This document shows, one piece after another, positions 1 to 64,000 of a stretch of 64,000 nucleotides of DNA. The translations under genes and the position numbers were made by a program. The stretch comes from Geminicoccaceae bacterium (GTDB lineage Bacteria; Pseudomonadota; Alphaproteobacteria; Geminicoccales; Geminicoccaceae), in NCBI GenBank assembly GCA_965217265.1, contig CBDCHP010000013.1:61709-125708 (forward strand), in the 5' to 3' direction. A model generated the notes under the pieces. That model did not search any database and had not been told where the DNA came from. It worked only from the letters and a program-made list of their open reading frames with translations. Numbering within the stretch: position 1 is the stretch's first letter; each line of letters starts with the position of its first letter.

Positions 1-1
1 G

Positions 2-154
2 CTGCGCTTGGACCAGATCGAGGAGGTCCGCGCCGCCGGCCTGCCGCTCCTGGTCTGGACGGTCAACGATCCGATCGAGGCCGAAGCACTGCTCGCCGCG
101 GGCGCCGCCGCCGTCATCACTGACGATCCCGCCGCGTTGCGCCGATTGGTTTGA
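2..154 (+). CDS. glycerophosphodiester phosphodiesterase family protein, C-terminal fragment (5' end outside window)
   Basis: Frame is open from the window edge to TGA 152-154. Translation LRLDQIEEVRAAGLPLLVWTVNDPIEAEALLAAGAAAVITDDPAALRRLV resembles the conserved GDPD/UgpQ C-terminus (WTVND ... ITD). Confidence 0.6.
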   Translation: MRLDQIEEVRAAGLPLLVWTVNDPIEAEALLAAGAAAVITDDPAALRRLV

Positions 155-312
155 CGCGCCCGATCAAGAAAATTCTCGCAATCGCAGAAGTATAGCTAAC
201 GGATTTTGAGCTTACATCTTAAATTTCCAGTTACACGTTTTGGCTACAATGGGTTCCCTGAGAAGATGAATCGAGGTCACAGGCTCTCTCTTTTAGAAAA
301 GAGTATGCACCT

Positions 313-939
313 ATGTTCGGTTCTATCGTGCCAATTTTTCAACCACTGGCTCCAAGACCGCCCACGGGCACGCCATCGCCGATCGGCGCGGCAGCGCCCG
401 TGACACCGGTGCGCGCCCCCGCCCCCGTCGCCCCGACGCCGTCGGCGGGCGGCACCGGCCGCGATCCTGATCGGGGCGCGGCGGGTGATCGGACGCCGTC
501 TTCGGCGCCCGCATCCCTCAAAGCAAGCCTGCGGGGCGGCTATGGCCGGCAGGATGCGGCGTGGGGGGAGTCGTTCATCGCGGCCGGCCGCGATGCGCGC
601 CGGGCGGCGCCGCTCGTCGAGACGACCACGACGGCGTCGCAGACGATCGAACGGGCGCTCGAAGCCTATGACAAGCAGACGGCCGCGCTCAAGGCGTACA
701 ATGCTGCGCTGCAAGAGACGCCGGGCGGCCGACGCGCGGGCGGGCTCGACGCGCGGGCGGGCTCGACCTCAACCGCCTGGGCGTCGACCTCATCGTCTGA
801 TCGCGCCGTCGCCGTGAAGACGACTCGAACTGAATCTTTGCTTAAGGACAAAGCGCTACGGCTTCATCACGCCGCACTCTCGCGTCGGGCGAGCCTTCGA
901 CGATGGGCCGTCCGGTGGGGAGGCGCTTCACGTCGTTGA
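313..939 (+). CDS. hypothetical Pro/Ala-rich protein; 3' end altered by a 17-bp tandem duplication (ancestral stop probably TGA 798-800)
   Basis: ATG 313 follows an AT-rich leader. Codon usage is GC3-rich up to ~750. After the duplication at 734-767 the reading frame runs through GC3-poor codons (tca tct act cga gaa tct ttg ctt) to 939. I recognise no family. Confidence 0.35.
   Translation: MFGSIVPIFQPLAPRPPTGTPSPIGAAAPVTPVRAPAPVAPTPSAGGTGRDPDRGAAGDRTPSSAPASLKASLRGGYGRQDAAWGESFIAAGRDARRAAPLVETTTTASQTIERALEAYDKQTAALKAYNAALQETPGGRRAGGLDARAGSTSTAWASTSSSDRAVAVKTTRTESLLKDKALRLHHAALSRRASLRRWAVRWGGASRR
734..767. repeat. perfect 17-bp tandem duplication (GCGCGGGCGGGCTCGAC x2)
   Basis: Read directly: 734-750 and 751-767 are identical and adjacent. 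The unit length is not a multiple of 3. Confidence 0.95.
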
Positions 940-1048
940 ACGAACCTATCCCTTCGAATGTGCGAAAGGCTCGTCGAGACCGCGGACCCGACCGTCGAGC
1001 GGCAACGCTGTCGGCAACGCTTCCTCTTGGACGACGCGCGGGCTAAAA

Positions 1049-1074
1049 GGAACGTTGTTGACCGACTATGCGTT
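1049..1074 (+). promoter_or_regulatory. EcfG-type (general stress response ECF sigma) promoter, GGAAC-N17-CGTT
   Basis: GGAAC at 1049-1053, a 17-nt spacer, CGTT at 1071-1074, 34 nt upstream of ATG 1108. This matches the alphaproteobacterial EcfG/SigT consensus GGAAC-N16/17-CGTT. Confidence 0.6.
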
Positions 1075-1107
1075 AGTCTCGTTCCCCCGCAGCCAACGGA
1101 AGAAGCC

Positions 1108-2265
1108 ATGATCGACAAGGAACAACTCCAGACGTTGGCGTCGGCGCAGGGCGCACCGATCGTCTCGATCTACCTGCCGACGCACGAGCGCGGGCGGGAC
1201 ATCCGCCAGGACCCGATCCGGCTCAAGAACGCGCTCGCCTCGGTCACGGCGAAGCTGGAGGCGGCCGGTAAGCAGCGCAGCGAGATCGAGGTCCTGCTTC
1301 AGCCTGCCGCCGAACTGGTCGACGATCACCTCTACTGGCGCTACATGGGCAAGGGGCTCGCCTTGTTCCTGGGCGATGACCTGTTCCAGGCGCATAAGCT
1401 GCCGCTGGACGTGCGCGCGATCGACGCCGTCGGGCGTCGCCCGCACTTAAAGCCGCTCTTGCCGCTCCTCGCCCGCGACGGCGTCTACTACGCCCTGGCA
1501 CTCAGCGCCGAGACGACGCGGCTCTACGAGGGCTCGCGCTTCGGCCTCGACGAGATCGACACGGAGTTGCCGCAGGGCGTGAAGGAGGTCCGTGACGGCA
1601 GCACGATCGATCGGGGCACGCACGCCGCCCCGCAAGCCCGGCCGCATGTTAGCACCTCCGTCGGTATGCCGGGCTCGCAGGGCTTCGGCCGCACGGCCGA
1701 GGAAGAGCGCAAGGTCGAGCTGGTCGAGCACCTGCGCCGGGTCAACGCGGCGGTCGGCAAGCGCCTCGCCGGCGTCCAAGCGCCCGTCATCCCCGTAGGC
1801 CTCGCCGAGATCGTAGGCCAGTTGCACAACCTGCCGCGCGAGGTTGCCTACACCGACGAGGGCGTGCAGGCCGATCCCGCCCACATGTCGCCTGACGACC
1901 TGCACGCCAAGACCTGGGCCGTGGTCAAGGAGCGTTTCGCGGCCGAGCAGGCGGCGGCACTCGACCAGTTCCGCGCCCGCCAGGGCAGCGGCAAGGGTGC
2001 GATCAGCAACGATTTAGGCGACGTCGTGTCGGCGGCGGTCTTCGGCCGGGTCGATAAGCTGTTCGTCGCCACCGGCACCAACGTCTGGGGCACCTTCGAT
2101 CAAGCGGCCAGCAAGGCGACGGTCGAGGACGAGGACACGGCCGACAACGAGGACCTGCTCGACCTCGCCGCCGTGCAGACCCTGCTCCAGGGCGGCGAGG
2201 TCCACGCCCTGCCGCCGGAGCAGATGCCGGCCGAGGGGCCGCTGGCCGCGGTTTTACGCTATTAA
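1108..2265 (+). CDS. baeRF-like protein (bacterial archaeo-eukaryotic release factor-like family), function unknown
   Basis: ATG 1108 is preceded by GGAAGAAG. N-terminus MIDKEQLQTLASAQGAPIVSIYLPTHERGRDIRQDPIRLKNAL has the (V)SIYLPTH...IRLKN signature I associate with baeRF-family proteins. The acidic C-terminal part ends ...LAAVLRY. Family assignment is from memory, not from a search. Confidence 0.5.
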   Translation: MIDKEQLQTLASAQGAPIVSIYLPTHERGRDIRQDPIRLKNALASVTAKLEAAGKQRSEIEVLLQPAAELVDDHLYWRYMGKGLALFLGDDLFQAHKLPLDVRAIDAVGRRPHLKPLLPLLARDGVYYALALSAETTRLYEGSRFGLDEIDTELPQGVKEVRDGSTIDRGTHAAPQARPHVSTSVGMPGSQGFGRTAEEERKVELVEHLRRVNAAVGKRLAGVQAPVIPVGLAEIVGQLHNLPREVAYTDEGVQADPAHMSPDDLHAKTWAVVKERFAAEQAAALDQFRARQGSGKGAISNDLGDVVSAAVFGRVDKLFVATGTNVWGTFDQAASKATVEDEDTADNEDLLDLAAVQTLLQGGEVHALPPEQMPAEGPLAAVLRY

Positions 2266-2366
2266 GGTGTTTCCACGCCGGCCCTAAACACCATAAGTTG
2301 TACGGAGCGCCCGCCGCCGGGGCGGGCCGTGCCCCATGGGCAGCACTTTGCGGCAAGGAGACGACG

Positions 2367-2942
2367 TTGGAAGAACCGCTGCAGATCACGTTCCACAACC
2401 TCGAAGCTTCGAAGACCGCCGAGGCGGCCATCCGCGAGCGCTTCGCCAAGCTCGACCGTCTCTACGACCGGCTCACCGCCTGCCGCGTCGCGGTCGAGTG
2501 CGTCGCCAAGCAGCACCAGACCGGCAACGTCTACGACGTGCGCATCGACATGCTGGTGCCGGGCCAGGAACTCGTCGTCAGCAAGGCGCCGCACAAGGCG
2601 AAGGAGCGCTACGTCAACCCGGACGTCTACGTCGCGATCAGGGAGGCGTTCGACGCCGCCGAGCGGCAGTTGCTCGCCTTCAAGGACCAACTCCGCGGCG
2701 GGAGCAAGGACCACGGCCCCCCGCTCGTCCACGGGCAGGTCGCCGAGCTTCATCCCGAAGAGGATTACGGCTACCTGCTCGGCAACACCGGCGCCCTGAT
2801 CTACTTCCACCGCAACGCCTTGATGGAAGGCGCGTTCGAGGCGCTGAAGCGCGGCGACAAGGTACACTACGTCGAGGCCAAGGGCAGCGCCGACCCGTCC
2901 GCCACCAAGGTCTGGCCCGGCGCCGACCACCGCCTCGATTAG
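2367..2942 (+). CDS. HPF/RaiA-family ribosome-associated protein fused to a C-terminal cold-shock (CSD/OB) domain
   Basis: TTG 2367 lies 6 nt after AAGGAG (2355-2360). N-terminal LQITFHNLEASKTAEAAIRERFAKLDRLYDRLTACRVAVE...VYDVRIDMLVPGQELVV is the S30EA/HPF pattern. C-terminal HGQVAELHPEEDYGYLLGNTGALIYFHRNAL...GDKVHYVEAKGSADPSATKV is CSP-like. Confidence 0.7.
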   Translation: MEEPLQITFHNLEASKTAEAAIRERFAKLDRLYDRLTACRVAVECVAKQHQTGNVYDVRIDMLVPGQELVVSKAPHKAKERYVNPDVYVAIREAFDAAERQLLAFKDQLRGGSKDHGPPLVHGQVAELHPEEDYGYLLGNTGALIYFHRNALMEGAFEALKRGDKVHYVEAKGSADPSATKVWPGADHRLD

Positions 2943-3096
2943 GCGTGGCATCGGGCGTGGCAAGGCCCCCGGTTTGAAGGGGCCGACCTACGCGCAACGG
3001 GGCTTTGGCAAGAGAATCTTAACCATCCGCGTGCGACCTTTCCGGCCGTGTCCCGACCAAGGCGGCTATTGCCGTCGCATCGAAGCGGTTCGTCGA

Positions 3097-5799
3097 ATGC
3101 CGTTGCGCCTCGCCAGTTTGTGCCTGCTCTTCCTCCTCCTCTGGCCCGCCTTGGGCCACGCCGGGGTCGTGGCGCGCGCCGACATCAAGGAGGGTCGCGC
3201 CCGGCTCGTCATCGAGTGGTCCGAGCCGGTCGAGGTGCAGCGTCGGGCGACGGCCAAGGGGTTCATGCTCACCTTCAGCCGGCCGCTGCCGGCGCTGGCC
3301 GATACGCTCGACCGGCTGCCGGGCGCGCTCGGCCGGCTGCAGATCCTGAACCCGACGGCGCTGCAACTCGTGCCAGCGCCGCACGTCACCGCCCGCGTCA
3401 ACCTGCTCGATAAGCGACGGCTCCTGATCGAGCTGTCGGCCGGGGGCGAGAAGGCTTCAAGCGACGTTGACGACGACGCGAAGGGCCCGCCGCGGCGGCT
3501 CGTGCCCGAGGTCACGGGCACCGACGACGGTCGCGCGGCCGGCAACGGCGCGGCGGGGGGCGCAAGCGATGCCGCCGCCGCGAAGGATCACCCCGACACG
3601 GTTAGGGCGCCGCGCCCTGAACGCCCGACGGTTGTGAAGCGCCTGTCGCTCGCGGCAGAAGCCACGGACGGAGGGGACGTCGACCTCGACTTTCGCGGCC
3701 TAGGCGGCACCCCGCCAGCGGCGGCGTTTGTACGCGGCGGCGAACTGCGCGTTCTATTCTTGGGCGAGGTCGCCGACATCGCGGCCGACCGTGCGGCCTT
3801 CGTTGAAGGTGCCGCCGACGTCATCCGTTCGGTACGGCAGGAGCCGCACCCACGCGCGACGATCCTGCGCTTCACCCTGGTCCGCCCGATCGAGGCGGTG
3901 ATGCGGCCGATCGAGGGCGGCTGGCGGCTGCGCCTGAGCGAGCGGCCGCTGCCGGCCAAGGCGACGCGGCTCGCGCCCTCGACCTCGGGCACGCTCAGGA
4001 TCGGCGCCGACGCGACCATTCCCTTCGTCGACCCAGTCGTCGGCGACCGGCTCGACGTCCTCTTGTTCGACGACGGGCCGATCATCCTGGAGCCCGCCGC
4101 CTACGTCGATTTCGAGGCCCTGCCCGCCTTGCAGGGCGGCGTCCTGCGCAGCAAGATCGACCGGCTCGACGTCGTCGGAACCAACGCCGGGGTGACCCTC
4201 TCCCGGCCCGGCGGCCTGCATTTGAGCGAACCGGGCGACGCCGCGTCCGGCCACACCCAATCGCCGGACGCCCGCCACGGCGCGGTCCCGCCGCCGGGGA
4301 CACCCTTGATCGGTCTCGCCGCGTTCGCGTCGCCCGACCCCGGCGCCTTCATCGCCCGACGGCAGGACTTGCTGCGCACGATCGGCGCCGACGCTTCGAA
4401 CGAGCGGCAGGGCCGCTGGGGCGACCTTGCCCGGCTGCACCTCGCGCACGGCCTCGCCGACGAGGCGAGCGGGCTGCTGGGGCCGAGCGCCGACGACGGC
4501 CTGGACGCGCTGCGCGGGGTGGCGGCAATCGTGGGTGGCAACACCGGCCTCGCCGCGACGAGGCTCGCGCCGTTCGCCGCCGTCGCCGACTCCGAACTCG
4601 ACCTCTGGCGCGGTGTGCTGGCGGCAAAAGAAGGCCGCTGGCGCGAGGCGGAGCGGCTGCTGGGCCCGGCCGAGGCGCTGTTGGGCACTTACCCGGCGAC
4701 CCTGAAGGCCGAGATCGGCCTACTGCGCGCCGAGGCCGCCCTTGAGACCGGCGCGATCGGTCGGGCGTTCACCCGCCTCCAAGCGCTGAAGGGGTCGGAC
4801 CTGACGCCCAAGGCGGGCGCCGAGCGCGCCCTGCTCGAAGCCCGCGCCCACGTCGCCGACGGCGACGCGAAGCGGGCGCAGGAATTGTGGCGCACGACGG
4901 CCGATGACGCACCCTTGGCCGAGCGGAGCGCGGCGCGGGCCGCCTTGGCCGCGAGCCTCTACGCCGCCGGCGAGATTAGCGCCGCCGACGCCGTCACCGT
5001 CTTGAACCCTGAAGCCCCCTCGTGGCGCGGGCTCGCCGAGGAAGCCGATCTCCTGCTGCGTTTGGCACGCCTGGAGCGCGACGCCAAGCACTACGGCGAC
5101 GCCCTCGACCACCTGCGCGACGCCGCCGAGCGTGCCGACGACCCGGCCCTGTCCCCGACGGCCGGGCGCGAGCTGGCATCGACACTGCGAGCGACCCTCG
5201 ACGCGACGGCCCCTCTCGCCCCGCTCGACCAGCTCTTGCTGCTGCGCCGCCACCAGGCCTATCTCCCCGACGACGCGGCGGGCGCCGACCTCGTGGCGAC
5301 CTTGGGCCGACGGTTGATCGCCGCCGGTTTCGCCGAGACCGGCAGGAGGCTGCTCGCGGGCGACACGGCCGAAGCTTCAGCCTTGAACGAAGCGAGTGGT
5401 TTTGCCCGCGTACCGGGACCGCGGGAGATCGAGCGGCTTTCGGCAGGCGAACTCCGCGACGCGGCGCGGGTCGCGTTCGCGGCCGAGGATTGGCGTGCAG
5501 TGGTCCAGGCCGCCCGCCCGCTCGTCACGGCCCTCGACCCGACGCAGACGCTCGACGCCGACGACGGCCTGCTCGTTGTGCAGCTCGCGATCGCCGAGGC
5601 GCGCGTCGGCAATGCCGCGGCCGCACGTAAGCTCACCGCCCGCTTCGCGCCGGCGCTCGACGAGCCGCGCTACCGGGCCCTCCTGAGCCTCGCCGCCGAC
5701 ACCCCCGACCTCGCCGGCGGGGTCCAGACGGCGCTGGGGGGCCTGGAGACGTGGCGGGCCAAGCAACGGCAACTCGACGCGCTCAAGGTGCTCCCCTGA
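3097..5799 (+). CDS. large secreted Ala/Leu-rich protein with helical-repeat (TPR-like) C-terminal half, function unknown
   Basis: ATG 3097 gives MPLRLASLCLLFLLLWPALGHAG, a Sec-type signal peptide. The N-terminal third has two beta-rich modules separated by a charged low-complexity linker. The C-terminal ~500 aa are Ala/Leu/Arg-rich helical repeats. GC3-rich codons run throughout. Confidence 0.6.
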   Translation: MPLRLASLCLLFLLLWPALGHAGVVARADIKEGRARLVIEWSEPVEVQRRATAKGFMLTFSRPLPALADTLDRLPGALGRLQILNPTALQLVPAPHVTARVNLLDKRRLLIELSAGGEKASSDVDDDAKGPPRRLVPEVTGTDDGRAAGNGAAGGASDAAAAKDHPDTVRAPRPERPTVVKRLSLAAEATDGGDVDLDFRGLGGTPPAAAFVRGGELRVLFLGEVADIAADRAAFVEGAADVIRSVRQEPHPRATILRFTLVRPIEAVMRPIEGGWRLRLSERPLPAKATRLAPSTSGTLRIGADATIPFVDPVVGDRLDVLLFDDGPIILEPAAYVDFEALPALQGGVLRSKIDRLDVVGTNAGVTLSRPGGLHLSEPGDAASGHTQSPDARHGAVPPPGTPLIGLAAFASPDPGAFIARRQDLLRTIGADASNERQGRWGDLARLHLAHGLADEASGLLGPSADDGLDALRGVAAIVGGNTGLAATRLAPFAAVADSELDLWRGVLAAKEGRWREAERLLGPAEALLGTYPATLKAEIGLLRAEAALETGAIGRAFTRLQALKGSDLTPKAGAERALLEARAHVADGDAKRAQELWRTTADDAPLAERSAARAALAASLYAAGEISAADAVTVLNPEAPSWRGLAEEADLLLRLARLERDAKHYGDALDHLRDAAERADDPALSPTAGRELASTLRATLDATAPLAPLDQLLLLRRHQAYLPDDAAGADLVATLGRRLIAAGFAETGRRLLAGDTAEASALNEASGFARVPGPREIERLSAGELRDAARVAFAAEDWRAVVQAARPLVTALDPTQTLDADDGLLVVQLAIAEARVGNAAAARKLTARFAPALDEPRYRALLSLAADTPDLAGGVQTALGGLETWRAKQRQLDALKVLP

Positions 5800-5832
5800 C
5801 GGAGACGGGGCCTGTGCCGAGAACCGACCGCC

Positions 5833-8793
5833 TCACGCGGCGGGCAGGCCGAAGAAGTCGCCGTCGTCGATCTGGCCCGGGCGCACGTCCAAGAGTACGA
5901 CGCGCTCGACAACCTCGCCTGCCGGCCGTCCGCCCGTCGCCGCCGCGTAGAACTCGATGACGCTGGCGTCACCGTTGCCGAACACGGCGTAGGCATCGAA
6001 ATCGAGACCGCTCACGTCGATCTTATCGCGGTCGTTCTCGAAATCGCGGACGACCTCCGCACCGCCATCGAGGCTGTTGTCGGCGAAGACGAAGACGTCG
6101 ACGCCCTTGCCGCCGGCGTAGACGTCGCTGCCTTCGCCGCCGCCCAGGACGTCCGCACCCTTGAAGCCGGCGAGGACGTCGTCGCCCCCGCCGCCGTCGA
6201 GTTTATCGTCGCCGTTGCCGCCGAGGAGAACGTCCTTGCCAGCACCACCGAAGAGGGCATCCCTGCCGTCGTTGCCGAGGATCAGGTCGTCGCCGCCGCG
6301 GCCGTCGATGGTGTTCGGCTTGTTGTTGCCGACGATGAGGTCGTTGCCGGGCGTGCCCGTGGCGTCGCGCTCGCGGGGGCCGAGCACGGTGAAACTGGGT
6401 TCGGCCGGCCCCTCCGGCGCAAGGTCGAGGCCGACCAGGACCGGGTCGTGGTCGGACGAGCGAAAGGCGTCCGGCCGGACGAGATCGAACGCCTCGTTCG
6501 ATTTCGCCTCGAACGATCGTTCGCCGGCGTCGACTACGTCGTCGTTGTAGTCGAGAACCTGCGGCTCGTCGGCGTTGATGTGCCAGTCCGCCGCCCCGGT
6601 CACTTGGTCGAGCAGTTCGGCGTTGGCGAGCGCGTAGTCGAGCGAGCCCCACTGGCCGCTGAAGCGATAGCCGTAGGTGAAGTCGCCGTCGTCGAAGGCG
6701 TCGTTGGCGAGGTCGGTGTAGCCCTGCCCTTCCAGCGCCCGGATCGGGTCCTCCAGCGCGTACGAATTGAGGTCGCCGACGATGAGGCGGTCGGCGTCCT
6801 CCGTCCCGGTCGGGTTCGTCGCCAGCCACTCGGCCAGCTTGATCGCGGCCCCTTCGCGGGTGAAGTTATTGTTGCCCTGCCCGTCGCCCTGATCGGCGTC
6901 GCGCGCGTCGCCGGAGAGCGAGCCCTTCGACTTGAAGTGGTTGACGGCGAGCGTGAACTCAGCACCGGTGTCGATCTCCTCGAACGTCGCCGCGAGCGCC
7001 GGCCGGTTGAGCTGTCGGCCGGAAGCGACGGGATCGGTGAAGGACGGGTCGTCGAGGACGGCGGCCTCGGTGCCGGGCGCCAAGCGCACCACGTCGGGCT
7101 TGTAGATCATGCCGACCGTGATCGCGTCCGTGCCGATCGTGCCAGGCCCGGCGTCGACGAAGCTGTAGGTCGGGGCACCGGTCTCGGCGTTGAGCGCGCT
7201 CACGATCGAGCGGATCGCGCTGTCGGCCCCGAAGCCATTGTTCTCAAGCTCGATCAACCCGACCACGTCGGCGTCGAGTTCGCTTAAAGCCGCGACGATC
7301 TTGTCCTCTTGCAGCGCGAACTCAGGCCCGCTGTCAGCGCCGCGGGCGTCGTTCGTGCCGTCGTCGATCGTCGTGAAGTAGTTGAGGACGTTGAAGCTCG
7401 CGACCTTCAAGCCGCCGCCGACGTCGGGCGGGCTCGTCGGACGCGGGTCGCTCTCGAAGTCGACGGTCTCGTCGAGGCGGACCCGGTAATTGCCGAAGTC
7501 GAAATCGAGGATGCCGGTGAGGCCGGCAACGCCGCCGCCGCCGCGCACGAGCGGGTTCTCGGGCACTAGGTAGTCGGGGATCCAGACGTTCTGGTCGTTG
7601 GTGCCATCGTCGATCAGGATGCGGTTGAGGTCGTTGACGTCCTGCACCGCGTCGGCGGCGTCGCCCGGCAGCGCCACCTGCGTCGGCTGGGCGAGGCGGC
7701 CGTCGTCGGTGTAGGGGTTGGCGGCGCTCAAGTGCAGGGTACCGAAGCGCTCAAGCCCGAACAGTTGCGTTACCGTCAGTTCCTGCGGCAAGGTCGCAAC
7801 CATGCCCTCGAAGGCTTCGAGCGGGTTGTCGGCCGCCCTGAAGAACGGTTGATCGAGCGGCAGCACGATCGTGGCCGGGGTGATCGCGGCGTCGGCGCCC
7901 CCGACGACCTCGATCGAGGTGACGTCGGAGAGGCCGGTCTTGTCGAAGAACTCCTCGACCGTGCCATCGACCCGCACCACGTCGCCGACCCCGACGCCGG
8001 CGGTCGAGTCGCCCAAGAAAACGAACAGGCCTTCGGACGTCGCCGGGTCGCCGTCCTCGTCGGCGGTCTGCTCCTGGACGAAGACGCCGCCGAGCGTGTC
8101 GGCCGGATCGTCGGGACTGGTGCGGAAGTCGGCCGTGACGACGGCCTCGATCGTGACGGTCCGTCCCGCGAGCGGGCTGACGCCGCCGTCGCCTTGGACC
8201 TCGCTGATCAGGACCGCACCGGCCGGGGGCGGCGGGGGCGGAACGACGCCGTTCGCGGCGCCCGGCGTCGGGGTCGCGGCCTGAAAATCGCCGGTGCCGT
8301 CGGGGACGCGCCCCAACGACGCGTTGTCGTCGTCGCCGTTTAAGTCCTCGTCGTACTGGGTCGTCTGCCCTAGGGCCGCGAGCAGGTCCGCGTCGTCGGC
8401 GTCGTTGGTGCCGCAGACGACGGCGTCGACGAGGCCTCGCGTCGTCGGTGTCCCGCCGGCGGGAAAATCGCCGTCGTAGAGCGCCACGGCGTCAGGGCCG
8501 TTTTGCAAGACGCCGTTGGCAAACGTCACCTCGACGCCCGCGACCCCAGGGTTGCCGGCGAGGAAATACCCGTTTGCGTCGAGATTCTGGCCGTCGAGGT
8601 CGATGACGCGATACGCTTGATCGCCGTTGCCGTTGAAGAGAACGAGGCTCTGATCGTCGAGCGCGGCGTTCGCCGGCCCGAACAGTTCGACGAATTCGGC
8701 GGTGTCGACGCCGGGGATCTTGGCGTCGATCTCGTTGACGACGATGCCGGTCTCGGCACGCGGATCGGTTGCCATAGTCTCAAGCGCTCCCAC
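5833..8793 (-). CDS. ExeM/NucH-family extracellular nuclease (LTD + OB-like + endonuclease/exonuclease/phosphatase domain) with C-terminal RTX calcium-binding repeats
   Basis: N-terminal IVVNEIDAKIPGVDTAEFVELFG is lamin-tail-domain-like. VLISEVQGDGGVSPLAGRTVTIEAVV...GGVFVQEQTADEDGDPATSEGLFVF is the ExeM/NucH hallmark. LKVASFNVLNYF...SDHDPVLVGLDL is an EEP nuclease domain. GNDLIVGNNKPNTIDGRGGDDLILGNDGRDALFGGAGKDVLLGGNGDDKLDGGGGDDVLAGFKGADVLGGGEGSDVYAGGKGVD are GGxGxD nonapeptides. No N-terminal signal peptide. Confidence 0.8.
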   Translation of the reverse strand: MGALETMATDPRAETGIVVNEIDAKIPGVDTAEFVELFGPANAALDDQSLVLFNGNGDQAYRVIDLDGQNLDANGYFLAGNPGVAGVEVTFANGVLQNGPDAVALYDGDFPAGGTPTTRGLVDAVVCGTNDADDADLLAALGQTTQYDEDLNGDDDNASLGRVPDGTGDFQAATPTPGAANGVVPPPPPPAGAVLISEVQGDGGVSPLAGRTVTIEAVVTADFRTSPDDPADTLGGVFVQEQTADEDGDPATSEGLFVFLGDSTAGVGVGDVVRVDGTVEEFFDKTGLSDVTSIEVVGGADAAITPATIVLPLDQPFFRAADNPLEAFEGMVATLPQELTVTQLFGLERFGTLHLSAANPYTDDGRLAQPTQVALPGDAADAVQDVNDLNRILIDDGTNDQNVWIPDYLVPENPLVRGGGGVAGLTGILDFDFGNYRVRLDETVDFESDPRPTSPPDVGGGLKVASFNVLNYFTTIDDGTNDARGADSGPEFALQEDKIVAALSELDADVVGLIELENNGFGADSAIRSIVSALNAETGAPTYSFVDAGPGTIGTDAITVGMIYKPDVVRLAPGTEAAVLDDPSFTDPVASGRQLNRPALAATFEEIDTGAEFTLAVNHFKSKGSLSGDARDADQGDGQGNNNFTREGAAIKLAEWLATNPTGTEDADRLIVGDLNSYALEDPIRALEGQGYTDLANDAFDDGDFTYGYRFSGQWGSLDYALANAELLDQVTGAADWHINADEPQVLDYNDDVVDAGERSFEAKSNEAFDLVRPDAFRSSDHDPVLVGLDLAPEGPAEPSFTVLGPRERDATGTPGNDLIVGNNKPNTIDGRGGDDLILGNDGRDALFGGAGKDVLLGGNGDDKLDGGGGDDVLAGFKGADVLGGGEGSDVYAGGKGVDVFVFADNSLDGGAEVVRDFENDRDKIDVSGLDFDAYAVFGNGDASVIEFYAAATGGRPAGEVVERVVLLDVRPGQIDDGDFFGLPAA

Positions 8794-8865
8794 CGTTATG
8801 GCGAATTATCTGGAGCGTTTTATGCCGGCCGAGTAGGGCAATCGTGCGACAGGGGCGGGCCTAAT

Positions 8866-10956
8866 TCAGGCGTCGACCGTCGTGGTCCGCTTCTTTTCCT
8901 GAAAGACGGGCGGAATCGCTTCGAGGTCGGCCGGCTCGATGTGGCACAAGATGCGGTGGCCGTCGGCGAACTCGCGTAAAGGCGGGAATTCATCCTCGCA
9001 GATCTTACCGATCTTCCTCGGGCAGCGGGTCTGGAAGGGACAGCCGGGCGGCGGATTGACGGCGGACGGGATGTCGCCCTCCAGGACGATGCGCCGCTTC
9101 TCGACGCTCGTGTCGGCGACCGGCACGGCCGAGAGCAGCGCTTCGGTGTACGGGTGGTAGGGAGGGTTGAAGACCTCGTCGGTCGTGCCCTGCTCGGCGA
9201 TGTGACCCAGATACATGACAATGACGCGATCGGCGAGGTAACGGACCAGCGAGAGGTCGTGGCTGATGAAGAGGAGCGTCGTGCGGTTCTCGCGCTGGAT
9301 CTCCATCAACAGTTGCGTCACGGCCGCCTGCACCGAGACGTCGAGGGCGGATACCGGCTCGTCGGCGACGACGACCTTAGGGTTGCCGGCGAACGCGCGG
9401 GCGATGCCGACGCGCTGCTTTTGCCCGCCCGAGAGCTGGCGCGGGCGACGGAGATAAAAGTCGCGCGGCAGCTTGACGAGGTCGAGGAGTTCCATGACCC
9501 GCGCCTTGACCTTGTCCGGGTCCTGCTCGACGTCGAACTTGCGGATGACGCGGGCGATCTGCGAGCCGACCGTGTGGCTCGGGTTGAGCGTGTCGAACGG
9601 GTTTTGGAAGATCATCTGCAGACGGCCCACCATCTGCGGCCTGCGCCGCTGCACCGGCACGTTGGCGACGTCGCGATTGCCGATCACCAAACGGCCCTCG
9701 GTCGCAGTCTCCAGGCCCATCATCACCTTGGCGAACGTCGACTTGCCGCAGCCGGACTCGCCGACCAGCGCCACCGTCTCCGCCTCGGCGGCATCGAAGT
9801 CGAGCCGCTCGTTGGCCTTCACCGTCTTGACGGTCTCGCCCTTGATCATGGCGCCGAGCGAGCGGTTGGTGATGTCGTAATATTTCTTCAATCGGTCGAC
9901 TTCGAGGACGCGGTCGCCGAGTTGCACCGGCTCGGCGACGTCCAGGTCCTCCTCGATCGCCCCCCAGGGGATCTCCTCGATGCGCACGCAGCGGCTGTGG
10001 TGGTCGTGGGTGCCGGCGTTCAGCATCGGGATCGGCCCGGCGTCGCAGCGCCCGGCCGCGAAGAAATCGCAGCGCGGGCCGAAATTGCAGCCCACGGGCC
10101 GCTCGTGCGGCAAGGGCAGTTGGCCCCGGATCGGGACTAGCGGCCGGGAATTCTTGTCCGCACTCGGCAGCGGGATCGAGCGGAACAAGCCGCGCGTGTA
10201 GGGGTGGCGCATGGCGTTGAAGACGTCGGGGACGGTGCCGTCCTCGACCGCCTCGCCCGAGTACATGACGGTGATCCGATCGCACGTCTCGCGGATCAGG
10301 CCCAGATTGTGCGAGATGTAGATCATGCCGGTGTTGAACCGGGACGCGATCTCGCGGATCAGCTCGACGATGCCGGCCTCGACGGTGACGTCCAAGGCCG
10401 TCGTCGGCTCGTCGAGCAGGAGGAGCGAGGGACCAGAGAGGAGCGCCATCGCGATCACGACGCGCTGCTGCTGTCCGCCCGAGATCTGGTGCGGGTAGGC
10501 ATCCATGATCCGCCTAGGGTCAGGCAGCTTGACGTCGGCCAGCATCGCCAGGGCGCGCTCAAAGGCCTCCTTCTCGCCGACGTTCTCGTGGTGGAGCGGC
10601 ACCTCCATCAACTGGTCCTTGATCCGCATGGCGGGGTTCAAGGACGCCATCGGCTCCTGATAGACCATGGCGATCTTGGAGCCGCGCAGCTGCCGCAGTT
10701 CGGCCCCGCGCATCGCGCGCATGTCGCGGCCCATGAAGCGCAACTCGCCGCCCATGATGCGGCCGTTCTTGCCTAAGTACTGCATGATGGCGAGCGCCAC
10801 CGTCGACTTGCCGCAGCCGGATTCGCCGACGATGCCGACCGCCTCGCCGGCGTGGACCGTCAGGTTGAAATCGGCCACGGCCGGAATCTCGCCCGCCCTT
10901 GTGAAGTAGGAGATTGAGAGGTCCTTGCATTCGAGGACCGGGGTCGACGTGTCCAT
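8866..10956 (-). CDS. ABC transporter ATP-binding protein, fused double ATPase (DppD/DppF-like, peptide/nickel/opine family)
   Basis: Starts MDTSTPVLECKDLSISY at ATG 10956 behind a GAGGA RBS. Two Walker A motifs (GESGCGKST twice), two signature motifs (ISGGQQQR, LSGGQKQR) and oligopeptide-type C-terminal extensions. The upstream part of the 1052-aa ORF in the track is read-through over the permease gene. Confidence 0.9.
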   Translation of the reverse strand: MDTSTPVLECKDLSISYFTRAGEIPAVADFNLTVHAGEAVGIVGESGCGKSTVALAIMQYLGKNGRIMGGELRFMGRDMRAMRGAELRQLRGSKIAMVYQEPMASLNPAMRIKDQLMEVPLHHENVGEKEAFERALAMLADVKLPDPRRIMDAYPHQISGGQQQRVVIAMALLSGPSLLLLDEPTTALDVTVEAGIVELIREIASRFNTGMIYISHNLGLIRETCDRITVMYSGEAVEDGTVPDVFNAMRHPYTRGLFRSIPLPSADKNSRPLVPIRGQLPLPHERPVGCNFGPRCDFFAAGRCDAGPIPMLNAGTHDHHSRCVRIEEIPWGAIEEDLDVAEPVQLGDRVLEVDRLKKYYDITNRSLGAMIKGETVKTVKANERLDFDAAEAETVALVGESGCGKSTFAKVMMGLETATEGRLVIGNRDVANVPVQRRRPQMVGRLQMIFQNPFDTLNPSHTVGSQIARVIRKFDVEQDPDKVKARVMELLDLVKLPRDFYLRRPRQLSGGQKQRVGIARAFAGNPKVVVADEPVSALDVSVQAAVTQLLMEIQRENRTTLLFISHDLSLVRYLADRVIVMYLGHIAEQGTTDEVFNPPYHPYTEALLSAVPVADTSVEKRRIVLEGDIPSAVNPPPGCPFQTRCPRKIGKICEDEFPPLREFADGHRILCHIEPADLEAIPPVFQEKKRTTTVDA

Positions 10957-10970
10957 GGGTTCGATCCTCG

Positions 10971-12002
10971 TCAGTCGCGCAGGCTGATCTCGCGCAGTCC
11001 GTCGGCGAGCAGGTTGAAGCCCAAGATGAGCGTCGAGACGGCAAGGGCCGGGATGATCAGCATGTAGGAGAACTGAAACAGCATCGCCGTCTTGGCGCTC
11101 TCCTTGATCATCAGTCCCCAGTCGGCGTCGGGCGGCTGCAGGCCGAGGCCCAAGAAGGTGAGCGTCGTGATGGCGACGGTCGTGTAGCCTAGGCGCAGGC
11201 AAGCATCGACGATGATCGGGCCGCGCACGTTGGGCAGGAGTTCGAGCAGCATGATGTACCACGGGCTCTCGCCCCTGGTCTGGGCGGCAAAGACGTAGTC
11301 GCGCGTCTTGATGTCGAGGGTGAGGCCGCGCACGATGCGCATGATGGCGGGCGCCGAGGCGAAGGTGACGGCGATGACGATGTTGAAGCCGCTGGGCCCG
11401 AGATAGTTCAAGATGACGATGAACAAGACCATCACCGGAAACGAGAGCAGCACGTTGCCCAAGAAGGTGATGACCTCGTCCCACCAGCCCGACAGGTAGC
11501 CCGCGATCAGGCCGAACGCCGTGCCGACGACGTAGGCGACGGCCGTCGCGGAGACGCCCCAGACGATGACCCGCTGGCAGCCCCAGATCGTGCGCGAGAG
11601 CATGTCGCGGCCCTTGTAGTCGGTGCCGAGCCAAAAGAAGGTCTCGCCGGTGCGATCGTAGCTGAACGGGGTGGTGAAGGGGGCAATCGGCTTGTTCGGG
11701 TCCATGAGCGGCAAGAACGGCGCCGTGACCGCCATCAACAGCCAGAAGAAGACGAGCGTGACGCCGATGAGCGCGATCCAGGACTCGCGCCAAGCGTGGA
11801 CGGCGAGCCCGTAGAGGATCAGCGTCGCCGGGATCGCCGGGAGCAGGATCAGGTTTTGTAGAACGCCCAACCCCCGCCCGGCCATGACGTGCAGCATCAA
11901 GGGCACCCACATGAGGAGCAAGAGGACGATCAGGCTGCGCGGGGTACTGAGCCGCTGGCGCCAGGAGAGCGCTGGTGCCGTGTCGACGGTGGCGACGGCC
12001 AT
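10971..12002 (-). CDS. ABC transporter permease (DppC/OppC-like)
   Basis: 343-aa polytopic membrane protein in an operon with an SBP, a second permease and the ATPase. The C-terminus ...LADGLREISLRD is typical of DppC-type permeases. Confidence 0.85.
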   Translation of the reverse strand: MAVATVDTAPALSWRQRLSTPRSLIVLLLLMWVPLMLHVMAGRGLGVLQNLILLPAIPATLILYGLAVHAWRESWIALIGVTLVFFWLLMAVTAPFLPLMDPNKPIAPFTTPFSYDRTGETFFWLGTDYKGRDMLSRTIWGCQRVIVWGVSATAVAYVVGTAFGLIAGYLSGWWDEVITFLGNVLLSFPVMVLFIVILNYLGPSGFNIVIAVTFASAPAIMRIVRGLTLDIKTRDYVFAAQTRGESPWYIMLLELLPNVRGPIIVDACLRLGYTTVAITTLTFLGLGLQPPDADWGLMIKESAKTAMLFQFSYMLIIPALAVSTLILGFNLLADGLREISLRD

Positions 12003-12016
12003 CTAGCCTCTCCTTC

Positions 12017-12967
12017 TCATGCAAAACGGATGCGCGGGTTGAGGACGGTATAGCCGATGTCCGAGATGATCTGCGAGAGGACCGCGATCATCACGGCGAC
12101 TAGCGTGCAGGCTTGAACGACGTAGATGTCGCCGAACAGAGCCGCTTCGAGCAGGAGCTTGCCAAAACCATCGTACTCGAAGAACACCTCGACGACGACG
12201 ACGCCCGAGAGCAGCCAGTTGAGCTGCAAGACGATGATGGTGAAGGGCGCGATCAGCGCGTTACGTAGCGCGTGGCGCATGATGACGCGCTGAAACGGCA
12301 GGCCCTTCAAGACGGCGGTGCGGATGTACTGCGAGGTCATGACCTCGGCCATCGAGGCGCGGGTCATGCGCGCGACGTAGCCGAAATCGTAGATCACCAA
12401 CGTCAGGACCGGCAGGATCACCTGCCGCCAGTCGAAGCCGCCGATCATCGCCGACTTGGCCGGCAGCCAGCCGAGCCCGAGGGCGAAGACGACGGTGAGC
12501 AGGATCGCCGTCGCGATCTCGGGGATCGAGGTGGTGAAGACGGCAATGAAGCTCAAACTTCGATCGAGCGCCGAGCCCTCGCGCATCCCGGCCAAGACAC
12601 CGAGTGTCAGCGAGAGCGGGATCATCAAGGCGAAGACGCAAAGGCCTAAGATTCCAGTGTTGATCAGCCGGTCGACGATCAACTGACTGACGGCAGTGTT
12701 CTTCTCGTAGGACATCCCGAGATCGCCGGTGGCGACGTCGCCGAGCCACGTCGCGTAGCGCTCGTAGAACGGCACGTTCAGGCCCTTGGACTCGAGCCAC
12801 GCCTGATAGTCGGCCTCGGAGAGCGCCGAGACGGCGAAGCCGCCGAGTTCGGCGACGGCGGTCTTGCGTTTGAACTCGTCGGTGTCGAAGATGATGAACA
12901 GGAGGAACGACGCGACCAGGATGATCAGCACCATCTGCACAAGGCGCCGCAGGATCAAGATCGCCAT
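12017..12967 (-). CDS. ABC transporter permease (DppB/OppB-like)
   Basis: 316 aa. N-terminal MAILILRRLVQMVLIILVASFLLF and C-terminal DIGYTVLNPRIRFA are DppB-type hallmarks. Confidence 0.85.
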   Translation of the reverse strand: MAILILRRLVQMVLIILVASFLLFIIFDTDEFKRKTAVAELGGFAVSALSEADYQAWLESKGLNVPFYERYATWLGDVATGDLGMSYEKNTAVSQLIVDRLINTGILGLCVFALMIPLSLTLGVLAGMREGSALDRSLSFIAVFTTSIPEIATAILLTVVFALGLGWLPAKSAMIGGFDWRQVILPVLTLVIYDFGYVARMTRASMAEVMTSQYIRTAVLKGLPFQRVIMRHALRNALIAPFTIIVLQLNWLLSGVVVVEVFFEYDGFGKLLLEAALFGDIYVVQACTLVAVMIAVLSQIISDIGYTVLNPRIRFA

Positions 12968-13054
12968 GCCGCTTCGTCCCCCGTTCTCGTCGTTCTTGGC
13001 GGACCCACCCGTCCGCGATACCGCTGCACCGGGCGTCGGCGCCCGTCGATCAAA

Positions 13055-14737
13055 CTAGCCGCTGAGCCAGACCTTGTTGAACTGGTGAACCTGCGCCGGA
13101 TGGCCGTGCCAATCCTGGACACGCTCGTTGACGATCGTGAAGACCGGCCGCCACAGCGGCTGCACCATCACGGCCGCGTCCTGCAGGATTGTCTCGACGC
13201 GCTCCATCGCTTGGCGCCGCTCCTCGACGTCGAGGAGCGCCTCCGCCTCGTTCAGCGCTTGGTCGAACGCCGCGTCGGTAAAGTGGCTGTCGTTCCAGGG
13301 CACTCCTGTCCGGTACGCGAGCGACAGCGCCTGCGTGCCCAGCGGGCGGTGCGCCCAGGACGTGGCGCCGAACGGCGTCTGGGTCCAGATCTCCCAGTAC
13401 TTCGACGCCGGTATGACGTTGATGTTGAGCCGAATGCCGGCCTCGCCCAACTGGTCGCGCAAGAGTTCGCAGGCCGCCTGCTGCCACGTCCCGTTCGTGT
13501 TGCCGACGTCGATGGTCAGTTCCAGCCCGTCGCCGTGCCCGGCCTCTTCGAGCAGCGCCTTCGCCGCCTCGACGTTGCGCGCCTGCTTGGGCAATCGGAA
13601 GTACTCGGGATGGATCGGCGACACGTGGTAGTTCTCGCCGACGTCGCCCTTGCCCTGGTAGACGAGCGTCGGGAAGACGTCGTTGTCGCTCGCCTTGACG
13701 ATCGCTCGGCGCACCTTGACGTCGTCGAAGGGGGCCTGATCGACCTGCATGCGAAAGCACAAGGTCTGTGCCGTGCGGATCTCGATGACCCGCCCCGGCA
13801 GGGCCTCGGCCAGCGCGATCTGTTCGAGGCCGAACTCGTAGATCGCATCGACGTCGCCCGTGGCGAACGCGGTCAACTGGTTGTCGGTCGCGAAGTCATA
13901 GTAGTGGATCTCGTCGAGGTAGGGCGCGTCGCCCCAGTAGGTGAACGGCTCGCCGTTCGTGGTCTCGGTAATGCGCTTGAGAATGCAGCGGTCGCCCACG
14001 GCCAACTCGGCCAGCGTGTAGGCGCCGGTGCCGATCGGGTTGTCGGAGAACGGCGGCACGAAGCTCGGGTGCAGGATCGCCGTCGGATACTCGTACAGGT
14101 CCTCGGGCACCGAGAGGACGGGCTTGCTCAGGCGAAAGACGATCGTGTGGCTGTCCGTCACCTCGACCGCCCCGTCGCGCACCGCCTTCGCGTCGCCGTC
14201 GTCCTCGACCATGGCCGCGAATGTCGACAGGCTGCGGTTGGACGAGCCCAAGGCGGGGTCGAGCCAGCGGTCGATATTCCACTTAACGTGCTCGGCGGTC
14301 AGTTCCTCGCCGTTGTGCCACATGACCCCTTTGCGGATCTTCAAGGTCCACACCGTCAGGTCGTCGTTCGGCTCCCAACTCTCGGCCAGCATCGGGTGGG
14401 TGATGTTGTTCGGGTCGATGATCGTCAGATACTCGGCAGTGTGCCGAGTCTGGTTCGACATCTCCGTCCAGGAATAGGTCGCGGGATCGTCCATCTTCTG
14501 GACCTGCATCGCCACCTTGAGGATCCCGCCCTTCTGCGGTGCGGCGTCCTGCGCTCGGGCCTCGGGCACGACGCCCTCGCCCAGGATCCGCCCCGCCATC
14601 GCGTAGGCGGCGGGTGCAGCGACGCCCAAGAGCGTCACGCCGCGCAAAAAGTCGCGGCGGCCGCAGCGGCCCGAGGCCAACTGCTCTCCTAAGATCGCGA
14701 CGCGCGGGTGCTGCCTTCGTTCGCTGCGGAACATCAA
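13055..14737 (-). CDS. ABC transporter substrate-binding protein, family 5, Tat signal
   Basis: RRDFLRGVTLLGVAAPAAYAMA twin-arginine signal. Length (560 aa) and operon position fit a peptide/nickel/opine SBP. Confidence 0.85.
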   Translation of the reverse strand: MMFRSERRQHPRVAILGEQLASGRCGRRDFLRGVTLLGVAAPAAYAMAGRILGEGVVPEARAQDAAPQKGGILKVAMQVQKMDDPATYSWTEMSNQTRHTAEYLTIIDPNNITHPMLAESWEPNDDLTVWTLKIRKGVMWHNGEELTAEHVKWNIDRWLDPALGSSNRSLSTFAAMVEDDGDAKAVRDGAVEVTDSHTIVFRLSKPVLSVPEDLYEYPTAILHPSFVPPFSDNPIGTGAYTLAELAVGDRCILKRITETTNGEPFTYWGDAPYLDEIHYYDFATDNQLTAFATGDVDAIYEFGLEQIALAEALPGRVIEIRTAQTLCFRMQVDQAPFDDVKVRRAIVKASDNDVFPTLVYQGKGDVGENYHVSPIHPEYFRLPKQARNVEAAKALLEEAGHGDGLELTIDVGNTNGTWQQAACELLRDQLGEAGIRLNINVIPASKYWEIWTQTPFGATSWAHRPLGTQALSLAYRTGVPWNDSHFTDAAFDQALNEAEALLDVEERRQAMERVETILQDAAVMVQPLWRPVFTIVNERVQDWHGHPAQVHQFNKVWLSG

Positions 14738-14834
14738 GGATCCTTGTCTTGCGTATAGGCGAGGACAGCCGCCTTGAATGCCGCGCGGGCGATGGGCGAG
14801 GCATCAAACGCCCCCGCCCCTGTTTCGCGTCGCC

Positions 14835-16580
14835 TCAGGCGCTGACCCAGACCTTGTTGAACTGGTGGTACTGCGTCGGGTGGCCTTCGTAGTTCTGCAC
14901 CCGCTCGGCGGCAATGGTGAACACCGGCCGCCAGATCGGCATGATCATGATCGCGTCGTCCTGCATGATCTTCTCGACCTTCTCCACCAAGGCCGTGCGC
15001 TTCTCGACGTCGATCTCGGACTCGGCCGCGTCCAGGGCCGCTTCATACTCGGGGTTATCGTAGTGGGTCTCGTTCCAGGGCGTGCCGGCACGGTAGCCGA
15101 GCGACATCACCTGCGTGCCTAAGGGCCGGTGCGTCCAGGCGGTGGCGCCGAACGGCGTCTTGTCCCAGATCTCCCAGTACTTCGACGGCGGCATGACGTT
15201 GATGTTGAGCCTGATGTCCGCCTCTTGCATCTGGTCGCGCAGCACCTCGCACACCGTCTGGTGCCACGGCCCGTCGGTGTTGCCAACGTTGATCGTCAGT
15301 TCCAGCCCGCCGCCGTGGCCGGCCTCTTCGAGCAGCGCCTTGGCCGCCTCGACGTCGCGCTCCAGGGGCGGCAGCGGGAAGTATTCGGGGTGAACCGGGG
15401 CGACGTGGTGGTTCTCGCCGACGTCGCCCTTGCCCTGGAAAACGAGGTTCGGGATGACCGAGTTGTCGACCGCCTTCACGATCGCTTGGCGTACCTTGAG
15501 ATCGTCGAAGGGCGCTTGATCGATCTGCATCCGACAGCACAGGCACTGGCCCGAGCGCGTCTCGATGATCTTGCCCGGCAGGGCCTCGGCCAACTGGTAC
15601 TGCTCGATGCCGAACTCGTAGATCGTATCGACGTCGCCCGAGGCGAACGCGGTCAACTGGTTGTCTTCGTCGAAATTGTAGTAGTGGATCTCGTCGAGGT
15701 AGGGCGCCTCGTCCCAGTAGGTGAAGGGCTGGCCGTCAGTCGTCTCGGTGATGCGCGTCAAGATGCAGCGCTGACCGACCTGCAACTCGGCCAGCGTGTA
15801 GGCGCCGGTGCCGATCGGGTTGTCGGACAGAGGCGCTTTGAAGCTCGGGTGCAAGATCGCGGTCGGATAGTTGTACAGGTCTTCGGGCACCGAGAGGACC
15901 GGCTTGGTAAGCTTGAGCTTGATCGTCATGTCGTCAACGACCTCGACGGCACCGTCGCGCATTCGCTTGTTGCCGTCGCCCGCGTCCTCCAGCATGGCGG
16001 CGAAGGTGGACAGGCCGACGTTGGACGAGGCCAAGGCCGGGTCGAGCCAGCGCTCGATGTTCCATACAACGTGCTCGGCCTTGAGCGTCTCGCCGTTGTG
16101 CCACATGACATTCGGGCGGATCCGAAAAGTCCACTCGGTCAGATCGTCGTTCGGCTCCCAGCCCTCGGCCAGCATCGGGTGGGTGATGTTTTCGCGGTCG
16201 GTGATCGTCAGGTACTCGACGGTGTGCCGGGCTTGGTTCGACATCTCGACCCAGGAGAAGGTCGCCGGATCCTCCATCTTTTGGATCTGCATCGCCACCT
16301 TGAGGATGCCGCCCTTCTGCGGCTCCTGGGCCCGGGCGGCCGGGATCATCGCGCCCTCGCCGAGGATGCGACCGGCCATGCCATAGGCGATCGGGGCCGA
16401 GACGCCGAGCAGGCAGGCCGTGCGTAAGAACTCGCGCCGGCCGCAGCGGCCCTCGCGTAGCTGGTCTTCCATCTTGCCGACGAGCGGGTGGATGCGTTGC
16501 GTTGCCACTTCTCCAACTCCCTTGATTATGCCGACAACGGTTCCCCACGCGGGGACCGTCGCGCTCTCGTGTTGCGGCAA
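14835..16580 (-). CDS. ABC transporter substrate-binding protein, family 5, Tat signal (tandem paralogue of 13055-14737)
   Basis: RREFLRTACLLGVSAPIAYGMA twin-arginine signal. Collinear with the downstream SBP over the whole length, with long nearly identical nucleotide stretches. The exact start is uncertain; similarity to the paralogue begins before the internal Met of GKMEDQL. Confidence 0.8.
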   Translation of the reverse strand: MPQHESATVPAWGTVVGIIKGVGEVATQRIHPLVGKMEDQLREGRCGRREFLRTACLLGVSAPIAYGMAGRILGEGAMIPAARAQEPQKGGILKVAMQIQKMEDPATFSWVEMSNQARHTVEYLTITDRENITHPMLAEGWEPNDDLTEWTFRIRPNVMWHNGETLKAEHVVWNIERWLDPALASSNVGLSTFAAMLEDAGDGNKRMRDGAVEVVDDMTIKLKLTKPVLSVPEDLYNYPTAILHPSFKAPLSDNPIGTGAYTLAELQVGQRCILTRITETTDGQPFTYWDEAPYLDEIHYYNFDEDNQLTAFASGDVDTIYEFGIEQYQLAEALPGKIIETRSGQCLCCRMQIDQAPFDDLKVRQAIVKAVDNSVIPNLVFQGKGDVGENHHVAPVHPEYFPLPPLERDVEAAKALLEEAGHGGGLELTINVGNTDGPWHQTVCEVLRDQMQEADIRLNINVMPPSKYWEIWDKTPFGATAWTHRPLGTQVMSLGYRAGTPWNETHYDNPEYEAALDAAESEIDVEKRTALVEKVEKIMQDDAIMIMPIWRPVFTIAAERVQNYEGHPTQYHQFNKVWVSA

Positions 16581-16677
16581 GGGCCGAAGAAGGCCACCAC
16601 CGGATCGGTGGAAAGCTTAGGACGTCACTCCCCCCCTGTCAAAAGCCCTGTGCCAGAGCTGCGGCAAGGCTCGACGC

Positions 16678-17700
16678 TCAAGATCGGTGCCAACGCGCCG
16701 TTCCTTCGGGCCCCGACTCGCCGCGCACGGAGCCGCGCCGTTCAAGGTAGCGCAGGTGGGCCAGCGTCTCGGCGAGCGCGAAGCCGACCTGCTTGACGTC
16801 CAATTCGCGGGCGTAGAGGCGGGGCATCAGGTCAGCCGCCGTCGTCGGTTCCGCCAGACCTTCGAGGCAGACGCGCAGCCGCCCCTCGTGGTGGCGCTTC
16901 AGGGCGTGGATGCGGCGGTGCAGGCCCTTGAACGGCGCGTCGTGCGAGGGCAGCACCAAAATGTCCTCGGGCAGGTCGAGAAAGCCCTCCAGCGAGACGA
17001 GGAAGTCGTCGAGCGGGTCCTTCTCCGGCGTTGTCGGCCATAAGCCGACGACCGGCGAGATGCGCGGCAGGATCTGGTCGGCCGCGATCAGCACGCCCTC
17101 GTCGTCACTGACGAACGCCGTCATCTCGGGCGCGTGGCCGCGGCCGACGCGCACCGTCCAGCGCCTGCCGCCCATCGTGAGCGTGTCACCGGCTTCGAGC
17201 CGCTCGATCTTGATCGGCAAGGGGGTGACGCCCAGCCGGTAGAGGTTGCCGCGCGCCGCCCGTTCCTCGATCAGGGCCGGATCGAGTCCGGCCGCGCGGT
17301 CGTAGGCCATACCGGCCTCGGCGAACGCCTCGCTCGCGTCGAGCGAGAGGGCCCGCGCCGTCAGCCACTCGGTCCGGCTCATGCAGGGCTCGGCGCCCGT
17401 GCGGCGGCAGAGCTCGCCGAACAGGCCGGCGTGGTCGGGGTGGAAGTGGGTGGCGACGATGCGGCGCACCGGCTTGCCGTCGAGCAGCCCGCCGCCGCCG
17501 AGCAGGCCGTCCCAGATCTGGCGGCAGGCGGCGTTCGCCACGCCGGTGTCGATGATCGTCCACCCGTCGGCGTCGTCGAGCAGCCAGACGTTGACGTGGT
17601 CGAGGGCGAACGGCAGCGGCAGCCGCAGCCAGTGGAGATCGTCCAAGAGCGGCACCACGGCGCCCGGCCGCGGCGGTTCGGCGGTGTAGGCTGGCGGCAA
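16678..17700 (-). CDS. MBL-fold metallo-hydrolase
   Basis: HFHPDHAGL metal-binding motif (HxHxDH) and a later PSHD motif; 340 aa. Confidence 0.8.
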   Translation of the reverse strand: MPPAYTAEPPRPGAVVPLLDDLHWLRLPLPFALDHVNVWLLDDADGWTIIDTGVANAACRQIWDGLLGGGGLLDGKPVRRIVATHFHPDHAGLFGELCRRTGAEPCMSRTEWLTARALSLDASEAFAEAGMAYDRAAGLDPALIEERAARGNLYRLGVTPLPIKIERLEAGDTLTMGGRRWTVRVGRGHAPEMTAFVSDDEGVLIAADQILPRISPVVGLWPTTPEKDPLDDFLVSLEGFLDLPEDILVLPSHDAPFKGLHRRIHALKRHHEGRLRVCLEGLAEPTTAADLMPRLYARELDVKQVGFALAETLAHLRYLERRGSVRGESGPEGTARWHRS

Positions 17701-17886
17701 GGGGTAACTCCTCGAAGGTTCGGGTCGGGGGCAGTCGCGGCAAGATACTCACAACCGATGATGTATCATCGTGACTGTTCAAAGGCGCTCGCGGTTGACG
17801 CCGCGTGATGTTAGCGGCGAGGATCGGAGCCTCAGGCCATGGACAGTCAAGCCCCCCAACAATGGGGCAAGGGAAGGATTGACGCG

Positions 17887-19482
<1,596 letters not shown>

Positions 19483-19484
19483 GA

Positions 19485-19630
19485 GAACGCTTCGCGTCCG
19501 CTGCGCGGGGCTTTTTCTTCTTTCTTTTTGCCAGTGTTAACGCAGGGGCTCACCGCGGCGCCGAGGGCCAATCTCGGACAAAGACGAAAAGAGAAAAAAG
19601 AGGCCCCGCGCCAGCGGACGCGAAGCGTTC
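19485..19630 (+). repeat. 146-bp imperfect palindromic intergenic element, copy 1
   Basis: GAACGCTTCGCGTCCGCTGCGCGGGGCTTTTTCTTCTTTCTTTTT ... AAAAGAGAAAAAAGAGGCCCCGCGCCAGCGGACGCGAAGCGTTC. The arms are complementary. It fills the whole spacer between convergent pckA and the 19630-20433 gene. Confidence 0.9.
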
Positions 19631-20433
19631 TAACCCCCCGGCAGCACCACGACCGTCGGCCGATCCGGCAGCGTCGCGGCCGAGACGGTGATCTCGGGCT
19701 CGGGCGACATCTCGACGGCGTAGCCGTCGAGATGGGCGAGGAAGCCTTTGAGGACCCCGGCCGAGAAGTAGTGCATCGGCAGGACCATCCGGGCACCCGT
19801 GACGCGAACCGACTCGGCCATCGCGGCGTGGCTCGACGTGTAGACCCCGTCCGCCGGCGCCATGACGATGTCGAGTTGACCGATCCAGCCGAGGTCGGCG
19901 TAAGAGAGCGCGTGGTGCAGGTGGCCGAGGTGGCCGATGCACAAGTCCGCCACCTCGAAGACGAAGATCGAGTTGCCGTCGACGATCCGGCCCTGCCCGA
20001 AGCCGCGAATGTCGCTCGGCACGCTGCGGATCAGCACGTCCTCGATCTGGACGTGGTGGTTGGCGGGACCGCCTTGGAGGTTCCAGCCGGGCAGGACGTG
20101 CGCGATCTTCGGATCGGGGCTGGTGGTGTAGTGCGTCGCGTGACCGCGGTTCATCGTCACGACGTCGGGCACGACGCCGGGGCCGGCGTTGCCGTCGTAG
20201 TCGGTGGCGATCGTCAGCCCGCCCGGGCTCTCGATCAGGAAGGTCGCGTGGCCGATGAAGCGCAAGCGCACCGCGTCACCCCCGGCCTGGAGCGGCACGT
20301 AGCGCACCGGCAGCGTCGTCGGCGCCGCGTTCGCCATGACGAGGCAGCGGCTGGGCGGGTAATCCTGGGCCATCGCGGCCGTCGCCGCGCCAAAGCAGCA
20401 AGCGAGCCCGAGCGTCAATCGCAGCACCATCAT
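19630..20433 (-). CDS. secreted MBL-fold metallo-hydrolase family protein
   Basis: Signal peptide MMVLRLTLGLACCFGAATAAMAQ; FIGHATFLIE and GHLGHLHH motifs typical of the UPF0173/MBL-like fold. Confidence 0.7.
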   Translation of the reverse strand: MMVLRLTLGLACCFGAATAAMAQDYPPSRCLVMANAAPTTLPVRYVPLQAGGDAVRLRFIGHATFLIESPGGLTIATDYDGNAGPGVVPDVVTMNRGHATHYTTSPDPKIAHVLPGWNLQGGPANHHVQIEDVLIRSVPSDIRGFGQGRIVDGNSIFVFEVADLCIGHLGHLHHALSYADLGWIGQLDIVMAPADGVYTSSHAAMAESVRVTGARMVLPMHYFSAGVLKGFLAHLDGYAVEMSPEPEITVSAATLPDRPTVVVLPGG

Positions 20434-20530
20434 CTCATCCCTTTTTCGCCGAGCCTATCCCTCACCCATTACCTAAGGCGACGGGCGCGTGGAGAAAGCC
20501 TGACCCCGACGGACGAGGGCGCGCGGGGCC

Positions 20531-21853
20531 TCAGCCGTTCGGCGGGGGCTTGAGGCGCTGCATCAGCCGTCCCCGCGCCGCTTTGGGCAGGGCGACCCGG
20601 ACCCTGGTCCCCTCCTCGCCGTCCTCACGGGTGAGCATCCGGCCTTGCTGGTGCAGCCAGGAGAGGACGTCGCCTTGGTCGTGACCGAGGGCGAGGTCAA
20701 GTACCTCGTCGTCCTCGGCGAGCACGGCGTCGACGCGGGTCAAGAGGGTTTCGATCCCGACCCCGCTCAGGGCCGACACGGGCACCACGTCGGGCCTGGC
20801 GGCGGTGTCGGCGTCGAGGCGCGCCAACTCGTCGGGCTTCAGACGGTCGATCTTGTTCCACACCTCGATCAGCCGATGCTCGGGCGCGCCCGGATCGACG
20901 CCGAGGTCGCGCAGGACCCCGATCACGTCGCGCGCCTGCGCGTCGGCGGCGGCGTGGCTGATGTCGCGCACGTGCAAGATCAAGTCGGCGGACAAGACCT
21001 CTTCGAGCGTCGCACGAAAGGACGCTACAAGCGTCGTTGGGAGGTCGGTGATGAAGCCCACCGTGTCGGAGAGGATGACGTTGCGGCCCGAGGGCAGCTT
21101 GACCACGCGCATGGTCGGGTCGAGGGTGGCGAACAACTGGTCGGCCGCGAACACCTCGGCCCCGGTCACGCGGTTGAACAGGGTCGACTTGCCGGCGTTG
21201 GTGTAGCCGACCAGCGCCACGACCGGGTAGGGCACGCGCCCCCGCGCCTCGCGGTGCAGACCGCGGGTGCGCTTCACGTCCTCCAGGTCGCGCTTGAGCC
21301 CGGCGATCCGGTCGTCGATCCGGCGGCGGTCGAGCTCGATCTGCCGTTCGCCAGGGCCACCCATGAAGCCGCCGCCGCCGCGCTGCCGCTCCAGGTGGGT
21401 CCAGGAGCGAACGAGGCGCGAGCGCTGGTAGGTGAGCGCCGCGAGATCGACCTGCATCACGCCCTCGCGCGTGCGGGCGCGCTCGCCGAAGATCTCCAGG
21501 ATGAGGCCGGTACGGTCGATGACCTTGGTCTTCCAGGCCCGCTCCAGGTTGCGCTGCTGCACAGGGCTGAGTTGTCCATCGACGACGACGACGGTGACGG
21601 GTTCGGCTTCGAGGGTGACGCCGATCTCGCCGACCTTGCCGCTGCCGAGCAGCGTCGCGGGCCGTAGGCCGCGCAAAGGCGCCATCGCCGTGGCGGCGAC
21701 GTCGAGGCCGATCGCGGCGGCGAGCCCGACCGCCTCGTCGAGCCTGGCCTCGGCGCGCTCGGCCGCCGCCGCGTCGTCGGCGAGGTAAGGATGGACGACG
21801 AACGCACGCTCGTCGAGCGCCGCGTTCGCGCCGTCGGCCGTCTCTGGGTTCAG
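20531..21853 (-). CDS. hflX: GTPase HflX (start uncertain: proposed CTG 21853 overlapping the hfq stop; first ATG is at 21685)
   Basis: G-domain motifs [18 protein letters not shown]. The HflX N-terminal domain similarity ([10 protein letters not shown]...[11 protein letters not shown]) extends upstream of ATG 21685, with no in-frame ATG/GTG/TTG there. Confidence 0.85.
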
Positions 21854-22119
21854 TTGCGCTCGCCCTCGGGCTGCCGGGCCTCGTCCTGCGCCGGATCGTA
21901 GAGCCGCACCGCCGCGGACGGCATCACCGTCGAGACCGCGTGCTTGTAGACCAATTGGACGTGGCCGTCGCGGCGAAGCAGCAGGCAGAAGTTGTCGAAC
22001 GAACTGATATTGCCCTGCAATTTGACGCCGTTGATCAGAAAAATCGTCACGGGTATCTTGTTCTTGCGGACGTAGTTCAAGAACACGTCCTGCAAATTTT
22101 GTTGTTTTTCGGCCGCCAT
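21850..22119 (-). CDS. hfq: RNA chaperone Hfq
   Basis: [59 protein letters not shown] is a canonical Sm1/Sm2 Hfq sequence. Confidence 0.97.
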
Positions 22120-22300
22120 GGCTCGTTTCCCCGTCAGGTCTTATTTCTCTTGCCGCTACCGTACCGAACCGGCGTCACGGTAGGCACGAAGGCGCCGCAA
22201 ACTGTCTTGCAGTGTCACAGCTTGAGATAACCCCACCTTGCCTGCCCTGCAAGCGCCGTGGGCGGCAAAGTTGCTGGCTGAGGCCAGTTTTCACCAACTT

Positions 22301-23164
22301 CTAGTGGAACCTTGAGTCCAGTTCGGCCGCCTCGGCGTAGAGAGCCTGGAGGCGCGCGGTCACCGTACCGGGATGGCCGTTGCCGACCGTCCGGTCGTCG
22401 ATGCGCACGACCGGCAGGACGAAGGACGACGTGCTCGTGACGAACGCCTCACGCGCCGCGCGCGCCTCGTCCAGGGTGAAGGCGCGCTCCTCGACCGGGA
22501 TCCCGTCCGCGCGGGCGACTTCGAGGACGCGCGAGCGGGTGATGCCGCCCAGGATATCGTGGCCCAAGGGGTGCGTGCGAAGCGTGCCGTCGGCGTCGAC
22601 GATCCAGGCGTTGGACGAGCTGGCCTCGGTCACCGTGCCGTCGGGCAAATAAAGCCACGCCTCGTAGCAGCCGGCGTCCTTCGCCTCTTGCTTGGCGAGC
22701 GCGTTGGGCAGGAGCGACACCGACTTGATGTCGCAACGCGCCCAGCGCTCGTCGGGCAGGGTGACGACCCCCACCCCTTCGCGCCACTGGGTCGGGTTCG
22801 GCAACGATGCGCGGCGGACGACGACGACGAGGTTGGGTTTGAGGTCCTTGGCGTAGAGGTGGTTGCGCGGCGCCGTGCCGCGGCTGATCTGGAGGTAGAC
22901 CGTCGCCTCGCGCAGCCGGTTGCGGCGCAGCGTCTCGTCGATGACCTGGCGAAGGGCACCGCGCGTCATCGGCATGGCGATGCCCAGCTCGCCGAGCGAG
23001 CGTTCGAGGCGGTCCATGTGCCGGGCCACATCCTTCGGCTCGCCCCCCACGACCTTCATCACCTCGTAGACCCCGTCGGCGAACTGGTAGCCGCGGTCCT
23101 CGACCGGCACGGCCGGGCGGGAGACCGCCTGATAGCGCCCGTTGACGTAGGCGACGCGCGCCAT
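22301..23164 (-). CDS. class IV aminotransferase (D-amino-acid / branched-chain aminotransferase family)
   Basis: VEDRGYQFADGVYEV and EASSSNAWIV motifs; 287 aa; conserved position between trkA and hfq. Confidence 0.8.
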   Translation of the reverse strand: MARVAYVNGRYQAVSRPAVPVEDRGYQFADGVYEVMKVVGGEPKDVARHMDRLERSLGELGIAMPMTRGALRQVIDETLRRNRLREATVYLQISRGTAPRNHLYAKDLKPNLVVVVRRASLPNPTQWREGVGVVTLPDERWARCDIKSVSLLPNALAKQEAKDAGCYEAWLYLPDGTVTEASSSNAWIVDADGTLRTHPLGHDILGGITRSRVLEVARADGIPVEERAFTLDEARAAREAFVTSTSSFVLPVVRIDDRTVGNGHPGTVTARLQALYAEAAELDSRFH

Positions 23165-23263
23165 GCGTTTCTCTCCTAGTTTGTTCCGTCCAGCCTACCG
23201 GCCCTTGGCCTACTTGAGGCTGGACGGAGGGGCCTGTCCGCGAGGATCTAGTAGGCTTTGCGG

Positions 23264-24640
23264 CTAGAAGTAGTCCAACCGCACCGCGAACAACTGCTCG
23301 ACACGCTTCACGACGTCGTTGCGCGCGACCAGGATGACCCGGTCCTTGGGCTCGATGACCGTGTTGCTGCGCGGCATGACGACGGCGTCGTCGCGGATGA
23401 TGGCGCCGACGATCAGCCCGCCGTGCGGGCGCAGCTCCTTCAAGGGCTTGCCGACGAGCGGCGAGGTTTCAAGCGCCTCGGCCTCGTAGATCTCGGCCTC
23501 GCCGTCGCGGATGCTGTGCACCGACTTCAAGCGGCCGCGGCGGACGTGCTGCAGGACCGAGGAGACCGTCGTCTCGCGCGGGTTGATGGTGACGTCGATG
23601 CCGATGCGCCGCGTGATCAGGTCGTAGGTCGAGTTGTTGACCAGCGCCAGCGCCCGACCGTCGCCGAGGCGCTTGCCGAGCAGCGCCGTCATGATGTTGA
23701 TCTCGTCGTTGTTGGTGACGCCGACGATCGCCTGCGCCGTGCGGGCGTTGGCCTCGTCGAGGATCTCGCGATCGCGCGCGTCGCCTTGCAGGACGATCGT
23801 GCGCTTGAGGTGGTCGGCGACGTAGGCGGCGCGCTCGGGATTGTTCTCGATCAGCTTGATCGAGAGGTTGGTGAACCGCTTTTCCAAGATGCGCGCCAGG
23901 AACATGCCGATATTGCCGCCGCCGGCGATGATCACCCGCTCCGACATGCGCTGGCCGTAGCCGAACGCCGGCAGCGCCCGCTCCAGGTGCTTGGTCTCGA
24001 CGACGACGTGGACCTCGTCGTGGGCGAGGAGCTGGTCGTCGGCGTCGGGGATGAAGAACTTCTCCTCGCGCACGACGCCGACGCAGATCAGGTGCAGGTT
24101 CGGGAACAGGTAGGTCAACTGGCGCAGGGGCGTGTTGATGATCGGCGTCTCGGGCGTGCAGCGAAGTGCGATCAGCCGCACCTTGTCGTCGGCGAAGGGG
24201 ACGACGGTCAAGGCGCCCGGCACTTCGAGCCGAAGCGCGATCGCCTGCGCCACCTCGACCTCGGGCGAGATGATGACGTCGATCGGCATGTGATCGCGGC
24301 GAAACAGGTTGTGCCAGCGGCCCTGCAGGTAGTCCTGGCTGCGCACCCGGGCGATCTTGGTCGGCACGTTGAACAAGGAGTGCGCCACTTGGCAGGCCAT
24401 CATGTTGACCTCGTCGCCCTGCGTCACGGCGATCAGCATGTCGGCATCGGGGGCGCCGGCCTGCTCCAGCGTGCCGGGATGCGAGGCGTGGCCGACGATC
24501 GCCTGGAGGTCGACCGTGTCGCCGATCTTGCGCACCAAGTCCGGGCGCTGGTCGATGATCGTGACGTCGTTGCCGGCCGCCGCCAAGTAGCGGCCGATAT
24601 TGTAGCCGACGAGGCCGGCACCGGCGATGATGACCTTCAA
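23264..24640 (-). CDS. trkA: Trk system potassium uptake protein TrkA
   Basis: Two Rossmann motifs (MKVIIAGAGLVGYNIG; VIIAGGGNIGMFLA) with RCK C-domains; 458 aa. Confidence 0.93.
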   Translation of the reverse strand: MKVIIAGAGLVGYNIGRYLAAAGNDVTIIDQRPDLVRKIGDTVDLQAIVGHASHPGTLEQAGAPDADMLIAVTQGDEVNMMACQVAHSLFNVPTKIARVRSQDYLQGRWHNLFRRDHMPIDVIISPEVEVAQAIALRLEVPGALTVVPFADDKVRLIALRCTPETPIINTPLRQLTYLFPNLHLICVGVVREEKFFIPDADDQLLAHDEVHVVVETKHLERALPAFGYGQRMSERVIIAGGGNIGMFLARILEKRFTNLSIKLIENNPERAAYVADHLKRTIVLQGDARDREILDEANARTAQAIVGVTNNDEINIMTALLGKRLGDGRALALVNNSTYDLITRRIGIDVTINPRETTVSSVLQHVRRGRLKSVHSIRDGEAEIYEAEALETSPLVGKPLKELRPHGGLIVGAIIRDDAVVMPRSNTVIEPKDRVILVARNDVVKRVEQLFAVRLDYF

Positions 24641-24646
24641 TTGCGC

Positions 24647-26032
24647 TCAGTCCTCGCCGCTGTGCAGGCCGAGCGTCTTCAGCTTACGGTGCAAGGCGGA
24701 GCGCTCCATGCCGACGAAATTGGCGGTGCGCGAGATGTTGCCGCCGAAGCGTTGCAACTGCGCTTGCAGGTACGAGCGCTCGAAATGCTCCCTCGCCTCG
24801 CGCAGCGGCATCGAGACCAGTTCGCCGTTCGCCTTCGGGTCCATGCGGCGCGTGGCGCTGTCGGTCAGTTCCGGCGGTAGGCCGCCCGCGCCGATCGGCG
24901 TACGCGCGTCGCCCGGCGCCATGATCAGCATCCACTCGACCGCGTTCTTGAGCTGGCGCACGTCGCCCGGCCAGTCGGTCGTCTGCAAGACCGCCATCGC
25001 CTCGTCGCTGACCGGCCGCGGGTTGAGGCCGGACGAGGTGGCGGCGAGCCGCATGAAGTGGGCGACGAGGTCGGGGATGTCGGTGCGGTGCTCGGCCAGC
25101 GCCGGCACCTCCAGCGGCACGACGTTCAAGCGGTAGTAGAGGTCCTCGCGAAACCGGCCAACCGCCATCTCGGCTTTCAGATCGCGGTTGGTGATCGCGA
25201 TGATGCGCACGTCCGACTCGCGCCGATCCTGAGAGCCCATGCGGCTGAAGCTCCGGCCCTGCAAGGCTTTCAAGACCCTGCCCTGGGCGTCGGGCGGCAA
25301 ATCGGCGATCTCGTCGAGCAAAAGCGTGCCGTTGTCGGCCCGCTCCAACAGCCCTGGCACCGCCTTTTGCTCCGGGCTCAAGTAGCCCGCCTCGGCACCG
25401 AACAGCTCGACGTCGAGGCGCTCGGGCTCGATGCCGCTCGCGTTCAAGACGACGAACGGCCCGGCGACCCGGCGCGAGCGCTCGTGCAGGAGGCGGGCGA
25501 CTACCTCCTTGCCGCATCCGGGCGGGCCGGCAATCAAGACGCGGCTGTTGGTGGGGGCCGCCTTGTCGATCGCTTGGCGCAGCCTCGCGATCGGCTGTGA
25601 GCTGCCGACCAGTTCCGGGCGGCGGACGTGCTTTTTCAGGCTCGCGACCTCGCGGCGCAGGCCTGCCGCCTCCAGCGCCCGCTCGATCGCGAGCAGGAGA
25701 CGATCGGCGTTGAACGGCTTCTCGATGAAGTCGTAGGCGCCCTTCTTGATCGCCGCGACCGCGGTCTCGATCGTGCCGTGACCGGAGAACATGATGACCG
25801 GCAGGTCGGGGAGTGCCGTCTTGATCTGGTCGAGGATCTGCACGCCGTCCAGGCGGCTGCCCTCCAGCCAGATATCGAGCAGCACGAGCGCCGGCGGGCG
25901 CTTGGCCACCTCGCGCAGCGCCTCGTCGCTGTTCGCGGCCCCGCGCGGCTGGTAGCCCTCGTCTTCGAGGACGGCGCCGACAACCTCACGGATCGCGGGC
26001 TCGTCGTCGACGATCAAAATGTCCTTGTTCAT
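24647..26032 (-). CDS. ntrX: two-component response regulator NtrX (AAA+ / Fis-HTH)
   Basis: Receiver domain ILIVDDEPAIRE...LLDIWL, AAA+ Walker A GPPGCGKE, C-terminal HTH. The region corresponding to GAFTGA reads ELFGAEAGYLSPEQ, which is typical of NtrX. Position is downstream of ntrY. Confidence 0.9.
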   Translation of the reverse strand: MNKDILIVDDEPAIREVVGAVLEDEGYQPRGAANSDEALREVAKRPPALVLLDIWLEGSRLDGVQILDQIKTALPDLPVIMFSGHGTIETAVAAIKKGAYDFIEKPFNADRLLLAIERALEAAGLRREVASLKKHVRRPELVGSSQPIARLRQAIDKAAPTNSRVLIAGPPGCGKEVVARLLHERSRRVAGPFVVLNASGIEPERLDVELFGAEAGYLSPEQKAVPGLLERADNGTLLLDEIADLPPDAQGRVLKALQGRSFSRMGSQDRRESDVRIIAITNRDLKAEMAVGRFREDLYYRLNVVPLEVPALAEHRTDIPDLVAHFMRLAATSSGLNPRPVSDEAMAVLQTTDWPGDVRQLKNAVEWMLIMAPGDARTPIGAGGLPPELTDSATRRMDPKANGELVSMPLREAREHFERSYLQAQLQRFGGNISRTANFVGMERSALHRKLKTLGLHSGED

Positions 26033-26077
26033 CTCAAAGGCCCGTCGCCGCAGCAGTTGATGATCCGGTCCGAACGC

Positions 26078-28273
26078 TTAAGCCGGCACGACACGATAGG
26101 CCGGAAACACGAGGCTGGCCAGAGCCCCCCCGTTCTGCCCTGAGGAAAGCTCGACCCGGCCTTGATGTTCCTCCATGATCTTGTGGACGATGGCAAGCCC
26201 GAGCCCGGTCCCCTTGGCGCGGGTGGTGACGTAGGGCTCCAGGAGACGGTGGCGCTCGGCCGGGGGAAAGCCGGGGCCGACGTCCTCAATCTCGACGCGC
26301 AGCCCATCGTTGTCTTGACGGACCCGGACCCAAACCTTGGCCTCGCCCCGGGTCGGGTTCTCGCTCATCGCCTGCAAGGCGTTCTGCAAGAGGTTGGTCA
26401 GCGCCTGCTCGATTTTGCCGCCGTCGCAGGCGAGGCGCAGGGGCCCATCAGGCAGGTCGAGGACGAAGGGCACCTTGGACCACGCCGATTGCTGGAGGAA
26501 CACGGCGTGGCGCACCAGTTCGCCCAGCTTCTCCTCCTTCATCTTAGGCGCCGGCATTCGGGCGAAGTTGGAGAACTCGCTCACCAAGTGGCCGATCTGG
26601 TCGACCTGCCGGACGATCGTCGTGATGGCACCGACGAAGCTCTCCTTACCCTCGGTGACCTGCGCCGCGTAGCGGCGGTTGAGGCGCTCGGCCGAGAGGC
26701 GGATCGGGGTCAGCGGGTTCTTGATCTCGTGCGCGATCCGCCGCGCCACCTCCGACCATGCCGCTTGACGCTGGGCCGAGAGCAGCGCCGTGATGTCGTC
26801 GAAGGTGAGGACGTAGCCGCCGACCTCGCCGCCCTGCAGCTGCGCCGCGACGCGCACGAGGAGCGTGCGCTCGGCCCCGTCGCGGCCGATGGCGACCTGC
26901 TGCTCCAAGGTGGCGTGCGGACTCGACTTCGCCTTGGCGAGCAGGGGCACGACCTCGGGCAGGACGGCCTCGACCGGCGAGCCGGCGAGTTCGCCCCCCT
27001 CGCCGCTCAGGAACTCGATCGCCGCGCGGTTCGGCAGGACGACGAAGCCGTCGGCGTCGATGCCCAAGACCCCAGCCGAGACCCCGGCGAGCACCGCCTC
27101 GGTGAAGCGGCGGCGCTCGTCGAGCTGGCGGTTGGCCTCGATCAGTTCGCGCCGCTGGCTGCCGAGCTGCGAGGTCATGCGGTTGAAGGCGCGCGACAGG
27201 TCTTGGATCTCGTCCTGCTGCCCCGGCCCCTCGGGCACGCGCGCCATGAGGTCGCCCGCCCGCACGCGGTTGGCGGCCTCGACCAGCCGGGCGATCGGTG
27301 CCGCCAAGCGATCGGCGAGGTTCAAACCGACCCAGACCGAGGCGAGCAGGAGCAAGAGTGCCACGATGCCGAACAGGGCAGCCGAGGTGATCTGGATGCC
27401 GCGCCGCTCGCCCTCCATGCGCCGGTACTCGGTCACCATCGCCTGCGTGCGCTGCATGTAGCCCAAGACTTCGGCGTCGACGAAGCGGCCGACGTAGAGG
27501 TAGGCGTCGCCGAAGCCGTCGAGGCGGACCAGGGCCCGCACCCGGTCGTCGGCGTCCGAGGTCAGCACCACCACCTGCCCGTCGCCGGCGCGATCAATGA
27601 CGTCCGGACCCAGGTTGCCCCACTCCATCGTGAAGCTCAAACCCGTTCGGGCCAGCACGTTGCCGGTGCTGTCGAAGACAACGGCCTCGGTCAGCGAGCG
27701 CACGGCGGCCTGGGCGTTGACCAACGCCTGCAGGCGGTAGGGATCGCCGAACAGCATGGCGCCGTCGCGGTTCAGGTCGCTCGCCATCGCCAAAGCGTCG
27801 GCACGGATGTTCTCTTTGTGCTCTTTGAGATAGGCCTCGGCGACGTTGAGCGAGTTGGTGAGCGCGGTTCGGATCCGGTCCGAGAACCACGTCTCAAGCC
27901 CGGAACTCAAGAAGAAGACCGAGAACAAGGAGACGACGATAGCGGGCGCCACGGCGACGACGGCGAACAGCGCCACGAGCTTGCCGTGCAGCTTGGAGCC
28001 GGCGAGCCCGCTCTTGCGCTCCAGCCACAAGCGCACGAGCCGCCTCGCCACGATGAGCCCGAGCAGGAGCAGGATCACGAGGTCCAGGTTCAGCAAGAAC
28101 AAGACCGTGTGGATCGAGCTGCCGTAGGGAGGCGTCTGGAAGATGACGAGGTAGGTCATGAAGCCCGCGATCACGGCGAGCACGACGAGGAACAGCGCCA
28201 AGCGCCGCTCGACGTCGATGCGCCGAAAGCGGGCGATGAGACCGGGCTCGATCAAGCGGAGCGACGAGAGCAC
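26078..28273 (-). CDS. ntrY: sensor histidine kinase NtrY
   Basis: N-terminal TM segments, HAMP and PAS, H-box IAHEIKNPLTPI, and an ATPase domain with GTGLGLAIV; 731 aa. Confidence 0.9.
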   Translation of the reverse strand: MLSSLRLIEPGLIARFRRIDVERRLALFLVVLAVIAGFMTYLVIFQTPPYGSSIHTVLFLLNLDLVILLLLGLIVARRLVRLWLERKSGLAGSKLHGKLVALFAVVAVAPAIVVSLFSVFFLSSGLETWFSDRIRTALTNSLNVAEAYLKEHKENIRADALAMASDLNRDGAMLFGDPYRLQALVNAQAAVRSLTEAVVFDSTGNVLARTGLSFTMEWGNLGPDVIDRAGDGQVVVLTSDADDRVRALVRLDGFGDAYLYVGRFVDAEVLGYMQRTQAMVTEYRRMEGERRGIQITSAALFGIVALLLLLASVWVGLNLADRLAAPIARLVEAANRVRAGDLMARVPEGPGQQDEIQDLSRAFNRMTSQLGSQRRELIEANRQLDERRRFTEAVLAGVSAGVLGIDADGFVVLPNRAAIEFLSGEGGELAGSPVEAVLPEVVPLLAKAKSSPHATLEQQVAIGRDGAERTLLVRVAAQLQGGEVGGYVLTFDDITALLSAQRQAAWSEVARRIAHEIKNPLTPIRLSAERLNRRYAAQVTEGKESFVGAITTIVRQVDQIGHLVSEFSNFARMPAPKMKEEKLGELVRHAVFLQQSAWSKVPFVLDLPDGPLRLACDGGKIEQALTNLLQNALQAMSENPTRGEAKVWVRVRQDNDGLRVEIEDVGPGFPPAERHRLLEPYVTTRAKGTGLGLAIVHKIMEEHQGRVELSSGQNGGALASLVFPAYRVVPA

Positions 28274-28308
28274 AGGCGCGCGGCTTTCCCTGATGGCTTA
28301 CAGCCCGG

Positions 28309-29748
28309 TCAAACACCCCTGGTCGAGGGGATGTCAAGCTCACGCATCTTCTTACGCAGCGTGTTGCGGTTGAGGCCCAGGATATCGGCGGCGCGCAGCT
28401 GATTGCCGCGGGTGTGCTGCAGCACCTTCGCGATCAGCGGCCGCTCGACCTCGTGCAGCACCCGATCATAGAGGCCGAACGGCAGCCGACCGTTGCCGTC
28501 CGCCTTCACCATCCGGTCCAGGTGCCGCTCGACGGCACCGCTCAAGCTGTCGTCGACGAGGCCGCCGGCACCTGGCGACGGACGCGCCCTCGCCTCTTCC
28601 AGTTCGCCCGCGATCACCGCCTCGTCGATGATCTCCTCGGGCCATAAGACGGCGAGGCGCCTGACGAGGTTCTCCAGCTCGCGCACGTTGCCGGGCCAGA
28701 CGTGGCCCTTCAGCCGGGCGAGTGCGGCAGGCCCGATCGACTTGAGCGGCAGTCCCTCGGCGTGGGCGCGGGCGAGGAAGTGCTGGACCAGGGCCGGCAC
28801 GTCCTCGACCCGCTCTCGAAGGGCCGGCAGGCGCAGCGGCACGACGTTGAGGCGGTAGAACAAGTCCTCGCGAAAGAGGCCCTGGCCGACGAGGAGGCGC
28901 AGATCGCGGTGCGAGGCGGCGACGACCCGGACGTCGGCCCGGACCGGGTTCGTCGCTCCCACCGGCAGGAACTCGCCCTGCTGCAGGACGCGAAGCAGCC
29001 GGGTCTGCGCGTCCAAGGGCATGTCGCCGATCTCGTCGAGGAACAAGGTCCCCCCCTCGGCCTGCTCGAAGCGCCCCGCGCGGCGCGCCTGGGCGCCGGT
29101 GAAGGCACCGCGCTCGTGGCCGAACAATTCGCTCTCGATCAGCTCGCGCGGGATCGCCGCCATGTTGACGGCGACGAAGGGGCCGTCGCGGCGCTTGCCA
29201 AAATCGTGCAGGGCCTTGGCGACCAGCTCCTTACCGGTGCCCGATTCGCCCGAGATGAGGACGGTGAGGTCGGTGCGGGTCAGCCGCGCGATGACGCGGT
29301 AGATCTCCTGCATCGCCGGCGAGCGGCCGATGATCGGCAGGTTCTCCTCAGGGATCTCCGGCGCCGCGCGGTTGGGCTTGCGGCGCTGGTCGAGCGAGCG
29401 GCGGACGACGGCGAGCAGCCCTTCGATGTCGAAGGGCTTGGGCAGGTACTCGAACGCCCCTCGCTCGGTCGCGCGCACCGCCGTCAGCAGCGTGTTCTGG
29501 GCGCTCATGACGATGACCGGCAATTCCGGCCGCAGCCCCTTGATCTGCGGCAGGAGGTCGAGCGTGTTCTCGTCGGGCAGGCCGACGTCGGTGATGACGA
29601 CGTCGCCCTCGCCGCCCGCGATCCAGCCCCACAAGGCGGACGCGACGCCCGTCGCCTGGACCTTGTAGTTCTGGCGGGAGAGCGCGCGGGCGACGACGAG
29701 GCGAATGGCGCTGTCGTCCTCGGCCAGGAGCACCGTCTCGCCGCTCAC
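28309..29748 (-). CDS. ntrC: nitrogen regulation protein NtrC (sigma-54-dependent response regulator)
   Basis: Receiver domain, Walker A GESGTGKE, intact GAFTGA (ERGAFTGAQ), Fis-type HTH at the C-terminus. Confidence 0.93.
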
Positions 29749-39511: not shown

Positions 39512-40525
39512 TCAGGTCTCGACGAGAATGTCGGTGTAGAGTTCCGAGGCGTCCGGCTCCGGGCTGTCCTGGGCGAAGCGGGCGGCGTCGTTGATAACCT
39601 CGCGGATCTCCTTATCGATCGCCTTCAGTTCGTCCTCGGCCGACCCGGCCTCGATCATGCGCCGGCGCAGGTTCTCGATCGGGTCGCGCTGCTCGCGCAT
39701 CTGCTGAACCTCGTCGCGCGAACGGTACTTGGCCGGATCGGACATCGAGTGGCCGCGGTAGCGGTACGTCATCGCCTCGAAGATGTGCGGGCCGTCGCCG
39801 CCGCGGACCTTGGCGACGATCTCCTTCGCCCTGTCATGGATCGCGAGCACGTCCATGCCGTCGACCTGCTCGCCGGGGATGCCGTAGGCCGTGCCGCGCT
39901 CGCAGAGGTGCTGCCCCCCGGCGGCGGCGCGCGTCACCGACGTGCCCATGCCGTAGCGGTTGTTCTCAATGATGTAGATGACCGGCAGCTTCCAAAGGGC
40001 CGCCATGTTGAAGCTCTCGTAGACCTGCCCCTGGTTGGTGGCGCCGTCGCCCAGGTAGACGATGCAGATGCCGCCGTCCTCGCGGTACTTGTGCGCGAAG
40101 GCGAGCCCGGTGCCGAGCGGCACCTGTGCCGCGACGATGCCGTGCCCGCCGTAGAACCCCTTGTCGCGGGCGAACATGTGCATCGAGCCGCCCTTGCCCT
40201 TGGAGTAGCCGGTGGCGCGGCCGGTGAGTTCGGCCATCACGCCGCGCGGGTCCATGTCGCAGACCAGCATGTGGCCGTGGTCGCGATACCCGGTGATGAC
40301 GCTGTCGCCGGGCTCCAGCGCGGTCTGCACGCCGACCGCGACGGCTTCCTGGCCGATGTAGAGGTGGCAAAAGCCGCCGATCAGGCCCATGCCGTAGAGT
40401 TGCCCTGCCTTCTCCTCGAAGCGGCGGACCAGAAGCATCCGCTTGTAGAAGTCCATCAACGTTTCGGCGTCGTACGACCCTACCTCCGCCGCCGCGCCGT
40501 TGGTCTTGCTCTCGCTTGAAGCCAT
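39512..40525 (-). CDS. pdhA: pyruvate dehydrogenase E1 alpha subunit
   Basis: TPP-binding GDGATNQG...NNRYGMGT motif; 337 aa; first gene of pdhABC. Confidence 0.95.
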
Positions 40526-40695
40526 GCCTGTTGCCTCCCCCCAAAATCCACGGACGTCGCATTGTCGAAGATAGAGAGGTTTTCACCCCGCCCAACGACG
40601 AACACCCTGCCGCCCGTCTCGTTCCTCTTAGCGCCCTGCCGGCCCGGTCGCTACCCACAGTCGCGCATGGCTTACATGCGCGCCAGCACTACGGG

Positions 40696-41016
40696 CTACT
40701 CTTCCTTCGCCGGGGCCGGATCGAGAACGATCATCTCGTTCTCGCCGACGTAACCCTGCTTATAGAGCTCGCCGGCCAGGATGTCGGGGTCGATCGCCTC
40801 GGGGCGCAGGCCCTCGACTTGGGCTTCGAGTTCGGCCCGGCGCGCTTGGAGGCGCTTGAGGTCGTAGCGCTTGGCCTCCAGCGTTCGGCCGAGGTCGCCC
40901 CACGCGATCAGGCCGCGCTCGCCGTGAACGATCCACCAGCCGAAATAGATCAGGAGCGCCAGCAAAACGGCGCCGATCCAGTGCTGCCGCAGACGCCGGG
41001 CGTAGGGAAGATGCAT
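40696..41016 (-). CDS. ftsB: septum formation initiator family protein (FtsB/DivIC-like)
   Basis: N-terminal TM helix then a coiled coil (LKRLQARRAELEAQVEGL) and a C-terminal YVGENEMIV motif; conserved position downstream of eno. Confidence 0.8.
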   Translation of the reverse strand: MHLPYARRLRQHWIGAVLLALLIYFGWWIVHGERGLIAWGDLGRTLEAKRYDLKRLQARRAELEAQVEGLRPEAIDPDILAGELYKQGYVGENEMIVLDPAPAKEE

Positions 41017-41022
41017 CGAGGC

Positions 41023-42324
<1,302 letters not shown>

Positions 42325-43167
42325 TCAGTCGAGTGCGGCGAGGTCGCGCGACTTCGCCAGAGTGTCGAACGCCTGCAGGTCTTGCAGCAAGGCGCGCATC
42401 CGGTCCAGGGGCACCATGTTCGGCCCGTCCGAGAACGCCTCGCCGGGCCGGTCGTGCGTCTCGATGAAGAGCGCGTCGATCCCGACGGCGCAGGCGGCGC
42501 GCGCCAGGACCGGCACCATCGCCCGCTGTCCGCCGGACGACCCGCCCCGCCCGCCCGGCTGCTGCACCGAGTGCGTCGCGTCGAACACGACCGGGTGGCC
42601 GTTCGACGCCAACTCCGGCAAGGCCCGCATGTCGCTGACCAGCGTGTTGTAGCCGAAGCTGACGCCGCGCTCGGTGACGAGGATGCGCTTAGCCCCGAAG
42701 GCTTCGAGCTTCGCCGTCACGTTCTTCATGTCCCAAGGGGCGAGGAACTGGCCCTTCTTGACGTTGACGACGGCCCCCGTCTCGGCGGCGGCGCGCAGGA
42801 GATCGGTCTGACGGCACAGAAAAGCCGGGATCTGCAACACGTCCACGGCCTCGGCCACGGGCCCGCACTGCCGGCTCTCGTGCACGTCGGTCAGCGTCGG
42901 CACGCCGAACCGTTCGCGCACCTCGGCCAGGACCGCCAGCCCCTCGTCGAGGCCGACGCCGCGCCGACCCGCAGCACTGGTCCGATTCGCCTTGTCAAAG
43001 CTGCTCTTGTAGACCAAGGGAACGCCAAGATCGCCCGTCAGCCGGACCAGGGCGTCGGCCATGAACAGCGCGTGGTCGCGGCCCTCGATGGCGCACGGGC
43101 CGGCGATGAGGAGGAAGGGCCGGCCGCCGCCGACCTTCACGCCGTCGATGTCGAGTTCGCGGGTCAT
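42325..43167 (-). CDS. kdsA: 3-deoxy-8-phosphooctulonate synthase
   Basis: [28 protein letters not shown]..., FDATHSVQ motif; 280 aa. The longer ORF in the track (to 43554) overlaps pyrG and is rejected. Confidence 0.93.
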
Positions 43168-43178
43168 GGCTTTTTCCC

Positions 43179-44837
<1,659 letters not shown>

Positions 44838-44870
44838 GCGGCCGGCACCCGGCCGCGGCGCGCCCTGCCC

Positions 44871-45200
44871 TCACTGCGCCACCGGCGCTTCGGGACCGGT
44901 GGGGGCGGCGGGCGCGGTGGCCGGCGCCTCGCTCGCCGGGACCGGCGCGTCGAGGTCGATCGCCGGCCCGCGCGCGTAGCCGCTCAAGATCGCGAGCAGG
45001 ATGCTCGTCGTCATGAAGCCGGCGGCGAGGATTGCGGTCGTGCGGGTGAGCAGGTTCGCCGTACCCCGGTTGGTCATCATGCCGCCCAAGTTGCCGCCGC
45101 CGAGGCCGCTGAGTGCGCCTCCTTCGCTGCGCTGGATGAGGATGACGCCGACCAGCGCGAGCGCGATCAGCAAATGCACGACAAGGACGACCAGGGTCAT
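44871..45200 (-). CDS. secG: preprotein translocase subunit SecG
   Basis: Two TM helices with LIQRSEGGALSGLGGG between them; 109 aa. Confidence 0.9.
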   Translation of the reverse strand: MTLVVLVVHLLIALALVGVILIQRSEGGALSGLGGGNLGGMMTNRGTANLLTRTTAILAAGFMTTSILLAILSGYARGPAIDLDAPVPASEAPATAPAAPTGPEAPVAQ

Positions 45201-45239
45201 CGCAGTTCAAACTCCGATTGATGCTGACGAATGGGGCGT

Positions 45240-46007
45240 TTAGGCGCCGCCGCCCGCTTGATAGATGCGCCAGAAATTCCCGGACTCAAGGCAAGCCCCG
45301 CCGACGAGCGCACCGTCCACGTCGCCCTGCGCCATGATCTCGGCGGCGTTGTCCGGCTTGACCGAACCGCCGTAGAGCAGCGCCAGCGCGTCGCCGCCCT
45401 CGATCCGGTCTTGCACCATGCGGCGCAACTCGGCGTGGATCGAGGCAATCTTGTCCAGGCTCGGCGTCTTGCCGGTGCCGATCGCCCAGACCGGCTCGTA
45501 AGCGATCACGAGGTTCGCCGGGTTGGCGCCCATCGGCAGGCCGTGCGCCAACTGTCGGCGCAGAACGTCAAGCGTGGATCCGGCCTCGTACTCGGCCTCG
45601 GTCTCGCCGATGCACAAGGTCACGAGCAGGCCGGCGTCGAGGGCGGCCCGCGCCTTCGCCTGGATCAGGGCGTCGCCCTCGCCCAGGCCGTGCCGGCGCT
45701 CGCTGTGGCCGAGGATGACCGCCGTGGCGCCGGCGTCCTTCAACATCGCCGGGCTGATCGAGCCGGTGAAGGCGCCGCTCTGGCGCTCGTGCGCGTCCTG
45801 CCCGCCGACGACGATGCCCGTGCCGTTCAGCCGGGCCGCCACCTGCTGGATGAGCGTCGCGGGCGGGAACACGCCCAGCGTGCCGGAGAGCTTCGCCGCC
45901 CGCTCGGCGAGGCTGCCGGCCAGCTTCAGCCCGTCGGCGCGCAGCCCGTTCATCTTCCAATTGCCGAATACGACCGGTCGCGCCGGCCCCTTGCCTGTCT
46001 CGTCCAT
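45240..46007 (-). CDS. tpiA: triose-phosphate isomerase
   Basis: GNWKMNG, VILGHSERR, AYEPVWAIGTG motifs. Confidence 0.96.
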   Translation of the reverse strand: MDETGKGPARPVVFGNWKMNGLRADGLKLAGSLAERAAKLSGTLGVFPPATLIQQVAARLNGTGIVVGGQDAHERQSGAFTGSISPAMLKDAGATAVILGHSERRHGLGEGDALIQAKARAALDAGLLVTLCIGETEAEYEAGSTLDVLRRQLAHGLPMGANPANLVIAYEPVWAIGTGKTPSLDKIASIHAELRRMVQDRIEGGDALALLYGGSVKPDNAAEIMAQGDVDGALVGGACLESGNFWRIYQAGGGA

Positions 46008-46174
46008 TATTCCGTCCTCGAACCGGCCCCGCCTCTATCACATGCGTTCGCCCGACGAAAGATTGGGCTGGCACGCCCCCTTGCGCGGGTCGGTCGCGGG
46101 TTGCGGGCTTGACCTTTACCCGGCTATGTTCTTGATCGCTTCGACCCCCTGATACTTCGGTGATTTGCACGTTC

Positions 46175-48037
46175 ATGCTCAACACGATGCGCCGCTACGC
46201 CCGCTCGTGGGTAGTCAAGGTCCTGCTCGGCGTCCTCGTCGTCAGCTTCGCCGTCTGGGGCATCGGCGACGTCTTCCGCGCCGGCTCGACCTCGAACGCC
46301 GCCACGGTCGACGGGCTGGAGATCAGCGCCGAGCAACTGGAAAGCGAGATCGAGCGCAACACCGAGCTGCTGCGCCAGCGCCTCGGCCAGCCGATCGACC
46401 GGCGACAGGCCATAGCGCTCGGCGTGCTCAGCGACAGCCTCACCGGCCTCGTCGCCCGTCGCCTCGTCGACCGGCACGGCGCCGATCTCGGCCTCGGCGT
46501 CGCCGACGCCGAGATCGCTCAGACCATCCGCGACAACCCCCTGTTCCAGGGCGCTACCGGCTTCGATCGGGCGCGCTACGATCTGTTCTTGCGCTCGCAG
46601 AACGAGAGTGAGGCTGCGTTCGTCGAGGACGTGCGCGATGAGATCCGCCGCTCCCGGCTGATCGACGCCCTCACCGAGGCCGCCGTGGCGCCCGAACGCC
46701 TCGCCCGCCTCGTGAGCGCCTACCGCGACGAGCGCCGCACGGCCGAGCGGCTCACCGTCTTGGCCGCTTCGATGCCGGTCGAGGCGCCGGACGACGCGGC
46801 GCTGGAGGACTACCTCAAGGCGCACCAAGCGGCGTTCAAGGCGCCCGAGCGGCGGGGCTTCGAACTCCTCCTCGCGACGCCCGAGCGGCTGGAAGATACG
46901 ATCGAGGTGAGCCAAGCCGACGTCGAGGCGACCTACGCGGCGCGCAAGGGCTCGCTCGGCGCGCCCGAGCGGCGCGAGGTGGCGCAGGTCAGGGCCGATA
47001 GCGAGGCGGCGGCGGCGGCGATCCGCGACGAGACCGCCGCCGGCACGCCGCTCGAAGAGGCGGCCGAGGCGGCCGACGCCACCTTTGATCGCCTGGGGCC
47101 GCTCGCCCGCGACGCCCTGCCGGGTGCTTTGGGCGAGGCCGTGTTCGCGCTGGCGCCGGGTGACCTGAGCCGGCCGGTCCAGAGCCCGTTCGGCTGGCAC
47201 GTCTTCGAACTGCTCGACGTCGAGCCCGCCTCGACGCCGCCGTTGGCCGAGGTCGAGCCGACGATCAAGGACGCGTTGCGGCGCGATCGGGCAATCGACG
47301 CCGTGCACGACGTGGCCGACCAGCTCAACGACGAGATCGCGGCCGGCTCGACGCTGGAGGAGGCGGCGGCCAACCTCGGCCTCGACCTCACCCGGATCAA
47401 GGGCGTCGACCGCGCCGGGCTCGACGCCGAGGGCAAGCCCACCAACCTGCCGCCCGAGGTCCTGACTGAGGCGTTCGCGGCGGCGAGGGACGAGGTGTCG
47501 CTCCTGGGCGAGACGGGCGACGGCTACTTCATGCTGAAGGTCACCGACGTGACGCCCGAGCGCGACCTCACGCTCGCCGAGGCGCAGGACACCGTGCTGA
47601 CCGCCTGGACTAAGGACGCCAAGGCGAAGGCGGCGGCGGCCAAGGCAGCCGAATTCCTGCAACGGGCCAACGAGGGCGTTACCCTCGTGGCACTCGCCGG
47701 GAACGAGGGCGACGCGGCCCGCCTCGATACGGCTGGTCCGCTGGGCCGCAACGACACCGCTACCCTGCCGCGCCCCGCGCTCGAAGCGCTGTTCGCCACG
47801 CCCGAGGGCCGATACGCCGACAAGCCCGTGCCCGTGCCGGGCGGCACGGCCGTCCTGCGCACGGCCGAGGTGATCCCCGCCCCCGCCGACGCCCCGGTCG
47901 AGGGCCTGCGCTCCGAACTCCTGCCGGCTTTGCGCACCGACCTGCTGGTCCAGTACGAAGCGGCCCTGCGCGACCGTTACCCGGTCGAGGTCAACGAGCG
48001 CCTCGTCGCCGACCTGCTCGGCGGGACGGGGTCGTGA
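46175..48037 (+). CDS. periplasmic chaperone / peptidylprolyl isomerase PpiD-like (SurA N-domain plus parvulin-like domain)
   Basis: MLNTMRRYARSWVVKVLLGVLVVSFAVWGIGD is the PpiD-type N-terminal anchor. A parvulin-like segment (VQSPFGWHVFELLDV) follows; 620 aa. Confidence 0.8.
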   Translation: MLNTMRRYARSWVVKVLLGVLVVSFAVWGIGDVFRAGSTSNAATVDGLEISAEQLESEIERNTELLRQRLGQPIDRRQAIALGVLSDSLTGLVARRLVDRHGADLGLGVADAEIAQTIRDNPLFQGATGFDRARYDLFLRSQNESEAAFVEDVRDEIRRSRLIDALTEAAVAPERLARLVSAYRDERRTAERLTVLAASMPVEAPDDAALEDYLKAHQAAFKAPERRGFELLLATPERLEDTIEVSQADVEATYAARKGSLGAPERREVAQVRADSEAAAAAIRDETAAGTPLEEAAEAADATFDRLGPLARDALPGALGEAVFALAPGDLSRPVQSPFGWHVFELLDVEPASTPPLAEVEPTIKDALRRDRAIDAVHDVADQLNDEIAAGSTLEEAAANLGLDLTRIKGVDRAGLDAEGKPTNLPPEVLTEAFAAARDEVSLLGETGDGYFMLKVTDVTPERDLTLAEAQDTVLTAWTKDAKAKAAAAKAAEFLQRANEGVTLVALAGNEGDAARLDTAGPLGRNDTATLPRPALEALFATPEGRYADKPVPVPGGTAVLRTAEVIPAPADAPVEGLRSELLPALRTDLLVQYEAALRDRYPVEVNERLVADLLGGTGS

Positions 48038-49536
48038 GCTTCGCCCCCGACTTCGCCGCTTTCGGCGCCGCTTATAACGACGGCCGACCCGGCGTCGTCT
48101 GGACGAAGCTGGTCGCCGACCTTGAGACCCCCGTCGCCGCCATGCTCAAGCTCGCCGTCGGCCGGCCCTACAGCATCTTGTTGGAGAGCGTCACCGGCGG
48201 CGAGGTGCGCGGCCGCTACTCGATCATCGGCCTGAAGCCCGACCTCGTCTGGCGCGCCAAGGGCGGCCGGGTCGAGATCAACCGCACGGCCCGCGCCGAC
48301 CTCGACGCCTTCGAGCTTGAGGACGAGGCGCCGCTGCAAAGCCTGCGCCGCTTGATGGAGGCGAGCCGGATCGACCTGCCGCCGGGCCTGCCGCCGATGT
48401 CGGCCGGGCTGTTCGGCCACATGGGCTACGACATGGTGCGCGAGGTCGAGCGCCTGCCCGACGCCAACCCCGACCGCTTGAACCTGCCCGATGCTGTCTT
48501 CGTCCGCCCGACGTTGGTCGCGGTGTTCGACACGATCAAGGACGAGGTGACGCTCGTCACGCCCGTTCGGCCCGAGGAGGGCCTGAGCGCCGGGCGCGCC
48601 TACGATCGCGCCTGCGAGCGCCTCGCCGACGCCGTCGCCGATTTGGAGCGCGGCGTGCCGCACGAGCCGGCCCGCGGCGGCGGCAACCTGCCTGAGCCGG
48701 TCGCCAACATGGGCCGGGCCGACTATCACGCGATGGTCGAGCGGGCGAAGACATACATCATCGCGGGCGACATCTTCCAGGTCGTCCCCTCGCAGCGCTT
48801 CGAGACCCCCTTCGACCTGCCGCCGTTCGCCCTCTACCGGGCGCTGCGCCGCCTCAATCCCTCGCCATTCCTGTTCTACTTGGATTTGAAGGACGCCGTC
48901 CTGGTCGGCTCCAGCCCCGAGATCCTGGTCAGGGTCCAGGCCGGCACCGTCACGATCCGCCCGATCGCCGGGACGCGGCGGCGCGGCGCCGACGCCGCCG
49001 AGGACGCGGCGCTGGCGGCGGAACTGCTCGCCGACCCGAAGGAGAACGCCGAGCACCTGATGCTGCTCGACCTCGGCCGCAACGACGTCGGCCGCGTCGC
49101 CGCGGTCGGCACGGTGCGGGTCACCGAGCGGTCCTTGATCGAGCGCTACAGCCACGTCATGCACATTGTTTCCAACGTCGAAGGTAGGCTGCGCCAGGGA
49201 CGCGACGCGCTCGACGCCCTGATGGCGGGCTTTCCCGCCGGCACCGTCTCAGGCGCGCCGAAGGTGCGGGCAATGGAGATCATCGACGAGCTGGAGCCCG
49301 AGCGGCGTGGCTTCTACGGCGGTGCCGTCGGCTGGCTCGGCGCCAACGGCGACCTCGACACCTGCATCGCCTTGCGCACCGCCTTGGTCCGGGACGGTAA
49401 GATGTACGTCCAGGCCGGCGGCGGCGTCGTCGCCGACAGCGACCCCGAGGCCGAGTACCAGGAAAGCCGCAACAAGGCGATGGCGCTGCTCAAGGCGGCG
49501 GAAGAGGCGGTCAGGTTCGCGCGCTCGAACCGCTGA
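48034..49536 (+). CDS. trpE: anthranilate synthase component I
   Basis: GDIFQVVPSQRF, LNPSPFLFYL, and GAVGWLGANGDLDTCIALRT motifs; the GTG start overlaps the ppiD stop (GTGA). Confidence 0.95.
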   Translation: MSFAPDFAAFGAAYNDGRPGVVWTKLVADLETPVAAMLKLAVGRPYSILLESVTGGEVRGRYSIIGLKPDLVWRAKGGRVEINRTARADLDAFELEDEAPLQSLRRLMEASRIDLPPGLPPMSAGLFGHMGYDMVREVERLPDANPDRLNLPDAVFVRPTLVAVFDTIKDEVTLVTPVRPEEGLSAGRAYDRACERLADAVADLERGVPHEPARGGGNLPEPVANMGRADYHAMVERAKTYIIAGDIFQVVPSQRFETPFDLPPFALYRALRRLNPSPFLFYLDLKDAVLVGSSPEILVRVQAGTVTIRPIAGTRRRGADAAEDAALAAELLADPKENAEHLMLLDLGRNDVGRVAAVGTVRVTERSLIERYSHVMHIVSNVEGRLRQGRDALDALMAGFPAGTVSGAPKVRAMEIIDELEPERRGFYGGAVGWLGANGDLDTCIALRTALVRDGKMYVQAGGGVVADSDPEAEYQESRNKAMALLKAAEEAVRFARSNR

Positions 49537-49621
49537 ACGCTTCGCGTGCGCTGCCGCGCAGGCTTTCTCTTCTCTTTTTGCGACTCTTCGTTGGAGATCG
49601 GCCTCGACGCTGGAGCGCACG
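49535..49621 (+). repeat. palindromic intergenic element, copy 3, truncated (left arm and part of the centre only)
   Basis: GAACGCTTCGCGTGCGCTGCCGCGCAGGCTTTCTCTTCTCTTTTTGCGACT...GGCCTCGACGCTGGAGCGCACG. The polypurine right arm and the CGCGAAGCGTT terminus are missing. The first two nt overlap the trpE TGA. Confidence 0.75.
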
Positions 49622-49811
49622 ATAGGGGCGGGTTGCTCTCGGCGGCGAGAGCAAGTCTCACGATCGGCTGCATTTTTCTCCGGCATGGAGCCGTCCGAAC
49701 TCGACGGGCAGGGCCGCCTCGGCCACGCACCGTAATCAATCTGGATGTGATACTCCTCACATATTTTACAAACTTTTGGTTTACTATTTCCGGCGCATCA
49801 AACCCTATTCA

Positions 49812-50591
49812 ATGGATAGACACAGATGGCTTAAGATCTACGGAACTTCCGGCGCCGACACGCTCTACGGCACGAGCGGCAATGACGATATCGAGGGCCG
49901 CGGCGGGTATGATAGGATGTATGGGGGTAATGGAGACGACGGCATCTTCACCTACGACAATAAAGCTAATGTCTTTGTTGGCAATGCAAATATCTAAGCC
50001 GGTTACGGAAATGACTCAGTTGTTACAGGAAACGGTAACGATTATGTTTCAGGTGGGGGTGGTAATGATTATATCAGCAGTCTAGGGGGGCAACAACTAC
50101 CTGTACGGCGGCGACGGCAAGGATGGCATTTTCGGCGGCAACGGTCGTGACTATATTTCAGGCGGCGCGGGCAACGACACCCTTAAGGGCGCCGCCGGCG
50201 ACGACAAACTCGACGGTGGCACCGGCAACGACACCCTCAAGGGCGGCACCGGCACGGGCTACGATCATCTCACGGGCGGTGACGGCTTCGACCGCTTCGT
50301 GCTCACCAGCACCGACGACAGTCCGCACTTCAATGCCTAATCACCGACTATAACCACTATCAGGACTGGATCGACGTCAGCGGCATCGACGCTAACACCG
50401 GCGCTGCGGGCGACCAAGCCTTCACGCTCGTCGGCGAGACCGGCACCTTTACCGGGGCCGGGCAGATCGTCTACTCGAATTTTGCTGGCTACACCTACGT
50501 CAGCCTCAACATCGATGCCGATCAGTACGCCGAGATGTCGTTCTCCATCCAGGGTGAATTCAACCTGCAAAACAACGATTTCATCCTCTGA
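49812..50591 (+). pseudogene. RTX-type calcium-binding repeat protein, disrupted (1 nonsense codon plus 2 frameshifts)
   Basis: GGxGxD repeats can be read in three frames. Segment 1: 49812-49994, then TAA at 49995-49997. The same frame continues to a G6 run at 50085-50090, where the repeat sequence shifts frame (..YLYGGDGKDGIFGGNGRDYISGGAGNDTLKGAAGDDKLDGGTGNDTLKGG..). It shifts again near 50335-50340 into ITDYNHYQDWIDVSGIDANTGAAGDQAFTLVG...NNDFIL, ending at TGA 50589-50591. Confidence 0.75.
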
Positions 50592-50675
50592 CGCCGCAGC
50601 CTATGCCGCGACGGACCGCCCCCCGGCTGGACCGCTCCGGCCGGGGGCTTCGGGTTAGGAGGCCGTGCGGGCGCT

Positions 50676-51977
50676 TCAGTGCAGCGTCTCCGACCCGAGA
50701 ATGCCGGCCGTCTGGTCCTCGGGGCAGCCCTCCGCGCGGGCGCAGTCCTGCAGGGCGATCAACGCGCTCGCCGTGACGAATCGCACGCCGCGTCGCCGCG
50801 TCGCCTCGACCCATTCGTCGAGCGCGTCTAGGGTCGCCGGGCGCGGGTGGGCGATGCCGATGGCAAAGCCGAGGCGCAGCGCCGTGGCGCGCAAGGTTTC
50901 GAGTTGGCGCTCGATGACGGCCGGATCGGCGGCGTCGTCGATGAAGACGTCGCGCACGCCCGTCTTGAGCCTGGCCGCCCGCGCGGCGGCGGCGGCGACG
51001 CTGCGCGGCGTCGTCATGCTGTCGACGAAGGCGAGGCGGTGGCGGGCCAGGGCCGCCATCAGCGCCCTGCTCGCCGCGAGGTCGGCGGTGAAGCGGCTGC
51101 CCATGTGGTTGTTGACCCCGCTCACGCCGTCGAGGCGGGCCAGCGCCGCGTCCAGGCGGCGGGCGATCGCGTCGGCCGGCATGCTGACGTCGAGCGCCCC
51201 CTCGCCCGCGTCCTCCTTCTCGGCCTGCATCGGCATGTGGAGGAACACCTCGGCCCCCTCGCCCCGCGCCGCGGCCGACATCACCGGCGCCGCCTCGGGC
51301 TCGGGTAGGAACGAGAGGGTGAGCGGGACGTCGAGCCGCATCAAGCGGCGATAGGCCCGCCAGTCGTTGCCCATGTCGTCGATGACGAGCGCGATCGCCG
51401 GCGCACCCGGGGGCATCACGGCCGCTGGCTCGGGCGGGGATGCGACGCCGCCGTCCAGCGGCAGCACGTCGATGCCCAGGGTCCGCTCGGCCACCATCAT
51501 TGACCAGACCGTATCGGGCGGTCCGCCGCCGTCGCTGAGCTCGGTCTCGACCTCGTCCGTCGCGGGCGCGGGCGCGGGCGCCGCTGGTTCGAGTGCTCGA
51601 ACCTCCGCCGGAGCGGGCGCCGCCGGTTCGGGCACCGGGACCGCGGCCGGCGAAGGCGCGGCTTCGGGCACGCGCCCCGGCGGTGGGGTCGCCGCCCCGC
51701 CCCGCGTCGCGGCGGCCGGGTGACGGGCGGGATCGCGCTCGCGTACCATCGCTTCCAGCGCGCGCTCCCTCGCTTGGTTCTTCGCCTCGACGATCGAGCC
51801 GGCGCCGGTGGCACCGCCCTCTTGCAGCACGAATACGACAATGCCGCCGCCGACGACGGCGGCGAGGACGACGCCGAGCAGTGCTGCGTGGCGCGGCCGC
51901 AGCCCCTCGATCGCGTCCGCCAGCCGGACGAGGCACCGGGCAAGCGCCCTGCGCAGCCATGCGGGTAGACCGATCAC
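50676..51977 (-). CDS. divergent polysaccharide deacetylase family protein (YibQ-like) with N-terminal TM anchor and Pro/Ala-rich linker
   Basis: C-terminal ~250 aa: IALVIDDMGND...LSFLP...FLHMPMQ...GVNNHMGSRFT...FVDSMTT...RDVFIDD is the YibQ/divergent deacetylase pattern. Confidence 0.75.
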   Translation of the reverse strand: MIGLPAWLRRALARCLVRLADAIEGLRPRHAALLGVVLAAVVGGGIVVFVLQEGGATGAGSIVEAKNQARERALEAMVRERDPARHPAAATRGGAATPPPGRVPEAAPSPAAVPVPEPAAPAPAEVRALEPAAPAPAPATDEVETELSDGGGPPDTVWSMMVAERTLGIDVLPLDGGVASPPEPAAVMPPGAPAIALVIDDMGNDWRAYRRLMRLDVPLTLSFLPEPEAAPVMSAAARGEGAEVFLHMPMQAEKEDAGEGALDVSMPADAIARRLDAALARLDGVSGVNNHMGSRFTADLAASRALMAALARHRLAFVDSMTTPRSVAAAAARAARLKTGVRDVFIDDAADPAVIERQLETLRATALRLGFAIGIAHPRPATLDALDEWVEATRRRGVRFVTASALIALQDCARAEGCPEDQTAGILGSETLH

Positions 51978-52149
51978 GCGTCAGGATTTCCAAAAGGGCG
52001 GAGAGCGGGCGTCGTTATCATCGGTTGGTTGATAAACCGTTTGTACCGTTCTAGCCAAGCCCAAGCCACCGACTTCGTCGGGCTTGACGGCCACACGCGG
52101 CCGGGGTTTGCTTCAAGCCCCCCGATGATGCGCAGACTAAGGCCCCTCG

Positions 52150-52737
52150 ATGCTGCTCCTGCTTGACAATTACGACAGCTTCACCTGGAACCTCTACCAC
52201 TATCTCGGCGAACTCGGCGCCGCGGTCGAGGTCAAGCGCAACGACGCGATCGAGGTGCAAGAGGCGCTGGCGGCGGGCTTTGATGGCATCGTCGTCTCGC
52301 CCGGCCCATGCGACCCCGACCGGGCCGGTATCTCGTTGCCGCTGATCAAGGCCGCCGCCGGCCGGGTGCCGGTATTCGGCGTCTGCCTCGGCCACCAGGC
52401 GATCGCCCAGACGTTCGGCGCCACGATCGGCCTCGCCCCCTCGCCAATGCACGGCAAGGTGAGCGCCATCCGCCACGACGGCAGCGGCGTCTTGAAGGGT
52501 CTCCCCTCACCGTTCGACGCCACCCGCTACCACTCGCTCGTCGGCCTGCCTGATACCTTGCCCGACACGCTGGTCGCGACGGCGCAGAGCGAGGACGGCG
52601 CCATCATGGCGCTGCGCCACCGCGACTTGCCGATCCACGGCGTGCAGTTCCATCCCGAGAGCATCGCCAGCGAGCACGGCCACCAGATCCTGCGCAACTT
52701 CCTCGATCTCTGCCATAAGCGACCGCTCGCCACATGA
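52150..52737 (+). CDS. trpG: anthranilate synthase component II (glutamine amidotransferase)
   Basis: MLLLLDNYDSFTWNLYHYL, GVCLGHQAI, HGVQFHPES motifs. Confidence 0.95.
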   Translation: MLLLLDNYDSFTWNLYHYLGELGAAVEVKRNDAIEVQEALAAGFDGIVVSPGPCDPDRAGISLPLIKAAAGRVPVFGVCLGHQAIAQTFGATIGLAPSPMHGKVSAIRHDGSGVLKGLPSPFDATRYHSLVGLPDTLPDTLVATAQSEDGAIMALRHRDLPIHGVQFHPESIASEHGHQILRNFLDLCHKRPLAT

Positions 52738-53762
52738 CGGCCGAGCTGGAGCGCTTCAAGCGGCTGATCGCCAAGGCGGCGACCGGGGCACCGCTTGCCT
52801 ACGCCGAGGCCGAGGAGGCGTTCGGCCTGATGATGGCCGGCGACGCGACGCCTGCGCAGATGGGGGGCCTGTTGATGGCGATGCGGGTGCGCGGCGAGAC
52901 CGTGGACGAGATCGCCGCCGGGGCCGCCAGCTTGCGCGCCAGGATGCGCCGCATCGAGGCACCCGACGACGCGATCGACATCGTCGGCACCGGCGGCGAC
53001 GATTCGGGCACGCACAACATCTCGACCGCGTGTGCCATCGTCGCGGCCGGCTGCGGCCTTCACGTCGCCAAGCACGGCAACCGCGGCCTCTCCTCGCGCT
53101 CGGGCACGGCCGACGTGCTCAAGGCGCTCGGCGTCGATCTGGAGTGCCCCTTCGATCGCATCGAGCGGGCGATCGAGGAGGCCGGGATCGGCTTCATGAT
53201 GGCGCCGCGCCACCACGGCGCCATGCGCCACGTCGCGGGGCCACGGGTCGAACTCGGCACGCGCACGATCTTCAATCTCTTGGGTCCGCTCGCCAACCCG
53301 GCCGGGGTGAAGCGGCAGTTGACCGGCGTGTTCGCGCGCGATTGGGTCGTGCCCCTGGCCGAGGCGCTCGGGCGCTTGGGCGCCGAGCGCGCCTGGGTCG
53401 TGCACGGCGCCGACGGGCTCGACGAGGTCAGCCTGACCGGCCCCACCTTCGTCGCCGAGTGGCGTCGCGGCGAACTGCGGACCTTCGAGATCGCGCCCGA
53501 GGATGCCGGCCTCGAACGCTGCACGCTCGACGACCTTAAAGGGGGCGATCCCGAGACCAACGCCGCCGCGATCCGGGCCCTCCTCGGCGGCGAGCGCGGC
53601 CCCTTGCGCAACGTCGTCCTGCTCGGCACGGCGGCGGCCCTCGTCGTCGCCGGGCGGGTCGATGATCTAAGGTCGGGGGTTGCCCTCGCGGCCGAGGCGA
53701 TTGACGAGGGTCGGGCGCGAACGGCGCTGGAGCGGCTAGTCCGCATCACGGGTGGCGCATGA
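52734..53762 (+). CDS. trpD: anthranilate phosphoribosyltransferase
   Basis: [18 protein letters not shown] and [21 protein letters not shown]-like motifs; ATGA overlap with trpG. Confidence 0.95.
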
Positions 53763-54556
53763 ACGACGTCCTGGCCGAGATCTGCGCCGTCAAGCGCGAC
53801 CACGTTCGAGCGAAGAAGGCGCGGACAAGCGAGGCCGACCTGCTCGCCGCGGCCCGCGACGTCGAGGCACCGCGCGGCTTCGCCGCGGCGCTGCGGCGGG
53901 CGACGGAGGCGGGGGGCTTTGGCCTCATCGCCGAGATTAAGAAGGCGAGCCCGAGCCGGGGCGTGATCCGCGCCGACTTCGACCCGGCAGCACTGGCCCG
54001 CGCCTACGCCGCCGGCGGGGCCGCCTGCCTCTCGGTCCTGACCGACGCGCCCTACTTCCAGGGCAACGACGCCTATCTCGGCGCGGCGCGGGCGGCGGTG
54101 GCGCTGCCGTGCCTGCGGAAGGACTTCATGCTCGACCCCTACCAAGTTGTCGAGGCCAGGGCGCTCGGGGCGGACTGCATCCTCGTCATCCTGGCCGCCG
54201 TGGACGACGCGCTGGGCTCCGACCTCGTCCGGGCGGCGCACGACCTTGGCATGGACGTGCTGGCCGAGGCGCACGACGCGAACGAGCTTGATCGAGCCCT
54301 CAAGCTCGACGCCGACCTGATCGGGATCAACAACCGCGACCTGAAGACGCTCAAGGTCGATTTGGGCACGACCGAGCGATTGGCGGCTATCGTGCCCCCC
54401 GATCGCGTCCTCGTCGCCGAGAGCGGCCTTGAGGCCCACGCCGACTTGGAACGCCTAGCCCTGGTCGGCGCGCGGGCGTTCCTGGTCGGCGAGTCGCTGA
54501 TGCGCGCCGACGACGTCGCGGCGGCGACCAGGGCGCTCCTGGGCCGGGCGGCGTGA
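53759..54556 (+). CDS. trpC: indole-3-glycerol phosphate synthase
   Basis: [32 protein letters not shown] motifs. Confidence 0.95.
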
Positions 54557-55029
54557 GCGGCCTCACCCACATCGACGCCGAGGGCAACGCCGTCATGGTC
54601 GACGTCTCGGCCAAGGACGTGACCGGGCGGACCGCGACCGCGAAGGGTCTGGTCCGCATGGCGCCGGCGACCCTAGAACGGATCGAGGCGCGCGGCTTCA
54701 AGAAGGGCGACGTGCTCAGCATCGCCCAACTGGCCGGGATCATGGGGGCGAAGCGCACCGCCGACTTGATCCCCTTGTGCCACCCGCTGCCGCTCGCCTC
54801 GGTCAAGGTGACGCTGCGGGCTCTGGCCGAAGAAGCGGCGGTCGAGATCGAGGCGACCTGCAAGGTGGACGGCAAGACCGGCGTCGAGATGGAGGCGCTG
54901 ACCGCCGTCGGCGTCGCGGCGCTCACCGTCTACGACGTGTGCAAGGCGGTCGACAAGGACATGCGCATCACCGACATCCGCCTCGTCCACAAGGCCGGCG
55001 GCCGCTCCGGCACCTACCGGGCCGAGTGA
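54553..55029 (+). CDS. moaC: cyclic pyranopterin monophosphate synthase MoaC
   Basis: [46 protein letters not shown]-like motifs. Confidence 0.95.
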
Positions 55030-55030
55030 G

Positions 55031-56251
55031 GTGGTGGGGCTCCTCAACGTCGCCGAGGCGCGGGTCCGCACGCTAACACTGGCACCCGAACTCGGGCATG
55101 AGTGGGTGGGCTTGGGCGAGGCTTTCGGTCGCGTCCTCGCCCGGCCGCTCGACGCCCGCGCCGACAAGCCGGCGCTCGCGGTCTCGGCGATGGACGGCTA
55201 CGCCTGCCGCGCCGCCGACACGTCCGACCCGTCGCGGCCCCTGACGCTGGTTGGCGAGGTGCCGGCGGGCGGGCGGCACGGGCGCGCGCTCGAAGCCGGC
55301 CAGACGGTGCGCATCTTCACCGGGGCACCCCTGCCCGAGGGGACCAACGCGATCCTGATCCAGGAGGACGCGCGGGCCGAGGGGACGCGCGTCTACCCGC
55401 TCGAAGCCGTGACGGCCGGCCGGTTCGTCCGCCCGGCCGGGCTCGACTTCAAGGCGGGCGATTTGGGCCTCGAACCGGGCCGCGTCCTCGACCCGCTGGC
55501 GCTCGGCCTCGCGGGCGCGCTCGGCCACGTCTGGCTGCCGGTGCGGCAGCGTCCGTTGGTCGCGATCCTCGGTACCGGCGACGAACTGGTCCGGCCCGGC
55601 GAGCCGGCGGCGGCGCACCAGACGGTGAGCACGAACGGGATCGCGCTCGGCGGCCTCGTTCGCGCCTGGGGCGGCGAGCCGCGCGACCTCGGCATTGCCG
55701 CCGACCGACCGGACGCGCTCGAAGCCGCCTTGGGGGGCGCCCTCGACGCCGATCTCATCCTCACCTCGGGCGGCGCCTCGGTCGGCGACTACGACCTCGT
55801 GCGGCGGACGGCCGGGGGACTGGGGCTCGAACTCGACTTCTGGAAGATCGCGATGCGGCCCGGCAAGCCGCTCATCGCCGGCCGGGTCGGCGGCAGGGCC
55901 TTCTTGGGCCTGCCCGGCAACCCCGTCTCGGCCGCGGTCTGCGCCATCGTCTTCGTCCGGGCGATGCTGCGCCGCTCGCTCGGGCTCGACCCCTCCCTGC
56001 CCTGGACCCGCCTGCCGCTCGCCAGAGCCCTCGATGCCGGCGGAACGCGCGAAGAGTACCTGCGCGCGACTTACGTCGACCACAAGGGCGGGCGGACGGT
56101 CGATCCGGCCGCGCAGCAGGACAGCTCGATGCTGGCGACGCTCGGGCGGGCCGACGCGCTGGTCCGCCGCGACGCGGGCGATGGCGCGCGTTTTGCCGGC
56201 GAGGAGGCCCCGGTCCTCGACCTGCGCGCGGTCCTCAATCCCCTCGCCTGA
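55031..56251 (+). CDS. moeA: molybdopterin molybdotransferase MoeA
   Basis: AVSAMDGYA, ILTSGGASVGDYD, LPGNPVSA motifs; GTG start 1 nt after the moaC stop. Confidence 0.92.
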   Translation: MVGLLNVAEARVRTLTLAPELGHEWVGLGEAFGRVLARPLDARADKPALAVSAMDGYACRAADTSDPSRPLTLVGEVPAGGRHGRALEAGQTVRIFTGAPLPEGTNAILIQEDARAEGTRVYPLEAVTAGRFVRPAGLDFKAGDLGLEPGRVLDPLALGLAGALGHVWLPVRQRPLVAILGTGDELVRPGEPAAAHQTVSTNGIALGGLVRAWGGEPRDLGIAADRPDALEAALGGALDADLILTSGGASVGDYDLVRRTAGGLGLELDFWKIAMRPGKPLIAGRVGGRAFLGLPGNPVSAAVCAIVFVRAMLRRSLGLDPSLPWTRLPLARALDAGGTREEYLRATYVDHKGGRTVDPAAQQDSSMLATLGRADALVRRDAGDGARFAGEEAPVLDLRAVLNPLA

Positions 56252-56279
56252 GCCCCGGCGGCGCCTTGCCATGCGATAA

Positions 56280-56305
56280 GAACCAAACTAGAACATTTCA
56301 TGATC
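56280..56305 (+). promoter_or_regulatory. alphaproteobacterial SOS (LexA) box GAAC-N7-GAAC, followed by a third degenerate half-site (N7-GATC)
   Basis: GAAC (56280-83) CAAACTA GAAC (56291-94) ATTTCAT GATC (56302-05), 30-55 nt upstream of the lexA TTG start. Confidence 0.8.
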
Positions 56306-56334
56306 TAGGCCGCCCGCCTTGAGGACGCCGACCC

Positions 56335-57015
56335 TTGCTCACCCAGCGCCAGTTGCAGCTCTTGCAGTTCATCCATGCCTACCAGACCGAGAAGGGCGTG
56401 CCGCCCTCTTTCGACGAGATGCGGGCATCCCTCAGGCTCCGCTCCAAGTCAGGTATCCACCGACTGATCTCGGGGCTGGAGGAGCGCGGCTACATCCGTC
56501 GCCTCGCCTACCGCGCCCGGGCGATTGAGGTGGTCCGCCCGCCGCTCGAAGTGACCGAGGGCGGCGCTAAGGGGGGGGCCAAGGTCGTGCGCCCCAACTT
56601 CAAGCCGCAACGCCACGAGGACGAGGCGGCGTCGCTCAACCGGCTGCCGCTGCTCGGCCGAATCGCCGCCGGCACGCCGATCGAGGCGCTCGCCGACGGC
56701 AGCACCTCGGTCGACGTGCCGAGCCTGCTCATGGGCGAGGGCGAGCACTACGTCGTCCAGGTCTTAGGCGAGTCGATGATCGAGGCCGGCATCCAGGACG
56801 GCGACCTCGCCGTCATCCAGCGCGCCGACGAGGCGCAGAGCGGCGAGATCGTCGTGGCGCTCATCGACGACCGCGAGGTAACGCTCAAGCGCCTGCGGCG
56901 CAAGCACGCCTCGATCGCGCTGGAGCCGGCCAACCCCGCCTTCGAGACCCGCATCTTCGGCCCGCAGCGGGTCAAGGTGCAAGGCCGCCTCGTTGGGCTG
57001 ATGCGTCGCTACTAA
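56335..57015 (+). CDS. lexA: transcriptional repressor LexA
   Basis: LTQRQLQLLQFI...PPSFDEM wHTH domain, an Ala-Gly cleavage region (RIAAGTP), and an S24 peptidase domain (GESMIEAGI...VTLKRL). TTG start behind GAGGA. Confidence 0.95.
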   Translation: MLTQRQLQLLQFIHAYQTEKGVPPSFDEMRASLRLRSKSGIHRLISGLEERGYIRRLAYRARAIEVVRPPLEVTEGGAKGGAKVVRPNFKPQRHEDEAASLNRLPLLGRIAAGTPIEALADGSTSVDVPSLLMGEGEHYVVQVLGESMIEAGIQDGDLAVIQRADEAQSGEIVVALIDDREVTLKRLRRKHASIALEPANPAFETRIFGPQRVKVQGRLVGLMRRY

Positions 57016-57161
57016 CCGGCCGCCGCGCGAACGGATCGGGCACGGATCGACGGGGGTTGGACGGGCTCGCGCCGGTCCTCGCCCCGCCGTCGCTTCGTGC
57101 CGGCGCGTGGAAGCGGTGTGGTTGTCGAGCCACTTAGTGGCGATCAACCGTGACTTTTCTT

Positions 57162-57186
57162 GGAACAGCAACCTGACAAGTCCGTT
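57162..57186 (+). promoter_or_regulatory. EcfG-type general stress promoter, GGAAC-N16-CGTT
   Basis: GGAAC 57162-66, a 16-nt spacer, CGTT 57183-86, 58 nt upstream of ATG 57244. Confidence 0.6.
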
Positions 57187-57243
57187 CTGCCGGAGGACGT
57201 GGCTACGGCCGCTCAAATCTCGCCAAAAGGAAGCATCTCAAAC

Positions 57244-58218
57244 ATGGTCACGACCTATACCGAGCGCGGTCCGGGACATACCGATACCGACTACACCGAT
57301 GTCCGCACCACCCACGTCGATCGCGGTCCGACGCTGACGAGCAACGTCCGCCGCGTCTCCTGGGGCGCCATCCTCGCCGGCACGATCCTCGTCTTGACCA
57401 TTCAGGTCATGCTCGGCCTGCTCGGTCTGGGCATCGGCCTTGCCTCGATCGACCCGGCGGCGAACGACACGCCGTCCGCTTTCACCCTCACCTCGACCGC
57501 CGGGATCTGGGCGATCGTGACGGTGCTGATCGCCACCTTCGTCGGCGCCTGGGTCGCCGCCCGCCTCGCCGGCAGCCCGAGCAACACCGACGGCCTCCTG
57601 CACGGCATCGTGACCTGGGCGCTCTCGACCCTGGTCGCCGTCTGGCTGCTTACCAGCGGTGCCAGCGCCATCATCAGCGGCGCGTTCGGCGCGCTCGGCA
57701 ACTCGATCCAGGGCATCACCAGCGCCGTCCAATCGGTGGCGCCGAACTCGCTCTCGGCCCTGCCGCCCGGCCTGGAGCAGCCGGCGCGGCAATTGCTGCA
57801 GCAGGGCACGAACCAAGCCCAGCAGACGGGCCAGCAGGCGCAGCAGCAAGCGCAGCAGGCAGCGCAGGACGTGCGTCAGGCAACCGGCGAGCAGAACATT
57901 ACCGCCGCCATGGGCGAGGTTCTGGCTGGCGTGCAGGAGGATGCCTCGCAAGAAGAGCGGCAGGCGGCCCTGCAGGTCATCTCCGATCAGGCCGGCATCT
58001 CGGAGCAGCAGGCCGAAGAGCGCCTGACTGAGTTCCAGCAGTCCTACGATCAGGCCGTCGCCGAGGTCGAGCAGCGCACGCAGCAGGCGGCTGACGCCCT
58101 GTCCGGCACGGCGTTCGCCACCTTCGTTGCCCTCCTCTTGGGCCTCATCGCCGGCGCCATCGGCGGCCGTCTCGGCCGCCCGTCGCACACCGTCGAGGCC
58201 GAAAATTACGCGACCTGA
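57244..58218 (+). CDS. hypothetical integral membrane protein with Gln-rich coiled segment
   Basis: ATG 57244 behind AAGGAAG. About four TM helices (residues ~40-170 of the product), then QQGTNQAQQTGQQAQQQAQQAAQD and an acidic helical region, then a final TM helix (FATFVALLLGLIAGAIGG). I recognise no family. Confidence 0.6.
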   Translation: MVTTYTERGPGHTDTDYTDVRTTHVDRGPTLTSNVRRVSWGAILAGTILVLTIQVMLGLLGLGIGLASIDPAANDTPSAFTLTSTAGIWAIVTVLIATFVGAWVAARLAGSPSNTDGLLHGIVTWALSTLVAVWLLTSGASAIISGAFGALGNSIQGITSAVQSVAPNSLSALPPGLEQPARQLLQQGTNQAQQTGQQAQQQAQQAAQDVRQATGEQNITAAMGEVLAGVQEDASQEERQAALQVISDQAGISEQQAEERLTEFQQSYDQAVAEVEQRTQQAADALSGTAFATFVALLLGLIAGAIGGRLGRPSHTVEAENYAT

Positions 58219-58248
58219 GCGTTCTTCACGTTTTCACTCGTCGAGCTT

Positions 58249-58286
58249 CGGGCCGGACGGCGACCGTCCGGCCCGAACTTTATCTT
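58249..58286. terminator. bidirectional stem-loop between convergent genes (12-bp GC stem, 3-nt loop)
   Basis: CGGGCCGGACGG-CGA-CCGTCCGGCCCG at 58249-58275, followed by AACTTTATCTT. Lies between the stop at 58218 (+) and the icd stop at 58297 (-). Confidence 0.6.
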
Positions 58287-58296
58287 GAGCCGGCTA

Positions 58297-59508
58297 TCAG
58301 GCCAGCTTCTTTTGCAGGTTCGCCTCCAGCGCGTCGAGGAACTGCTGCGTCGTCAGCCAGGGCTGTTCCGGGCCGATCAGGAGGGCCAGATCCTTGGTCA
58401 TCTGGCCGGCCTCGACCGTGTCGACGCACACCGTCTCGACCGCCTTAGCGAACTCCTCCACCTCGGGCGTGTCGTCGATCTTGCCGCGGTAGGTGAGCGC
58501 ACGGGTCCAGGCGAAGATCGAAGCGATCGGGTTGGTCGAGGTCTGCTTGCCCTTCTGGTGCTCGCGGAAATGGCGCGTCACCGTGCCGTGCGCGGCCTCG
58601 GCCTCGATCGTGTTGCCGTCCGGGGTCATCAGGACCGAGGTCATCAGACCGAGCGAGCCGAAGCCCTGCGCCACCGTGTCGGACTGCACGTCGCCGTCGT
58701 AGTTCTTGCACGACCAGACGAAGCCGCCCGACCACTTCAAGGCCGCCGCCACCATGTCGTCGATCAAGCGGTGCTCATAAGAGATGCCCTTGGAGGCGAA
58801 CTGGTCCTTGAACTCGGCCTCGTATATCTCCTCGAAGATGTCCTTGAAGCGGCCGTCATAGGCTTTCAGGATCGTGTTCTTGGTCGAGAGGTAGAGCGGG
58901 TAGCCGCGCGCCAGGGCGTAGTTCATCGAGGCCCTGGCGAAGTCGCGGATCGAGCCGTCGAGGTTGTACATTGCCATCGCCACGCCGGCGTCGGGGGCCT
59001 CAAAGATCTCGTGCTCGATCACGTCGCCCTGCTCGGGCTCGAAACGGATCGTGAGCTTGCCCTTGCCCGGAAACAAGAAGTCGGTGGCACGGTACTGGTC
59101 ACCGTAGGCGTGACGGCCGACGATGATCGGCTGCGTCCAGCCCGGCACGAGGCGGGGCACGTTCTCGCAGATGATCGGCTCGCGAAAGATCGTGCCGCCG
59201 AGGATGTTCCGGATCGTGCCGTTCGGCGAGCGCCACATCTTCTTGAGGGCGAATTCCTTCACCCGCCCCTCGTCGGGGGTGATCGTCGCGCACTTGACCC
59301 CGACGCTGTGCTCCTTGATCGCGTTCGCCGCGTCGACCGTGATCTGGTCGTCGGTCTCGTCGCGCTTCTCGACGCCCAGGTCGTAGTAGAGCAGGTCGAT
59401 GTCGAGGTAGGGCAGGATCAGCTTTGTCTTGATCATGTCCCAGATGATCCGGGTCATCTCGTCGCCGTCGATCTCGACGATCGGGTTCTTAACCTTGATC
59501 TTGCTCAT
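58297..59508 (-). CDS. icd: NADP-dependent isocitrate dehydrogenase (dimeric, eukaryote-like type)
   Basis: [23 protein letters not shown]..., [18 protein letters not shown] motifs; 403 aa. The longer ORF in the track (to 59937) crosses the repeat element and dnaQ and is rejected. Confidence 0.95.
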
Positions 59509-59539
59509 GGCGTTTGTCCTCTCGTGGGTAAAGTTGATT

Positions 59540-59684
59540 GAACGCTTCGCGTGCGCTCGGCGCGCGGCCTTTTTCTCTTCTTTTTTGCAACTTGCAACGA
59601 GACTGGCCTCAACGCTGAAGCTAGCCTCGGATAAAGATAAAAAAGAAGAAAAGAGGCCGTGCGCCGAGCGCACGCGAAGCGTTA
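59540..59684 (+). repeat. 145-bp imperfect palindromic intergenic element, copy 4
   Basis: GAACGCTTCGCGTGCGCTCGGCGCGCGGCCTTTTTCTCTTCTTTTTT ... ATAAAAAAGAAGAAAAGAGGCCGTGCGCCGAGCGCACGCGAAGCGTTA. Lies between the dnaQ stop and the icd start. Confidence 0.9.
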
Positions 59685-60347
59685 CACACCCCAAATCGGG
59701 TTCTTCAGCTTGGCGATGAAGGCGGCGTGCGCGGCCTGCTCGGCCTCGGGCACGGGGAACTCGCGCGGCTCGCGGTACGCCCGCGCGACCCGCTTCACCG
59801 CCGCAGCGCGCACGGCGAGATCGAGGCCGACCTGTCGCCCGCCGCACAAGTGCAGGTAGACCTCGGCCAGCAGTTCGCAGTCGAGGAGGGCGCCGTGCTT
59901 GACGCGGGCCGAGGTGTCGACCTCGAAGCGGCGGCATAAGGCATCGAGGTTGTTGGGACTGCCAGGAAAACGCTGCTGCGCGCGCTGAAGCGTGTCCACC
60001 GCCCGCTCGCGCGACAGGAGGGGTTTCTTCAGCCGTGCGAGTTCGTGGTTTAGAAAGCGCAGGTCGAAGGTGGCGTTGTGGATCACGAGCGGGTCGTCGC
60101 CGATGAAGGCGAGGAAGGGCTCGGCGATCGCGGCGAAGACCGGCTTGTCGACGAGTTGATCGTCGCCGATCCCGTGGATCTTGAACGCGTCCTCGGGCAT
60201 CGCCCGCTCAGGGTTGATGAACTGGTGGTAGGTGCGGCCGGTCGCGACCTTGTTGACCAGTTCGACGGCACCGATCTCGACGATCCGGTGCCCCTCGCGC
60301 GGGTCGAGACCGGTCGTCTCGGTGTCGAGCACCACTTCGCGCTGCAT
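59682..60347 (-). CDS. dnaQ: DNA polymerase III subunit epsilon (3'-5' exonuclease)
   Basis: Exo motifs [37 protein letters not shown]. Confidence 0.95.
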
Positions 60348-60351
60348 CGTT

Positions 60352-60981
60352 CTACTCCTTCAACCAGCGTTCGGGCCACGCTGCGGGCCGCATCCCCTTG
60401 GCTTGCCGGATCGTCGCGGCCACGGCAAGGCCGACGGCGCCGCGATCGAAGCCCGAGCGGACGACGATGTCCGCCCGCCGCCGCTTGACGGACCCGGGCA
60501 TCTGCTGGGCACGGACGGCAGCGAGGCGGACGGGCGTCATGCCAGACCGGCGCAGGGCCCGATCCTGCTGCAAATAGGGGTGCGCGTCCACGACGACGAC
60601 GAGATCGCAGCGCCGCTCGCCGTCGGTCTCAAGGAGAAGCGGTACGTCGAGCACGGCCAGATGTCGACCCTCGCGGGCACGAGCGGCGAGGAATCGGTGC
60701 TGCATCGCCTTGACCATTGGGTGGACCAGCGCCTCCAAGCGGCGCAGGGCGGCGGCGTCGTTGAAGACGCGGGCCCCGAGTGCCCGGCGATCGACGTTGC
60801 CGCTCTTGCCCACGACGCCGGGGAACGCCGCCTCGATCAGGGGCACGAGGGGGCTCTTGGCACGAAACAGGTGATGCACAGCGGCGTCGGAATCGAGCAC
60901 CGGCACGCCGTACTGTAAAAAACGCCGCGCCGTGCGGCTCTTGCCCATCGCGATCGAGCCGGTGAGGCCGCAGACGATCAA
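60352..60981 (-). CDS. coaE: dephospho-CoA kinase
   Basis: TTG start overlapping the maf stop (TTGA). P-loop GLTGSIAMGKS. Lies within a 753-aa artefactual ORF in the track. Confidence 0.88.
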   Translation of the reverse strand: MIVCGLTGSIAMGKSRTARRFLQYGVPVLDSDAAVHHLFRAKSPLVPLIEAAFPGVVGKSGNVDRRALGARVFNDAAALRRLEALVHPMVKAMQHRFLAARAREGRHLAVLDVPLLLETDGERRCDLVVVVDAHPYLQQDRALRRSGMTPVRLAAVRAQQMPGSVKRRRADIVVRSGFDRGAVGLAVAATIRQAKGMRPAAWPERWLKE

Positions 60982-61595
60982 GGCTCGACCAGCCCCTGCC
61001 CGTGTTCGCGTAAGAAGCCGAGCAGCGGCAGGAGCGGCAGGCCCTGGACGGCGAAGGCGTCGCCCTCGACGCGGGCCATCAACTGGGCACCCAAGCCCTC
61101 GATCTGGTAGGCGCCGACAGAGGCCAGCACGGCGTCGCCGGCGGCGTCGAGGTAGGCCCCGATCAGACGCTCCGACAAGGGGCGCAGCGTCAAGGTGGCA
61201 CTCTGGGCCTCGCCCCAGATGCGATTGCCGCCGCGATAGACGGTGGCCGCCGTGACGAGGCGGTGCGAGGTCCCTTGCAGCCGCCGTAGCTGGGCGGCGG
61301 CCGCGGCCCGGTCGGGGGGCTTGTCGAGCCAGTCGCCGTCGAGGGTGACGAGCAATTGGTCGGACCCGACGACGAGGTCGGTCGGGTTCCACCGGTGCGC
61401 CACCGCCGCCTTCATCTCGGCGAGCATCATCGCGGCGGTTTCGGGCTCGAACGCCTCGGCCTTGAGCGCGGCCTTGGCCTCGTCCTCGTCGAAGAGCGGA
61501 CGGACCGGCGTAGGATCGAGCCCCGCCGCTCGCAGCAGGCGCAGGCGGGCGGCGCTGCCGGAGGCCAGGATCAGGCGGGGGGATTGATCGGGCAT
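60978..61595 (-). CDS. maf: Maf-like nucleoside triphosphate pyrophosphatase
   Basis: LILASGSAARLRLL N-terminus and GAYQIEGLG motif. ATG 61595 was chosen; the longer option is 61631. Confidence 0.88.
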   Translation of the reverse strand: MPDQSPRLILASGSAARLRLLRAAGLDPTPVRPLFDEDEAKAALKAEAFEPETAAMMLAEMKAAVAHRWNPTDLVVGSDQLLVTLDGDWLDKPPDRAAAAAQLRRLQGTSHRLVTAATVYRGGNRIWGEAQSATLTLRPLSERLIGAYLDAAGDAVLASVGAYQIEGLGAQLMARVEGDAFAVQGLPLLPLLGFLREHGQGLVEP

Positions 61596-61725
61596 CGCTC
61601 GGCTCGCGCGGGGTTGTTTTGACGCGGCCACCCTTCGACGCGGTTAACCGTTTGTCAATCAGGGCGATGTAGCTTCGATCCGTCCGCCGCACGGTGCGGC
61701 ACGACGGACCAAGGAAGGTGTGAAG

Positions 61726-61920
61726 ATGCCCGACACGTTCGAGCCGACGCTCGTCGACGACGAAGCCTTCGTCGCCTACATCCGCCCGGTCGACGAGGAC
61801 GGCGAGCGCGCTTACGCCATCTGCGACGCCGACGGCGAGCCGCTCGGCCTCTCGCCGACCCGATCGCTCGCCTTCGCCGCCGTGCGCCAGCACGGGATGG
61901 AGCCCGTCGACGCGCACTGA
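61726..61920 (+). CDS. DUF1150-family small protein
   Basis: ATG 61726 lies 7 nt after AAGGAAGG. AYIRPVDEDGERAYAICDADGEPLGLSPTRSLAFAAVRQHGMEPV matches my memory of the DUF1150 pattern. Confidence 0.65.
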   Translation: MPDTFEPTLVDDEAFVAYIRPVDEDGERAYAICDADGEPLGLSPTRSLAFAAVRQHGMEPVDAH

Positions 61921-62136
61921 CGCCCGCCGGCCTTCGTGTGACGGCCTTTCGCCCCAGCAGATTTCGCGGCTGCCCCGCGCCGCGATCGGCGCACCCTTTC
62001 CCGGCCCGCGTTGCCGACCGGCGTCCTGCTCCTTATCCGCACGCTTGTCCGCGCTCGGTTCATCCCGTATGAAAGGATGGTATCGATGCGGGCATTCATC
62101 CGGCGTCGGATCAAACGATAGAGGAGTCTTGAGCCC

Positions 62137-62646
62137 ATGCGCATCGCTGTCTTCTTGGCCCTGTTCCTGGCCTTTGCAGCGCCTTTGCGGGCGCAGGATG
62201 CCAGTGCCCAGGCCTATGTCGACGCCACGGCGGGGGACGGCCTGCTGTTGACCGAGATGAGCCAGCAGGTTTTGGACCGCGTTCCGCGCGAGGCCGTTAC
62301 CGAGGTCGCGACCGAGACGATCGCCGCCAACCGGACGAACGCGATCATCCTGGGCAGCATCGCCGAGACCAAGGGGCTGGATATGCCGACCTCCCTCGAC
62401 GACGGGCGCACCGCCGTGCTGGCCCAGATCGCCGACGCCGACAACGAGAATGTCGCCCAGGTCTACGCCGACTTGCAGGTCAAGACGCACGAAGACGCGA
62501 TTGCCACGACCGAACGCTACCTCGCCGAGGGCGAGGACGAGGAGCTCAAACGCTTCGCCGACGACGCGCTGCGCCAACTGCAAGGTGGTCTCGAAGACGC
62601 GCAGGCGCTGCAAAAAGAAGTCACGGCGTCAAACGATCAGCAGTAA
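62137..62646 (+). CDS. DUF4142-domain periplasmic protein
   Basis: Signal peptide MRIAVFLALFLAFAAPLRAQ. A helical protein with the two-repeat pattern (...EMSQQVL..., ...QVKTHEDAI...FADDALRQLQ) that I associate with DUF4142. Confidence 0.6.
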   Translation: MRIAVFLALFLAFAAPLRAQDASAQAYVDATAGDGLLLTEMSQQVLDRVPREAVTEVATETIAANRTNAIILGSIAETKGLDMPTSLDDGRTAVLAQIADADNENVAQVYADLQVKTHEDAIATTERYLAEGEDEELKRFADDALRQLQGGLEDAQALQKEVTASNDQQ

Positions 62647-62793
62647 GCACGCTTTGCGTCCGCTGCGCGGGGCTTTCCTTTCTTCTTTTTTGCAACTTTG
62701 ACTGGGGCTGGCCTCGGCGTTCGTGCCAGTCTGGGAACAACGAGCAAAAAAGAGAAGAAAAAGCCCGCGCGGCGGGCGCACGCGTAAGCGTTC
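62647..62793 (+). repeat. 147-bp imperfect palindromic intergenic element, copy 5
   Basis: GCACGCTTTGCGTCCGCTGCGCGGGGCTTTCCTTTCTTCTTTTTT ... GCAAAAAAGAGAAGAAAAAGCCCGCGCGGCGGGCGCACGCGTAAGCGTTC. Fills the spacer between the convergent DUF4142 gene and gatB. Confidence 0.9.
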
Positions 62794-64000
62794 ACCCCTC
62801 AACCGGCGGCAGTTTTGCCCGCAAGACTGCCTGCACCGACGCCGGGTTGGCCTTGCCGCCGGTCGCCTTCATCACTTGGCCGGTGAACCAGCCGATCACC
62901 TTCGGGTTCTTCTGGTAGGTCTCGACTTGGCCGGGATTGGCGGCGATGACCCGCTCGACCTCGGCCTCGATGGCGCCGGCGTCGGTCACTTGGCGCAGGC
63001 CGCGCTCCTCGACGATCGTCTCCGGCGCTTGGCCCGTGTCGAACATGAGGGCGAAGACGTCCTTGGCGGTGCGGCCGTTGATCGTCTGGTCGGCGATGAG
63101 GTCGATCAGCCGGCCTAGGTCCTTAGGCTCGATCGGGCTCTCGGCCAGGGTCTTGTTCTGCTTGGCGAGCGCCCCGAACAACTCGTTGATGACCCAGTTC
63201 GCCGCCTGCTTGCCGTCGCGGCCCTCGGCCACGGCCTCGAAGTAGGCGCCGGTGCCCTTGTCGGCGACGAGGACGCCGGCGTCGTAGGGGCTGAGGCCGT
63301 AAGACTCGACGTAACGCGCCTTCTTCGCGTCCGGCAGTTCGGGCAGGCAGGCTTCGATGCGCCCGACGTAGCCATCAGGCAGGACGACCGGCAGGAGGTC
63401 GGGGTCGGGGAAGTAGCGGTAGTCGTGCGCCTCCTCCTTCGATCGCATCGAGCGCGTCTCGCCCTTTTGCGCGTCGAACAGGCGCGTCTCCTGGAGGATG
63501 GCGCCGCCGCCCTCCAGGATCTCGACTTGGCGCTTGGCCTCGTACTCGATCGCGCGGGCGACGAAGCGCATCGAATTGACGTTCTTGATCTCGCAGCGCG
63601 TGCCGAAGTTCGTATCGCCTCGGCGGCGCACCGAGACGTTGGCGTCGCAGCGCAAGGAGCCTTCCTCCATGTTGCCGTCGCAAGTGCCCAAGTAGCGCAG
63701 GATCGTGCGCAGCTTCCTCATGTAGAGCACGGCCTCCTTGGGCGTGCGGATGTCGGGCTCGGAGACGATCTCCATCAAGGCGACGCCCGAGCGGTTGAGG
63801 TCGATCAGCGTCGAGGATTCTTGCTGGTCGTGCAAGGACTTGCCGGCGTCCATCTCCAGGTGGAGGCGCGTGATGCCGATCTCGCGCGCCGTGCCGTCGG
63901 GCATGTCGAGGGTGAGGACGCCCCCGCCCACGATCGGGTGCTGATACTGGCTGATCTGGTAGCCGCTCGGAAGGTCCGGGTAGAAGTAGTTCTTGCGCTC
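62792..64000 (-). CDS. gatB: Asp-tRNA(Asn)/Glu-tRNA(Gln) amidotransferase subunit B (N-terminus outside window)
   Basis: The frame is open to the window edge. [32 protein letters not shown] motifs and a C-terminal YqeY-like domain (ANPGQVE...[17 protein letters not shown]). Confidence 0.93.

Follow-up and report, generated by a model that had tools for sequence, protein, structure and literature searches.

A probable Balon–HPFcold ribosome hibernation operon behind a putative EcfG-type promoter in a Geminicoccaceae bacterium

We found two adjacent genes, here called ORF1 and ORF2, on the forward strand of a 64,000-nucleotide stretch of Geminicoccaceae DNA (the window) that quite probably make up a ribosome hibernation operon, with a Balon-type gene followed by an HPFcold-type gene behind an EcfG-type general-stress promoter. 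Both proteins belong to hibernation factor families, and both the gene pair and the promoter are conserved. Co-transcription of the two genes under EcfG, binding of their products to ribosomes and simultaneous occupancy by both are predicted from these observations. Balon and HPFcold have both been described already, and the locus is a fresh example of a known system; its conserved stress promoter seems to be the sole unreported element. The original prediction had proposed ribosome silencing, an idea that holds, but it regarded the system as uncharacterised and the baeRF families as lacking an established function, and the record can be corrected on both points. Because baeRF_family3 comprises Balon-type hibernation factors, with Balon itself characterised (PMC10901736), and fusions of HPF to a cold-shock domain (CSD) are HPFcold proteins (PMC13392368), the locus can no longer be regarded as an unknown system; a linkage between baeRF and HPF genes had also been predicted in 2019 (PMC6514570).

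The order of a Balon gene followed by an HPFcold gene recurs among the closest relatives, with differing flanking genes: a Geminicoccaceae MAG, locus L086, the close relative L087 and Benzoatithermus flavus, a cultured carrier of the pair, all keep it. The pair occurs in this order in 28 of the 81 sampled HPFcold loci (metagenomes), and just one of 80 distant baeRF3 loci has the pair, there in reversed order, a count on which we dropped the idea that baeRF3 genes in general keep it. The expectation of a conserved pair thus stands in part: members of the near clade keep the pair and it is frequent around HPFcold, but it fails across distant baeRF3 loci. Genes neighbouring the pair are conserved no further than L087. 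A conserved third gene was considered and dropped, as neither the 900-aa downstream protein nor the 208-aa upstream ORF has a Pfam domain; the recurrence of both is restricted to L087. A defence or toxin system was also dropped on zero PADLOC hits, and an Rfam scan of the whole window returned zero matches. As a separate observation, the HPFcold copies of Sinorhizobium fredii, Methylocella tundrae and Azospirillum oryzae that lie on plasmids or chromids have neither a Balon neighbour nor an EcfG box.

The putative EcfG-type promoter (1049–1074, forward strand) consists of a −35 element GGAAC (1049–1053), a 17-nt spacer and a −10 element CGTT (1071–1074) that ends 33 nt 5′ of the ORF1 ATG. The GGAAC-N17-CGTT motif reported before the 385-aa protein is an exact match in the sequence, and it fits the published EcfG consensus GAAC-N16,17-C/GGTT (PMC4814048). 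Its significance comes from its conservation in related loci and not from its frequency in the window, where two matches against 1.0 expected (at least two in 25 of 100 shuffles) amount to chance level. All 13 non-redundant Balon–HPFcold loci carry GGAAC-N16/17-(C/G/T)GTT at 55–64 nt before the Balon start, against an expected background of 0.002 per locus, and the spacers of these 13 motifs fall into nine unrelated clusters. Within 150 nt upstream in these 13 loci, the motif is found at no other position, nor on the opposite strand. Among nine Balon-alone loci of labelled or likely alphaproteobacterial origin, six also have the motif (five of eight labelled Alphaproteobacteria, plus the unlabelled L084), as do nine of 48 HPFcold-alone loci at the equivalent distance, and it is present in none of the 71 loci not labelled Alphaproteobacteria. 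The earlier call of a general-stress promoter thus gains strong comparative support, and this conservation of the motif suggests that transcription from 1049–1074 would depend on EcfG, whose presence in the source genome we assume from taxonomy.

The two genes are separated by a gap of 101 nt (2266–2366) that contains a GC hairpin (2309–2327, forward strand) with 7-nt arms (2309–2315 and 2321–2327) of 100% complementarity around a 5-nt loop, confirming the gap of about 100 nt and the 7-bp stem described earlier. With its length and its stable GC stem, this spacer might weaken or block read-through from ORF1 to ORF2. We considered the hairpin as a terminator or riboswitch and rejected both, since it has neither a T tract nor a terminator call and the folding of the spacer is unexceptional (z = −0.78). 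The hairpin is not a repeated element. A Shine-Dalgarno sequence, AAGGAG (2355–2360, forward strand), lies 6 nt 5′ of the ORF2 TTG and is the same in L087. Just 3′ of the ORF2 stop, an imperfect GC-rich inverted repeat (2955–2993, forward strand; core GGCCCC/GGGGCC; 15-nt arms, 73% complementary) is a possible transcript end, and the terminator scan made no call at 2955–2993.

These features bear on whether the promoter and the two genes belong together. ORF1 and ORF2 might be separate transcription units, with the hairpin ending the ORF1 transcript and ORF2 having an unrecognised promoter of its own, or the GGAAC...CGTT box might serve another ECF sigma factor or none; we judge this improbable. 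The length of the gap and its perfect stem favour separate units, as does the frequent occurrence of HPFcold genes alone with their own EcfG-like box. The stem, however, is not kept intact in L087, where two of its positions are broken without compensation, the gaps between the pair genes in other relatives measure 14–56 nt, and the 101-nt spacer contains neither a sigma-70-like nor an EcfG-like box. Similar AAC/CGT-type promoters are recognised by other ECF sigma factors, and none of phyR, nepR and ecfG was seen among the nine window ORFs of 158–287 aa scanned with Pfam for them (46 ORFs were predicted), which, together with the chance-level motif count in the window, would suit a box that is not read by EcfG. 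The further ORFs that were scanned are flanking or promoter-proximal genes and no candidates for these regulators. Against this stands the positional conservation of the upstream motif at every one of the pair loci. A single EcfG-dependent unit remains our preferred reading of the locus.

ORF2 (2367–2942, forward strand, TTG start) is predicted to encode an HPFcold-type hibernation factor of 191 aa, in which an S30AE/HPF domain (residues about 1–110), a short linker (about 112–120) and a cold-shock OB domain (about 121–184) follow one another. The fusion proposed in the original prediction is borne out by Pfam, with S30AE (PF02482) matching residues 5–110 (E 3.3e-14) and CSD (PF00313) residues 122–183 (E 3.8e-6; 27.1 bits against a cut-off of 27.0). 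The homologues have a MEEPL/MDEPL N-terminus in common. In a phmmer search, residues 1–179 aligned with residues 6–175 of the Coxiella HPFcold CBU_0020 (9t0z_9; E 6.9e-24), and BLASTP gave 32% identity (E 1e-31). The AF2 model has two domains (pLDDT 81), and linker residues 112–117 are of low pLDDT. Fold searches matched the N-domain to RaiA/HPF at TMt 0.84–0.92, the best structural match being the RaiA chain 8rd8_D, and the C-domain to CspC/E/A at TMt of about 0.8. The CSD aromatic positions YGY and YFH are kept across the ORF2 family; G135, G142 and F147 are invariant, and Y146, H148, R149 and N150 nearly so. On the full-length homology and the two-domain model, ORF2 is HPFcold-like. By analogy, its CSD is predicted to sit on the anti-Shine-Dalgarno end of 16S rRNA and its HPF domain in the tRNA/mRNA cleft of the 30S subunit. 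It is very unlikely that the CSD is mainly a free RNA chaperone, acting on mRNAs in cold or other stress without clamping 16S rRNA and making ORF2 a regulator of specific mRNAs. Its structural likeness to CspA, CspC and CspE, its RNP-like aromatics and the cspA-infA pairs in the accessible part of the Sphingopyxis general-stress regulon would agree with such a role, but in HPFcold, of which ORF2 is a full-length homologue, the CSD has been observed at the anti-Shine-Dalgarno sequence, with contact residues reported to be the best conserved in the family (PMC13392368), and the short linker tethers the CSD to a domain that binds 30S.

ORF1 (1108–2265, forward strand, ATG start) encodes a predicted Balon-family ribosome hibernation factor of 385 aa that belongs to baeRF_family3. 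The N-terminal peptide quoted in the original prediction, VSIYLPTHERGRDIRQDPIRLKN, corresponds to residues 19–41. An alternative longer start at 958 is regarded as unused because the homologues begin at the same place as the shorter form (MFxR.../MITKEQL); the EcfG-type promoter falls within this extension. The baeRF identity proposed earlier is confirmed by the match to Pfam baeRF_family3 (PF18845, E 7.4e-28), the family to which Balon of P. urativorans itself belongs (E 4.8e-30). In NCBIfam, ORF1 matched NF052287 (AOC03_06830 Balon family) over its full length (5.9e-38) with 131.3 bits, below the equivalog cut-off of 330 bits, and NF052289 (Rv2629 family) with 21.8 bits, below that of 320 bits. 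Since it lies outside both curated equivalog groups and is only 26% identical to Balon (BLASTP, E 6e-21), ORF1 represents a divergent subfamily. A phmmer alignment with Balon (8rd8_B) is nonetheless end-to-end (residues 5–385, E 5.4e-15).

The AF2 model of ORF1 (pLDDT 85.2, pTM 0.76) has an aeRF1-like three-domain fold, and the top five Foldseek matches are all Balon chains (8rdw/8rd8/8rdv; E 1e-23 to 2.5e-17, TM about 0.6). At the position of the catalytic loop, the model has a disordered, low-confidence loop of 28 residues (166–193), a region that is poorly conserved, and the C-domain has a two-strand insert (strands 327–331 and 336–339); the match of these elements to the lasso loop/bL27 trap and the beta-hairpin insert of Balon is by alignment only. 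Balon has an HP motif in its N-domain that contacts the decoding centre, for which the papers give no residue numbers. The His-Pro of 'THREHP' in P. urativorans aligns with the Arg-Asp of 'THERGR-D' in ORF1; ORF1 and Balon share the TH and QDPIxLKN blocks on either side, which hardly vary in the family. Neither the GGQ motif (peptide release) nor the NIKS motif (stop codon) is found in the ORF1 sequence; among its 66 relatives, NIKS occurs in none, and GGQ tripeptides in seven are scattered and non-aligned. The shared Pfam family, the end-to-end alignment, the best structural matches and the missing GGQ and NIKS motifs characterise ORF1 as Balon-like, and by analogy it is predicted to bind the A site with EF-Tu(GDP) and to inhibit translation. 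That ORF1 is instead an active release or rescue factor like aeRF1/Pelota that resolves stalled ribosomes, merely accompanied by ORF2, has hardly any probability in our view. In its favour are the aeRF1-like fold, the significant Foldseek hits to aRF1, eRF1 and Pelota (E 1e-14 to 1e-5) and the rescue roles that Burroughs and Aravind weighed for some of the baeRF families (PMC6514570); however, these factors rank behind the ribosome-bound Balons, the GGQ tripeptides of the relatives are non-homologous, the catalytic loop is neither confidently modelled nor well conserved, and Balon homologues inhibit translation with the nascent peptide retained. The missing GGQ of ORF1 speaks against the rescue or quality-control role by peptide release that was suggested earlier. 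The comparison of structures places ORF1 closest to Balon, ahead of aRF1, eRF1 and Pelota, and the N-domain of ORF2 with RaiA/HPF.

Taken as a hibernation operon, the locus might work as follows. In general stress, phosphorylated PhyR would free EcfG from NepR, and EcfG would start transcription at the GGAAC-N17-CGTT motif. The transcript would code for the Balon-family protein and, beyond the spacer, for the HPFcold-type protein, whose gene has a strong Shine-Dalgarno sequence to itself. ORF1 may then act on the ribosome in the manner of Balon, independently of mRNA, with EF-Tu(GDP) and without peptide release. The HPF domain of ORF2 would occupy the mRNA/tRNA channel of the 30S subunit, and its CSD would clamp the anti-Shine-Dalgarno 3′ end of 16S rRNA. 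Both products would silence 70S ribosomes and shield them from nucleases until the stress ends. Simultaneous binding has been observed for Balon with RaiA, and for Balon with an HPFcold it is a prediction.

If the promoter works as supposed, ribosome hibernation would become part of the general stress regulon of Alphaproteobacteria, and the link to EcfG would tell when Balon is made. A more general proposal, to which we give even chances, is that in Alphaproteobacteria the PhyR-NepR-EcfG response directly programmes ribosome hibernation, by way of a dedicated Balon–HPFcold operon or of one of these genes standing alone with the same promoter in front. Both products would then sit on one 70S ribosome and close off its A site, mRNA channel and anti-Shine-Dalgarno end at the same time. 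Balon would thereby gain its first defined transcriptional control, and the resulting state would be a long-term hibernation without dimers.

Solved ribosome-bound structures exist for both families (2024 and 2026). Balon (AOC03_06830 of P. urativorans; Rv2629 and Msmeg1130 in mycobacteria) has been characterised as a hibernation factor by structure and by genetics (Helena-Bueno et al. 2024, PMC10901736), with ribosome-bound structures in PDB entries 8RD8/8RDV/8RDW/8V9J-L; in 8RD8 it is on the ribosome together with RaiA, a precedent for co-binding, and an operon link between Balon and RaiA was reported in 2024. ORF1 is like Balon in its Pfam family, similar length, three-domain fold and absence of GGQ and NIKS, and in having, in a stress context, a gene of the HPF/RaiA family next to it; going by the alignment, it may also be like Balon in the modelled long loop in place of the catalytic loop and in the two-strand C-domain insert. 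It differs from Balon in its low identity, its score below the NCBIfam equivalog cut-off and the Arg-Asp aligned with His-Pro, and its locus differs from that of P. urativorans in the partner, which is an HPF-CSD fusion and not RaiA, in the alphaproteobacterial host and in the EcfG-type promoter.

HPFcold of Coxiella burnetii (CBU_0020) was solved on the ribosome (PDB 9T0Z/9TZE) in a study that counts Alphaproteobacteria among the lineages with the HPF-CSD fusion and that mentions Balon in passing, with no adjacent Balon gene described (PMC13392368). ORF2 resembles it in the order of S30AE, short linker and CSD, in length (191 versus 183 aa), in sequence and in the CSD aromatics, and differs in following a Balon gene and in having no recognisable promoter of its own. 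The same gene linkage, with the same proposed logic of a non-catalytic A-site blocker and an HPF that would shut down translation, appears in the baeRF-HPF operons that Burroughs and Aravind predicted in 2019 and in the chimeric HPFs adjoining Balon noted in 2025 (bioRxiv 10.1101/2025.11.04.686544); neither work describes an EcfG-type promoter or the constant order, Balon before HPFcold, that the pair loci have here. We found no paper tying EcfG to Balon or HPFcold. Unlike known EcfG regulon promoters, the promoter at 1049–1074 precedes genes that are on no searchable published EcfG target list, and the accessible parts of the Sphingopyxis and Methylobacterium general-stress regulon tables have no HPF/baeRF entry, although such genes may stand there as 'hypothetical'. 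Like the promoters of the PhyR-NepR-EcfG regulon, it combines GGAAC, a spacer of 16–17 nt and (C/G)GTT shortly upstream of a gene.

We found an EcfG-type promoter motif and two co-oriented genes in the window, the G+C content of which is about 69%. The motif is an exact match to GGAAC-N17-CGTT (1049-1074, +). It is followed by ORF1 (ATG 1108 to stop 2265, +; 385 aa), whose residues 19-41 are the N-terminal peptide quoted in the original prediction, and by ORF2 (TTG 2367 to 2942, +; 191 aa), which has AAGGAG six nt before its start. The two genes are separated by a 101-nt spacer holding a perfect 7-bp GC hairpin (2309-2327, +). All four elements are present as first described, and the start codons of both genes match the N-termini of their homologs. 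The locus is quite probably a hibernation operon encoding Balon and HPFcold proteins behind a stress promoter.

ORF1 is a member of the Balon family. It matches Pfam baeRF_family3 (7.4e-28), in which Balon itself is also placed (4.8e-30), and it covers the whole NCBIfam model NF052287 (“AOC03_06830 family ribosome hibernation factor”; 5.9e-38) with a score of 131 bits, below the 330-bit equivalog cut-off. AOC03_06830 is the Balon of Psychrobacter urativorans, and ORF1 aligns end to end with its chain in the Protein Data Bank (8rd8_B; E 5.4e-15, and in a separate comparison 26% identity, E 6e-21). An AlphaFold model of ORF1 built from 66 sequences (pLDDT 85, pTM 0.76) has as its best PDB matches three P. 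urativorans Balon chains (E ~1e-23) and mycobacterial Balons, with aRF1, eRF1 and Pelota ranking behind them. Neither GGQ nor NIKS is present in the ORF1 sequence. A low-confidence stretch of the model (residues 166-193) lies at the position of the catalytic loop and is consistent with the poorly ordered lasso loop of Balon.

ORF2 belongs to the HPFcold-type proteins. Its Pfam matches are S30AE (3.3e-14) and a cold-shock domain (CSD; 3.8e-6, right at the Pfam threshold), and its residues 1-179 match chain 9t0z_9, which is CBU_0020, named HPFcold (E 6.9e-24; 32% identity). In the ORF2 model (pLDDT 81), the N-domain resembles RaiA and HPF, with 8rd8_D as the top match, and the C-domain resembles CspC, CspE and CspA. 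Across 46 relatives, the CSD keeps its aromatic nucleic-acid-binding positions.

The Balon and HPFcold genes are linked beyond this genome. The Balon-to-HPFcold order is kept, among unrelated flanking genes, in four of five closer relatives examined: a Geminicoccaceae MAG (53% identity), the related locus L086, a 4.5-Mb ENA contig (90% and 97% identity) and the cultured Benzoatithermus flavus. The fifth, P0010, has Balon alone. Starting from HPFcold, a Balon gene lies immediately upstream on the same strand in 28 of 81 metagenome loci, and in 13 of the 43 loci whose upstream sequence extends to 1.3 kb or more. In relatives, 14-56 nt separate the two genes; the 101-nt gap is confined to the window and its close relative. 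Neighboring genes lie outside the unit. Among 80 distant baeRF3 loci (homologs at 32-41% identity), HPFcold is nearby only in Lyngbya aestuarii, where it is upstream. In this locus (strain BL J), HPFcold (3291-3941) precedes Balon (4001-5146), and the reversed order suggests independent assembly in a cyanobacterium.

Counted over the window by itself, the promoter motif does not exceed chance (2 matches vs 1.0 expected). Across the pair loci, it is conserved: GGAAC-N16/17-(C/G/T)GTT begins 55-64 nt ahead of the Balon start codon in all 13 non-redundant loci with upstream sequence, against a background expectation of 0.002 matches per locus, and no second copy occurs in the rest of the 150 nt upstream or on the opposite strand. 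The spacers of these loci fall into nine unrelated clusters; therefore, the boxes are conserved and the sequence between them is not. The motif is also found at six of nine Balon-alone loci of alphaproteobacterial or likely alphaproteobacterial origin (5/8 labelled Alphaproteobacteria, plus the unlabelled L084), at an equivalent distance at 9/48 HPFcold-alone loci, and at none of 71 loci not labelled Alphaproteobacteria. It agrees with the published EcfG consensus (GGAAC-N16-CGTT with a flexible -10; GAAC-N16,17-C/GGTT), and EcfG dependence is predicted, with the caveat that related boxes are also used by other ECF sigma factors. No phyR, nepR or ecfG gene turned up among the nine window ORFs scanned for them.

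The relaxed motif occurs three times in the 64 kb, each time intergenic and co-oriented with a gene. The second exact match (GGAAC-N16-CGTT, 57162-57186, +) follows lexA (56335-57015) and sits 58 nt upstream of an ORF (ATG 57244 to 58218, 324 aa) encoding a glutamine-rich product with predicted membrane segments and without a Pfam domain, which may be another general-stress target. The third (GGAAC-N16-TGTT, 40625-40601, -) follows a DivIC-like gene and precedes a pyruvate dehydrogenase E1-alpha-like gene (39512-40525, -) by 76 nt; it may be a chance match. In the general-stress regulon of Sphingopyxis granuli (PMC7083833 supplement), two cspA-infA pairs, encoding a cold-shock protein and an IF-1 paralog, show strongly reduced expression when ecfG1 and ecfG2 are mutated; they add a further translation-related output to the general stress response of Alphaproteobacteria.

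A terminator at the spacer hairpin is unsupported: it has no T tract, a terminator scan made no call there, folding of the spacer is no more stable than that of shuffled sequence (z = -0.78), and uncompensated changes weaken the stem in a relative at 95% identity. At most, the hairpin modulates read-through or mRNA stability. An 11-nt inverted repeat (2262-2272/2286-2296, +; arms 91% complementary, 13-nt loop) extends across the ORF1 stop codon. In a comparison of two sequences only, both arms are unchanged in L087, the close relative, and three substitutions fall in the loop.

The module lies in ordinary chromosomal surroundings that include, among other genes, hfq (21850-22119, -), tpiA (45240-46007, -), moaC (54553-55029, +) and a DUF4142 protein gene (62137-62646, +), with no mobile-element signatures near it. 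A 900-aa protein (3097-5799, +) with an N-terminal signal-peptide-like segment and no Pfam match is found only in L087 (81% identity). Also kept in L087 is a 986-aa protein (5833-8793, -), probably a secreted nuclease or phosphatase because of its combination of a weak lamin-tail-domain match, an endonuclease/exonuclease/phosphatase domain and RTX calcium-binding repeats.

Under stress, EcfG would transcribe a bicistronic ORF1-ORF2 mRNA. The Balon-type protein would then occupy the A site, while ORF2 would place its HPF domain in the 30S channel and its CSD on the anti-Shine-Dalgarno end. By analogy with Balon and RaiA in 8RD8, both proteins may act jointly on one ribosome.

Burroughs and Aravind (2019) reported that baeRF families are operonically linked to HPF and proposed non-catalytic A-site inhibitors working with HPF. 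Helena-Bueno et al. (2024) found Balon on ribosomes along with RaiA and EF-Tu, translation inhibition by Balon homologs, a recovery phenotype, and raiA as the commonest neighbor of Balon genes. A 2025 preprint describes HPF chimeras, Csp fusions among them, as often adjacent to Balon. In CBU_0020, the protein named HPFcold, the HPF domain occupies the 30S cleft and the CSD binds 16S rRNA at its anti-Shine-Dalgarno end (PMC13392368). Because of this prior work, the original guess of a ribosome-silencing system was right in direction, but its premise of an uncharacterized function is outdated. Our search, whose blind spot is subscription journals and regulon tables listing hypothetical proteins, found no paper tying Balon, HPFcold or hibernation to EcfG or to the general stress response of Alphaproteobacteria. 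The locus is a new example of the already known Balon/HPFcold kind, in which the conserved general-stress promoter is apparently the sole unreported element.

Follow-up and report, generated by a model that had tools for sequence, protein, structure and literature searches.

A family of small dispersed repeats is present in a 64-kb stretch of DNA from a Geminicoccaceae bacterium (64,000 nucleotides, hereafter the window) as four full copies and one half copy, each full copy being an imperfect palindrome of ~141–146 nt. The family is previously undescribed and is of a well-known kind of small bacterial repeat. On balance, we favor the view, drawn from sequence comparison, that it is a REPIN/MITE-like, lineage-restricted dispersed repeat that acts as a compact two-way terminator.

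Copies and anatomy of the repeat

A first-pass annotation of this DNA had listed five copies, and alignment, a profile HMM and a covariance model each place five copies at the positions in Table 1. Trained on the four full copies, the profile HMM detects them at E values of 1e-39 to 1e-41 and scores the half copy at 49535–49627 (E = 1e-8 to 1e-9); it finds no further copies in the 64 kb, and the covariance model agrees. With zero or one mismatch, the 15-mer terminus occurs nine times in the window, every time at an element end; with two or three mismatches its frequency is at chance level (22 observed versus 26.6 expected). The terminus 10-mer is found in the window inside elements only.

The unit is composed, in order, of a 25-nt GC-rich imperfect palindrome, a ~18-nt T-rich pyrimidine tract, a variable, hairpin-forming centre of ~50 nt, a purine tract and the 25-nt palindrome inverted. 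The shared termini, the polypyrimidine tract opposite a polypurine tract and the two centre types described earlier are all borne out by the multiple alignment, in which copies 1 and 2 separate from copies 3–5 and copy 2 is inverted. Element ends read (N)ACGCTTCGCGT(C/G)CGC..., and the C/G polymorphism at terminus position 13 is matched by G/C in the opposite arm. The account of the termini needs refinement: the core ACGCTTCGCG...CGCGAAGCGT is invariant, the outer GA/TC is absent from some copies, and both termini of copy 5 carry mismatches.

Table 1 Positions and settings of the repeat copies in the window, with the parts of copy 1
Feature	Positions	Strand	Setting and remarks
Copy 1, full	19485–19630	.	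Core 19487–19628; ortholog L018:11602-11746 in ERZ25070591; entire spacer between pckA (stop 19480–19482) and a convergent minus-strand metallo-beta-lactamase-fold gene (stop 19630–19632)
Copy 1, left arm	19489–19529	+	Read by pckA transcripts; resembles an intrinsic terminator; hairpin GCTTCGCGT-CCGCT-GCGCGGGGC (19489–19511), then pyrimidine/T tract TTTTTCTTCTTTCTTTTT (19512–19529)
Copy 1, asymmetric centre	19530–19585	.	Type GTGTTAACGCAGG...CTCGGACAAAG, common to copy 2; short internal hairpin
Copy 1, right arm	19586–19626	-	Read from the minus-strand gene; hairpin 19626–19603 (10 pairs, −16.0 kcal/mol); tract CTCTTTTTTCTCTTTTC on the minus strand is the polypurine run on the plus strand
Copy 2, full	32650–32797	.	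Centre inverted relative to copy 1; found by HMM and covariance model; cinA (stop 32647–32649) convergent with a minus-strand polyketide-cyclase/RatA-like gene, whose stop (32796–32798) overlaps the terminus
Copy 3, half (left arm and part of centre)	49535–49621	+	Begins at the trpE TGA (49534–49536); hairpin, then T tract, for trpE transcripts; right half swapped for unrelated DNA
Copy 4, full	59540–59684	.	Best palindrome (−102.8 kcal/mol); spacer of co-directional minus-strand genes; overlaps the TAA (59682–59684) of a dnaQ-like exonuclease gene, 31 nt upstream of the icd start codon (59508)
Copy 5, full	62647–62793	.	Ortholog L019:6452-6595 in ERZ25070591; DUF4142 gene (stop 62644–62646) convergent with minus-strand gatB, whose TGA (62792–62794) abuts the core

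Terminator-like arms at gene ends

The full copies in the window are predicted to form long hairpins (−68 to −103 kcal/mol; z −4.5 to −14.6 against dinucleotide shuffles), and the half copy gives no such signal (z −0.8 and −1.5). Over 18 copies, the long hairpin comprises 33 consensus pairs, with compensatory changes in 13. The arms also fold by themselves. Among 42 arms, all of them strongly conserved over the first 25 nt, every one forms a local hairpin (mean −13.4 kcal/mol), mostly with a stem of 8–10 bp and a loop of 4–5 nt, and in nearly all the stem end is separated by 0–5 nt from a run of 4–7 T, after which the pyrimidine tract continues. The mean z of these local folds against mononucleotide shuffles is only −1.5; GC-rich arms fold well anyway. 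In the inner 5-bp helix 96.6% of cells are paired, and one pair is C-G in 18 arms and G-C in nine, a level of pairing and switching that no shuffle reached; this switch may go back to one change in an ancestor, dividing two subfamilies. No covariation was found in the outer 9-bp helix.

The components of an intrinsic terminator, a GC hairpin with a short loop and an immediate U tract, are all present. A consensus terminator scan calls both arms in every full copy, inward-facing each time, and elements account for nearly all hits in the 64 kb that have at least seven pairs and a T tail. For the left arm of copy 1 the scan gives nine pairs, a loop of five and the tail TTTTTCTTCT; its local fold is −12.8 kcal/mol, and the T run starts without a gap after the hairpin. 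As judged from sequence, each arm alone has intrinsic-terminator geometry, and one element would amount to two inward-facing terminator-like modules around a variable hairpin spacer. Among the roles suggested at first, that of a REP/BIME-like terminator fits best.

Placement along the chromosome is consistent with such a role. For most of 33 elements, one terminus or both lie at −5 to +12 nt relative to the stop codon of an incoming gene; several convergent pairs have their two stop codons directly against the element, which then makes up the whole spacer. By a crude gene call, elements occupy four of seven convergent junctions in the window and none of six divergent ones; the junction script did not pick up copy 4, whose junction, from the dnaQ-like gene to icd, is among the 32 that are co-directional. 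Neighboring genes in the window are those of core metabolism, including pckA, cinA, trpE, icd, the dnaQ-like exonuclease gene, gatB, the pyruvate dehydrogenase complex, enolase and others. Their best named homologues belong to Geminicoccaceae. At all assessable half-copy sites (copy 3, its ortholog in ERZ25070591, which is also a half copy (L019:20201-20294), and sites in L005, L006 and L011) the arm that is kept is the gene-proximal one, in hairpin-then-T orientation.

The position expected of a terminator, in sense orientation just 3′ of a gene, is seen for most copies, the exceptions lying upstream of icd and between edd and eda. Sites that are awkward for a strong terminator are that of copy 4, 31 nt before icd; edd-eda in the metagenome-assembled genome (MAG) described below (L016); and the spacer of a divergent kinase gene and icd in ERZ20067608 (L020). 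In two awkward cases (L020:5208-5355 and L021:5792-5928) the T tract is weak on the arm that faces the downstream gene, which fits the terminator model and proves nothing. Gene callers run open reading frames through elements, as in a 546-aa frame over icd in the window (58297–59937) and a 586-aa icd product (P0121).

If the arms do work as their geometry suggests, an RNA polymerase leaving a gene would meet the near arm first, and the 8–10 bp GC hairpin with its immediate U tract, a Rho-independent terminator in form, would stop the transcript. Through the palindromic symmetry of the element, termination would take place from the other side as well, so that both convergent genes would be stopped before their transcripts overlap. 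Read-through RNA containing both arms would form a duplex of ~60 bp, which RNase III could cleave or which could impede 3′ exonucleases.

Distribution, drift and rearrangement

Outside the window, copies are found in ERZ25070591, ERZ20067608 and the MAG Geminicoccaceae bacterium HKST-UBA17. Three relatives were compared, at ~90% nucleotide identity or at 88–97% identity of the icd protein. In ERZ25070591 (~90% nucleotide identity; a 4.5-Mb contig) the element is present at all four comparable orthologous sites, those of copies 1, 3, 4 and 5. ERZ20067608 has a full copy after trpE (L020:4055-4197), the site of the window's half copy, and an additional copy just upstream of icd. The sister lineage ERZ25071705 (L021) has a degenerate copy in the ahpC-icd spacer, of which an internal deletion leaves ~15 nt, the last part, in ERZ28655694 (L058).

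When GTDB was scanned for the exact pattern, with each species represented by one genome, at least 17 loci were returned, and all matches listed are from HKST-UBA17, whose PEPCK is 73% identical to that of the window and which probably belongs to another genus. Its terminal 25 nt are almost the same as those of the window, several arms matching the copy 1 left arm at 25 of 25 positions. Full copies in this MAG measure 127–144 nt, and the best preserved are near-perfect palindromes that include the centre; their centres vary from copy to copy with self-complementarity kept, and centres of the window lineage are partly palindromic at best. Shortened derivatives comprise single arms (~6 loci among the matches listed), versions of 85–100 nt and termini-only hairpins of 30–36 nt. 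The 21.6 kb around pckA of HKST-UBA17 contain no copy, and density is therefore uneven.

No copy was found in 21 kb of Geminicoccus roseus, whose 164-nt conserved dnaQ-icd spacer is unrelated, or in 11.5 kb of Marinimicrococcus, where one doubtful candidate arm lies at the end of a contig. The first-pass annotation had not recognized a named family, and searches agree: Rfam gives zero matches over the whole window at gathering thresholds, PLSDB plasmids none (blastn, distant mode), exact-pattern scans of JGI metagenome contigs none, and the literature searched has the terminus 10-mer in unrelated papers only and nothing on Geminicoccus repeats. Below-threshold Rfam matches are to eukaryotic miRNA-precursor models only (at most 41 bits, versus thresholds of 67–96), because a long hairpin is generic. 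In IMG/VR the 16-mer terminus occurs in 35 contigs, none of which is an element by nhmmer; these matches are therefore due to chance. Among the matches listed, the family looks confined to part of the Geminicoccaceae.

Centres in the window are more alike across loci (identity 0.71) than are the inner halves of one copy (0.60), and the whole unit has therefore been copied, rather than palindromes arising in place; by these sequence relationships, copying would have carried it to many intergenic sites. Homogenization of the two arms in place was rejected as a general rule, since in the window lineage an inner half resembles those of other copies more closely than it does the opposite half of its own copy. 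In the orthologous pair of copy 1 both arms changed in concert, a pattern closer to conversion by some other copy of the family. Between the window and ERZ25070591, orthologous copies share 77–88% identity, compared with 83–90% at fourfold-degenerate sites of the flanking genes; change in single copies is thus as fast as neutral change or faster, and no purifying selection on primary sequence is seen at orthologous sites. Despite this drift, the end consensus is nearly unchanged across genera, a combination that speaks for an enzyme recognizing the ends in trans. A trans-acting transposase recognizing the ends would keep the consensus across genera, and maintenance of a consensus while copies decay has been described for REPINs, as a non-autonomous population that is selected to go on replicating (PMC3337134).

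Traces of transposition were sought on several levels. The absence of a transposase or integrase nearby, stated at the outset, holds for the window ORFs scanned and for the gene tables of syntenic loci, and no transposase was detected in ~300 kb of related DNA. A transposase between paired elements of the MAG was rejected, the flanked genes being those for acyl-CoA dehydrogenases, alpha-amylase, edd/eda, a LysR regulator and the like. No clean empty site or parent insertion sequence was seen in the related DNA examined, the remnant in L058 being an internal deletion by comparison with L021 and not an empty site, and ~40 kb compared between window and relative revealed no new insertions. No direct repeat recurs consistently in the sequence that flanks 42 arms, as would a target-site duplication; a weak purine/A-T bias is present 1–3 nt outside the core. 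The earlier suggestion of a MITE-like element is thus sustained in part: terminal inverted repeats, a size below ~300 bp, lack of coding capacity and copying of the whole unit agree with it, whereas a consistent target-site duplication and a parent insertion sequence were not found in the DNA covered.

Elements coincide with rearrangements. The asymmetric centre had been thought to give each copy an orientation; the two centre types are real, but orientation is unstable, for in ERZ25070591 the copy 4 centre points the other way with respect to the flanking genes (identity 0.82 flipped versus 0.77 unflipped) and the HMM favors, for this ortholog, the strand opposite to synteny. A segment of ~9 kb (window 50667–59583) is inverted in ERZ20067608, with alignments breaking inside copy 4 and copy 3, and deletion derivatives of 30–100 nt are common in the MAG. 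By these aligned endpoints, the long inverted repeats behave as substrates of recombination and deletion. Elements also break MAG assemblies, at least three loci among the matches listed in HKST-UBA17 starting or ending inside a copy.

Known repeats and alternative readings

Among described repeats, REPINs are closest in architecture and SPRITE is closest in concept. REPINs are REP doublets that form hairpins and, with REP/BIME, are thought to be mobilized by the RAYT tyrosine transposase (Bertels and Rainey, PMC3116915, PMC3337134). Like them, the element consists of two inverted REP-like imperfect palindromes and a spacer, the whole unit forming one long hairpin; its spacer is variable with hairpin potential; single-arm singlets stand beside doublets; it is strictly extragenic and non-coding, with no obvious target duplication; and its consensus persists while single copies decay. 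Unlike REPINs, its ends have neither the unpaired GTAG or CGTC tag nor the stem, loop and tail of the superfamily rules (PMC3733652), GTAG, A/T at the first stem positions and a CCA tail all being absent; by the same published rules, assignment to the CGTC-type REPs was rejected. The host family, Geminicoccaceae, is not among the described hosts. A/T runs adjoin some REPINs and have been suggested as a case of co-option for attenuation (PMC3337134), whereas the T tracts of the present element are internal and directly 3′ of each end palindrome, each end therefore being a complete terminator-like module.

SPRITE of Streptococcus pneumoniae is an interspersed stem with a U-rich tract, proposed in 2011 as a co-opted terminator (PMC3049150); it is strongly enriched between convergent genes, near the 3′ ends of coding sequences, and no target duplication or parent insertion sequence was identified (PMC3049150). 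The element shares with it the small interspersed stem plus U-rich tract, the convergent and 3′-end placement and the lack of a detected duplication or parent insertion sequence. SPRITE is, however, an AT-rich single 18-bp stem in a Firmicute, whereas the present element is a palindrome of two inward hairpin-plus-U modules and a spacer in a GC-rich alphaproteobacterium, and there is zero sequence similarity between the two.

Correia elements (Neisseria) and ERIC/YPAL (enterobacteria) are bacterial MITEs, imperfect palindromes of ~100–170 bp (PMC10969869, PMC3184786), and for Correia RNase III cleavage has been shown and inversion reported (PMC10969869). Size, a transcribed intergenic location, long RNA hairpins and inversion are common to Correia, ERIC and the element. 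Correia elements have ~26-bp terminal repeats, a TA target duplication, an IHF site and promoters; these traits, notably target duplication and promoters, were not found in the element, and the sequences are unrelated. An ordinary bidirectional intrinsic terminator is one hairpin with an A tract on one side and a T tract on the other. The element is predicted to resemble it in serving both convergent genes by one compact symmetric structure, but its tracts are inside out, in the order T tract, centre, A tract on either strand, so that transcription from either side has a hairpin to itself. The two stop points predicted are opposed and do not overlap, and the sequence is that of a dispersed repeat, not of a site that evolved locally. 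Integron attC sites have RYYYAAC ... GTTRRRY core sites around an imperfect palindrome and stand in promoterless cassette arrays; this identity was rejected, the ends here being GAACGC...GCGTTC followed by pyrimidines or stop codons and the flanks convergent housekeeping genes (pckA, trpE, icd, gatB). A DNA uptake sequence was rejected as well.

The repeat could also be a purely selfish REPIN/MITE without host function, with insertions elsewhere purged by selection and with T/A tracts that serve the element itself, in transposase recognition or DNA melting. We regard this as possible though not probable. It would accord with orthologous copies changing at or above the synonymous rate, with the many copies that are decayed, halved or internally deleted and with those upstream of genes or within likely operons, and such selection also explains why convergent gene pairs are enriched in other small repeats and in insertion sequences (PMC3049150). 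What it does not readily account for is the hairpin in all 42 arms, with a T run directly after it in nearly all, the stop codons 0–12 nt away and the half copies, which mostly retain the gene-proximal arm in terminating orientation. The half copies bear equally on a role in RNA without termination, in which a hairpin in the 3′ UTR would set mRNA stability by blocking 3′-to-5′ exonucleases or by being cut by RNase III: half copies and lone arms persist at gene ends yet cannot form the long hairpin. Moreover, the full hairpin needs termination at the first arm to fail, and the conserved T tracts are left unexplained. Such a role is therefore unlikely, although hairpins of at least 60 bp with compensatory changes are very stable, it would account for tolerated copies between co-directional genes, and a role in mRNA stability has been reported for Correia and ERIC (summarized in PMC10969869) and also for REP.

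A structural or protein-binding element in DNA, acting through a cruciform, a triplex, a nucleoid protein or gyrase on supercoiling or chromosome organization, is very unlikely; the long perfect inverted repeat, the ~18 nt homopurine/homopyrimidine tracts, the end sequence strongly conserved across genera and the inversion and deletion endpoints at elements would suit it, but it does not predict the tight tie to stop codons and to the direction in which genes are read, and inverted-repeat recombination requires no dedicated function. The independent small structured RNA among the first suggestions is barely credible and we have dropped it. Its one attraction, a stable conserved structure, is set against copies that start right at the stop codons of incoming genes, or a few bases away, on both sides, the absence of promoter-like sites in or beside the copies scanned and of any Rfam match, a symmetry that makes the strands equivalent and a fast sequence turnover at orthologous sites.

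The reading as a dispersed repeat that doubles as a two-way terminator may be carried a step further. The family might be a mobile 'terminator cassette', a REPIN-like replicator in which both transposase-recognized ends are complete intrinsic terminators, kept near-identical across Geminicoccaceae genera by a putative single-copy transposase and delivered preferentially just after stop codons; we put this forward as a doubtful conjecture.

The element adds a repeat family to a poorly studied alphaproteobacterial family and predicts two facing stop points per 145-nt palindrome. Since inversion and deletion endpoints coincide with elements, these are useful markers of rearrangement between close relatives. 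If termination proves true, the element would offer a compact natural part for two-way termination in GC-rich hosts and would be a clean case of a selfish repeat doubling as gene-boundary machinery; and if the cassette reading holds, two-way terminators in these bacteria would be gained and renewed by transposition rather than by local evolution.

An inverted segment and a degraded RTX-like stretch

Compared with both the window and ERZ25070591, a segment of ~9 kb is inverted in ERZ20067608 (ERZ25070591 and ERZ20067608 are close relatives of the window organism), and the alignment breaks within or at elements, the ~145-nt imperfect palindromic repeats. Directly 3' of half copy 3, a stretch of the window is markedly AT-richer in appearance. 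This stretch encodes RTX/hemolysin-type calcium-binding GGxGxD repeats that are interrupted by stop codons and frameshifts, making it either a pseudogene or a foreign insert; the matching position in ERZ20067608 is occupied by an HWE-type histidine kinase gene with one element on each side. At the window start, the baeRF and S30AE/HPF–cold-shock genes are followed by a 941-aa open reading frame (ORF) without a Pfam match.

Features discussed in the text (window positions, or positions in loci of ERZ20067608 (L020), MAG HKST-UBA17 (L004, L013, L016) and Marinimicrococcus flavescens (L059))
Feature	Location	Content or context
Bacterial archaeo-eukaryotic release-factor domain gene	window 958-2265	baeRF family 3; domain match
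Fusion gene	window 2298-2942	ribosome-hibernation (S30AE/HPF) domain + cold-shock domain; downstream of baeRF gene
941-aa ORF	window 2974-5799	
RTX-like stretch	window 49720-50600	
Histidine kinase gene with its two flanking elements	L020:4055-5355	
Inverted segment	window 50667-59583 = L020:5313-14257	icd, lexA, moeA, moaC, trpC, trpD, trpG, polysaccharide deacetylase gene
GC hairpin	window 58247-58277	78-nt spacer between icd and convergent upstream gene
Spurious icd ORF	window 58297-59937	
Minimal hairpins, 30-36 nt	L013:2478-2513, L004:4452-4481	directly after stop codons
63-bp-stem copy	L016:6688-6827	
Arm-like stretch	L059:11407-11494	

Over-long icd frames and a neighboring hairpin

The icd frame is open upstream across copy 4, yielding a spurious 546-aa ORF. 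Over-long icd products in public databases (586 and 463 aa; P0121 and P0127) probably share this cause, a frame that stays open through a copy. Near icd, the strong 14-bp GC hairpin TTCGGGCCGGACGG-CGA-CCGTCCGGCCCGAA is followed by a weak T tail. This hairpin does not belong to the family; it resembles an ordinary bidirectional terminator, which makes it a useful contrast to the elements.

Derivatives and a copy in MAG HKST-UBA17, and a possible relative in Marinimicrococcus flavescens

The minimal hairpins in MAG HKST-UBA17, which probably represents another genus, consist of the two conserved termini alone (ACGCTTCGCGTCCGC-loop-GCGGACGCGAAGCGT) and represent REP-sized deletion derivatives of the element that have lost the T tracts. 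In Marinimicrococcus flavescens, an arm-like stretch comprising a GC-rich hairpin followed by TTCTCTTTTCCTCTTTCGTC lies 3' of icd at the very end of a contig; with an E-value of just 0.69 against the covariance model of the family, it may be a diverged relative that broke the assembly. MAG HKST-UBA17 also harbors a copy with a perfect 63-bp stem between edd and eda. These two genes are co-transcribed in many bacteria, and the copy may split or attenuate the edd/eda operon.
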